DNA of 62,344 nt, counting the filler, from Dimargaris cristalligena (lineage: Eukaryota), in assembly GCA_003614675.1 (NCBI GenBank). It is 19 parts of 19 records of this genome, joined end to end, with 100 filler letters (N's around TTAATTAATTAA, not from the genome) between each part and the next. Parts side by side here need not be neighbours in the genome. Positions count along the whole stretch, not along the records: positions 49,430 to 52,588 come from ML004018.1; 18 more parts are not named here. The stretch is one strand, 5' to 3'. A program made the position numbers and the translations under genes. Shown here one piece after another: positions 1 to 62,344 of the stretch. Every line of letters starts with the position of its first letter. Positions within the stretch are counted from its first letter, which is position 1. The notes under the pieces were generated by a model. The model worked only from the letters and a program-made list of their open reading frames with translations, was not told the DNA's origin and ran no database searches.

Positions 1-202
1 ACGCTCACCCCCTAGTACTGACCAGTAAGTGTGCATCTAGTGCACGGACCTCGCCTACGTCCTACGCTTGCTTTATTCGGTTAGTCTTGTCATCCCCCCC
101 CTAACACTAGTAGCCCGCTTGGCCGTGTCCAACGCCCCGCCTACTGTTAGAAGCCTATCCCTGAGACTCTTGACGGACTAAGAGTGGTTAACCCGGGCGA
201 CA
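1..202 (-). mobile_element. LTR-like repeat family A, partial copy with CpGs retained
   Basis: Reverse complement starts TGTCGCCCGGGTTAACCACTCTTAGTCCGTCAAGAGTC, matching the starts of copies at 15331, 21696, 35003 and 49085. Confidence 0.8.
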
Positions 203-1116
203 GTTGGTCAATGAGCTGGTGAAAACATGAAAGGAAAAGTGAAAGGGATAGAGCTTATAGTTATATTAAGGGGTTAGTAGAATTATAGATTTGAATAAAA
301 CTCCAGTAATATGCTAGTACACAATTAAATATAATCTATATTCCTATTTTTTCTGGGTTCACTTCCTTATAGCTAAATGAGCAATGGCTCCTTGGTCTAT
401 ATTGTTAGTAATAGATAAAATGATAGTATAGGGGGGAAGGTAATATTAGCCCTGCTGAGATCACATAATTTGAATAGACTGGTCCTCTAAAATGGATTTT
501 ACCCTATATAATTAGGTAGAAATCATTCTATGCAATTATTAAACATGTGTAGGATAACTAACTCCACTGGAGCTAGTATCAACTGCTGCTCCTCTTTGCC
601 CACTACTCTACCCACATCTGCAAAATTACCCATAAACCATTCTACCTGATGCATAGTTGAGGCCCATGTATATCCTAAGTCATCTTGCTATACTTTGAGC
701 CTAATGCCTCCAAGTGCCAACTGGTTTCACCTATGTTAATGAAATACACAATTGCCTTAGCAATGCTTACCAATGGGTCTACCACTAGCCTGCCTGAAGC
801 CTACTGACCTGACCCAGTACAATATCAGTGATCACACCCTTATCCTATTTACCCCATGGCCCCAGTCAATTCAAGTACCTTTCCACAGACCCATCACAAT
901 CAAAGAAATTCACAGTGGTAATGCATACATTATCACCCTTGCTGTTTATGGACAATCTGTTTACTAAAAACATGTCTTAGGTAACCAAATAGTCCTTTAT
1001 TATACATTATTCCCTCTACCATTGTCAGCCAAAAACCATGGGATGATCCTTCATTACTATTTGACCATTCCCAGTAATAACTCTAAAAATAATTCAAAGT
1101 CTAATCAAGTAACCAT

Positions 1117-1698
1117 TGAAGTGCTAAAATGTCTAAATTGTTAGAGATAAGCAATGACCTGAAGCCAAGGTGTTAATAACAATTCACAAGATGACAAAGG
1201 AAGGAAAAAGTAAACTAGGAAGCAACTAATAATTACCTGAAACCAGGGTGATAATGGGATACTCTAAAGTAGGGGCCAAGGGGTCACAATGGAATCAAAA
1301 AAAGATTTGTATAAGCCAAGGTTGTCTGTCCTTCCAAGAGGGGCAGACAAGAGTTTATGTATAATCAATAATCAAAGTAGGAAGCAAGAGGGAAAATGGT
1401 CCATTAGTCATCAGCAAGATGACTCATGCATAAGACAGAATTATGGATAAATTGGGCTAAGCCAAGTCATGGGAAAGGCTTGGCAAATGGAAGGAAAGGA
1501 AGGACAATAGATTATGGGAATTATGGGAATTAATGATGACATAATGATGAACACAGAAGAAGGGAAAGAGAAAAAGGAGGAGGGAAATCCAGCCAGTGTC
1601 ATGAGAACTAGGAATCATGAGAATGAATATAGAAAAGAAAAAGGAAAGAGGGGAAATGGAAAGAAAGGGGAATAGAATAATGTGGTGTAGGCACCACA
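1117..1698 (-). mobile_element. LTR-like repeat family C, decayed copy
   Basis: Reverse complement matches 2229-2788 (TGTGG..CCTACACCACA start, CTTGTCTG.CCC block, doubled ACCTTGGCTTCAGGT motif); TG...CA ends; no target-site duplication seen. Confidence 0.6.
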
Positions 1699-2228
1699 AT
1701 AGTGTTTAACCCAGCTGATAACCTGGTATTGGGCTTCAAAGCTGATGTGAAGTAGGCTAGTAAATTTGTCCCATTCATTTCAGAGTTGCCTTGGCTAGGT
1801 GGGATTGTATATTTGTGATTTGCTTTTAGGCAATAATAATCAGACAAATGGCCAGACAATATCAGCCCCAGTTAAAGTAGTGGACAATAACAAGCCCAAA
1901 CAGGAAGAGGGAAAAGAACAAAAGTGGCTATGCATAAGCTTTACTAAGAAATAACAGCACAAACATAGCTAGGAGATATTGATAATGATCCATGTGAAGC
2001 AAGCCAATGTAGGTTATATCAGTTTGTAGCTTACCTGAGCAGCACCACTATATAGTTGGGCAGGTTCTAGTTGTTGGATATTCTAATGTGCAACATATAT
2101 GCTACAGATGTATACAGATGATGGGGCTGTTACAGTCCTTATCACTTGACTAGTATGAAAATAAAATTCCAATTAATACTAAATATGGTTCCCATGTCAA
2201 ATAAGGTAAATACAGCAATGCATAGTGG

Positions 2229-2788
2229 TGTGGCACCTACACCACATCACATTTTCTTTCTCCCTCCTTCTCTCCATTTCCATTTCATTGGCCATATTTT
2301 ACAGAACCACATGCCACCAGCCCATTGATTGGTTTTTCCTCCTCACTGGCTATGTTTCACATAACTACCAGCCCACCATCCTATTGATTGGTCCCCCTGT
2401 TTATGCTAAGCCTTTTCATGTGCCAAGTCTAGTCTAATTGGTATATAACTCTATCACATGCATAAGTTCTCATGTTGATGACTAATCTATCATTCCTCTC
2501 TGATTCTCCCTATGTTTCCCCTCTGATGGAAAACTATAAATAAACCCCTTGTCTGTCCCCTTGAAAGGACCGACAACTTTTGCCCCTTACTTCCTAGACA
2601 TTGTCACCCAACTCCTTTGACCCCCTTGTAGAACACTAATACCACCTTGGCTTCAGGTGACTATTAGCTACTACTCAGTTTACTCTCTATTCTCCTATTC
2701 CTTGTACTTGGTAAAAAGTCCCTTTTTATTACCTTGGCTTCAGGTGCTAATTAGCCTTTCACCCAGTTTCATCTACTTTGGCACCTCA
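2229..2788 (+). mobile_element. LTR-like repeat family C, second copy, inverted relative to 1117-1698
   Basis: TG start and CA end, TATAAATAAA box near 2535, internal direct repeat ACCTTGGCTTCAGGTG at ~2644 and ~2731. Confidence 0.6.
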
Positions 2789-3163
2789 ATATTTTATTCT
2801 AAGTAATAATACACCATGTCACCCACAGGCTATTCCCATGATCACCAACATCCCAAGCCTTACTCTCTTATAGAGCAGTTATTTAGGCCAACCTCTTAGG
2901 CATCTTAGGCATAGTCTGGTTCCCTTCCACCTAGCTGGACTATACACAGCCCTCCCAGATCCACAGCCATGTCCATTATATATTTATACCACTATGTTGC
3001 TCACAGGTATTACTCAACCAGGGTTTCTTACTATCCTCCTTATTCTTCAGGCTACTGGGTCGGGTTCTTTCTTAACCATAAATTCTATATATATTTTGGA
3101 TACAGCACTAAGGCTAGTAGAGCACTAGTAATATATTACTAACATTAACAATTTTGTCCCCAC

Positions 3164-3219
3164 TGTAAAGAACTGAAATCAAATCCTTGAAAACTGAACT
3201 TTATTTGAAAAGATAGATG
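3164..3219 (-). mobile_element. Terminus of LTR-like family D at the contig end
   Basis: TGTAAAGAACTGAAATCAAATCCTTGAAAACTGAACTTTATTTGAAAAGAT is identical at 46017-46067 and similar, reversed, at 39624-39700. Strand inferred from AATAAA before the terminal TTTACA. Confidence 0.7.
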
Positions 3220-3319
3220 NNNNNNNNNNNNNNNNNNNNNNNNNNNNNNNNNNNNNNNNNNNNTTAATTAATTAANNNNNNNNNNNNNNNNNNNNNNNNN
3301 NNNNNNNNNNNNNNNNNNN
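3220..3319. other. Artificial 100-nt contig spacer (N-run, TTAATTAATTAA six-frame stop, N-run); first of 18 identical spacers
   Basis: The same spacer recurs every ~3.3 kb, and the contigs between spacers fall in length from 3219 to 3151 nt, as expected for length-sorted unplaced contigs. Confidence 0.98.
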
Positions 3320-5348
3320 AATAATAGAGAAAGGGAGAGAAGGTCCCAGAATATTGGATGACTAAGTAGAGGGAAAGGGAGGGGAGTTCCCAGATAATAA
3401 TATTAGTCATCACAAAGGATAGGTAATACTCAAGTAACCAATAAATTCAATGTGAAATAATAGAAGGGAAACAGAGAAAGCTATTTTTAACTGTACTTTG
3501 AACAGGGGTACAGTCCAGTCAAGGGCAGGGGTACATTCACTCATCAGGGACATACTTCCAATAAGTGCAAAAAATAGATAAAAAATAAAGGTAAAAATGT
3601 GGTAAATTTACCACAAATGGCTTCTTTGGCTGGCATTTTGGCAATCAGAGCTTTAGTTGTAGTATTAACCCCCAAATAAAGAGGTTGAAAGGTCTATTTT
3701 AAGTTATAGTAGGATAGTAATATATATATGTGTGTGTATGTGTGTGGTAGGGGGGAGTTTAATGTGTCCATTAGTTTAATAAAATTACTGGTTTAGTAGT
3801 TTTTTGGGAAAGCTGTGATCTCTTTAGCCTGTGGCTATGCTGGGTTAATCAGGTGATTAGCCACGATTAATATCAATGGAGTATCAACATTATCAAACGA
3901 TTTTGGTTGGAATTGGCAGGCAACTGTCCTTCACTTTATGCAAAAAGAAGTTGACACAATAAACACCCTTTACATGGTGTCAGAGTAAGAGTTGGTGAAA
4001 GAGTATAACAAGTAAGGGTATATCCATGTACCTCTATGGAATCCCATTTGGGAATCGTGAACTCGTGCAGGTCATTAGCATCTTTTGCAGCTGATGAAGA
4101 CATTTGGCTGGACTCCATAATGCTTAAATATAGAAATATTAGGGTGAAAATGGTGTCTGGTCAGGTCTGGAATGGAATGGAATGGAGTGGGGGGGGGAGG
4201 GGGGTCATAAACAAAGGCAATGCAGTGCATTAAGGTGGAAGGTAAGAATTAGTAGGTAGAAGTGCTATAATAAACATAATCTAGAGTAGGTCAATGGAGA
4301 GGGGCCACTCATGCTGCTCCACAATGCCAGTAATACAATATTGGTCAAGTGTGAATTATATATTTTACTAAACTGGGAATGACTCAGCTCGGTTTGTGCA
4401 TGGGCTCATTGTTGGTAACTCTAGATCATTTGGCACAATCATTTGTGGTTGGCTATAGCACAACTTTATCCCATCCATCCTGCTATTCTGTGTAGTTCCG
4501 GGTGACTCTACTTTTGACAGGCTAGGTTTAGGGAGCTGAAAAAGAGCCTTGATCTCCATCTCAGACTACTTCTACTCTGAAATAGAGGTCCCAACATGTC
4601 GGGCTTGGTGATGCTTGAGGATGTGGACTGGCTAGTTTCGGGGGTGCTGGAACCAGTGATGAATGTTGGGTATGGCTGTATGAAACAATATAATATAATA
4701 ATCAAGGTTTTTAAAATACTGGCGATAATATAGAAAGTTTATTAAAATGAAGAATTGCACCTAAATAATATTTGAACTTCAATGGATAGACGACTTGTTG
4801 GTTTTCTTTGCGGGATTCCAGCATTCTATATATGCGAATTCGGATTCTATGGGAATGCCATTAATCTCAGCAATGGTGTAAATGGTATCCGTTATAAGTG
4901 ATGTTGGCAAGATATAAGCAGGCTAGACAGAACTGTTGGATAAGCCATGAGCGGGAAATAATGAGATCGTATCGAATAATACCAACTAACTAATACTGGA
5001 CTGACAATTACAAAGAGCTGGAGATATAATCGACTGTTTTATTATTAGCTCGGTGGTTGTCGGTATTTATGCTACGATAAGAAGAGAAGTAATTACCGCT
5101 AGATTTCAATATCGGCGATTGTAACCGCGGGTTGGTCACAGACAATTGGAGTACGGTCAGTTATTGCATAACAAGTCTTTGAAATAGCAACACGGCCGAG
5201 GGTTGTAATCTTTTGTAAATCAGGTGAATTGGGGACGGGTATGAAAAGGTAAATGTGACTCAGATATAGCCCTTCCCCAAACGGGACACAATAGGACCAT
5301 AATTGGAGATTCCGGAATGGGATTCTGATTCAGACAAGCACAAATATA

Positions 5349-6227
5349 CTATTGCAGGTCCAATTGCTGTTGCTGTTGCTCTTTATGGAGCTTTCGCTGT
5401 TGCTCTTGCAGCTCGTTGAAATGTTTCTTCTGCAGTGCCAGCACCTCTTCCTGGAGCCGGTTGTGTAACGCGTGCACTTCCGCTAGCGTTGCCGGGGTCA
5501 CCTGTCGCTGCAGTTTATGGTGCTCTTCCAAGTGCTGTCGCTGTTGCTCTTGAACTTCTTTTAGCTGTTTCAATTGTAGGTCGTGTTGCTCTTTCTGTTG
5601 CTGTATCTGTAGCTCATGCTGCTTATCGATCGGCTTCTTTTCCTCTTGCAGTTGCGGTTGCGGTTGCGGTTGCAGTTGCAGTTCCCGTTGCAGACTCTGT
5701 TCCTGCTCCTGGTGGGCTAGCTGTAGCTCGTGCAGTTGTTGATGTAGCTCCCCTTCCAGCAACAGTAGATTTTTCTCTTTCGTTTGCTGGAGTGATAACA
5801 GCTGCTTTTGATGTTGGTGCTCCGTATCTTGCTTCTGTTGCTGGTGCAGTTTCAGTACCGGCTGCTGTTCCTCGGGCGTTCGCGATTTCAGTTGCTCTTG
5901 ATGGGCCGTTTGCAGTTGCTGAAGCTGTTGGGCTTGCATTCGCTTGAGATTTTCCTGTTCCCCCTGTAGTGCCTGTTGCCGCTGCCCCCGCTGTTGATTT
6001 TGCTGTTCCATTTGTTGTTGCATTTGTTGTTTATGGTGCGTTTGTAATTCCACTTGCTGTGGGGTTAATGGCGACTCGTAATTAAAACCGTACGTGGCGG
6101 AACCACCACTGGACAGAGACGAGGTGAGGTCGTTGGCTGGGGTGGGGATAGGACTCGGACCGGCTCGAGCGGTTGCGAGAAAACTCGCCACCATAAAAGA
6201 AAGCAGAAAGACCTTAGCCGACTTCAT
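5349..6227 (-). CDS. Secreted glutamine-rich coiled-coil protein (~292 aa)
   Basis: ATG at 6227 gives MKSAKVFLLSFMVASFLATARA (signal-peptide-like), then a P/S/T linker and a long Q/E/L/H-rich helical region; intronless; TAG stop. Confidence 0.8.
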   Translation of the reverse strand: MKSAKVFLLSFMVASFLATARAGPSPIPTPANDLTSSLSSGGSATYGFNYESPLTPQQVELQTHHKQQMQQQMEQQNQQRGQRQQALQGEQENLKRMQAQQLQQLQTAHQEQLKSRTPEEQQPVLKLHQQQKQDTEHQHQKQLLSLQQTKEKNLLLLEGELHQQLHELQLAHQEQEQSLQRELQLQPQPQPQLQEEKKPIDKQHELQIQQQKEQHDLQLKQLKEVQEQQRQHLEEHHKLQRQVTPATLAEVHALHNRLQEEVLALQKKHFNELQEQQRKLHKEQQQQQLDLQ

Positions 6228-6643
6228 GATTGATGGATTGGAAAATGGTTCGTAAAATCGACTAAAATGCCGGATAACAATTTTACCAGAAACAAATTTG
6301 GAGAGATATAATATAGTAAACAAAGTAGTAATAAAAATTAAAGATTAAAAATTCAGACGAACAGGCCTTCGAAATGAAAAGGGTATACTATGGGGATTGC
6401 TCGAGTAAAGCGAACATACGAATGGGATAAGAAATCTGCATTTAGGATAGGCCATAAAGTAACATTTATATACAATCGGCCCATGACAAGCCTTACCAGG
6501 CCCAACGGGGGTTATATTTAGGCTGTACGATAAAGNNNNNNNNNNNNNNNNNNNNNNNNNNNNNNNNNNNNNNNNNNNNTTAATTAATTAANNNNNNNNN
6601 NNNNNNNNNNNNNNNNNNNNNNNNNNNNNNNNNNNAAGTTGTG

Positions 6644-6717
6644 GCTTCTGTGGCGCAATTGGCTAGCGCGTCTGACTGTTAATCAGGAGGTTGGTGGTTC
6701 AAGCCCACCCAGGAGCG
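6644..6717 (+). tRNA. tRNA-Asn(GTT), nuclear type
   Basis: Acceptor GCTTCTG/CAGGAGC, A-box TGGCGCAATTGG, anticodon loop CTGTTAA, T-arm GGTGG-TTCAAGC-CCACC, followed by an oligo-T Pol III terminator. Confidence 0.95.
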
Positions 6718-8882
6718 ACTTTTTTATTCATATTTAGAATTAACAACCTAATCTTTTAGATCATTAAATTTTCCTTAGCCCCTCTAAATACCTTCTAGTA
6801 TCAGATGAAGTAGAGTTTTATTTAAAGTGAATCTCAGGCAGGCGACCTTTTGGTCATAATTTACCATCCACAGGGAACATATTAAAGGATAGGTGGCCCA
6901 AAAACCCTCAAAAGCTACAGATGTAGAGGGAAAAGACAGAAGGTAGAATAATGAACAGACCCTGGGTAGAAACCAGGTCCTAATAACAACCAACCCACTT
7001 AGCTGGACAGGGGTTGTTGTTTTTGTCAGTAAGGAGGGGGGCCACAGGATAAGGTCACCACCAAGGCAGAAAAATAATAGTAGTAAAACTAAGCAACTAG
7101 CCTAACTAGCAGGGGAAGGGGCAGGTAGCCTAGAGGCCAGAGAGGAGGTCCAGATGGTTCCAGAGTCTTCATCCTTCTAGTATCATACCAGAGAAATTGG
7201 GTGATTATATACCAATGTAAGTGACCATTATTATGCTGGTGATTTGAGGTTCCCCCATTCTGAGATCAGAGCTAGGGTTGGATGTCCCACTCCCTTCTGG
7301 ACTGGATGGTTCACTGGACGTCAGTTTTGAGGGCCCAGCACCTGGATGTAACATGGAGAACTTGGGAAATGGTCCTTTGGCTAATTGGATTTGATCAGAA
7401 CTGTTGTTGGAGGTCAAACTGGGGTACAGTGGAAAATGTTCCACATGAATCAATTCTAAACTCCCATCATTAGAGTTAGGTACTGGGGGAGCCACAGTGG
7501 CTATATGCTGAAAATAAGATAATAAAATTAAGAGAACAAAAAAATTGACTTCTGGTTGAAGTCCTTAGTTGATGCTTAGTAAAACACTGGGTGAAGTTAA
7601 AATAGATATTTATTCTGAATAATAAAGCTTATCTTGAAGATAACCTGCCATTTTAAGGGCTGGCTGGGAGACAATAAATAAGAAAATTCAATGTTACAGC
7701 CTTAAAACTACACTATAATCTTTTGGACATCATCCTCAAATAGACTGACATCCATAAAACCATGAAGGGAGAAAACTGGTTGGGTTCTTAAGTTTAAATG
7801 ATGTACAAAAAGAGAAAGGAAATATGGAAAAAGGAAAATGAGAGTGCCTTGGATCCTCCAGGGCATTCATAGAAATAAGATATAGATAAGGAAAACTTTT
7901 ACATCACTCCCTTATTCTAATGTGGAGTCTTTTCCCACTGACTCATTTGGAATCATTTAGCTGCAAAAATAGAAGTAGTTAGTAGGTCAGTTGAAAGTAG
8001 AAGTGATTAGGCCCAAACATGGATCAGCAAAGTAGAGGTCTTCCAAGTGCTCGCTCAAAGAGTGTAACTGTGGATATTGAGTGCACAGTAATTATATGGT
8101 GAGGGAATATGACTAGGTTGTCTCATGGGAAGGGAAATTCATCTAAACCTATGGCAGTACAACCATTTACTGATGAGAGAATGGGGGTAGGCAGCAGCTG
8201 CTGAAAAGAAATTAAATCAGTGATGATCTGTATAATGTATTAATTCACTGTGTGTTGGTTTTGCTAAGTAGCATATTTAATAGCCAACAAACAATTAAAG
8301 TGTAACATTAGTGAGCTATCTAATCAGAGAATCCTGTGGGGGCAGTAGTAAGGCAATTAAATGAGGTTTTCTGAGCTATCTATACACAGGGCACAATCTT
8401 TTTTCGACAGCTGGAAGCAATTAACTATACAGTCAAAAGAAAGGAGTTCAAATGTATAACTCTGGCGAACTTGTGAAGACAATACAGGTTTTTAGTTAGT
8501 AACTAGGGCAATGTGTCCTATTGCCTGAGTAATGTTCTTATGGGGCAGGCCATAAGGTACCAATTACCCGTATATCAAGGCAAAATGAGTGACCAAAACA
8601 TCTATCCACCCCTCCCATGTGAGTGCAATAAAGGCTTCAATTAATTTGGCTGATAGTTGTAGGATCAACAATATATTTTTTATTGGTTTTTTTACAGAAT
8701 CAAGATGAATTACCCACTTGCGATAGGCTATTGGGTAATTAGGAAAATACTGACATTGATAAACTTAATAAGGCTATGTAATGGAGATGATACCTAATTT
8801 ATCATCAGAGTGTGGCCATTAGGCTAGTTTGACTATTTCATTCACTGATGTTGGTGCAATGAGGCCAGTTGGACTTCATTGA

Positions 8883-9645
8883 TCAATTAAGCCCTATCCA
8901 ATCCAATAGTGTGCCAGCTTTTGATTTGTGGCCTAAAAAGTCATACAGGAGATCCATACCATCACTGCTACTGCCAGGTTTAAGAACATTGTACCTGAAT
9001 TGGAGACCAACTGCAGGATTCAGAATATCTTGACCCCGGAACCACAAACAGAACATATCCACTGAATGGGCTTGCACCCACAAATGGCCATAGCTTCCGG
9101 CTTTGTAATTGCCAAAAAAGGTGACGAAGCTGGTGGTCAGCCATACCTGGGAATAATAATCCGCATCCTTGACTAGGGACACACCTTCTTTCAAGCATGG
9201 CCAACTTTGCTGGATGTCAACTGGGCCATCAGGCAGAGTATGTATGTATTGGTCAAACAAGTCACAGGTGACCTTAAAGAGGTACGTTAAACCAGGAAAT
9301 TTTTCCTGTGATGCCAATACCATATCAATGAGGTAGTCCGGGATGGCTTCCCCCATTTTGTAATGGCAGGAAAGTTGGCGCAGAATTTCCCACTGGTTGG
9401 CCCAATTTTCCATCAGCAGGGAGGGTACTTCCATAAAATCGTCCTCGATGTTATAGCCATGGAACCGGGTGTATTTTGTCTAACTGCAGATGAGGTGCAT
9501 CGCATGCCCCATTTCATGAAAGATAACCGTGATCTCCGGTGGGCTCAGTAGAGCGGGTCTATGGGTCCGGGGGCTGGGGAGATTTAATACTACGGCACAC
9601 GCCGGTGTACTGTAGGTTCCGTTGTCACAGTGTGGTGGTGTCAAG
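8883..9645 (-). pseudogene. M3 metallopeptidase (thimet oligopeptidase/saccharolysin-like), C-terminal fragment
   Basis: FHEMGHAMH zinc motif, DFMEVPSLLMENW, YKAGSYGHLW and VLKPGSS..G.DL..DFLG blocks; in-frame TAG at 9480-9482; the N-terminal half is not visible. Confidence 0.85.
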
Positions 9646-12272
9646 CCACTAAAATGAACAACAAAATATATCAAAAAGGGCAGGGTAGCTTCTCCAGGCA
9701 AACTGGTTAATCACTCTATGAAATTCTTTAAAAATATAATACTTTTTATAATAAAATAAAACCAGTTTAAACCAAAATAATAGAAATACCTGTTTGGAAG
9801 CTCAAAAGGACCATTTCCTTGGCAACCACAACTTCAGAGGCATAAAGAANNNNNNNNNNNNNNNNNNNNNNNNNNNNNNNNNNNNNNNNNNNNTTAATTA
9901 ATTAANNNNNNNNNNNNNNNNNNNNNNNNNNNNNNNNNNNNNNNNNNNNGTCCTTTAAAGGTCACGTGACCTAAATATGATGGCCCCCCTATATGGATTT
10001 TACCCTATATAGTTGGGTTGAACTTTACCCATATGATTATTCTGTAGTCCTGGGATTGAACAAGCACTGAGTTAAGCGGGTATTATTTCTGCCACAGAGG
10101 TGGTGTCCTAATTAACAAGGATTTAGATTTGGTTGGTGAACTTCTGAGATATAGAGTAGCTTCCCCCACCCCATTGATATTGTGGCCCTGCAGGTTCTTT
10201 CGCCTTATTTTCCCTAATAAGGCAATAAAGGGATATTCTAGGGTGATGTTTGAGTGATGCGGGAGTAAATGTGAGCGTAAGCGGGGGGAAGTGGGGTTGG
10301 GGAGAAAAGAGGGGATTGTAGTGGTTATTGTGACTCTGGCTACTCTATTTCAACTGGTTGGTTAAGCAAGAGGAGGGCTCTCCGCAGCTAACCTTTCTGA
10401 TCCCCCTTTCCAGATGCGGGGGATTGGTTGGTGGGTGAGTTGACATATGAGAGGTGGTGGTATGCTGCACTCTATTGGCGCAGGAGGGGAGGTCACCTAA
10501 TAGAAGAAGAACTGTCTAATTAGATCAAGAGAGTAGAAAATGAGAAAACGAGATTGATGGTAGGTGTTGTGTATGGTACTGCCCCTTCCAAATACTTGTG
10601 TATAGAAACTTGGAATCATCGCCAAACTACTAATCGTTTAACGATAGCCTCAGCCGATCGGTTTAATATATATATAACTGCATACATGATCATTAATCGA
10701 ATCCCATCTAGTCTGCTTCCCCCTCCCCCTTACCCCCCCCTCCGAGCGACCCTAATAATGACCATAGGAGTAATTCGCCTCTACTAATTGACATGGATCA
10801 CTGGAGGTTGAATTATGAACTATGAAAACAGCGTAGGCTGGCAGTGATTACTTGAATGGTGATTACATCCTTCGAGATGACATCTAGTACAATTCATCAA
10901 ACAAAAATAGATGCGAAAGTGGGTGGGTTAGTGTGACCCCCCCCCTCTTCCCGTGATAAATAAATACTTTTTGGTGGAAAGTTGGCATCTCCCGGGACGA
11001 ACAGGTGAAAGAGATCAATGGGGGTTAATGGCAATAATAATAATAATAATAATACTGATACTATTGTGTGTATATCACCCCCAAAGTGTAACAGTCAGAG
11101 TGATGGTAATTGAGGGGGCCCCGAGACCCAAAAAGTAAATTGGCCGAAAATGGAAGGAAAATATAGTTGGAACCCGGTGACTTATCGAATATTGGTTGAG
11201 GTGCCTCCGATTTCTAAGTAGGAGGAATCAAAAGGGCGGCTCGGCTTCCATAGTTCACAAGGGCCTATTATGCACTATCGGCCGAGCTCCGAACTAATCA
11301 TACTATAATTATAAATAAATGGATCCGGGGCAGTATTAAACTATTCCCGTTTTCTGGCGCCAGTTCTCAAGCTCGCAAATCCATCATTTCGCGCCACCCA
11401 TATTCTATGGTTTGGTCTTGTCATGTGGAAGTCAACAATGGGGGGAAACACAGTTTGGAAAATTATCGATAGCCCCCAGTCGGTCCTTAATCGGGACTAA
11501 TGGCGCCCCCTCCTTTTGGCAATCGTTAAAGTTCTGATATGCAGTACAATCGGCGCAATAAGTGATGCATTTATTACATACAAGGGATTTCCCACTGGAT
11601 CATACGCTGTGGAAAGAAGGGAAAAGAGGGGTGGACAAGAAGATGAAATGCTAAAATGTTGGTCGAAAGGGGGGGGGGTGGTATACAGAAATGATGGTCC
11701 GGTGTAAAAAAGCAGGTGGAACCACGCACACGAGGGTAGACATAATACTATAAATACGATGATGCTAGAGAGTGAACAATACAATAATGTCAAAGAATAA
11801 AAATAAAATCTTCAATAATCAAAATAAATAAATGTGGATTTCAGTGCGTTGAAAATGATATAGTACACGGAACAATAATAATAAAGGAAAGGGGGCGGGA
11901 AATAAGATCCAAACCAAACCAATCATGGATAGAGACATTATTTTCCTCCAAAGACTAGGCAGGGTCTGACGACGCAAGAAATCGGGGCCAGGGGCAAATG
12001 GGGTTCAGGTAGCATTGTCATTAATGGTATCTACACTATTCAAAGTGAAAGGGGGGGAGCTTAAGAGAGAAAGACTAACGTAGGGGCAAAATATCAATTG
12101 GATTAATCTCCGCCAACCCCTGAAAAACTACAGTTCGGGTAAAAACGGCTGGTCTGAGAAAGGAGGAGAGGACATGGCGGGAGTGGGGCGGTTGCTTGAT
12201 GGGAACTCTAATTACTATAATCTATACCATCATCACGCGCCAATACGCCCAGTTTCTCAATCCCACACCCAC

Positions 12273-13081
12273 TCACTCATACGTAGCCACTGGCAATGTG
12301 ACGTGGCTTATGGCCCGGCGCAATTCTCCGATCTGAACGGGTTTGCTGACGCATTCATTGATTCCCGCCTCGGAATAGCGTAACCGTTGATGAGCCTGCA
12401 CACTCGACGTGACGGCAATAATAGGTAGCTGGGCGTTGTCGTCTCGTACGTAGGGTTGGCCTGCCCGTATCCGCTCGGCGGTTTCGACCCCGGTGAGGCC
12501 TGGCATGTCGATGTCCAGGAGAACCAAGTCGTAGGTGTGTTGATTTAGTTCGTCCAGGGCGGCCTGTCCTGACTTGACAAATCGCATGTCTTCCCAGCCA
12601 CAGACATCCGCAAAGTGCTTGCATAGCATGCGGTGGAGAATTTTTTGGTGGAGGGGATTATCATCGACGGCGAGAACCCGCAGGGGACGGAGGAGGGCAG
12701 TCCTGAGTAACGTAAGCTGTAGTTCAAGGGAGCAGGTGTTACCGGCCGTATCATTCAGATTAATGTCTCGCTCTTCGTCAGGGGTCCGGTCCGGCGAGGA
12801 ATGAATGAGTGGGTCCGATAGAGAAGATAGGGGCACGTGATGGTGATTAAAAGTGGACATGGTGGTCCACCGCGGTGTTCGGAGGGCCTCTAAGCGGACA
12901 CTGCTAGTACTGTTCTGAAGAATAATGGAATTGTCCGTTGTTGATACGTTGATGGGGGACTCGGGTGAGCAAGGGGAAGTGGCGCTGAGATGGCGGGGAG
13001 ACCGGAAGCGACGGGGAGAAAGAGTGTCCAGTCGACCTAACGGCTGGGAGTGACGGTGGTCGTTCATCGCGATGAAATGTC
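12273..13081 (-). CDS. Response-regulator receiver-domain protein, last exon (5' part off contig)
   Basis: VLAVDDN, LLDIDMP (phospho-acceptor Asp), IIAVTSS and VSKPV motifs; pyrimidine-rich tract ending TTTTAG at 13082 is the likely splice acceptor. Confidence 0.85.
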
Positions 13082-13957
13082 CTAAAACCAAATAATAAAA
13101 ATGGGGGGGGGGGGGGGGGGGTAAGCCAGAAACAGACAGTAATATGATGTTAATTGTGGNNNNNNNNNNNNNNNNNNNNNNNNNNNNNNNNNNNNNNNNN
13201 NNNTTAATTAATTAANNNNNNNNNNNNNNNNNNNNNNNNNNNNNNNNNNNNNNNNNNNNCCTGGGAATAAGCATATAGCGGCAGTTTTTGTGTGGGCATG
13301 GCAGGGTTGGCCCTGGTAGTATCTCCGGGCTATCTTTCATTGGAGAACTGTTTGCCTGTGGAGAGCTCTACCCCATTTGTAGGTCTACCCCTCTGGACTG
13401 TTTGGTCAATGTTGGGTACCTTTGTTGGTCCAGTAGTAACAGCAGTAAGAAGGTGGTGATTTCCAATCACTTGATGGTAATGGTGGTTGGCGGTTGGAGG
13501 TGTTGAATGGAAAGGCAGTTTTTGTAGCTGGATGAGGAAAAGTGACAAAGCAGCGGCCAATGATAGTAATGTGAGTAGTGGTAAAGAGTGGTGGGAAGTG
13601 TGCTCGGGGAACCTATGGTAACGATACCTGGTTCAGGAGGAAAACGAGTCGGGAAGGGAGGGGGGCTTCATTGCTGCACTATCAGGTCAATTATTTGCGA
13701 AAACGTAGTACATTCTTAATCTAAACAGGGTGGGATATACAATACAGAAAAAAAGTAGAAGTCAAGATATAATTGTTAGAATCCAGTATGTAATAGAATG
13801 GAACTGCTGCATTTTAATGATAAACTCATTGGAAGTCTGTGCATGACTGTAGTAGCAGTGAGAGAAAGAATCAGAATAACTACTTGGAAGCAAATAGCCA
13901 CCACCCCAGTCCTCCTTTTAAACACTCTTTCACCAACTGTAGTGTTGGCATTAGTTA

Positions 13958-14183
13958 TTACAACTGCCAAATGCCAGTGTAAAGGTCACCAATGGAGTAG
14001 TATATAAAGGGTTCATGTCCGCGCTAGTAGTAAAAATATAAACAATAAAAATGAAAAATATATACCACTTACCTTTTGCAAAACCCAATAGATGGGTTTC
14101 ACAATTGGGGCCTTGGGATCGGCCGTAGGGTAATCCCTTCTGGGCCGATTCTTGCCCTTAATTTTTAATGGAAAGAGAGTCAT
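13958..14183 (-). CDS. Putative two-exon small protein (58 aa) or truncated gene
   Basis: TATATAAATA upstream, ATG at 14183, GTAAGT donor at 14072, CTAG acceptor at 14024; spliced frame MTLFPLKIKGKNRPRRDYPTADPKAPIVKPIYWVLQK/RGHEPFIYYSIGDLYTGIWQL*. Confidence 0.4.
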
Positions 14184-15330
14184 ACAAAATTTTAATCTGA
14201 CTTTAAATGTGTATTCGAAAACTTTGGAGGTGAGGAACGGGTGTATTTATATAGTGCCAGGAGGTACCCCACCTGGTCTGTTAAAACAGGTGTATTAGTT
14301 GGGTCATAGGGGGTTCCCTTACAAGAAAAAAACATTGGTGGGTGAATTGTTGAAGTTAACCTTTAACAATGGCCGGCATAACATGATTTTCTAGTTGGTT
14401 TTTTCTTGAATTGTGTCCTCCCTTCCAATTTCAATTTAATATAATGGTAAAGACTACTGGCATGGTAGTTTGACGCATCCTAATGGCAGGTTCTCATATT
14501 TTCCCTAAAGGCAGTGACTCTTTCACCAACAATGATACTTCCCACCCATTTGGAGAAGCATTCATTACATGAATAATAATACCTTTCCCTATAGCAGTCA
14601 ATAATAATTCAGTTATTCCTGTTGATTGTTCCAACTAATTAAAGATAAGGTACAACTGTGTTATCCTAATCGTCCTTTTATTAAAGTGGTCTTCTATTCC
14701 CAATTATTGGCACCTCCGTCCATGTGCCCTATGCTTGCATTATCTAGCTAAATACAGTATAGTGGTTTCCCACCTCCTGAGTCTTGTTAATATCTAAGTA
14801 CAATGGTAATACCATTATTCCTTCAAGGAATGGCCCTAGCAGGCCCAGATTATGCGGATTAGGGGTCACCACATGTAATAAGAATGTGGCATAAAACTAA
14901 AGGACATTTTTTTATCACAGAAACTAGAATGTTCCTTAGCATAAAAATCTGGACTTGGTTTATTTTTCCCTTTTGTATAACTGTCACTTGATTTAAGATC
15001 ACTCATACAAATTGACGGGAGATGCCACAATGAATTCTACATTTCCCATTGAAAAATGCTTCAAACAATCAAGATATTCAAATTGGAATAGCTGAATGTG
15101 GGTCCTAGTATATCAGTGTTTCAAACAATATAGAAGGTTTATCACAGTTTTTTAATAACAATGGGTGGTTTAACTGGCCCCACTACACAAACCTTGGTCT
15201 TAGTAGTAACTAATAATATATGTTCAAATAGTTAACCAGGCTATTAATATCAAGTGCTTATATATGCTTTTTTAGTTGGTTGGATTCTTTGGGATGGAGG
15301 CTTTTAAGATTTCCATAATGAGTTATAATA

Positions 15331-15897
15331 TGTTGCCTGAGTTAACCACTCTTAGTCCGTTAAGAGTCGAGGGGATAGGCTTCTAACAGTAGGCAGGGCT
15401 TAGACTCGGCCAAATGGGCTACTAGCATTAGGTATGGGGCACAGTACTAACCAATAAAGGCTTAGGCGATTGGATTAATGCAAGGGACATGCAGCAGGCA
15501 CACTTACTGGTCAGTACAAGGAGGGGTGAGTGTATATAGAGTTTATTGGGTAAACTACAGGGGTAAGAATAAGCTAAGGAATCTAACTGGTCTAAAGAGG
15601 CCCAGTTATATATATGTGGGGGACTACTCTAAAGGGGAGGTCCCGAGGGGAAACTACATAACTAAGGTATTGATAAGGAAGGCTGGGTGGTCCTCATCCA
15701 AGGGAAAGCTTCCATGGGAACCAGAAGACACTGGGATCATTGGAGGAGTGAGTAGTGCAAACTCCGAGGGGTCTGGTTGGCAAGGTGATATATAATACAT
15801 GGTACCCGGGTAGGACTGGGGTGTCCAATATGGCACTATATGGCCTGCTATGATAGCAATCATCAGGACAGATTAGGTTAGATTAGAAGGGGTGACA
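15331..15897 (+). mobile_element. Family A full-length solo LTR-like copy
   Basis: TGTTGCC start and GGGTGACA end (short terminal inverted repeat); internal AATAAA and TATATA; followed by the end of a related copy to ~15980. Confidence 0.8.
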
Positions 15898-16672
15898 AGG
15901 AAGACTATATGATATAATATAGCCTAATATAGTTAGATATCTAAGCCTATAGGATTAAGGTAGATTAGATGGTTTAACATAATTAATATTAAGGGTGATC
16001 TAACTTTATATTAAATACAATTATTCTACTTTATTCTAACTTTCTAATGTAACTATTTTTACTTTAATTAGTTTTATATACAAGTAGATATGTGCTGCCG
16101 TGGGCAGCTGGCCAGAGGCCGTGTAAGCCCCAGCACATATTACTAATCCAAGAAGTAGTCATACTTTGGATGGATTCAAGGTCCCCGGACGATTGACAAG
16201 TTATTTCCATAGGAACGGTCCGGGGTCGTTAATGTTATTTTATTTCTTTATGCTAGCTGATTTTCTTTTTCTTCAGCTTTCCATACCATATTTCCATTTG
16301 CTTTTCCGTCTATTATTGATGAAGTTATAGGTCATCAAAATCAATGATGATTTTAAAACTATGACAATTAACTACCTCATATTACTACTTTTATGCTATT
16401 GATGATCCTTTATGAGCAGGGCTTGGGAATAACCAGCCTCCGGTGGATTCCTTCTTGGAATCACACNNNNNNNNNNNNNNNNNNNNNNNNNNNNNNNNNN
16501 NNNNNNNNNNTTAATTAATTAANNNNNNNNNNNNNNNNNNNNNNNNNNNNNNNNNNNNNNNNNNNNGGGGGGGGGGGGGGGGGGGGTATTGCCCAGGTAG
16601 CGAAAATGTAAATATTTAGAGAGTTGGGAGAACATCGTTGGAGATGCTTCAGGGTATGGCAATTCCCAGTCG

Positions 16673-17986
<1,314 letters not shown>

Positions 17987-19873
17987 TTAAGCTCAAGCCC
18001 CTTTGAAGCGCGGCACAAGGGGAACGAGGATATTATGGTGAAGAGTGTGTTATGCACAGGTGAGTGAGAGAGAGTACATGTAGAGCAAAAGACGAAAGGA
18101 AACGTTGAAGCAGGTCAAGCCAGTGGATAAGTAAAACTGGCCTCTTTTCTTTCTCTCTCCCCTGTTCGGACCAAAGTGCGTCATTAATATACTCGGACCC
18201 GGCAATTTTCGGAGCCATCGTTTCCTTCTCCCTCCCTTTTGCTGCTCTTGGTTTCTATCGAATGATGCTTCGTCGAGCCCTTTATCCCTTGGATAGCCTC
18301 CAGCAAGTGTGAATATTCTATTTACGCTGGACCAACGAGAACCAGAACAGCGTACAGGTATAATCATTTTCTCCATGTTAAGTGTAGCATGTGGTCAGAG
18401 AGAGAGGGGAGGGAGACCGGTGTGACGAACAGAGCAGAGCGAGTAGTTAGCCGCTGATTGAGCGAGGCGTTGTCCTTCCGCGTCCGACCTCCCCTCCCAC
18501 TCCTTATCCGGCTCATTTGATAAAAGATTAGAGTGTGAAACATATGCGGATAAAGGCGCCTTGTTTATCAATGATATCCGTTGGTATTATTATGCATTAA
18601 TCGAATCATACATCCGTGAAAAACAAAGGGAGAGCGTAGCATGAAAGGACTTGTTGGAGGTGCATCAACCAGGGGTCCCACGGACACCCAAGGGATACTA
18701 TGGAGCGGAGAGGAAAGGAGACATTCGAGAAAAAGGGGATGGAAATGGGTGGTATTGGCACAACTCGGTCGTTTTCAATGGACCGAGTAGTGTAACCACC
18801 CCCTCTTCCCCTCTTTTAGAGACCATTCATATCTATTCTCGTCGGGTAACATGTATATGTTCCTATTCTGTAGTGTGAATTCGGTATCACTCTACAGACT
18901 GTGGACTTCTGCGGAACCACAGGGGGAAACCAGCTGCATGGCTTGGACCATACAGAGTAACGGAAAGAGACAGATGTCCATCCGATAATAGCGGGTCGTC
19001 TTAAGCCGTCTCAAGCGGCAGCGCCCGTGTGGGCAAGGGCAATACTGGCCAGCAACGGTATTAAGCAGAATGGTTCGGCCCCGCCCGGGAAACCGACCTG
19101 AACCTCTTTCCTTCCCAACTACCGTGTGTGAAATCCACACATAAACACCGCCCTCAATAATTGGGCATGTGTGGTAGGTACTGTAGAGACATGGGCATTT
19201 TCAACGATACCCGAGTGTATCTCTCGGCTATCTTCGGGCTTCCGGACAACCCAAGTGTTTGAAATGACTGTTAAGTAAAAGGTATGGCAGTTTAAGGGCA
19301 CTGCTTTTACAATACACATGGATAGGAATTAATAAAAGCCAAACGGGTGTATAGGCTTGCGGTATAGTGTATTTGATAAAAGAATACCGACCAAACATAT
19401 GGCCAGTTCCACTACGCAGATCGATTAGCTATATTACGAATATACATTATTTCGGGTATGCGTCTCTATAGTTTAGCAGGCCTGTTTGCTTGGCAAACTG
19501 ATACATAGTTTTCACCAGCACATATATTCTAATTAGGGGTGCAGTGGGCATAGGTGAAGGCCGGGAAATGCTGCAGGTCGAATAGCTCGCCAAATACGAG
19601 ACGGCACATTTGGCACTAAAGGAGGGCTGGGAAATCAATAGTGGCCAATCAGCCAAGTATAATTCCAGGCCGAGTGGGGCTCTGTCGATATACGGGTTTT
19701 GCAAAAGGGAGAACGCCCTGTCGGTAGTACAGGTAGGGGGATACCAGAAGTACATTAATCGGCACAGATGATANNNNNNNNNNNNNNNNNNNNNNNNNNN
19801 NNNNNNNNNNNNNNNNNTTAATTAATTAANNNNNNNNNNNNNNNNNNNNNNNNNNNNNNNNNNNNNNNNNNNN

Positions 19874-20268
19874 CCGCTTTGGTGAACTACGGCGTCGGTG
19901 CCCCTCTCCCCACTGCCAGCACTACCACCTTCTCCTTCACCGGCAACGACTTCCCCGCCGTGGTGTTCCGTCTCCAGCACCCCGTCCGTCGCGTGCGCAT
20001 CCGCATCGCCAACGCCTCTACTCCCACTTCAATTCACGGAATTGTAAGCGAGAACCACTACCTCTTCCTTCAGCGTCATCTGGACTCCCTGGGCCAGAAT
20101 GTCTATACGTATCGCTGGAACGGTCAACTGTACTACTCCGATAAGCCGACCGAGGTTTTCAATGCACCTAATCGGGACTTTGTGCTGCTGTTCTACTTCT
20201 ACTCTGTCTTCCAGGAATCGAGCCCAGTGATCTACTATAGCCCGGTCATCAGAGTGAAGCGCGGTTAA
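19874..20268 (+). CDS. 3' end of a coding gene, probably the C-terminal beta domain of a large S8 subtilisin
   Basis: GC3-rich open frame from the contig edge; YRWNG...F.L.....F......Y.SP.I.V.R resembles the C-termini of fungal PA/Fn3-type subtilases; no catalytic motif is in view. Confidence 0.5.
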
Positions 20269-21695
20269 ATTTCGAAGAATGCAGGAAGTTTTAAGAGGCA
20301 AATGATTTTTAGGTGTTTAGGAGTTGTTGAGCGACTTCAGTTCACTGTCATTCGTTTTTTGATTTCTGACTACTGTCCATTGATTTCATAGTGGGGGGGG
20401 GGTGCGTAACCATTGTCGTTATCTATTTCTATTCTTTTTATCAATTACTGTTAGCGGTCAAGAGGTACACTCGACCGCCATCGATGTGTCTGTTATAACC
20501 ATAAATAATATTAATATTGAAACTAGCCGTGAAAAGCAATCACCCATAAGTATAACAAGGCAGAACATGCACTTATTTTGGGCAGGTTAATATTCAATTC
20601 GATGTTGGTTAATTACAGGGTATTTCATAATGTCTAGATTTTGGATTTCCGTGGGCCAATGGTACAAATGTGAAGGTGGGAATTAGGAATACTCCAGCCT
20701 AGGTCTTACTAAAAAAAAAGAAATGGTCCACAAGTAGTCCGAGAATTGATAAGATATATACGCATCTAAAAATGCCCAGAGAGAACAGTTATTTACGGAA
20801 ATGCGATATTATATTATTTCTTCTTTCCTTTTGATGATAGTAACATTTGCTAGTAAGGTTTAATCCCAAAACAGGTCTAATAGACGCGTGGTGAAATTCT
20901 ATAGTGGTACCTAAAATGCACGCAAGTAACCTCTGGTTCTCCTTGGAGTCATCCAGATACTGACAGCTACCGTCCCGGGAAATTTCTACTATTCCTGAAT
21001 GCCCCATTAATATTACCCCCCTGTATAAATAACTCTTCAGGTTGCCACATATTTATTCTTTAGCCTATTTTTTTCCAATTATACCACCCAACCTTTGTAT
21101 ATGCTTACCACTGGTGAGCACCCGTCCTGTAGGTACTCTTACATTGATAGATCAATTTTTCTGTTCCCTACATAGCAATGCTAGTCCAGAAGGCACCCGG
21201 TGCTTCATTTATAGGACGCCTACCCTTACGAGCTCTAATTCAATATCAGTATCGCTAACCACTGCGATATGGATGGTTGGCACTAAATTTACTGTTTAAC
21301 TAACAGTCATCAATAAATCATGAGAACTAGCGATGGTCAGAGGACAATCAAGGCAAAAAAAGAATTGACCAGACATATTCAATGAATACTGTCAGTTAAA
21401 TGAATTTGCTGGATTCAACAAGAATATCTATAGTGTAAAAAATAAAATATGTATGGTAGCTATATGTCATTATGTGTGCCTTTTGGAAAGCTTACCACAA
21501 CTCTGCCATTGGAACCAGCATAATTTTCTTTAGTCTAATTCTGACATTTAGTAATATCCAGAAAATAAAACCACACAATGTGTGTGTCATTGCAGCCTTT
21601 TTTACCTGTCAATGGATTTCTTTAAATATAACCATACAACCCAACAGTAGCTGACTATAACAGTTGTATAACCTACATATTTCCCTTACCTATAT

Positions 21696-22284
21696 TGTTA
21701 CCCAGGTTTACCACTCTTAGTCAGTCAAGAGTCCCAGGGATAGGCTTCTAATAGTAGGTGGGGCTTAGACTTGGCCAAGCAGGCTACTAGCATTAGGTAT
21801 GGGGTATAGTATTAACCAATAAAGGCTTTAAGTGATTGGTTATGCAAGGGATGTGCAGTGGGCACATTTACTGGTCAGTATAAGGGGAGTGAGTATATAT
21901 AGTATATATTAGGGGTAAACTGAGGGGTAAAAGTAAGCTAAGGTATCTAACCAGTCCCAAGTGGGCCCAGTTATATATACATAGGGACAATTCCAGAGGG
22001 AGGTCCCAAGGGAAGACTATGGGTAACTAAGGTATATAGTGAGAATAGGCCAACTGGACAGCTACTAGTATCTGGAAGACTCTTAGGGTAACCAGAAGAG
22101 TCCTCAGATCAGCACACTGAGTGATTAGTATGAAGAGCTGAAGTCCAGAAAGGGAAGGGTTATGTGATATAGGGTAATCCCATAGTACCAAGGGTGACTA
22201 TGGGAAGGTTAATATAGTGCTATAAGGCCTAATAAGGGCAGACAATTGTTATGTCCAGATTAAGTCAGATTAGGAGGGCTGATA
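21696..22284 (+). mobile_element. Family A solo LTR-like copy
   Basis: TGTTACCCAGGTTTACCACTCTTAG start, GGGCTGATA end (CA changed to TA); flanks TATAT/AATAT may be a decayed 5-bp target-site duplication. Confidence 0.8.
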
Positions 22285-23179
22285 AATATTACTACCTCCC
22301 TTTAGATTTAACATCAACATATTCAAGCTCTAGGTTATTTTTTTCAATAATGGAAACTAACAACCCTGGGTCAGGTTCACTTAAATGGCCAATAGAGGTC
22401 ACCCACAATCCAATAGAGGGGCTATATAGAATTATAGTTACCTACTTAATGACAGGAAAAGAAGATAATATTAATAGGCTTACTCTTAATATTATTGATA
22501 TTATTAATCAAACTCTTAATAACAGATGCCATATCCACAGTAAACACCCTAACTATACTAACTAATTCCCCATTCTAATACTAGATTACAGGGGATTAAT
22601 AAGCATCCAAACAGCATCAGAAGTATACACAAAGTGTTAAATATATTAAACCTAACTATTAATTTGAGGGCAAACACAATTAGGTATTTATAATAAAGTT
22701 ACTTGAAGAGTTTATTGGTGTTGGATTATGGGTTGTATTGGGTGTTTGCCCCATCATCTGAGTATAGAAGCAGTACCATGTATGCAATTAAGTTGCAGTC
22801 AAGGATAAACTTTTTCAGAATGTGATACCAATAGTGTAGTACTGAGACCCAGTGGACCGGTTAGGTTGGGGATTATATCATGAGGGGAAAAAGCCGGGAA
22901 AATCAGCAGGAGGTTCGAACTACTATCAGGGATCTCATTATTGGCAGATTGTAGTGGAGCCAACAGTGGGGTTGTAGAAGCGCTTTGCAGTGAGAAAGAC
23001 ATTGTGGTTTTTTACAAATTTATTTACTAAAAAGAAATAGAGCAATATGAAAATAATAGACTAAGTGAAATATAAGAGCNNNNNNNNNNNNNNNNNNNNN
23101 NNNNNNNNNNNNNNNNNNNNNNNTTAATTAATTAANNNNNNNNNNNNNNNNNNNNNNNNNNNNNNNNNNNNNNNNNNNN

Positions 23180-23581
23180 ACACTTACTAGTCAGTATGAA
23201 GGGGTGAGTATATATAGAGTTTATTGAGGGTAAATTAAGGGGGGTAAGAATAAGCTAAAGTATTAACTGGTCCCCATGGGGGGCCCGGTTATATATACGC
23301 AGGGGACTACTCCAAGGGAGGTTCCGAGGGGAAACTACATAACTAAGATAATGATAGGGAGGGCTGGGTGGTCCTCGTATAAGCGGAGGCTTCTATGGGA
23401 ACTGGAAGATACTAAGATCACCTAGGAGTGAGTAGTGCGAACTCCGGGGGGGGGTCCGACTGGTAAGATGATATATATGATGTCCGGCCCCATTAGGACT
23501 GGGGGTACACTATGGCACTATATGGCCTGCTATGACGGCAATCATTAGTGGATGGATTAGGTCGGATTAGGAGGGGCGACA
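23180..23581 (+). mobile_element. Family A, 3' partial copy
   Basis: Aligns by eye to 15501-15897; ends GGGGCGACA. Confidence 0.8.
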
Positions 23582-25424
23582 CTGACATTATTCTTTTTAA
23601 TATCAATGTTGTGTTTTTGGTAAAAATGAAGACGTGAATTAAAAGCCAAAGGGGCTAATAGTGGGCATTTATAATCTCCCTATACATGTAAAATACTGTA
23701 GACGAGCTGTATTTATCCATTTATTTAATACTATAGCGTCATTTTATTTAGCGGCTCACTTATGGTCAATTCAAACATTCACCCAATACCATTGTTGTCC
23801 AATGGCGATTATTATCCACTTGCTGGTTTAGATCATTAAATGATGAATATCTGTAAACCTTGGGACTCTTGATACACTATATACATGTGATTGCCGCCAT
23901 TTCCCACATTATCAATGCATTTGTCACCCCGGATGGCCAAAAGATGGTGCATTTTGGCCAAGTTGAATATTCATTGTATAAACAATTCCGTTGTATCATC
24001 AAGAGGCACCTATGATAGGAATACATGAAGCACTACTTTTTCCAGTCCCCGTGTGCAGTAGTCCCCTACGGGGTTATGTTTGACTAGTATACCAAATTTG
24101 AATACTGTTTGTAACTCTTGCCTACTAGTAACCTAGGAAATGTAATGACTGGCGGCCTATTGAATTCACTCTATGCGATAAAAAATTGACAAAGTCATAA
24201 TATTATTAACGAATGTTCAATATTCAACCAACCCCTTTGTTTCCATTGTGCGTAGCCCAATATTAAGACTAGATAGCTTATTTTTTCTTTGAAGGGTCGG
24301 GGATACTCCTTGGGCTTACATTGTATTTGTCCTTGCTGAAGCCGCTAAAAACCCTAAGATGTCTAGAAAATAACCAAAAGGTACACCTGTTGATATTTTT
24401 CTGTGATTTAGCCATTATTACCAGATTTAATTCGATAGCTGGAATGTGAGATGTCATGGTCTGTCAAAAGACAAAACCATTCCGATAGGCAATTTTGAAA
24501 TGGCGCTTGGTGCCAACCAAGCCAACTCCATGATGTAATCGGTATAGGTATTATAATCTTATATGAGACAACCTACTCTACCTCGAATATCAGATCCGCT
24601 ATATTTTGGGATGATTGTCAGTCGAGCCTTGTGCGATAAACAGGGTTTACATTTGCAATGGCTGCATAACCAGACATTACAGACATACCAACAGTCATAA
24701 TGGCAAAGTATCAAACAATAGGATTAGATTTTGAATTTGATGACCTACTAGGGGTTAGCAGGGTACTTTCTCTTCCACGGGCCGTCTTACTGGGAATGGC
24801 CACTAAACCAATTTATTTACAAACTCCAACCACCAGTTAAATAATGACATTACAATATCCAAGTGGAAATTTATTTTTATGTAGTGCAATTGGTGTAGTC
24901 TATAGAACATACAATATTTTTGCACAATTTTTATAGACCTTGAAGTGGACAGTGTCCCTGGGAAAAGGCAATTCATCTAAACTACCTGGTGATATTCAAA
25001 ATCTACTAGTCATAGGAAATTGGAAGGACCGGCCCTTCTCTGGCTACTGTCATCATAGATCTATAATTTTATCAGATTCCGAGCCTGGATACCACTCTTT
25101 TACTATTCCATTATGTGTATATCTGGCCTGACAATACAGATTCTAGAAAAATAGGCAGCAAGAATAAACAAGTCAGGTAGTCCATCCAGCACTAATGAAG
25201 ATGCGCCCCACCACTAGTAATTGTTTTGGGTGGTTGTGTCATATACATAGTCTAACCCAAACATTTTGTCACTAGTGCTCTAAAATAAAAACTGTATAAG
25301 AGATATACATTTTTTCTTCTGTTTATTCAAAATAAGATCCCTTTTTATTCATACACTGCTGGAATCGCCTAAACAATGAGTGGAAGCAGTTTAGAAACCC
25401 ATCCTTCAAGATACCTACTAGGCC

Positions 25425-26379
25425 ACCTAATCCATCTTAATACTATCAACCTGGATGTCTAACTATATCTGGCCATATTATACTATATTAGTCTTCCTGT
25501 GATACATCCTGCACTATGGGATTAAGCCTTATCAGATAAGCTTTTCCTGGCCAACCCCCATACTTCACATGAATCACTCAGGTACTGATCAAAAGATTAT
25601 TCTAGTTACCTTCAAGTCTTCCAGATACCCACAGTATGTCCAGCCTCTTATCCTAATGATACTTCCATTTAGCCAAACCCTTATCTTGGGACCTCCCTCT
25701 GGAGCTGCCTATGCATATATATAACTGGGCCCCATTAAGACCAGTTCAGGCTGGCAGCTTATTCTTATTTCCCTGGGTTTCCCTAATAAACCCTATATAT
25801 ACTTACTCCCCCTTGTACTGACTAGAAAGTGTACCTACCACAAATCCCTTATGTAGTGCCATCTGGTATACTATGATTGATTTCTAACAGTTATAATAAT
25901 CTCCTATACATAGTTCATTTATCAGTAATATATTTTGTCAGCCCTCCTAATCCAACCTAAATCTGGACTTAGTGATCATCCATCCCTATTAGGCCTTATA
26001 GTACCATATTTACCCTCCCATAGTCACCCCTGGTAATATGGGATCCTCTTATATCATATAACCCTTCCACTTCCGGATATCAGAGTTCCATTAATTACTC
26101 TCAGGCTGATCGAACAACTCTTCCAATTCCCAGTGGAGTCTTTCATACCCTTGCACCATCTGGCTAGCCTCTATCTAGTAGTATTTCTAGTAGTATCCTC
26201 CTTTAGGGACCTCCCCTTAGAGTAGTCCCCTGCATATATATAACCAGCCCCCACTGGGACCAGTTAAACATCATCTTATATCTTACCCCCCTAGTTTATC
26301 TCAATAAACTCTATATATGCTCATCCCTTTGTACTAACTAGTAAATGTGCTGCTGCACATCCCTTGCATATGCCAATAC
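25425..26379 (-). mobile_element. Two adjacent family A copies (~25425-25855 and 25936-26379)
   Basis: Reverse-complement blocks such as GGGACCTCCC, ATATATATAAC and TGTACTGACTAG recur twice; TGTCAGCCCTCCTAATCC at 25936 is the reversed 3' end. Confidence 0.75.
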
Positions 26380-26728
26380 NNNNNNNNNNNNNNNNNNNNN
26401 NNNNNNNNNNNNNNNNNNNNNNNTTAATTAATTAANNNNNNNNNNNNNNNNNNNNNNNNNNNNNNNNNNNNNNNNNNNNGTACTAAATTGGCTGATCAGA
26501 GCTTATCTTCGCAGATCTAACGGGAACCGGAGCATATTTTGCCATATGGCAACAACGGAAAAATTTAATATAAAGCTGGTTAAATTTTTAATAAAAAAAT
26601 TTTTTTTATTTTATATTTAAATAATTTTTAATTATATTAAATTATATAATATTATTTTTAGTTTATATATTTTATTTTTATAATAATAATTTATATTTTA
26701 TTTTTTTTTTATAAAAAAAAATTTTTAT

Positions 26729-26799
26729 GCGAGTATATGTTAATGGCAAACTCACCCGCTTCCAACGGGTTATTATAGGTTCAAGTCCTATTACTCGCA
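26729..26799 (+). tRNA. trnG: Mitochondrial tRNA-Gly(TCC)
   Basis: Acceptor GCGAGTA/TACTCGC; anticodon arm ACCCG-CTTCCAA-CGGGT; T-arm ATAGG-TTCAAGT-CCTAT. Confidence 0.93.
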
Positions 26800-26845
26800 T
26801 TAAAAAAATTTTAACTCCTTCGGAGTTGAATATTAATTTTACAAA

Positions 26846-26918
26846 AGGAGTTTAGCTTAATTGGTAGAGCACTAATCTTACAAATTAGCATATATAGGTT
26901 CGAATCCTATATCTCCTA
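26846..26918 (+). tRNA. trnV: Mitochondrial tRNA-Val(TAC)
   Basis: Acceptor AGGAGTT/ATCTCCT with one mismatch; anticodon arm CTAAT-CTTACAA-ATTAG; T-arm ATAGG-TTCGAAT-CCTAT. Confidence 0.93.
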
Positions 26919-28422
26919 AAAAATAAACTTTAAATAATTTATTTTATAATGATAATAAATATTAGATTTTTACAAAGCCTTGAAAATATAGTAATTTTAA
27001 TTAGTTATAAAATACTATATATTTTTAATACAAAAAAGTGTGAAATACTAATAATGTTATAAGAATTTTTTTATAAAAAAAATTTTTATATATCTTTTAA
27101 AATATTTAATGTAAAACATATGATTTTAAATTGTGGTAAATGTTTTAATTTTTATTATAAGTAATGTACATCTATAAGCTATCTTATAAACGTAGTAATT
27201 CTTTATTAATTTAAAGAGAAATTATTATATATTATTTTAAATAAATTAACAGTTATATCTCTTTTAGATTTGATTTCTTTTTAATAATTTGGTTAGATGA
27301 ATTATTATAGTTTTTTTAAAATTAAAATAGGGTAAATTTCTCTATTTAATATGGAAAATTATGGTATAATAAGTATTAAATATATTCTTTTATATGTTAT
27401 TAATTTTTTAATCATTGTTTTAACACTTATTATTAAACCTTGTATGGTGTTGATATTTAATCTTGAATATGGATGTAAGAGAATGGTAAAAATAGGTATT
27501 AAGCTACTTTTAAAAATGATCTTTTTTATAATCTATACAATAAAATTCACTTTTAATGATTTAAATTCTTATTATTTTATTTAAATGTTTACTTCTATTC
27601 CAGAACCTACGGTTCTTAAATGAATTTGATAACTTTCTATTTTTTCTTATTAAGATTGAAAAAATTATTATGATTTTTATCTTATTTTAACTCAAAATTT
27701 AATTAAATTGAAATTAAAAAATCATATGGAAGTTTACAGTTAACATTATTATGAATTTTTAAATATGTATATTGGTTGATATCCATACTAGTAGTGTTAG
27801 TGTTAATATTAATGGAATGAATTAGGGAATAACTTTCTTAGATTCTTTCAGAATCTTCATTAACTTTTTTTATTAAAAATATTTTTTTTGCTAATATTAA
27901 AGTGAATGAAGAAAAAAACAGATAAAAATATTTCTTATGATAATATTATTCAATTTTTAGTACTAAATTTAGTAAATTTCTTAATTAGATAAAATATTTT
28001 TCTTTTAGATAAAGATTTTATTTATTTATTGGTTAATATTTAAAATTAAATTCATCAGAATACCAATACATTTTAAATTGAATACACTATTGGATGAGAT
28101 AAAAAATCTTCTCCGGAAGTTTTTAACCTAAGTACAAATTCTAAGTGTAGGTAAAATCCCAGTTTAATTGAACTTATGAAAATTTGAATAATAAAGATAG
28201 TTAATTGGACTGTAAATAATATACGATCGTAATGGTAAAGTGATAATTATATAGTTACATTAAGATAAGTGCATATTCAAGTTTATAACTAAAATAATTA
28301 CTATAGTGATGATAAAAATGATAAACAGAGTTGTTAACTTCTTTTTAAACTAGTTAAATATATAATTATATTTTATTAATTTTTCTATTGTACTTATTAA
28401 ATTTTATTTTTATGTTAATACT

Positions 28423-29151
28423 ATGAAAAAATAAATATCTTTAAAGAATAAAGGTAAATTATAAATTTATTGGTGAATTAATAATATAAATAGAAAAATT
28501 TATATCAGTTTTACTATAAATTTAAATAAAATATTTTATAATTTTTATAGTCTTTTTTATTTAGAAAGAATAACTATGGCTAAACGTTATACGTTCTTTA
28601 AATATAGATTTTTTAATTTTTTATTATAAATTTTTTTAAATTATGATAAATCTATTTTATTTGAAAAAAAATAGTTTTATTTTAATTAATTAAATCTTGA
28701 AAATTAAACATCCTTGTAGGAGAGTTAATAGATAATTTTTTTAGTTTTTGATATTTAGAAGATATTATTATAAAAATAATTGGTTTAAATAATCCTCCGT
28801 TTTTTTTTTGTAGTAAAAAAACGTTTTATTTTGAGGATTTATTTAAATTTATGAGTGAAGTTAAAAAAGGTCTGTATGATAGTATAAAGAATTCTTTTTA
28901 TAGTAAGAAGCATTTTCTAAAAATTATTTTTTCTAGAATTTTATTAAGAATAAAAAAAAATCCTCCTTATTATGAAAAGTATTTATGTTTATGATTCTAA
29001 TTTAATTCGAACACACCAATTTATATGTGTTGGAGAAATAATTAAAAATCTTAAAACTTCTCAAGTTGTATTTTATAGATCTTTGGATTCTGGAGTTAAA
29101 TTTAGGGATAAATGGATTATTACTTCTTATCCTATAAATAGTTCTGATTAA
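28423..29151 (+). pseudogene. Decayed GIY-YIG homing endonuclease with NUMOD3- and NUMOD1-like modules
   Basis: Fragments read KNKGKL*IYW*INNINRKIYIS (GIY-YIG-like), MSEVKKG...NSFYSKKH (NUMOD3-like) and KSIYVYDSN...FYRSLDSGVKFRDKWIITSYP (NUMOD1-like); several stops and frameshifts. Confidence 0.7.
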
Positions 29152-29246
29152 TTCTTATTTTTTTTAGGTTTAATTTTTTAATTTCCCAATTTTCTTTTAT
29201 TCTTTATATATTTCTTTTATCCTTTATTGTATTTTTAATTTATTAG

Positions 29247-29534
<288 letters not shown>

Positions 29535-32500
29535 TTTATTTAGATTTAATTAATCTTTATAAATTATTTTTTATATTTTTATACTTAATACCCCCCTTCC
29601 CCTTCTTTCCTCCCTAATATACTTTTTTAAATAAATAAAAATTTTATAAGATATTAAATTATTTTATAAATAAGAAGNNNNNNNNNNNNNNNNNNNNNNN
29701 NNNNNNNNNNNNNNNNNNNNNTTAATTAATTAANNNNNNNNNNNNNNNNNNNNNNNNNNNNNNNNNNNNNNNNNNNNTAGGTCCAGCATTTAAAATACAT
29801 GTACAAATGCTATAATATATATTTTTAAAAAAGTATACTAACCATTTAACCTGCACATTGGCAGGCACCACCCAGGTTGGAATTAATGGGTGGCTGGATT
29901 TCGTGGCCGACCCCTATCTTGGTCGGAGAGTTCAGCATAGGGGTCGGTGATAGGGTAATCCCCCCCAAAATTAAGTGACATGTCCCTGGAGCCACCCTGT
30001 TGAGGGGGACTATAGTTGTTTGTTTTCTGTGTTGCTGCAGGGAGCCGCCTCCATACCTTGATGCAGGCAGCCCAGAGAGTGGTAAAGATGGCCTTTGTTC
30101 TAGACATCTTCAAGGGAGACGTTTTGGAAGGAAGTTAAGGATTGATATAAAAGTAGAGTGTGTAAAAAATGCTGAAGTTTTGGGTGGGTTTAAAGCTGAT
30201 GTGGGATATGGAGGTGATGCCCTTTTCCCTTTATATATAGTAAAAATCTGTGTGGTTACCAAGTTGGGGTGATGTAGAATGCCTGACTAGGTGTTCAATG
30301 TGGGCTTAGACCATAGGGACATCCAGTACATTCACCGAGGGAACAATGGCACAATTGGTGATATGGATCCATATTTTTGCAAGACAGAGTTAGCATGCCT
30401 ATTCATTCCCATTGGCGACCAATAAAACAGCTGTTTAGAAGTCCGCTACCAAGTATTCAGTATTGGGTTAGCCACTGGGTTTTGGATTAACATAACCAAC
30501 CAATGATATGGCCAAAGATGCCAACTGGTAATGGGACAGGACTACGACAATGGCCAGGGTTCTTGAATGAAGGCTTCTATAAAGCGCAATATTTTTTATT
30601 ACTGTATAGAAAATCACCTTGGAAAATTTAATATCAATCCACAATAGGATGATTGGACTAACAATGGTAGTTAGACCCGACCACGGAGCCCACTACATTG
30701 CCTATCAAAAGGGATTTGGTCCTATCAGTAAGTACAATGTAATACCAACATAACTAGTTGTACCTAACAATTTCTGGCCCAGTCACCAACCAATTAGACA
30801 CCAAGTAGACATGGTGGGGTCGATACCAACGACGATCCCCCTAATGTGAAGGCAAGGCTTGGCGAAATCATAAATCTTTTCAGCTATTGACAAACTGGGA
30901 ATGGCTGATAGCCGCCGCAGTCCCATTGTGGTGTAGCATATATATTAGATCATTGGTTTTTTATGTTGGTGCTAGAAGTAAATTAAGGATGTGGATGGGA
31001 CGCCAGAACTGCGAATAGTGAATGGTCTGGTGTTTGTTTCAGATACTATATTGGACGGGTCACTACAACGGAATCCCCGATGGACCTTCACATTTATAAG
31101 CTTAGTTCTATCGTTCTGATCGGTGTTACTGCTGCTGTTCATGGGTGTAATTCTTTTGTGGGGTAGTAGTTCTACTACTTTTGTTGCAACATTGCTTTGT
31201 CGATTTCATTGTCAATGGAGTAAATACGAAATTGATGTTTGGGCTAAGGAATGCTAGATACGATTTAGTAGTGTCGGTTTTCAAGGTACCAAAACCGACT
31301 TTGGAAGCTGTGCCTGGATTCCTAGGATGGCATGGCCAGGGTCTGTAATTGAACGGGGCATTCCTAGGCATGGTTACGGATACCATCAGTCCATCGATAA
31401 ACTCACCAGGCGACTGGCCTAGTTAGTGTATTCGGTAGTCACCGGACCTTATTTTAACGGTATATAGTCAATTCTGAGCGGTGATCATAATTGCCGAATA
31501 CTTTCGCAGCAGATGGTCAGGCCTACGATTACTCTCCTCCATTTTCCATATAATTAAATGGCTTCTTGACTTGTGGATCAATAAGTACAATGGCGGTGCT
31601 GATCAATTACTAAAATCTGCCGGAAGTACTTACCTTGCAAGGTTGCATGAACTATCCACTGCTAAGTACACTGGCATGTTGCCATTTGTGTCCCATACGA
31701 TTTTGAACTTGTTCTCCATCTATTATCAAGCCGCCTTTTCTTACATCGCCAGTCTAGCCCTGGGGCATGTTGATTGGGCTTCCTGTGACTGAAATCTAAC
31801 TGCCATTCTGATTATTTGCAAAATGGCCGAATTACAGATTACTGTGTTATGGCTCATCCAGCACAGCTTTTTTGTCATGGTGAGCAGAAGGGTAATACGC
31901 GGTTTACAACTACGCGCCCTTCAAACTAAAGCCTTGCCTCTAGATATCCGTACAATATTAGTGCCATTGCCAGCCATAGTGCCCCTTCCTTTCTAACCCG
32001 GCCTTGATGGTGCTATTTCTGAACATTACCGCTTTATAATGTGACACCTGCACTACTTTTTAGTTGCCATATCCTTCTCGTTGAATTGTATACTACACTC
32101 TTAGATCGACAAAATATTAGATATAGCAACAAGTTAACTCGGAGTATGCTATGCCGAGCTTGATCAATTTCACTGGTACAAATATAATTGATGAAAGGGG
32201 AGCAAGGAGAGATGCTCAAGTCCTCCAAATTGATATGCATGCGTTAAATTTCGACCAACAGGAATGTTTAAGATAAATCATCACAGAGTAGGAGAATAAA
32301 GGCCGCTCTGGAGGAAGTGCTATTAAGCATGTGTATGGGTCTAGACGGGAGGTTTGCATTAATCGTGGGGACTTCCGGGTTTCAAGGGTAGGTAGACATT
32401 CTGGCAGGTGAGCCATCTTATAGGGATAAGAGGAACGGGACACCGTGACTTCGTTATTTATTTATTTACCGAAATAAATACTTGGAGAACTGCCCAGTAG

Positions 32501-33061
32501 TGGAAGCTGTTTGGCGCGAGCACCCTAATGGATGTTTGAAAACGATTTGACTTAGTACCGAGTTTAATGCGATAATAGAGCATTGTTCGAAATAATGTTA
32601 CGAGATATCCACGTACCCTCCTAATCCGGCTTTTGCTTTCAGATTTAAATATTATGGAAAGCGGCAAGTTTAATAAATATAGATAATAAATGTCGTGCTT
32701 AATAATCTAAAGGATTAAAGCCGACTACCTATGAAGGACTAGGTGTCATCATCACCTAGTTCTATCAAGGAGGCGCGGGAATTCGGCCTTGTTGAAGGAT
32801 CAGCATCCTTCAGCCATTCCCGCCACTCGATTCACATATTCTATATATCACCTTCATTATATACCCGTCTATTATTAGTTATCATTTATATTACTATCTA
32901 GTAGCGTTTTCCAGCATCTTCTATACCGGTTTGATGCCTTTACCATTAGTCTGCTCGGCTANNNNNNNNNNNNNNNNNNNNNNNNNNNNNNNNNNNNNNN
33001 NNNNNTTAATTAATTAANNNNNNNNNNNNNNNNNNNNNNNNNNNNNNNNNNNNNNNNNNNN

Positions 33062-33675
33062 GTAGTATATCCCGGCCAAACTATTTTTAGTTTAGAAAAG
33101 ATGAAGAACATCACTGAAGGTCAGTCTTCATCTTTTCTTATCTATTTATAGGCCACCTTTCCATTATTCAATATTCATAGTATTATTCGTAGTTCGAGGA
33201 TGTTTTAGTTATAGAAGTCTGGGGTGTATCCCCAGCCTTTGCACCTCCAAAGCTGCCAGCATTGGTGGCCTTCATTATTCTATTATCTAGTATCATTATA
33301 GCACCAGTAAGTCGCTATGTCCCATTTTATATAAATACCCGTTGGGTATTCTCTTAAATAAAGACAAGCAGTTTTTACATGAGTATAGTTTACTATTCAG
33401 TTTTATTTCGATCCCCGGTCTTGCTCTATCCACGTCGTCATTTGACCCAAGCCCATTCATTGTGCCTTATCCGTCGTGCACTAGAAGGATTCTTGAGTGA
33501 TCCCCGGTCGCCTAGTTGTCCCTGTCTGAAGATCAGATAAGAGTCGTTCCCGCCGAGTGCGTGTTTTCCAATAGTTAGCTAGTTTTACCACCGGACTGTT
33601 ACTGCTCCAGCCGGCCCTGATAAGGTTATCAGGCTATATTATCTTGTGGTATTAAGTACAACCACAACCACAACA
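33062..33675 (+). mobile_element. Dispersed repeat family B (LTR or non-autonomous Helitron-like; class unresolved)
   Basis: Similar to ~40338-40934; its 5' end is repeated at ~42744-42795; conserved hairpin CCTGATAA-GG-TTATCAGG near the 3' end. Confidence 0.7.
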
Positions 33676-35002
33676 TCAGCATGGCCGGGCACATGGGCAT
33701 ACCTAATTACCAGCTTCCAACGGTGATTAATCCAATGAGATTCAAGGGTATTGCCAATTTAACCATGTCGTACCATTTCGGATACACCATGATCAGTAAC
33801 CGACGAAACAGCTATACTTTGAAAGGCAGAGACTACAACAGTTGGTCGAATGGTGAACAGCCACCATTGTCCATTCGATCACTGGGGACGCCAATCCTGC
33901 CGATAAGTCAAAAAACCCCAACAAAAATTAAAAACAGCCGTTACAAAACCTTCCACAAGAACAAATACACCTTTAGGTAATTGTGAGCCTGATGGCTGGT
34001 CTAAGTGGCCTAATTGCAACCCATAACCCTTTGCAATCATCCTTTTTCTCTATTATACGAGCACTTTAGTTTCCTTATTACAACGGGGGAGGGTTATTTA
34101 TTTGATCCTCCCTGGAACGTTTAAGGGGAAGGAGAGAAAGAGGCACTCTGGGCTATCTCATCCAACCCAACTACTCTTCTCGCTCTGTCCCTACCCAGTC
34201 GGTTTGCAAGGGAGCCTAGGCCATTTTCTCCATATCCCCTAATCTAGCACTTTAGAGTACTAGGGGTCAGCTATCTATATAGTGCGGTGGGGCTATTGCC
34301 GGCGTGGCTAAGCCCACTCAGACCACTTCAAAATATAGAGGTTAATGAGGCAGTGGTATTCTCCAAGAAGAGCAGTAATCGTTGATTAAGTAAGTGTGGG
34401 CAAGACTTAAGGAATTACTTTCGGATTAACAATTCAAGAAATGACAGTCATATTTATTTATTATTATTTAAAGGAGTGGGGAAATTGAAAGTAACCAAGT
34501 TTCAGATTTTTTTTAAAAAAAAATATATATGTTCAAGTCATGGCAGCTAACCTTGCTCAACCAAGTCCAGACTCTAGACGGGTCTATTAATGTACGCCGC
34601 CAAATTGGCTGTTAAGCAAATATATTCTAGCAATATGTACGGAGATCAGGGTGTATATCGTATTTCTGATTTAAAACTATACAACATGGGTTGAGTTGAA
34701 GGGGGGTTGAATTAATGCCATAGAGATGGGTGGTAAATGTATTTAAAGGGCAGTAGCTGTCAATGAGGAAAACAAGGTTCTAGTATATATTTATTTGTAT
34801 GATAAATGATACATGGGAATAGTAATATTAGGTGAGAGTAATTTGGTAGCCAGATACCAACTAATAAATATAAACAGGAAATGTTTCCTTTTATGAATAT
34901 TTATAAAGGCATATCACCCTATCTAACTAGCCTTAATCCGGCCCAGTTAGATTCATAATTATATCATGAATTGTTGTACTATATAACCTTTTTCATGACT
35001 AC

Positions 35003-35590
35003 TGTTACCCAGGTTAACTACTCTTAGTCCATTAAGAGTCCCAAGGATAGGTATTTAATGGTAGGTGGGGCCTAGGCTTAGCTAAGTGGGTTTCTAGTAT
35101 TAGGTATAAGTATAGTACTAACTAATAAAGACCAAGTAGTAGGTATGTATAAGGGATATGCAGTGGGTACACTTACTAGTCTGTATAAGGGGAATTAAGT
35201 GTATATAGAGTTTATTAGGGGTAAACTAGGGGTAAGAATAAGCTAAGGAATCTAACCAGTCCTAATGGGGCCTGGTTATATATATATGTAGGGACAACTC
35301 TAGAGGGATGTCCCAAGGGAAGAATATTACTAAGATTATAGGATAGATAATTAGGCTGAACAGATGGCCATGGGTATTCAGGAGACTCAGATAATAACTG
35401 GATGAGTCTTTAGATTAGTACTTGAGTGATTAGTGTAAAGGGGTGGGGTCCAGAAGGGGAAGGGTTATATAATATAGGGTGATCCTATAGTACTGGGGGT
35501 GACTATGGGAAGGTTAATATGGTACTATAAGGCCTAATAGGAATGGATACTAAGGTGTTCAGATTAAAGAGGATTAGATGGTCTGATACA
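35003..35590 (+). mobile_element. Family A solo LTR-like copy, heavily C>T/G>A mutated
   Basis: TGTTACCCAGGTTAACTACTCTTAG start; colinear with 21696-22284. Confidence 0.8.
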
Positions 35591-36342
35591 ATTGACTATT
35601 ATTATAATACAATTATATAAATTTATAACTAAGGGTAAAATCTAATCTAACTAACTGCAATTTCTTATACCAAATGATGAAAGGGAGAATAGGCTAGATA
35701 TCAGTTTATAACCTAAAATACTGGATTTATTAACCAGGGTTTTTAGTGTATAGCCAGACTGAAACTCTCCTATTTCATAGTTTAGAATCTAAACTCCTCT
35801 CTGACAATCTCTGTGTAGCTTATTCTATAATATTAAGTCTTATTTAGATAGTTTTTTGGTATAGAGATATTAAGAAAGCTCACAATAGATAATTTTAAAA
35901 AATTGATTAGAACTTATATCTGCAGCTGGAAAATAATAGCTAGGAAACTATCTATTATAGGATCATTTATTATATTTTTAATTTAGAGACCCCAAGGGGA
36001 CAATCAGTTTGGATGTTTATATTTCATCACTGGGGGAGCCTAGTGCAGATCAGACATCCTGTGTAGCCAGAGGTTCAACCAGGCCACCACAGGTGCCTAT
36101 GCTACCCATAGCTATTGGTCCCCCCAATATTATTACAAGGGTATTAACTAGGAGCAACCATGTTGTAGCAGCACCAGCACATTATCCGGAAGTGGCACTC
36201 AAACCTACCAGAACACTAGGTATATACCCCCTCCCCCCCATTNNNNNNNNNNNNNNNNNNNNNNNNNNNNNNNNNNNNNNNNNNNNTTAATTAATTAANN
36301 NNNNNNNNNNNNNNNNNNNNNNNNNNNNNNNNNNNNNNNNNN

Positions 36343-39300
36343 CATGGCAAAGGCTGATTTCACCGCACTGATAGTAAGACCCGCATCATGAAGATCTCGC
36401 AAGACAGCAACTACATCGTCCGCATGTTGATAGACCATTTTACGGATTCCTTGATGGACTTGTTGTGCTTCAGCCTTAGGCATATGGGTTTTGATAACAC
36501 CATCATCAATGAATACAGAAACACGATCCGGTAGATGTTTTATCAATACCTTCATCATGATTCTTTGGAATACGCCTACGCTGTTTGTCCATCCCATAGG
36601 GAGACGAGTCATGCGCATTAACCCAATGTTGGTATTGATGGCGAAAATATCATGATCACGAGGGTCAATAGGGATTTGGTCGTAACCGGAATAGAGATCG
36701 AATGTGCTCAACAAACAACAGCCAGTAAGGTCTTCGGCAATTTCATCAGCTACCGGTGGAATTCCGGCATTTCAAATAGTCACCGCATTAACTGGTTGAA
36801 AGTCTTGGATAAAACGGAGATTTTCCTTGTCCTTTTTGAGAATCGTAAACCAGCGACTGGCATAGGGTCCAATCGAGGGTTCAATAATTCCTGACTCTAG
36901 CCATACTCGTAACATTTGTTGAATCTTGTCAAATAAAGCACGAGGTACCGAGTAGGGTTGGAAGTTCTACGGCTCATGTGGTACAGTGGGTACTCGAATC
37001 GGTGGTTCTACTTCAGAGTGAAGAAGTCCTAAATGGTCTTGGTTAAATGCAAAGACAAATTCGACCTCACGCAAACGATTCAGAAAATATGCCACTTCAG
37101 TAGGGGTTAGTTCACCATCACCAATGGTTAACAGCCCTTCTGTTTCCGGGGTTAAATGAGTTCCCGGAGTGATATCCGTATCCAGTGAGGTACAGTTGGA
37201 TGTAGTAGCAAGCTGGAAATCATCGGGGATCGGTTTCACTGATGGATGGACCTTAGTGCCAACAGGTTTGTACTTAGTGGCCACCACAGATAACTGCATA
37301 CAGTTTACATGAGTTTCTGGGGTGTTATCCATGGAACTGCTCGGCATTTCAAAGGAATCAGTGATATTCCCTGTATGTATCACCAGATGTTTACGGGACC
37401 CAGTACTCGCCTTTTCGACAGTCCAGTCAACATGATGTAACCATGGAGTTCCAAGAATGGCAGTTCGATTTGGCAGATCAATGATAAGGAAATTCGCTTT
37501 CACTTCCACTTTTCCGGTAATTACGGGAACATTAGCATGGGCATAGCAAACTTTGATAGAATCATTGTTTACTCCATAGATGGCTGGTACAGTAGCTTGG
37601 ATGATGGCACTTCTCGGTCAGAGTTGCATAGCCAAGTCTTTTGTTAAGATGTTAGCCTGCGACCCAGGATCAATCAAAACGGTACATTGAATTGACCCAA
37701 TACTAGCCGGTATTTGTAAAGTCGGCATGCTATAAAATACAGCACCCTTAGCTTCCAAACCGGTTTCATGTGGCTCTGGTACCTGAGCATCCATGATGGT
37801 AGCTATTTCTGCAATGGCAGATGAGGGTTAAGTAACCACCGAGGTTGTGGTCACATACTCTCGATGACGAGTTAGTTGACTACAAAGGAAGTTCTGGGTA
37901 CAAGGAGAGATCGAAAGGTAGTCCATAAAGGACATTCCTAAATTATCGCGAGACATGTGTTTGATTACAGTCTCCTCCTTATTACGTTTATCGAGTTCTG
38001 ATCGCAAATGAAATTTCGACTTCGGACGGACTGGAGGGGCTGATAATTCCTCAGTTGGATCTGCCGGTGTTTCATCAAGTGTAACTACCTCATGCGTCTC
38101 ATCTGGATCCTCCATTCCATCATCGTCCTCATCAGTGTCAGGTGCCAGCTGGGACATTGGTAGAACCTGCTGTTGGTCTAACTCGACCAGTGGTGTAGGC
38201 TGTTGTACTACTGCCTGCGGAGCCTTATGCCGTCCATTAAGGGAATCACTCATTTGGGCAGTTGGGTTTCTGGTATCAATCGAGGTCTTAGCCCTTTTTC
38301 CTATGGCTTTAACACTCGCTTCTCCATACCCCATGGTCAGTACCTGAGGAACTCGTCGAACCAAAATACATAAACTGGTAATCCGAGGTTGTGGTTGATT
38401 AGCCTGTTCCTCTGCAGCTCGTTCACGATTAGCCTGTTCTTCAATCGCAACCTTCATACCACCACGCCCTAAACGAGATGCAATGTCAAGACCATTAGGC
38501 CATTGGATCCAGCCATTAACGATTTTAACCTGGTGATTTGCAATAGCCACTTGGAGACTCGAGCAGTCATTCTTGAAATGTCCAGTATCATCACAGAACA
38601 AACAATGACGGGGTCTAGTTGGGGTATTTTGGACCGGCACATTAGACTGGACAGCCTCGGAGAAGCTGTTTCATTTCTTCACGGAGACTATCCACTGCAT
38701 TAGGAGTCACAGTTGTCACTTGTTGCACATGGGCCTTCCAAACTTTCACACACTGGCTCTGGCATTGTGAATGATGATCATGGCCACTATCTTCTTCATC
38801 CTCAGTATCTGAGTCCGATGAGGATGAATCAGAATTAGAATCTGACTCGGAGCTTGAAGAGGCATAGCTCCTTTTGGATGCACCTTGATGCTGTGCATGG
38901 TTACAGGCCATTCGAAGGATACTCTCGTGCAGTTCCTTAAAGGATGGATGCGGCTCTGGTGAAAGATCATACACCACTCGGATGTAGCGTGAAGGTACCA
39001 TGCTGGAAAGGAGGTCAATCTTCTCCTCATCAGAGACCATCGGGGTCTGGTTCGCAGTAGCAGCAAACTGTAAGAGGAAGGAAACTAGGTTCTTGCTCTT
39101 TGGTTTCTTTTGTACCAATTTACGCAAGGCACGGCTGCGCTGGGTACCCGTTGAATACTCCTTTGTGTCCTCGGAGTCCAGAAGGTACCGCCGAATGTCT
39201 GCCCAAGAGTCACGGTGGGTGTACATATCGAGAAGAGCGTTTCACAGTCTCTTGGGGACATATTTCGTAACGTAGTTGAGGTACCGTCGCTCAGGGAAGT

Positions 39301-39523
39301 TATTGGCAATGGCATATCGCTCAAAGTCCTCCAAAAAGGCCTCAATACCGTAACCTGTATACTTGGTTGGAGGACGATCACTCCCCGTTGAGGATCGACG
39401 GTTGTCAGTAGCCTCCCAATGAGCACCACTTGTAGTAACACGGCCCAGGGATCCGGGAGGGTTCAGCATGGCCCTATCGGGTTGAAGGGCACCGGACCGT
39501 GAGGAGGAGGCCGGAAACAACCG
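36343..39523 (-). mobile_element. Ty3/gypsy retrotransposon internal region (gag-protease-RT), inactivated
   Basis: Gag-like N-terminus, zinc knuckle CLFCDDTGHFKNDC, protease VLIDPGSQANIL (~37655-37685), RT motifs FDLYSGYDQI, RLPMGWTNS and VFIDD; stops at 39242, 37828 and 36967 plus frameshifts. Confidence 0.95.
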
Positions 39524-39623
39524 NNNNNNNNNNNNNNNNNNNNNNNNNNNNNNNNNNNNNNNNNNNNTTAATTAATTAANNNNNNNNNNNNNNNNNNNNN
39601 NNNNNNNNNNNNNNNNNNNNNNN

Positions 39624-39700
39624 ATCATCACCTTTCCCTTTTATTATCTATCTTTTCAAATAAAGTTCAGTTTTTAAGGATTTGAGTTCAGTTCTTTACA
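39624..39700 (+). mobile_element. Family D LTR-like terminus
   Basis: CAAATAAAGTTCAG...GTTCTTTACA is the reverse complement of the 3164 and 46017 copies, with a few differences. Confidence 0.7.
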
Positions 39701-39806
39701 GGGGGAAAGTTTCCCTTATATGTAAAAATATACATACTAATGCATGTACCAATCACCCATATATATGGCCTGATCAAGTGCATCAATGGTGCATATTCAA
39801 TCAAAA

Positions 39807-39897
39807 AAAAAATGCCAAGACCTTTAGCTCTATAGTAAAAAATACCAAGACTTTCAGCTCTATAGTAAAAAAATGCCAAGCCATTCTCTGTATAGGG
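39807..39897 (+). repeat. Tandem repeat, ~30-nt unit, about 3 copies
   Basis: AAAAAATRCCAAGACYTTYAGCTCTATAGT twice, plus a third degenerate unit. Confidence 0.8.
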
Positions 39898-40254
39898 CTG
39901 AGAATTATTAAAACCAATAAGCCTGTAGTGAGCCTGCATAACCAATTGCAGGAAAAATAAGATATCACATAGTGAAACCAATAAAATAAAGGATAAGAAT
40001 ATAATCAAATAACCACTAGTAATCAAGCATGAATATGCATATCCAATTGTAGGGATAGTATGCATTCACTAATAGAAATATAAAAAAACTTAAAGGAAAA
40101 ATTCATATGGAAGGAATGGGTTAAAGGGGAGGGGGAAAAACTGGATATACCAGACAAAAAAGCTGCTTTATACCTTGTATATAAATATAAAAACTAAATG
40201 ATAATAGTTTGCACCTGTGGCAATCAAGGGAACACTCCACCTTGCCACACCATC

Positions 40255-40934
40255 AGAAGTCTATCCCTGGGACTCTTGACAGACTATGAGTGGTAAACCC
40301 GGGTGACATTCCCACCAATATGGGCAAGTCAGCAGCTTAGGCCTACTTTCAAACATTTACTATTCAATATTCATAATTATTACTCCTAATTAGAGGATTT
40401 CTTTGCTATAGAAGTCCGGGGGGTATCCCCAGCCCTTGTATCTCCAAGCCACCAGCATTGGTGGTCTTCATTATCCTATTTTCTCTTCTAGTTGGCTATA
40501 GTTAGTGTTCATAATCACCCATTAGGTATTCCAGTACTATAGTAGCACCAGTAGGTCGCTACATTATATTTTATTTCCATTAACCCCATTTTATATAAAT
40601 ACCCATTGGGCATTCTCTCACTTAAGGAAAGCAATTTTACGCCCGTATAGTTTACTATCAGTTTTTATTCGATTCCCGGTACTGTTATCTCCGCGTCACC
40701 ATTTGGCCCAAACTCATTAATTGTGCCTTTCTGCCGCGTACTAGAAGGACCCCTGAGTGATCCCCGGTTGGCTTGTTGTCCCTGTCCGAAGATCAGATAA
40801 GAATCGTCCCCGCCGAGTACGCGTTTTCCTCATAGTTTTCTAGTTTTACCACCGGGCTGTCACTGCTCCGGCCCGTCCTGATAAGGTTATCAGGAAATAT
40901 TATATTGTGGTATTAATTACGACCACGACACTAG
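40255..40934. mobile_element. Family A fragment (minus strand, to 40308) next to a family B copy (plus strand, ~40338-40934)
   Basis: CTATCCCTGGGACTCTTGACAGACT...CCGGGTGACA matches family A; the downstream block matches 33149-33670. Confidence 0.7.
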
Positions 40935-43900
40935 TATCAGAACATAGCAGGATTCTTTCAATCTTATCTCTATATTTAAACTCGTAAAGCCAACTCTTCT
41001 TCTTTAATTTTTTTTTTCGAAAAACGGTGACATAACCCCCAGCCATTCGACAATTCTATCTGAGGATTGCTAACCATAGCTCAATAACTAGGTTATCCAT
41101 CAATCAAAGTATGCCATAGCTATATTTTCTATACATAGACACCAATTATCCCATCTTATTCAACAGTTCTATCCAACATAATCCCAGCGAGTAGCTAACA
41201 ATATCCCGATTCCTAGTATCTAGTGTTTCACCATTTACTATTTCCTTATTCCTATATATAAACCCCATAGTTCCGGTAGGATTAGAAACAGCATGTTGTC
41301 AGTCGCAAGTAAATTCCGAAGTAACCTACTGATACCTTCAACTTCAACGTTTATTATCGTCAAGTTTGTTATTGGTTATTTCACATTTATTTTATCTAGA
41401 ACATCAATTATTACGCCCGGTCTATTCCATTATTTTTCTTTTAATAAAAATGTCTAAAATCCCTCGTTGGCCTTGCGATGGACCCGAACCTCCCGTTTAC
41501 AATACCGGCCTTTACCACCCATTTTGTAGTGCCAGGCCCTGCGGGCCCACCGGGTCTTGATACGATGCTAGTGTCTTGGTGGAATAACCCCTGCCATTCT
41601 TTAGGAACGTCAACCCCGCTCTACTCCATTATGCTCTGTGACTAGTGCACTTGAATTATAATTTTGTTTTCCCACTTACTTTATAATAGCATTGTGTTGT
41701 TTTTGATACATTATATTATTTGAAGTATTTTGGCAATACGTATCCTGAATTGGTATCTACAGAGCGGTGGAGACAATACCCTATTATATTTTTATGAACC
41801 CTTCAGAATGGGCATTTCATCAAGCCAGTCGATCTATTATTAGGTCCGTATTCATTGTCTATCTGGAATACTACTTACAGGATGATGTTGGAGAAGACCC
41901 CCCATGGTAATTAGCAGCGGGCACCACTCTTGATGCTTTAACCGTCCTTCACAACTGGCCTTTTGGTGGGGAAATTTATCGCCTCTTAATCTACATTTTT
42001 ATTAGGGGTAGGTCCATATGTTTACATTCAGACTCCCTGGAAGCGATTTCGTTGAAGAGGCGCCAAATTCCTCATAAAACGAGTTACATTTTTGTGAATC
42101 TTCATTAATCATGTATTCTCAATCCATATACCACTACTTTTGTATATTTTAAAGTGGTTTTAGTAGAATCCCCAGCAGAGCTTGCAAATACCCGCTTCCT
42201 ACAATAGGATATTCCCTTACTGATTACCAGCATTTCTAGTGCTTAATTGGGCATTTAATTATTATTTTTTGACACCTCTTTTCGCCTATTTCGCGTTTTG
42301 AGCCCTCGCCACTTGATTTAGCTATACATGGCTGTGCAGTAATGAAACCTGGAGATAATCCCAAATAGACATGGTAATTCACATTGGAAATTTAGGAAAA
42401 CTAACTCAGTTAGTGAATAAGCAGACATATAGCAAATGTACTAGTAAATAAATGATAGTAGGCGGACAAGATGGCCTTTCAAGGCCAATGGCAATAATCT
42501 AACCCATTGGGGAAAGTCTGGATTACTTGGTTTTTCACCTCGGGTTGACAACTTATCCCTATGTAGCCCACCGGGACATCTAGGCTTAAATGTATTAGGA
42601 AAGGCAGTCATGTAGCCATACTCGGGATTCAGCAACACTAGGTGCACTCCTCATTTGGTCGAAGTCTCGATTAGTATATAATACCCGCTGATGGATTGGG
42701 GAAACAATATAGCTGTGTTGTGGCCGGACCTGCTTAATCTCTAATAGCATATCCCGGCCAAACTATTTTTAGTTTAGAAAAGATGAAGAACACCANNNNN
42801 NNNNNNNNNNNNNNNNNNNNNNNNNNNNNNNNNNNNNNNTTAATTAATTAANNNNNNNNNNNNNNNNNNNNNNNNNNNNNNNNNNNNNNNNNNNNCAGGT
42901 GGTCCTACACCAATTATGAAACGATCTTGCTTGGGAATCTGCCAAATGTAGCACCAAGGCGGCGGAATACCATTATGGGATAATAGGGCAGCTCCCCTAC
43001 CACCCTGATATCAGGGTAATATATTTAGGGAGTATAAGTAAAACAAAGTACAGGGTGGAAATAGAACTTGATATTAAATATAATATATTCAAGCTGAGTT
43101 GATATTGGGTGGATTGCACTTTTCCCTCACCTCTTGAATTGAAAAAGGGAATTTGAATCCCAATATTAGTGGTGGAGACCCCTACCCTGTGGAAAAAGCA
43201 ACAGGTTACACAGCTGTGCAACTTTTGGGGTTCATCAACAGGATTGGCTCTCATATATTTCTTTTCAGAGGCATACCACCTTTACCACTTCTGTTAAAAT
43301 GAGTATTATATAGGAACATACATTTGTAGTGCCATCTGGAGGTTGGCACTTATCCCCAGACTATGGACAGCCAGTCATCATCATCAGGGGGCGGAATATA
43401 CCATAATATACAATGATGGTATCATTCCCAGCATTTTCACACTGAAATTACTGCCTATACTGTGACATACACAAAAAAAATATATCTTTATACTCATGGT
43501 TTGCATTTAAAAGTCTGACCTATTTTTTAGTGGATTCCTTGTCATTCCATCTGGTTCCATTCTTGACCCTTTTTCTATGTCCCTTTCCTTGTATCCAGCA
43601 GCCCCTAAGGCCCATAGGATAGTTACATAAGTAACCAGTGAATTCCCACTTGTTTGGAGGACAATCATTGCTCATTTAAATTTTGAAATTATTTTTGCTA
43701 TTCCTTAAACTTGACCATGACTTTTATTGATTACTAATTATTAACTCCCTTGTTTTTAATATTTCTCAATAAGCTTTGATACTCCTCATTTATCCCCATC
43801 CCCCATCTGATTTGCTAACCATCTACCCCTCTGAAACCCCAACATGATGACACCCAACTCTGCCCCTGTCTCATCTAACTTCATGAACCTCCCATCTTCA

Positions 43901-44188
43901 ACAACCAGGGAGCTGGCCACTGCAACTTTAGGCCATGCTGATAAGGAGGCCACTGCCTCCTTGTGAGACCCAAAATCCACTGGCAATAGGCCAGACCTCC
44001 CAGGTAGTACACATTACATGGACCACTGTTGACTAAATGACCTAGTATTGGTTGACAGTCCCTATATTGTATCCTGCAATATAAACCCATCCAACCAGAC
44101 ACCCAATAACCAACCTCATTCTTTCAGCTCTACACTCCCTTCCCCTCTCTTTATCCTCCTTCCTACCCCCCTACTTGACTAAATTACC

Positions 44189-46016
44189 ATGAAGCTCACC
44201 ACTTTGATCTTTACTCTCACCATTGCTGCTTTACAATTTTCATGTATGGTGGCCAGCCCCACAGTGTATAGCTTAAATACTGGGATGCATTCTTTCACCA
44301 ATCTACCCATTGAGTTGCAGTGTATTATTGCCCAAAAGCTGGATGGTTATGTACACCAGCAATTCTTTCAGGTGAACAAGCATTATCATGAACTGGTAGA
44401 AAAATCTGCCCATTTTATTGTAAGTATAGAGTTAATGTGACCAATGACAGGTAAAACTCTAAGGCGGATTTTATTATTGTACAAATGATTATTATGGACT
44501 GCTGGTAGAGGTTTTTGTCTCATTATATCACCTGTCCATTTAGACCATCTTGATACTAACTAAGGCAGTCAGTGGAAAGGCAGATAAGGTGGAACCTGGG
44601 AAAAAGGCCTGCTTCCAAGATCCCAGTGCCCAATAACTATCAGCTAATAATATTATATGCACCTTTCCTTGATCCTGCAGATCAATACACCTTGACAGTC
44701 AGATAGATTGATGTATTTGATTCAGCAGTATATCTACTCCTACATTGGAAACTTACCTGGCAACAAGCACAATAGGGACACAACCACCAATTATGACACT
44801 GAACAGGGGGCCCGGGATATTCATGCCAACTGGATGGCTCTCTTTAAGCATGAAACCATCATAAACCTTACTGATATCACCAATTATCATCAAGGTTACA
44901 ATCCTATAATTAGGATCAGGTATGATATGTCAGATATCCCTTTAATCAAGACTGGCTCATCAAGTAGTGTACTACTAGTAGACAACCTAGATGATAAGCA
45001 ACTTTACACAGAGTTTCCTATTCTTCAACTGGCTGATAGTCAAACTATCCCTAAATTTACCAGATACTTATCCACTCTATTTGTAAGTGATTTAGAGAAA
45101 GTGGTAGGATGGGCATTTTTGTGAATCCTAGATCACAGGTTCACCAGGGCCGATACAGATGATCTTCCCTCACACATGTCCTTAGTTGAAGAATATTTCC
45201 TTGGCACACCTACCCTGGAACCCTCGGATTTGACTGCCTATCTCAAGTGTCTTGACAACCCAACCCAAGTGGCCTCAACTGACCACCTCAGTTTTGAGAG
45301 GTTCATCCCATCATTAAATGATAGTTGGAATTTATTTAATGACAATGAAAAGATCAAGATGTTCCTGAGCCAATTCACAATGGACTCCTTGAGGTCCTCT
45401 GATGCTGAGGAACACCTTGGCAACCTCACCCTGAAAGTCCCATTCTATAATAGCCACATTTTGGAAACCACTCTTGCTCACATTATCTGGTGTCTACTCC
45501 AGAAAGTGACTGCAGCTGTTCCCAGTCATCCATCCCAGTCTCCTTTTAACAAGGTCAAGGAATTCTTTAAGTATTCACTTGATGAGGTTTTTAAACTGGA
45601 TACTATGGATTTATACTTCAACCATGCTATTGTTGCCCTTATTCACACTTGCTCTTACCACTCAATCACTCACAATGCTAGCTCAAGATGGGGAGGATCT
45701 GTCCACTACAGAGTATATTAACATTATAGCTGCATTCTTTGACCAATATCTGGAATAGGATCTGGGAGTAGTATCAGTGGATGAGGCATTGGATAACATT
45801 TATGCACATAGCTACTTTTCTATTATGAAGTGGTGACCCAACTATCTCTATTGTTTGGGTGTATATGGACCTGACAAAGCCCATGATTACCTACTCAATC
45901 ATTGGCCAATGTTAGATAGCATCAGTGAGCATGCCTCAACTGATCTGAACTTAAGATGGGTAACTCCTTCCTTCGAGCAAGAGGATAAGCCTGCTGTCAT
46001 GATAAGGTGTAGGGGT
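44189..46016 (+). pseudogene. Secreted protein with an N-terminal F-box-like motif, pseudogenised
   Basis: Signal peptide MKLTTLIFTLTIAALQFSCMVA-SP, then FTNLPIELQCIIAQKLD...FFQVNKHYHELV; GTAAGT donor at 44420; ORFs 44708-45124 and 45176-45721 are in frame across a TGA; further breaks downstream. Confidence 0.6.
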
Positions 46017-46067
46017 TGTAAAGAACTGAAATCAAATCCTTGAAAACTGAACTTTATTTGAAAAGAT
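46017..46067 (-). mobile_element. Family D LTR-like terminus
   Basis: Identical to 3164-3214. Confidence 0.7.
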
Positions 46068-46167
46068 NNNNNNNNNNNNNNNNNNNNNNNNNNNNNNNNN
46101 NNNNNNNNNNNTTAATTAATTAANNNNNNNNNNNNNNNNNNNNNNNNNNNNNNNNNNNNNNNNNNNN

Positions 46168-48103
46168 CAGTACACTACGGGCGAATTTTGGTTCCCTCCG
46201 CCGACCACCGGGATGACCAATTCTTTGGGGCTGAACTCCGATATTCTGAAACAATGGTCGGACCTGGTGTTCCCCGCCGACCGGCAGCCTCTGCAAACCC
46301 TGCCAATGGCCCAGTTCCGGCAATTAAGCCCATCCGCCTGGTTGCAGTTAGCGTCGCTTTTGGTGACCCAGGGCATTTACGCGCACGCGGCTAATTCGGG
46401 GGTGGGGCAAGACCAACTCATTGCTTTTCTTCAACTGGTCTTGGCTTCGCCGGCCCGCTTCGGACTAGTGGGGGTACTTCGTGCCCTATGCTTCCTAATG
46501 ACCTATCCGCGGAACCAACCCTCCAACCACGTCCCAACGTCATCCGCGGATGCCTCGACGCCCGTGGGTGGCACTACGACAGGACTGGCTACGGCCCTGT
46601 TGACTTCCTTATTAGAATCGGAACAATTTCCGCCCAGTCTACTCTCGGTGATCGCCCCCGGTGTTTTGGCTATGCTCAAGAGCCATGGATATGGATCGCC
46701 GCATTTGCACCAAACACCTACTCCGCTGTACCACCATTCCCACCATACCCACACCCAGTCCCCCCGGCTACTCCACCCGTACCATCACCATAACCCCCGG
46801 TCATCCATTTCGGGCCAGTCGGCTCCCCCGCCGGTGCCTCCGTTGGCCGGCCAGCAGCACCTATGGGCCATCCGGGCCCGGTTGGTTTCGTATAGCCAGA
46901 CTAGTCAATATCTGTGGACCCATATCGATCCAGACCGACTCCTGTCCCGTTTAGCCCAAGTACTCCGCCAGGCCCAGTTTCAAAACCCGGGTCCTTTGGC
47001 AGCTAGTCTGGGGAATATAACGTTGCTAACGGCACATAATGGCCTGGCGCAAGGTAGGGGAGGACTGCTGAATAACGACGAAAATAGAATGGTGGAAGAT
47101 AGAATAGAAGGGGAAGGATTCCTATCAGCTGACCCCGAATGGGAGTGCGATTGGGATACCGTGCCGGATTGGAAACGAATCCACCAGAGCCTGCCGACGG
47201 TAGATATGGGCCTCTTTACCCACTTGGTCCGATTCTTAAACCCCACCAAATTCGTGGAGCTGGTCATGGCCCCCGTCTTGAACCCCGCTTCAGGACTATC
47301 CCCACTTTCATTAGGTAAGTTGATTATGTAACGTTAAGTATATCTTTTACCTAGGGCTTTACCATGCTATTTTATTATATATATACATTTGTCTTGCCGC
47401 CTTATTTGTCGAATCTAGTATTAAAACAGAAATACCGATCACTGCTGTTCTATTTTTTTGTCAACTATAGCTGAACTCGTGGCCTGTCTGTTGAGCATTC
47501 CATTGATCGATGCCGACTGTCCCCGCCATCAGGCCCCATACACGGCCTTTTTCGACACTCTACTACCCCAGTGGTTCACCACGGGTGCCCTTGCCACCTA
47601 CGACCAAGAAGTCACCCTCGGCTATATCGTGTTTTATTGCGCCACTCTCATGCTCATATTCAGTGGCCCAACCCCCGGGCAGTGGCTCCTCCACCCACGA
47701 TGATTCTACAATGATGGACGAAGACGGCCATAAGAGCGGTAATAATAATAACAGCCGACATGACTTGGGAATGATTACCACTCGGACCCTCGACCTCCAG
47801 AGATCCGCGGACCGAACCGTATACCGGTTTATACGCTGGTACATTCACTGGCTAGGCTCGGTCCACGGTGCCGACACGGGTGACGGACCTGGCGGTAGCG
47901 ATGGCGGTAGTAATATCCTGGACAGCTGGAATCGGACATCTCCGAATATGGGGGGATTGGTGGTAGGCGCCGGTGATCACCGCCGCCGGCAACTCTTTCC
48001 GTCCCGGCTGAGATATTTACCCTCGTCGGGTGTTTTGGATGTACTTCTCCAGCACCATCCCACTTGCCAGTGGGTGTACGATATATTTAAAGAGTCGGTA
48101 TAG
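46168..48103 (+). CDS. 3' part of a large helical protein, probably Mediator subunit Med5/Nut1; intron 47315-47418; apparent 1-nt frameshift near 47675
   Basis: QW...F...LSPS..LQL...L..Q...A......D.L...L..........LVG.LR.L resembles the Med5 C-terminal region; the GTAAGT...CTAG intron joins in frame to ORF 47458; coding continues in the frame of ORF 47510-48103. Confidence 0.55.
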
Positions 48104-49084
48104 AGGAAGAAACACCCAATAACTAAACAGTATATATAACAAGTATAGCTTTGTCTTTCCTTCAACTTACAATGGGTGTGGTCTTGCCTTTCTTCTTTGC
48201 CCACCCAATCTTAAATAGTTTTTAGCCCTTTTATGGCACCTTCTGATTCTTAGGTGGTCGTTGTAACTCAATAAACAAAAAGTCTCTGAACAAACTAAAC
48301 CACTATTGCTTATTAAACGCAAACTTGATTAATCGTCTCTGGCGGTGTTGGGAGGCTGCATTGCCACCAATCGGCCTTAATATTGGGGGAGGTTCAATGT
48401 GACTGTAGAACGGAAAATCCATTTGATGAGACAAGTATCGCTGGTTAAAAAAAGACACTGCCCGACTTTAATATTTTATAACTATCAATTAAAGTACTAC
48501 GCAGGGGTTTGAATTTCACTTATATGGCATCAATAACGTACTATTGTGACTACCAGGATTGTCCTTCTGGATATAGAACGCCGAACAAGTCATCCTGAGG
48601 ATTTGGGACCAATTATTCCAAACCGGTTCCCGTATAGATCTTATTCCGAGATTAATACGGAGGCTATTTAAAATAGATAAAAGGTGGAAAGGAACTCAAG
48701 GAGCAGTTTAGACTTTTGTGATGATATTTACTAGGTATATTTTGGCTAATCAGATATTGTTATATATGTGACGTATAGTCTAAACCCTATTGATCTAAAT
48801 ACTGCAGCAAATATATTAGTTGGGGGAAAGGTTAGGAATCACAAGGCTTCATCCCAATGGGACACATAGCTTCCCCTTAGGCGTGGTGAGAGAGTGACTC
48901 ATAAGTAAAATAGTCCTGGTGGGGGTAATAGTGTAGTGCAGTGAGCACATTGGCTATCAGCCTTTACTACCTGGCTATTTATTCACCTGGTGATTCCAAT
49001 ATGAAGCTGATGATTATTGATATTTTCAATCCTTATGCCCAATTTCTATTGATATGACAAGTTTTATAAGAATATTTCCACACC

Positions 49085-49329
49085 TGTTGCCCAGGTTAAC
49101 CACTCTTAGTCTGTCAAGAGTCCTGGGGATAGGCTTCTAACAGTAGGTGGGGCTCAGACTCAGCCAAGTGGGCTGCTAGCATTAGGGAGGGATTGGTACT
49201 AACTAATAAAGGATGAGTGTAGGCTAATGCAAGGGACGTGCAGTGGCACACTTACTGGCTAATACAATGGGTGGGCATATAAGGAGTTTATTGAGGTAAA
49301 CTATGGGGGTAAGAAATAAGCTAAGGAAC
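49085..49329 (+). mobile_element. Family A, 5' partial copy
   Basis: TGTTGCCCAGGTTAACCACTCTTAGTCTGTCAAGAGTC start. Confidence 0.8.
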
Positions 49330-49429
49330 NNNNNNNNNNNNNNNNNNNNNNNNNNNNNNNNNNNNNNNNNNNNTTAATTAATTAANNNNNNNNNNNNNNN
49401 NNNNNNNNNNNNNNNNNNNNNNNNNNNNN

Positions 49430-49891
49430 TTGACAAATTATGCATTATCATTTATCGATAAATGAGATTGTGATTATGATTGTGATCGTAGAGTGTTGAA
49501 TGAATTTGCAATGTGATTGTGATTATAAGAATGATTGTGATTGATGAATTTGCAAATTTATATTGTGATTGTGATTGTGAATGTCGAATAAATTTGATAA
49601 ATTATGCATTATGATTTATCGATAAATGAGATTAAGATTGTGATCGTATAATGTAATATTATTTATCGATAAATATTATTGTGATTGGGATTGATTTTGT
49701 TTGTGATTGAATGAATTTGCAATGTGATAGTGATTGTTGAATGTAAACTCCATTTTAATATTCAATAATAGACACTCCATATTTTAGCTTCCAATTTTCA
49801 AAAGTCCGCTATCGATAAACCTTTATTTTGTTGGTCAGTGACGAAAAACAATATTTTTTCGTTTCCTGTTTTTAAAAATAGTTATCGATAA
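49430..49891. repeat. Degenerate repeat array with GATTGT units and five TATCGATA palindromes
   Basis: TTTATCGATAAA at 49451, 49615 and 49662; TATCGATA at 49810 and 49883; ~55-nt direct repeat at 49430 and 49594; TGAATGAATTTGCAATGTGAT twice. Confidence 0.85.
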
Positions 49892-50004
49892 AACTGTTTG
49901 TTGTAGTGCAAAAATCACAAACTATTGGGAGTTGTATAAAACCCAGTTCCATTGGCATGCAGACGTAATCGTCTCACATTCATTGAAAATCGGAAATTAG
50001 AAGC

Positions 50005-50682
50005 ATGTCGGAATCCCAAAGTATCGAAAGGAAAAATTTTAATAATTTACTCACGAATGAACAAGTTGATGCTTTGCAAAGTTATTACTCGACAGTTGAA
50101 AAAATGCCTCGAAAAGCGGCAAAGACCGAATTATCAAAATTCCATGGAATTGAGCCGGTAGTTCTAACAAAATGGTTTCAATCAAGGAGGAACAAGGACA
50201 AGGCGGCATTGAAGAAACAAGCAATTATAAACGAGAAGAATGATGATCAAAACCAAAAAGAAAAGAAAAATGTTAAAATCAACGACACCATGACTAACCA
50301 AGAAGATGAAGGAGAGAAAAATTTGAATAGCCAGGACTTAATCATGAAAGCAACAAATGATGATGTTGCACTCAAACTGGTTCCTGATCAAATCGATTCT
50401 GTCAAAGATACGCAACTTGCAACAAACGACATAAAAATCAACGACCAGAAGGAATCTACAAGCAAGAATACAACCAAAGTTTCGAAATCCTCTTCCAAGA
50501 ATTTCAACAAAGGGGAGTCAGTCAAAAACGTTTCTGATAAAGTCGAACCTCTCCAAAATGAACAAGTTGCAACGAAGGACGACAAGAAGAAGAAGAAGAA
50601 TAACGACCAGAAACAATCTTCAAGCAAGAAATCAACAACCAAAGTTCCGAAATCCGCTTCCAGAAATTCCAAGGGTGTTTAA
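50005..50682 (+). CDS. Homeodomain protein with a K/N/S-rich, internally duplicated tail
   Basis: LTNEQVDALQSYY...P......ELS...G........KWFQSRRNKDK matches the homeodomain helix pattern; intronless. Confidence 0.85.
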   Translation: MSESQSIERKNFNNLLTNEQVDALQSYYSTVEKMPRKAAKTELSKFHGIEPVVLTKWFQSRRNKDKAALKKQAIINEKNDDQNQKEKKNVKINDTMTNQEDEGEKNLNSQDLIMKATNDDVALKLVPDQIDSVKDTQLATNDIKINDQKESTSKNTTKVSKSSSKNFNKGESVKNVSDKVEPLQNEQVATKDDKKKKKNNDQKQSSSKKSTTKVPKSASRNSKGV

Positions 50683-50793
50683 CTATTTATGATTATTTTT
50701 TGTTCGACTTTTACTTCAAAGTCCGGTTAAAACCCTTTACGAAGAGCAAGGGACAGGTTTTTTTCTGGATGACCACAGAAATCGAAATGCGAA

Positions 50794-51838
50794 TTATTTT
50801 TTTCCTGTAACTCGTAACTGGTTTAACAGACTTACACGTGTAGATTCGCTCAATTTGTTCATTTGATTACGAATAATATCTCTGTTTTTTTCACGTTCAT
50901 TTTGCAAATTTTCATTGTGTGACGCTCCCATATATCTTATTCGATCATTGAATTCTGAATTACTACATTTGCGTTGTGTCGAACCCGATCCGCAAGAATC
51001 CCACATTGTCCTGAAACTATTCAATTCTTGCAAGGATACTGCTGTATCAGTCATCCTTTTATTTCTTTTGCTGTCCAATTCTTCATCATAGTTCACTCCA
51101 TTTGTTATTAAACCGAAACCATTGAGAACCGATTGTGATTCTCCATTCTTACCACTCCTAATGAACATAATATCACCGTCAGAAACAATTGATGCACAAC
51201 CATTCGATGAATCGAATCCACTGAAAGGCGTTATATTTTGAATATCTTGTCCAACAACTTTTTTTTTCGTTTCTTTCAAACAAATTATTGAATAATTCTG
51301 GAGTACACTTTTTTGAAAATTGCGCGATTACAGGTTGTTCCAAATCATCATATTTTGTTGATGTCGGTCGATTGTTCAACATGTCTGAAAGGACTTGTTC
51401 TGCGTCAAAAACATCATCTATCACGCAATTGTCTGTTGTTATTTGTTTACTAAAATCAGGTTTTCCTTTTTTCCTCTCGCTTCTGCCTGAATTTGAGGAT
51501 TTTGTTTGTGATAAATGAGATGATGGTATTTGATTGTTAAAATGACCATTTTCCTGGCGAACACTGGCCTCAAGTTTGACGCGATCTTCAAGCTCTTTTT
51601 GGCTTTGAAGATCTTGATTCAACATTTCCTTACATATCATCTTCAAGTAGGTATAGCATTTGTTCAATGTGTGAAAGTCCTTACCAGGCAACTGCGGAGC
51701 TGACCGGTCAGGATGCAACAAAAGACTTTTTCTTTGATAAGCCTTTTGGATCTGTCGAATATCCCTACATTCTCGTGGAATACCAAGAAAATCGTAGGGG
51801 TTCACGTTTAACACTGAAGGCCTAGAACCTGAAATCAT
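50794..51838 (-). CDS. J-domain (DnaJ) protein of NCLDV-like type, split by a frameshift at an A9 run (~51259-51267)
   Basis: NPYDFLG...IQKAYQRKSLLLHPDR J-domain and a later FNNLFE motif; removing one A fuses ORFs 51179-51838 and 50794-51279 (FERNEKK-VVGQDIQ). Confidence 0.75.
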
Positions 51839-51919
51839 TATGAGAACTTATTGCACTTTAATAAATCATACTGATTTTTCTTGAAACAGTCAGACGCAAT
51901 GTTATTGTTATTGTCATAT

Positions 51920-52345
51920 TTAACAGTTGAACCAGCTGTCTGCATAAACAAGCCTGATTGGAATGTTTGCTGACAAACTTGTTGGTTGGAGTGTGCCGAA
52001 TGTACCATTAGTGATTGTGAGATTTGGACAGTTTTGGGTCGACACGATCGTCAAAAGCTGCCCATATTGAGGCTGAGAAGGCATGACAATTGTCAATTGT
52101 GTGAAAGCTGTACTACTTTGGATTATGGCAATAGTGCAATCTATCGGAATATTAAGCGTGCCGAGATCGAAGGGTTGGGAAAGCGCGATACCAGAGACGA
52201 TAAGATTCGTGGAGATGTTAGCTGATTGTGTCAAAATGTTTCCAAATGAATAGTTTACAAATTCACTTTGCGCACTTTTGAGAATCATCAAAGATGAACT
52301 CTTTTCGGGTTCTTGTCCGACAACAATGTCACTTTCTTCATTCAT
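51920..52345 (-). CDS. Hypothetical beta-strand-rich protein (141 aa), possibly virion-associated
   Basis: Clean ATG-to-TAA ORF; LTIVMPSQPQYGQLLTIVST...IRLVY...W pattern recalls phage/viral fibre-type modules (inference). Confidence 0.65.
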   Translation of the reverse strand: MNEESDIVVGQEPEKSSSLMILKSAQSEFVNYSFGNILTQSANISTNLIVSGIALSQPFDLGTLNIPIDCTIAIIQSSTAFTQLTIVMPSQPQYGQLLTIVSTQNCPNLTITNGTFGTLQPTSLSANIPIRLVYADSWFNC

Positions 52346-52418
52346 CGTTAAATAGATTTCTAATAAGTTTCTAATTTGTTTTCAATAATATTTTCGTAAT
52401 TTATCATGCTGATTATAC

Positions 52419-52588
52419 TTAATCATCATCTAAAGGCCAGCACGTGGGCTTGCAACAACCTTTTGATATAGTTGCTTGATACATTATCGAACAAAAATCT
52501 TCATTGTTTGAAGTACATCTCTTGTGTCCCCGATTTAGTAGGTGGCCAAATTCGTGTTCGATCAAATAATTTTTGTACGTATCGAGGT
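52419..52588 (-). CDS. DUF3152-like zincin metalloprotease, C-terminal fragment (not in the ORF track)
   Basis: Manual translation LDTYKNYLIEHEFGHLLNRGHKRCTSNNEDFCSIMYQATISKGCCKPTCWPLDDD* fits the Y..Y.I.HE.GH....GH..C......(P/S)(V/I)M.Q.T....C.P..WP pattern. Confidence 0.8.
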
Positions 52589-52688
52589 NNNNNNNNNNNN
52601 NNNNNNNNNNNNNNNNNNNNNNNNNNNNNNNNTTAATTAATTAANNNNNNNNNNNNNNNNNNNNNNNNNNNNNNNNNNNNNNNNNNNN

Positions 52689-53217
52689 CTATATAAGAAT
52701 TAGTTGAATTTATAACTGATGAAGAAAAATATCTATTTTGAAATAAAGAATATTCATTTAAGTTAAACAAATAAGAATTTCGCCGATTTAAAAATTTTAT
52801 GATGTTTGAAACTATTAAATATTAAAATAAATAAAAAATTTGATTTTTCAATTAATAATAAATTGTAATAGGGATTAAAGAAATCAAGTGTGGGTTAGGG
52901 AGTTAGCCTTCCACTCCTTGCCAACGGCGAAATTGGACTTTCTTGCCTTACCTAATAAAATTTATTAAAAATAGAGATAATAAAAATCAAATAAAAAAAT
53001 CAGTATTATCTAACTGATAAAAATTAAATTAGTATAAAAATAAAAAAAAATAAAACCTTCAACGTATAGTCGTTAAGGGAATATTTTATATTTCCCTACT
53101 GATTTTCCTATAGTGTTCTAGGTATAAAAATTTTATTATAGGTTTTTTTCAGTATACAGTTAAATTTTATTATCAAATATTACATAAATATGAAATATAT
53201 GAAAGGGCCTAGAGACA
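52689..53217 (-). other. Group I intron in mitochondrial rnl (site ~L1065, E. coli numbering estimated), 3' part off contig
   Basis: Exon ends AAGTGGGCT with P1 partner AGGCCC (U-G pair); core elements TATACTGAAA (P), AATCAGTAGG (Q), CTTAACGACTATACG (R); probable ORF start near the contig edge. Confidence 0.8.
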
Positions 53218-53821
53218 AGCCCACTTAATGGTTGAAAATTTAAAATAGAACTTTCTTAATTTCACTTAGTAATATTTTGGGACCTTAATATTGGTTCTGG
53301 GCTGTTTCCCTTTAGAGAATGAATCTTAGCATTAATTCTCTGACTATTCTTTATTATATGAAATGGTTTTTCAAGGTTAAATATAATTGATAAAACTATA
53401 AGTCCCCCAATCAGAAGCAATGCTTCTCATATTCAGAGCTGTACTACCAAACATAATATAACATCAAAGATGCTTTAAAGAATGTTCTACTAAAATAGTT
53501 TTCGCGGAATACCAGCTATTTCCTAGTTCGATTAGCTTTTCACTCCTTATCACAGTTCATCGAAGCATATTGCTACATGCACTCGTTCAGTCATAAAACC
53601 TGACCATAATAAGATCACTAGGTTTCGGGTCTGATAATTGAAACTAAAAGGTTTTTTTTTTTTATTAAAACTAGCTTTCACTACGTCTAAAAGACTTGCT
53701 TCAAATTATCAACTTGCTGACCCATTATGCAAGAGGTACGTTGTTAGAGTTTTTACTCCTTCAACTGCTTATAGACTTATTAATTCAGGATCTTTTCACT
53801 AGTATACTACTTTCTTTTCAA

Positions 53822-54995
53822 CGCAAAAACGAAAATTATTCGTCTTCGGACTATATCTTTTATTTACTTTTAAATAAAGTTAATAAATTAGTATGTAGTC
53901 TCTGAGGTATAATATAAAAATATTTTACCTGCTAGTTAGTTAAGAAATAATTCATCAAATATGAATTTAAATCTAGTACTTTCCAGCATTTTACTAATTA
54001 TATGAATGACAATTATTTGTCATTGGGACCGTTTTAAAAAATTTTTCACAAAAATAAAGAAAAATATAAAAAATAATAAAAAAAAAATAACTCATTTTTT
54101 TAAAAATAAGTAAATTATATATTTGGGAAGGGAGTTAATTAATAAAGTTTTTTTTTCAAAACTTCAAATAGGCAAAAACAAAAAGAAATAATCAATTCTA
54201 AAACTTTATAGATATTTCTGTATAAGAAACTAACCAACCTCTAAATAATTTTTTAGTTCTTATACAATTAAGAAAGTTAGTTTTATTAGCACCTTCCGCC
54301 CTGCATGTATAATTTAAACTTTCATACATAGTAATTAATTCCAAACTATCAGGATCATAAAAATATACGGGCTTATATCTATGCTTCGAAGCTATAATAC
54401 TCTTTAATTTATCCTCTTCAGATAATTTAATACCTTTATTAACAGGTATTTTACCTAAATTCTTTCCTATACAGGATAAACTCATTTTTTCCCTACTTTC
54501 AAGAGTATGAGAAACTCCAAACCTAGACCAACCAGCTTTTTTACTAAAATTAAAAGAAGGTTGTAATAAATCAATGTAATATTGTTCTGCAGATATAACA
54601 ATATTAGTTATCTCAGCTTTAGTACTATTCAATGGAATTTCTATCCATTTTAATATATATAAAGTAAAATTATCTTTTCCATATTTTTTAAAAGCATTTT
54701 GAAGATATTTATTAGAATCAACTCCAAAAAGATGATTCTTAAATCTAACATGAGGTTCAATAGTACTACCAACATAACAATTTTTTGAATTGTTAAGATG
54801 AAACACATATATACAAGGTTTATTAATAAGTTTAAGTTCTTTTACCATAGCAGTTATAGAATCTAGATTATGTAAATTAAAATACATTTTTTCGATTAAA
54901 ATATTTAAGTTTAAAGAAACACAAATATTATATTTAATCATTTTTTTTATTATTTTTATAATTCTTCTAAAATTTTGCGAAATAAATTAATATTT
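53822..54995 (-). other. Group I intron in rnl domain I carrying a homing endonuclease ORF
   Basis: Core P AATGCTGGAAA, Q AACTAGCAGG, R TCAGAGACTACA and S AAGATATAGTCC at ~53845-53995; interrupts GAGGGAAC(G)/TTGAAAAG. Boundaries uncertain by 1-2 nt. Confidence 0.88.
54198..54941 (-). CDS. Intron-encoded GIY-YIG homing endonuclease
   Basis: PCIYVF...CYVGST...RFKNH...LQNAFKKYGKDNF...EQYYID...P.FN catalytic domain; HTLESREKMS (NUMOD3-like) and KPVYFYD (NUMOD1-like). Confidence 0.92.
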   Translation of the reverse strand: MIKYNICVSLNLNILIEKMYFNLHNLDSITAMVKELKLINKPCIYVFHLNNSKNCYVGSTIEPHVRFKNHLFGVDSNKYLQNAFKKYGKDNFTLYILKWIEIPLNSTKAEITNIVISAEQYYIDLLQPSFNFSKKAGWSRFGVSHTLESREKMSLSCIGKNLGKIPVNKGIKLSEEDKLKSIIASKHRYKPVYFYDPDSLELITMYESLNYTCRAEGANKTNFLNCIRTKKLFRGWLVSYTEISIKF

Positions 54996-57645
54996 CGTTC
55001 CCTCACGGTACTTATACACTATCGCTTAATATATTATATTTAGCCTTAGAGGATGGTTCCCCTATATTCAAACAAATTTTCTTTCATTTTACTTTTTTTT
55101 TATTTCATTTTATAAAATTAAATATATATATACTGGACTTTAACCATCTTTGGTTTATTATTTAAAAAATAAATTATTATTATATAATACCAATAATTCT
55201 TTTTAAAACAATAACTATGTTAAAAAAAGATTTTTTTTGGAATAAATTAAGATCCTATGGATCTGGGCTAATCTACTTTCGCTCACCACTACTTATAGAA
55301 TCTCGGTTGATTTCTTTTCCTCGGAGTAATAAGATGTTTCAGTTTCTCCGGTAATTTTTTTTTAGACCTTAAAATTTAATAAAAAAAAATTATACAAATC
55401 TTTTTTATTAGTCTAGAACAGTTTTAACTGAAGGAATTTCCTAGATCATTATTCTTTTACTAGGATTAAGGTTATATTTACCTCCTTAATAATATATTAG
55501 CTAGTCATTTTTAATAAGTCCTTTTTTCCTTAATTATATATTACATATCAAATATAGATATTTTTATATATCTAAAATATTAAAAATTTATCCCTCTTCA
55601 TAAAAAAAATAATAATAAAAATACTATAATAAATTATTTAATTAAAATTCTTTAAGACCTTTTTAGCAATAATTTTAATCAAACTAAAAAAAACCCTTGT
55701 TCGAACAAATTAAAAATCAACTATCAAATTAAAAAAAATTAGAAAATCAAAATAAATATTTATTTTAAAAAACACATATATATGTGTCTTTCGATACAAA
55801 TTTAATTAAATTTTTTTTTTATAAATATTTAATTTTATATANNNNNNNNNNNNNNNNNNNNNNNNNNNNNNNNNNNNNNNNNNNNTTAATTAATTAANNN
55901 NNNNNNNNNNNNNNNNNNNNNNNNNNNNNNNNNNNNNNNNNGGGCGTTATAACTCTATATTTAATACATCATAATCACACTTAGTCCGGGCCAATAATTG
56001 GCTGAGTGCCAATGTTGTATTAATGGATTCCGCCGAGGCGAGTGATGCGCACTCGAGTCAGTACGCATACCGGCCCCATCTTACTGGCGGATGTATAATT
56101 ACCGCGGATAACTGCAGACTGCATCAATAATTGTCCGTATGTCAGCTGGACGTGGTTGTATTTCTGTATAGCGACAGGGGGCTGTCGAATGTTAAATGCA
56201 GTGTAAATGGGTCAGTTTTTAAGTCGCTGATTCCAATAGGCTTACCACATTGCCTCTACCCAGCTAGAGCCCATCATGCCTATTGGATTACCTACCACCC
56301 ACCCTTCCCACTACCCAACCAGTCGCATTCGCTGTCCGAGTGGTTTTCCCAGCTTGTATAGATTTCCCTAAAATCAGTTTGTGAGCTATCCAATCGACCT
56401 GCACCGTGCTTACGCCAGGGTCTACGTCAACCGGATTGCCTCCAAGTGTTTGCTGGTTGAAGCGCCGATACGGAGGGCTCTAAAGGTGAAATCAGCCTAA
56501 AGAAGCTGTACGCCAGCATGCGAATATGGGTACTTCAATAGCTTTCCTCAAGCACAAGGATGGCGGACTCGACAATTCAGCAATCTAATCTGTACCATGC
56601 GGCTATTTATTGAAGGGGCATATTATACATTTCTATACGACATATTCACGGGTTTAGCCATCGAGTGAATCAAGGAATCGCCATTAATTTATTTGTAATG
56701 AGGGGGGAGGAGTGCCTTGGGCCAACTATTTGTCCGGCCCTTCTTAAGCCCCGTAGAGTCGCCAGGCAAGCCTAGACGAAATAATCACCCCTGGATCGGC
56801 TATTCACTTTTGACTTGGCTCCACAGATGATAAGCCCGTCCAAGTCCAGTTGAAATGGTGGATGATGTGCCGGCTGTCTACCCGTTTTCTCACGAAACCT
56901 ACGGGGGTGCCGCATAGGGGAGCTACGAAAAACGGATGAACCTTAAGCATGGGCTGAGGCAATGCCGGAATAGTATAGTTTCGCCCGCGGGTTACGGGAC
57001 TTTGGCCTGCCTCGCCGACCAAAAGGCCGTGTAAACCAACCAGATGTGGCTTGGATTTACCTGAACATTCGAATTAGACTCCGCAGCCACTTCCTGGCAA
57101 TACCCGTTCTTCAGGAATAGTTTTGCCTAGCCAGCCCGAGTGCAAATCGGACCATTGGCCAATCCCCGGGTAAAGAGGCCCGTGCAGTGGGGCGGAAGCA
57201 ATGCCCCTTGGTATGTGGAGTAGCACACTGTTCCATCAGCCTGTGCCTGACTGCTCCCCGATTACCCCAAATGGACAACGAGTGTGTGAAATGGTGCGAC
57301 TAGATCCTCGCCAATATCTCTAGGTAGTCCACCCAATGGATTATTCAATAGTGGATTGGTTTGGTATGTCAGGTAGATCTTGCGCGGCCCTCTGTGCATT
57401 TGAATTGGACGGAGAGAGGGTCCAATTAAATTATATGCCTGGGTTGTCACCCAAAGTAATTCTATTCTGACACTTCCCGCTTCTATTATTTTGAAGCAGC
57501 GATTCAAATTGGTATTTATATCCCTCCCAGGGACTTCTGCCTCGTTTGACTCAGTCCCCCCTATATACAATCTAACCCATTTTCCTGGTTCCTACTGACC
57601 TTTTAATCCTCCCCCTCACTCAATATATCAACGAACCCTTGTAGT

Positions 57646-58284
57646 ATGAAGATTACATTTGCTTTACTAGTTACCTTGGCGGCTGCCTGGGCCCATCCTG
57701 AGCTCTATCATCACAACACCTTCCCGGGCTTCCGCCGGTTGGATTACTGCCCGGCCGAGTGCACCACGACCATTGTGCAAACCACGACGGAGACTGCACC
57801 CCCGACGACCGTAACTGATACGGCATTCGTTACCACGACCCAGACCCAGACCCAGACCCAAACCCAGACCAAAACCACCTCCGTCACCGTCACCAAGACC
57901 AAGACTTCTTCGGTCACTGTGTTTATCCCCATAACTACCACTGTGACTTGGGCGGGCGAAACCGACGTCGACACTGCCACCGATGTCCCGACTAGTTCCA
58001 CCACCACAACCGCCCCCGCACCGGGGCCTACCTTTGCTGACGGCAACCACCAAATCTACGTGGTCATATTCCAAGGGGGGTTCAGCACCACCCAAGGCCA
58101 AACCTCCCGGGCCAACTTCTTCGATACCATCACCTCCTGGGGTCTTCCGTACGAGATCACGGCCAACTACACGGCTCTGACCAACGGGGTGGCCATTGAT
58201 TTCCTCAACGATTATTATGGACAAGCCTCCCGCATTCCCGGGGTAGCCAGCATGGCCCCCAACCAGGTCAGCGGCAGTCTGTGA
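57646..58284 (+). CDS. Secreted protein: signal peptide, Thr-rich mucin-like stalk, C-terminal peptidase inhibitor I9-like domain
   Basis: MKITFALLVTLAAAWA signal; TQ/TT repeats; IYVVIF...ITANYTALTNGVAI...IPGVASMAPNQV matches the subtilisin-propeptide pattern; AATAAA downstream. Confidence 0.75.
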   Translation: MKITFALLVTLAAAWAHPELYHHNTFPGFRRLDYCPAECTTTIVQTTTETAPPTTVTDTAFVTTTQTQTQTQTQTKTTSVTVTKTKTSSVTVFIPITTTVTWAGETDVDTATDVPTSSTTTTAPAPGPTFADGNHQIYVVIFQGGFSTTQGQTSRANFFDTITSWGLPYEITANYTALTNGVAIDFLNDYYGQASRIPGVASMAPNQVSGSL

Positions 58285-58928
58285 GCGGAACGGGGCACAG
58301 CGATGCTAGCCCCGATCAATTGAATTTGAATTTGAATTATAATTTGATATTGGTATTCTGAATAAATGACGGATTAATTACACCCTGAACCCCTAGATTC
58401 GTTTTTGAAGGGAACTGCTATATTGGATATGGGTGGGTCCGAGTGGATGGCACTGTTGGGGCAAATCAGCCTGGGACGAGGTTGGGCTACCGCCTCGCCC
58501 GGGGCCTGCCTGGATTCCAAGCCCCTCGACCTAGGGTTAGAGCAGGAGCAGTCCCAGGCCGAACAGCCGGTTAAATAGTTTAGCAGTTATATGGTTAAAT
58601 AGTTGTAAGGCTAATAAAGCCGCCATTTCCTACTGGCTTGGTGGACAAAGGCCTCTCTCCTCCTTTCCCCACACACGCATACATCCACGCCCCGCTTTTC
58701 CACCAGCCATCTGCTTAACTTTAGGCGAAGGAAAAACCCTTCGCATTCCGCCTTGGTCATCTGTACACCCTTGTCCAACTCGCTCTGTCTCTATTCCCCA
58801 TTCCTTCTCTCTTTTAAAAATACCCTCGACGCTCCTGTCTCCTAGGCTTATTTGCTCCATCTCGCCTTGGCTTATCCCCTGGTCCGTGTCGCGGCGGCTC
58901 TGCATTCCCTCCACTCCTTCACTCCGCG

Positions 58929-59093
58929 ATGGCGTCCTCGCCCCTCAAACACAGCTACTCCTTTACCTCCAGCCCCTCCCCGTCGTCACCCGACTTTCAG
59001 GCCAAGCACTCTTTGGCCGACGTACTGCGCTGGGACGAGGCCCAGGTGGCCCACTGGCTACAGGAGTGCAATCTCGGCCAGTACGAGCAGCTC
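58929..59093 (+). CDS. 5' fragment of an N-terminal SAM-domain protein (Ste11/Ste50-like possible)
   Basis: VLRWDEAQVAHWLQECNLGQYEQL is a typical SAM start; truncated by the contig end. Confidence 0.75.
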
Positions 59094-60289
59094 NNNNNNN
59101 NNNNNNNNNNNNNNNNNNNNNNNNNNNNNNNNNNNNNTTAATTAATTAANNNNNNNNNNNNNNNNNNNNNNNNNNNNNNNNNNNNNNNNNNNNTACGCGA
59201 ATTCCGAAGGCCGCTGGCAATAGGCCGGATGCCCCGGGTAGTACACATTCATTACCAAGTCAATGTTTTCACAAATCAGTTGTATCCACAACTTAATGCC
59301 AAACCCCGAATATGTTCACCAGAGCCACCAGCATGGTTCGCCGTCCTACTTGACCTCACTGGTGTATTATGTGCACGCATGTCAGTCCTTGTTTGGGGGT
59401 TTGCTTCAATTTGCCGCGCTCACCTCACCACTGGGCTTCTTCACTTGGCATTAACTAGACTGGAGGCTCAATGTAACTCGCACTCTGTATTTCCAACAAT
59501 CGGTACAGTATCGCCATTTTTATATCTATATTATGTAATTAGGGTGGGAAGAAGCTAGCTTCAGATGATTAATTGGGAGAAGTTCATTCAGGCTGTATAG
59601 CGAAAAATCTATTGGATGAGGCCAATATTACTGGTTAAAAGATATTCTCACATATATTCGTCCATACACGTATTATGTAAAACCTTATACAGCTGGTTTG
59701 AATTTCTTCCAATTGTTAAACCAGTCTAGAGTGATGCACGTCCTTAATGCCTCGGAGGGTATATAAGGGTGGTCCATCCCTGGTGAATGGGCTCAACCAT
59801 GGAACGGCTGGCCTGCTTGTACTTCATACAATCAGCTGGTATAGCTTTTATAGAAATAGGACATGTCGATTAGCCCACAGTACTACTTTAAAGACAGCCA
59901 AAGACCCCGCCACCGTACCCTACACGTCATGGCAAAAGCAGCGCACCCGGAATGTGGGCCGAGGGCCTTGCCGTGGACCAATAGTGGCGGAGTATAATAT
60001 CAGAAGGGGAGGCACACCTTTAGTGGATGAATGTGTGTCACACACGTTCTATTTGGCTGTAGATGATTCATCTTTTTTTGCCTACTCTACCACCACCGTG
60101 GCAATGATGTGTGGAGTGGACTATATCGATGGTCGACTAATAAAGCTTGGCCGTACCATTCTTGGCTGCCTGTTTCGACAACATCCAGCTTCTTTTGTGT
60201 TGGCCCTGCCGTAGATTACCTTAGCTTCGTTGTTTCTGTTACTATTCTATAGGTCCTACTTTTCGTGAATTCGCCCTCCGCTTGAAACC

Positions 60290-62344
60290 ATGGCCGACCA
60301 AGCTGGCTTTACCGGGTTTTCCTTCCCCAAAGAGGAAGAAAAGATCCAAGCCTACTGGCGGGAGATCGACGCTTTCCGCACCTCCGTTAAACTGTCCGAG
60401 GGTCGCAAACCCTTCACCTTTTACGACGGCCCGCCCTTCGCCACGGGTCTGCCCCACTACGGCCACTTGTTGGCCGGCACCATCAAAGACGTGGTGACCC
60501 GGTTCGCTCACCAGACCGGCCACTATGTCGAGCGCCGCTTCGGCTGGGATTGCCATGGCCTCCCCGTCGAGCATGAGATCGACAAGAAACTCCACATCAC
60601 CGGCCGGGACGACGTGATGGCCATGGGTATCGACAAGTACAACGCCGAGTGCCGTAGCATTGTCATGCGTTATGCCAATGAATGGCGCTCTACCGTGGAG
60701 CGTCTCGGTCGTTGGATCGACTTTGACAATGACTACAAGACCCTGGACACCTCCTTCATGGAGAGTGTCTGGTGGGCCTTTGGCCAGCTCTATGGCAAGG
60801 GCAAGGTCTACCGCGGCGTGCGCGTCATGCCCTTCTCCACCGGCTGTAACACCCCCCTGTCCAACTTCGAGGCCACCCAGAACTACAAGGATGTGGTGGA
60901 CCCCGCTGTGACGGTGGCCTTCCCCCTGGTGTCCGACCCCACTGTGCAGCTGCTGGCCTGGACCACTACCCCGTGGACCCTGCCCAGTAACTTGGCCCTC
61001 TGTGTCAACCCGGACTTTGAGTACATCAAGATCCGCGACGGCGAGACGGGCCAGCTCTACGTTTTGCTCGAGAAGCGCCTGGATGTTCTGTACAAGAACC
61101 CCAAGAAGGCCAAGTTCGAAATCCTGGATCGCTTCTCCGGTAGCTCGATGCTGGGCTGGGAGTACATCCCTCTCTTCGACTACTTCGTGGAGGAATTCCA
61201 GGGACGGGCCTTCAAGGTGCTCAACGACCGCTAGGTCACCGACGAAAGTGGTACCGGTATCGTCCACCAGGCCCCTGGCTTCGGTGAGGACGATCACCGC
61301 TGCTGTACCGAAGCCGGCGTGATTAGTCCCGACGGTTTCCTCCCCTGCCCCGTCAATGAGTCCGGTATTATGACCAGCGAGGTTACCGACTTCGCCGGCC
61401 TCTACATCAAGGACGCTGATAAGGAAATCCAGAAGCACCTTAAGCGCGTTAACCGCCTGGTGCGTCAAACCCAAATGTCCCATAGCTACCCCTTCTGCTG
61501 GCGGTCCGACACCCCTCTCGTGTACAAGGCCGTGCCCTCCTGGTTTGTACGGGTCCGGGAAATTACCGACCGTCTCCTGGCCAACAACCGCACCTCCCGC
61601 TGGGTGCCCGAATTCGTGCAGGAGAAGCGCTTCGGTAACTGGCTGGCTGCCGCCCGCGACTGGAACATCTCCCGGAACCGCTACTGGGGTACTCCCATCC
61701 CCCTGTGGGTGAGCGACGACTACGAGGAAGTGGTCTGCGTAGGCTCGGTGGCCGAGCTGGAGGAACTGACCGGCGTCACCGGCCTGACCGATATCCATCG
61801 CGACAAGATCGATCACCTCACCATTCCTTCCCGCACCGGCCGCGGGGTTCTGCGTCGTATCGAAGAGGTCTTTGACTGTTGGTTCGAGTCCGGCAGCATG
61901 CCCTACGCCCAGAAGCACTACCCCTTTGAGAACCGCGAGCTGTTCGAGAGCACCTTCCCGGCTGATTTCGTCTCCGAGGGTATTGATCAGACCCGTGGTT
62001 GGTTCTACACTCTGCTGGTCCTGTCCACGCACTTGTTTGACTGCGCCCCCTACAAGAACCTGATCGCCAGTGGGTTGGTCCTGGCCGCTGACGGCAAGAA
62101 GATGAGCAAGCGCCTCAAGAACTACCCCGACCCCACCCTGGTCATTGACAAGTACGGTGCCGACGCTCTGCGCATGTATCTGATCAACTCCCCCGTGGTC
62201 CGGGCCGAAACCCTCAAATTCAAGGAAGAGGGCGTCAAGGAGGTGCTCTCCCGGGTGTTCCTGCCCTGGTACAACTCCTTCCGCTTCTTCCAGACCCAGG
62301 TCGCTGTCCTGCACGCCGAGTCGGGCATTTCCTTCGAGTACAAC
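60290..62344 (+). CDS. ILS1: Cytosolic isoleucyl-tRNA synthetase, 3'-truncated by the window, with one in-frame TAG at 61232-61234
   Basis: DGPPFATGLPHYGH, GWDCHGLP, WTTTPWTLPSN, then in the same frame after the TAG: GTGIVHQAPGFGEDD, DWNISRNRYWGTPIP, EGIDQTRGWF, DGKKMSKR; uniform GC3 bias on both sides. Confidence 0.95.

Follow-up and report, generated by a model that had tools for sequence, protein, structure and literature searches.

A genuine contig foreign to the main genome of the Dimargaris cristalligena assembly, with a homeodomain gene and a member of a small, unnamed J-domain protein family

Introduction

One contig of the Dimargaris cristalligena assembly (GCA_003614675.1) differs from its companions in both genes and composition, which raises the question of what organism or virus supplied it. 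The window analyzed here, that is, the whole stretch of 62,344 nucleotides, consists of 19 contigs of 3151–3219 nt each, joined by linkers of the form N44-TTAATTAATTAA-N44, and positions 49430–52588 are exactly one of them (3159 nt). A first-pass annotation had interpreted this contig as a giant-virus fragment. Our analysis revealed that the contig is a genuine piece of a genome foreign to the main organism of the assembly; this part of the earlier interpretation stood, while the giant-virus part obtained no direct support. We give about an even chance to an origin from a co-sequenced second eukaryote with a small, intron-poor genome, probably fungus-like.

Gene content and composition of the contig

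Five coding ORFs, which correspond to four genes, were identified on the contig: a homeodomain ORF (50005–50682, plus strand, 225 aa), a J-domain ORF (51179–51838, minus strand, 219 aa), a 161-aa ORF without any Pfam family above the cut-off (50794–51279, minus strand), a 141-aa ORF without family (51920–52345, minus strand) and a piece encoding the C terminus of a DUF3152-like metzincin (52419–52588, minus strand; 55 aa and a stop codon, cut off by the contig end). The 219-aa ORF is the N-terminal part and the 161-aa ORF the C-terminal part of one J gene, so the earlier count of four holds for genes, but not for coding ORFs. The spacers between the four genes are 111, 81 and 73 nt, in agreement with the intronless arrangement and the gaps of 70–110 nt described before, and about 90% of 50005–52588 is coding and without introns, a density that is also possible outside viruses. 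No rRNA, tRNA, ribosomal protein or intron was found when these cell markers were looked for on the contig. Family scans of the five ORFs gave only Homeodomain, DnaJ and DUF3152 above cut-off, and, as the first-pass annotation had also stated, no hallmark gene is in view (major capsid protein, PolB, A32 ATPase, VLTF3 and D5 primase-helicase were absent from the five ORFs in Pfam, PHROGs and NCBIfam).

The contig has a GC content of 0.350 and a CpG o/e of 1.04, while CpG o/e ranges from 0.07 to 0.87 in the 16 nuclear-like contigs of the window and is 0.93 and 0.78 in the two AT-rich mitochondrion-like contigs. Coding GC3 is 0.386, compared with 0.682 in six ORFs from other contigs, and codon usage is uncorrelated with that of the same six ORFs (r = -0.03). 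AT skew is +0.19 across the plus-strand gene and -0.13 across the minus-strand genes, so the coding strand is A-rich. The A-rich codons, the retained CpGs and the dissimilarity from both nuclear and mitochondrial contigs that had been claimed were therefore all borne out, and the contig's composition recurs in none of the 18 remaining contigs. Those contigs encode a class I aminoacyl-tRNA synthetase, a cation-efflux transporter, a response-regulator receiver and an M3 peptidase, and one carries a GIY-YIG ORF flanked by pieces of mitochondrial LSU rRNA; the main assembly is plausibly fungal. Because of the differences in GC3, codon usage and CpG o/e from the nuclear-like contigs, we regard the contig as foreign to the main genome.

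Presence in sequencing runs

Between 0.72 and 0.94 of the contig's words were present in five runs from two studies (in run X5, one bin of 30 was without cover, which carries no weight), and a third study, a freshwater metagenome, contains a contig with 210 nt identical to the region of the 141-aa ORF. The runs also hold a second, collinear variant, in which the coding sequence is about 82–90% identical and the spacers are replaced. Among 38 listed differences between the variants in the J gene, 19 fall at third and 6 at second codon positions (p = 0.035). The independent runs, the freshwater piece, the collinear variant and the codon-position bias all indicate that the contig is real and not an artefact. 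An assembly chimera was rejected, as independent runs carry the same sequence.

In two runs the word depth of the contig is 600–3600, and the ratio of the two variants differs by run (about 717:330 in one case and about 60–180:3500 in the other). The contig was found in all four samples of organism A, and no RNA run was among the runs listed for it. A run from another organism holds identical sequence at a word depth of 2.5–6, and two further runs of that other organism's study contain next to none of the contig's sampled words, which does not prove absence.

A frameshifted J-domain gene and its family

The 219-aa ORF matches PF00226 DnaJ (E = 3.1e-9, 37.3 bits, cut-off 27.8) and contains LLLHPDR, and the 161-aa ORF aligns with the C-terminal halves of full-length relatives. 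As these alignments show, the J-domain ORF and the fifth ORF, which had not been recorded before, are halves of one gene of about 350 aa (50794..51838, minus strand; N-terminal part 51838–51179 with HPD, C-terminal part 51279–50794), with a change of frame in or close to the A9 run around 51261–51269. Where the window has 69 letters (51200–51270), the second variant in the runs is 68 letters long, and this one-base-shorter form would rejoin the frames of the J gene.

A word-index homologue search with the 219-aa ORF gave no match, and PHROGs and NCBIfam gave only weak matches at the level of the J domain. By exhaustive HMMER search, full-length relatives of 349–404 aa with identities of 35–48% were obtained. 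A search of 5.8 billion clusters yielded 13 family members at E<=1e-5, together with more distant ones (members P0001-P0007, P0009, P0048-P0053 and locus L001, 2184–3401). KAJ3030987.1, annotated as hypothetical in the chytrid Rhizophlyctis rosea and encoded on a 26-kb contig, is the sole member with a name. Nearly all members are uninterrupted full-length ORFs in metagenome catalogues, some of them on contigs of 147 kb (P0003), 150 kb (P0022) and 372 kb (P0006). The family, newly recognized here, is small, unnamed and almost confined to metagenomes. In GTDB genomes, no J-family match was found with alignment A2, which had replaced the more diverse alignment A1 because A1 was too diverse to find loci, and alignment A4 retrieved bacterial DnaJ J domains and no more.

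After the J domain, family members share the blocks LNKCYxYLKTLC, DNxIIG.D.FD...MM..RPTST.Y, FN..F and ASIVSDG..MFV, and a C-terminal helical block, EF..RM...LS..TR..L. When their frames are read together, the contig's two ORFs align collinearly to all of these blocks; unlike the family, however, the contig's copy is split by the frameshift, and it lacks the C-terminal F-x-F-P tail of eight members. With the HPD kept, the protein would recruit Hsp70 to clients bound by the family-specific C-terminal half. Whether viral or cellular, the family is clean and conserved and deserves naming.

L001 is the single member of the family whose neighbouring genes were readable. It resembles the contig in GC3 (0.385 versus 0.386) and codon usage (r = 0.73), and its J gene adjoins a thioredoxin reductase and an Erv1/ALR oxidase. 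The reductase scores 410–433 bits against five chains that we take to be fungal, compared with 374–383 bits against presumably plant and amoebal chains and <300 bits against presumably bacterial ones, and the oxidase scores 78–94 bits to cellular ALR/Erv1 and 25–28 bits to chains named R596. L001 additionally encodes a Ser/Thr-rich protein with a signal peptide and a hydrophobic C-terminal end. As judged by these similarities, the neighbourhood appears to consist of cellular-type, fungal-like genes. The oxidase, the reductase and the J protein could also belong to a protein-folding module of a virus that acquired genes from its fungal host.

Homeodomain gene

The product of 50005–50682 has an N-terminal atypical homeodomain (WFQSRRNK; PF00046, E = 1e-6, 28.9 bits, cut-off 22.9) followed by a K/N/S-rich tail, in which an internal duplication of about 165 nt corresponds to repeat families D6 and D8. 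The closest solved chains are the LIM-class homeodomains ISL-1 (1bw5) and Lhx4 (5hod), with E-values of 0.004–0.0075, and the alignment extends across 54 residues including WFQ.RR.K. Unlike these two, the contig's domain has a one-residue insertion in the first loop and Ser in place of Asn (WFQSRR instead of WFQNRR/WFQNKR), and the protein has no LIM domain. It is predicted to act as a regulator that binds DNA with a modified recognition helix. Beyond the Homeodomain family itself, no relatives were found across the family libraries, IMG/VR patterns and phage collection searched. The occurrence of homeobox genes in Nucleocytoviricota, claimed previously, agrees with one passage of a paper in which a 'putative homeobox protein' of mimivirus is named; a literature search pairing homeodomain with Nucleocytoviricota found no description of a viral homeobox.

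The 141-aa ORF and the metzincin piece

The 141-aa ORF (51920..52345) is rich in T, S, I, N and Q and is about 87% identical at the nucleotide level in the second variant. It had no match in Pfam, PHROGs, NCBIfam, the IMG/VR patterns or the phage collection. Its AlphaFold2 model has a pLDDT of 33.8, and its ESM Atlas neighbours are unnamed phage clusters (0.94), which we treat as a lead only.

The translation of 52419..52588 contains HEFGHLLNRGH and then a Cys-rich tail with SIMY. It matches PF11350 DUF3152 (E = 7.1e-6, 26.2 bits, cut-off 25.1) over profile positions 137–176 of 206; the match to Reprolysin_5 is weaker (E = 0.025), those to meprin among solved structures are weak (E of about 1), and a word-index search of the 55-aa piece against longer proteins gave none. 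As in DUF3152 and other metzincins, HExxHxxxxxH is present, and a SIMY resembling a Met-turn follows it. In contrast to the metzincin motif HExxHxxGxxH, the eighth position is Asn rather than Gly, and unlike whole metzincins, only the last 55 residues are present, with the N-terminal three quarters past the contig end and a Cys-rich tail. The gene may encode a secreted protease. DUF3152 is mainly actinobacterial. It had been claimed to occur in Nucleocytoviricota; a literature search on DUF3152 gave Mycobacterium tuberculosis adhesins and no giant virus.

Left-end satellite and the palindromic motif

The left end of the contig (49430..49760) is a satellite-like repeat array with units of about 45–165 nt in TTTATCGATAAATGAGATTGTGATT-type and TTGAATGAATTTGCAATGTGATTGTGATT-type blocks, and it contains repeat families D1-D7 and inverted repeats I1-I4. 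The array is multi-copy, as in three runs the summed word depth of its first two bins is 12–36-fold the median of the remaining bins, and many alternative joints between satellite units occur in the runs. The satellite may be the point where the assembly broke. Three exact copies of the palindrome TTTATCGATAAA lie in the array, and at <=1 mismatch all four matches in the whole window are on this contig.

The octamer TATCGATA occurs five times on the contig and once across the other 18 contigs. Two more copies outside the array (49810–49817 and 49884–49891) are 195 and 121 nt upstream of the ATG of the homeodomain gene. It is absent from the 73-nt and 81-nt spacers, so that some genes have no upstream motif, which suits the site of a cellular factor more than a viral promoter. 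The intergenic DNA of L001 is likewise enriched in TATCGATA (three copies in 4.9 kb, all intergenic, compared with 0.07 expected), while none was found in about 65 kb of the four IMG/VR loci with J-domain matches. In Drosophila, TATCGATA forms the DRE element (the site of DREF/BEAF-32), which is palindromic and intergenic. The contig's octamer is identical, palindromic and within intergenic DNA; unlike the Drosophila element, it is embedded in a satellite array. By analogy with DRE, the TTTATCGATAAA palindromes are putative intergenic binding sites for a dimeric factor. The octamer is named in the abstract of PMC4244634, and among the literature matches listed for it none concerned a giant virus or a fungus-wide motif.

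Comparison with viral sequences

Scans of IMG/VR with the individual proteins, with two family alignments and with the repeat found no family-level relative; they rely on exact short peptide patterns that distant relatives may escape. Matches at the level of the J domain were obtained on four viral contigs, two of which are GVMAGs; by hhalign, the J family and the IMG/VR J proteins align over 53–152 columns, with weak likeness past the J domain. The phage collection had no match to the contig, and folding of the spacers compared with shuffles gave no hairpin signal (z-scores of -0.35 to +1.47).

The claim that stand-alone J proteins are found in Nucleocytoviricota was confirmed by structure searches, in which 13 of the 20 best BFVD matches to the J-family model bear giant-virus names. 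These matches have TM scores of 0.14–0.17, come from a model with a mean pLDDT of 62 and are driven by the J domain. The comparators include Tetraselmis virus 1, Aureococcus anophagefferens virus, CroV, ChoanoV1 and klosneuviruses, together with IMG/VR loci L002 and L005, and they share with the contig's protein an N-terminal J domain, a similar length (220–400 aa) and a poorly structured remainder; the likeness is secure for the J domain alone. The ESM Atlas neighbours of one J-family member, with PF00226-carrying clusters excluded, are three Nucleocytoviricota clusters (0.89–0.91).

Origin of the contig

If the contig comes from a second eukaryote, that organism would have been sequenced alongside the fungus as a parasite, co-inhabitant or carry-over, and its gene-dense, intron-free genome would have repeats and a palindromic intergenic motif of its own. 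We lean towards such a cellular source because IMG/VR lacks the J family, one family member is a named chytrid protein, and L001, which adjoins a fungal-type reductase and a cellular-type oxidase, shares GC3, codon usage and TATCGATA with the contig, whereas the four IMG/VR loci are without the octamer. Spacers of 73–111 nt with about 90% coding sequence and no intron are rare in cellular eukaryotes and usual in giant viruses, and this compact packing argues against a second eukaryote, as do the lack of any cell marker on the contig and the giant-virus and phage neighbours of the J family and the 141-aa ORF in the ESM Atlas. A viral family fits at least as well with the presence of the J family in just one named cellular proteome and otherwise in metagenomes, and the high word depth, taken in absolute terms, would together with the shifting variant ratio suit replicating viruses. 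A fragment of a giant virus, free or integrated, is a real but lesser possibility; the infected host would be either the assembly's fungus or an associated organism. The homeobox regulator would then have been captured, the J-domain protein would serve as a viral co-chaperone, the ORFan would be structural and the protease would be of bacterial type. The dense genes with AT-rich spacers, the mixture of eukaryotic-type, bacterial-type and orphan genes, the stand-alone J proteins and the homeobox protein named for giant viruses, and the patchy J family with its one chytrid homologue are consistent with it, as are the giant viruses of zoosporic fungi in the passages of PMC13533422, some at about 50-fold excess coverage and two in one isolate. 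The Mycodnaviridae described in the same passages resemble the contig: within fungal assemblies they form contigs that are low in GC, poor in introns and densely packed with genes, their gene sets mix fungal, bacterial and orphan members, and their coverage is occasionally in excess. The family, however, is delimited by MCP and further core genes, of which the contig shows none. Against a giant virus also speak the missing family-level relative in IMG/VR, where four loci match the J domain and little beyond it, the cellular-type neighbours at L001, spacers that fold no better than shuffles, the absence of TATCGATA upstream of some genes and the low TM scores. In a specific form, likewise a lesser possibility, the contig would represent an undescribed giant-virus lineage of an early-diverging fungus, with its own homeobox and an uncatalogued J family, at least two co-occurring strains at shifting ratios, and an occurrence in freshwater too.

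Compact genes, several related variants per sample, high word depth and a multi-copy end repeat would also be expected of some other large mobile element or eukaryotic DNA virus at high copy number, for instance a virophage, a polinton-like virus or a further type of large dsDNA virus. Such an origin is improbable, since no integrase, capsid, packaging ATPase or polymerase was found on the contig, neither IMG/VR nor the phage collection gave a match, and a homeobox, a J protein and the fungal-type neighbourhood of L001 are atypical of these elements. A region of the main fungus itself, for example an accessory chromosome or a transferred gene island, would explain why all four samples of organism A carry the contig. 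It is likewise improbable given the divergent codon usage and GC3, the undepleted CpG, the absence of introns and the identical sequence in another organism's run. The WFQSRR homeodomain speaks against a bacterial or phage origin, which was rejected also because L001 has a eukaryote-type neighbourhood and no phage match was obtained.

If the contig is viral, it would add a lineage and a repertoire (a homeobox and a private J family) to the recently recognized giant viruses of fungi, and the J family would mark viruses missed by present catalogues. If it is cellular, a very compact second eukaryote with a DRE-like palindromic motif lies unrecognized in the assembly as well as in metagenomes from freshwater and soil, and contigs of this kind ought to be kept out of the fungus's gene annotation. 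Beyond its right end, the contig is extended by about 1 kb in a Logan contig from run X1.

Gene content and composition of the contig

The 62,344-base window consists of 19 contigs (3151-3219 nt each), which are evidently small contigs of one assembly sorted by size; because they are unrelated and are joined by linkers (N44-TTAATTAATTAA-N44), context across the linkers is meaningless. The stretch at 49430-52588 is exactly one of these contigs. On its plus strand there is an ORF of 225 aa with a Homeodomain (50005-50682, Pfam E = 1e-6). The minus strand carries a DnaJ ORF of 219 aa (51179-51838, Pfam E = 3.1e-9), ORFs of 161 aa (50794-51279) and 141 aa (51920-52345), for both of which no Pfam family was found, and an ORF cut by the contig's right edge (52419-52588), whose match to DUF3152 is barely over the cut-off (Pfam E = 7.1e-6). 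The first-pass annotation had described intronless ORFs about 70-110 nt apart, which agrees with the measured spacers between genes (111, 81 and 73 nt). Its view that the contig is unlike the nuclear contigs is borne out by composition: the GC content is 0.35, CpG observed/expected (o/e) is 1.04 versus 0.07-0.87 in 16 nuclear-like contigs, GC3 is 0.386 versus 0.682 in six ORFs from other contigs, and the correlation of codon usage with these six ORFs is -0.03. This contig is genuine and foreign to the main genome.

The split J gene and its family

Using the 219-aa ORF as a query, an exhaustive HMMER search obtained 46 proteins (E<=1e-3), and the top matches were 349-404 aa long and aligned through residue ~190. 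The 161-aa ORF aligns with the C-terminal halves of these relatives (blocks ASIVSDG..MFV and EF..RM...LS..TR..L), so the two ORFs belong to a single gene, in which the reading frame shifts within or close to a stretch of nine A. This leaves four genes and five ORFs on the contig, so that of the "four intronless ORFs" annotated before, the number of genes stands and the number of ORFs does not. In public sequencing runs there is a second collinear variant, with coding parts 82-90% identical to the contig and replaced spacers. It has 68 letters across the frame-change stretch, versus 69 in the window, which would restore a single frame, and so the interruption may have arisen in assembly or as a lesion of recent date.

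With a profile built from seven members of this J family, 5.8 billion clusters yielded 13 proteins (E<=1e-5), and further, more distant members (265-340 aa) were linked by profile comparison (99.5% probability, 277 columns). The family is unnamed so far. Its members come nearly always from metagenome or run assemblies, some of them on contigs of 147, 150 and 372 kb; of the 30 proteins looked up, one is assigned to an organism, the chytrid Rhizophlyctis rosea, and is annotated there as hypothetical. The HPD tripeptide is gone in several members and kept in the window's copy. Eight members (P0003, P0012, P0049-P0053 and the one at 2184-3401 of the metagenome locus L001) have a C-terminal F-x-F-P (FSFP, FAFP, FKFP), which is missing from the window's copy and resembles a kinase docking motif, the DEF site.

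Repeats, variants and depth in public runs

The left 330 nt of the contig form a satellite-like array. All four matches in the window to the palindrome TTTATCGATAAA (<=1 mismatch, 0.42 expected) are in this contig, and the octamer TATCGATA has five copies here, always upstream of the homeodomain gene, against one in all the remaining 18. In addition, the tail of the homeodomain protein (50440-50672) has an internal duplication of ~70 nt that encodes NDQK.S.SK..TKV.KS.S; its copies are spaced by 162-165 nt and share 86-87% identity. The word TTCAAA(A)GTCCG, noticed by eye upstream of this gene (49800-49812) and just past its stop (50718-50729), may be shared by chance.

Of the words in the contig, 0.78-0.94 are found in four samples of one organism (one study), 0.72 in a single run out of three from another organism (second study) and 0.06 in a freshwater metagenome (third study); the last yielded one 210-nt contig identical to ours at depth 2.7. 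In run X1, raw word depth was about 630-720 for the exact contig sequence and about 330-400 for the second variant; in X3 the corresponding values were about 60-180 and about 3500-3630, and in X5 the exact sequence stood at 2.5-6. Among 38 differences between the variants in the J gene, drawn from the best-supported 40 of 263 rows, 19 fall at third and 6 at second codon positions (p = 0.035). In all three runs, the summed depth of two repeat bins (not equal to copy number) was 12-36 times the median of the remaining bins; therefore, the satellite is multi-copy and part of the same genome as the contig.

The related locus L001

Scanning the JGI metagenome contigs gave a single locus, L001 (4865 nt), where an AlkB-like 2OG oxygenase and a thioredoxin reductase neighbour a 405-aa J-family member. 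It also encodes a Ser/Thr-rich protein with a signal peptide and a hydrophobic C-end, and a sulfhydryl oxidase of the Erv1/ALR kind that has a membrane segment in its N-terminal part and CxxC in its C-terminal part. All genes are without introns, with spacers of 105-200 nt. GC3 (0.385) is the same as in our contig, codon usage is correlated between the two (r = 0.73), and TATCGATA occurs three times (0.07 expected), always between genes, so both seem to be pieces of one kind of genome; TATCGATA is absent from four viral loci of IMG/VR (about 65 kb).

The reductase scored 410-433 bits against five chains that we take to be fungal, 374-383 bits against chains presumed to be from plants or amoebae and <300 bits against presumably bacterial ones. 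The oxidase scored 78-94 bits against cellular ALR/Erv1, far above the 25-28 bits against chains named R596. L001 looks nearer to a fungus-like cell than to a virus, and a fungal virus with genes captured from its host would look similar. The oxidase, J-family and reductase genes adjoin (1538-4507) and may form a redox and folding gene cluster or module.

Origin of the contig

We give about an even chance to a co-sequenced eukaryote with a small, intron-poor genome, probably fungus-like, as the source of the contig. The gene types of L001 favour a cellular origin, as do the lack of a TATCGATA motif positioned ahead of each gene and the homeobox, since homeobox genes are common in cells. A "putative homeobox protein" is also named in mimivirus in one passage of the viral literature. 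IMG/VR, queried with the individual proteins, with the repeat and with two alignments of the family, yielded no family-level relative, which argues for a cell and against a virus.

An origin from a giant virus, as proposed by the first-pass annotation, is neither confirmed nor refuted by these results and seems to us less likely than the cellular one. It would fit the extreme compactness, the high coding density without introns, the patchy occurrence of the J family, whose ORFs are full-length and uninterrupted throughout, the long contigs (147-372 kb) bearing some members, and the behaviour of the raw depths in the runs. Such viruses are now described from zoosporic fungi, some of them at about 50-fold excess coverage, and one isolate harboured two (PMC13533422). 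The ESM Atlas neighbours of a J-family member, giant-virus clusters at 0.89-0.91, also point to a virus but are leads only; PF00226 clusters, and thereby most cellular J proteins, were excluded from that comparison. Against a virus, family-library searches of the contig's ORFs found no hallmark gene (major capsid protein, PolB, A32 ATPase, VLTF3 or D5 primase-helicase), as the annotation had already remarked. With an alignment of two distant J-family members as the query, IMG/VR gave four viral contigs, two being giant-virus MAGs; two of the four encode ordinary DnaJ-type proteins, and in the others the secure match is in the J domain only (53, 75 and 152 columns in three profile comparisons). 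Many giant-virus J proteins were among the Foldseek viral-structure matches, but the likeness was just TM 0.14-0.17 (mediocre query model, pLDDT 62). The remaining probability is shared between mobile elements of other kinds and the genome of the host itself.

Possible roles of the gene products

The homeodomain has WFQSRR instead of WFQNRR and one additional loop residue, and the protein is probably a DNA-binding regulator of altered specificity; the palindromes are likely sites for a dimeric DNA-binding factor. With its intact HPD, the J protein should stimulate Hsp70, and its conserved C-half is likely a client-binding or targeting part. The protease fragment at the right end combines a metzincin zinc site with a likely Met-turn, and six of its last 35 residues are Cys, features suggestive of a secreted enzyme.

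Other contigs of the window

CpG o/e is 0.12 in contig 1-3219 and 0.07 in contig 42896-46067, with GpC close to normal, and 0.23-0.39 in several more non-coding contigs; such extreme depletion of CpG in repeats of the main genome suggests mutation that is methylation-driven or RIP-like. Three successive minus-strand ORFs at 36967-39241 resemble the gag and protease genes of a retroelement; no Pfam family was found for the 216-aa ORF, and a CX2CX4HX4C zinc knuckle was recognized by eye in the 280-aa ORF. Mitochondrial LSU rRNA pieces, tRNAs and a GIY-YIG ORF are found on two AT-rich contigs. This ORF (247 aa, 54198-54941) lies between the two rRNA pieces (53512-53711 and 54996-55504, minus strand) and resembles an intron-borne homing endonuclease. 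Eukaryote-type genes elsewhere in the window encode a cation-efflux transporter, a response-regulator receiver, an M3 peptidase and a class I aminoacyl-tRNA synthetase. That the assembly derives from a fungus is plausible. The synthetase gene (60269-62344), of isoleucyl type by eye, has two frames meeting at 61234/61235, a switch due to a short intron or else to a frameshift.
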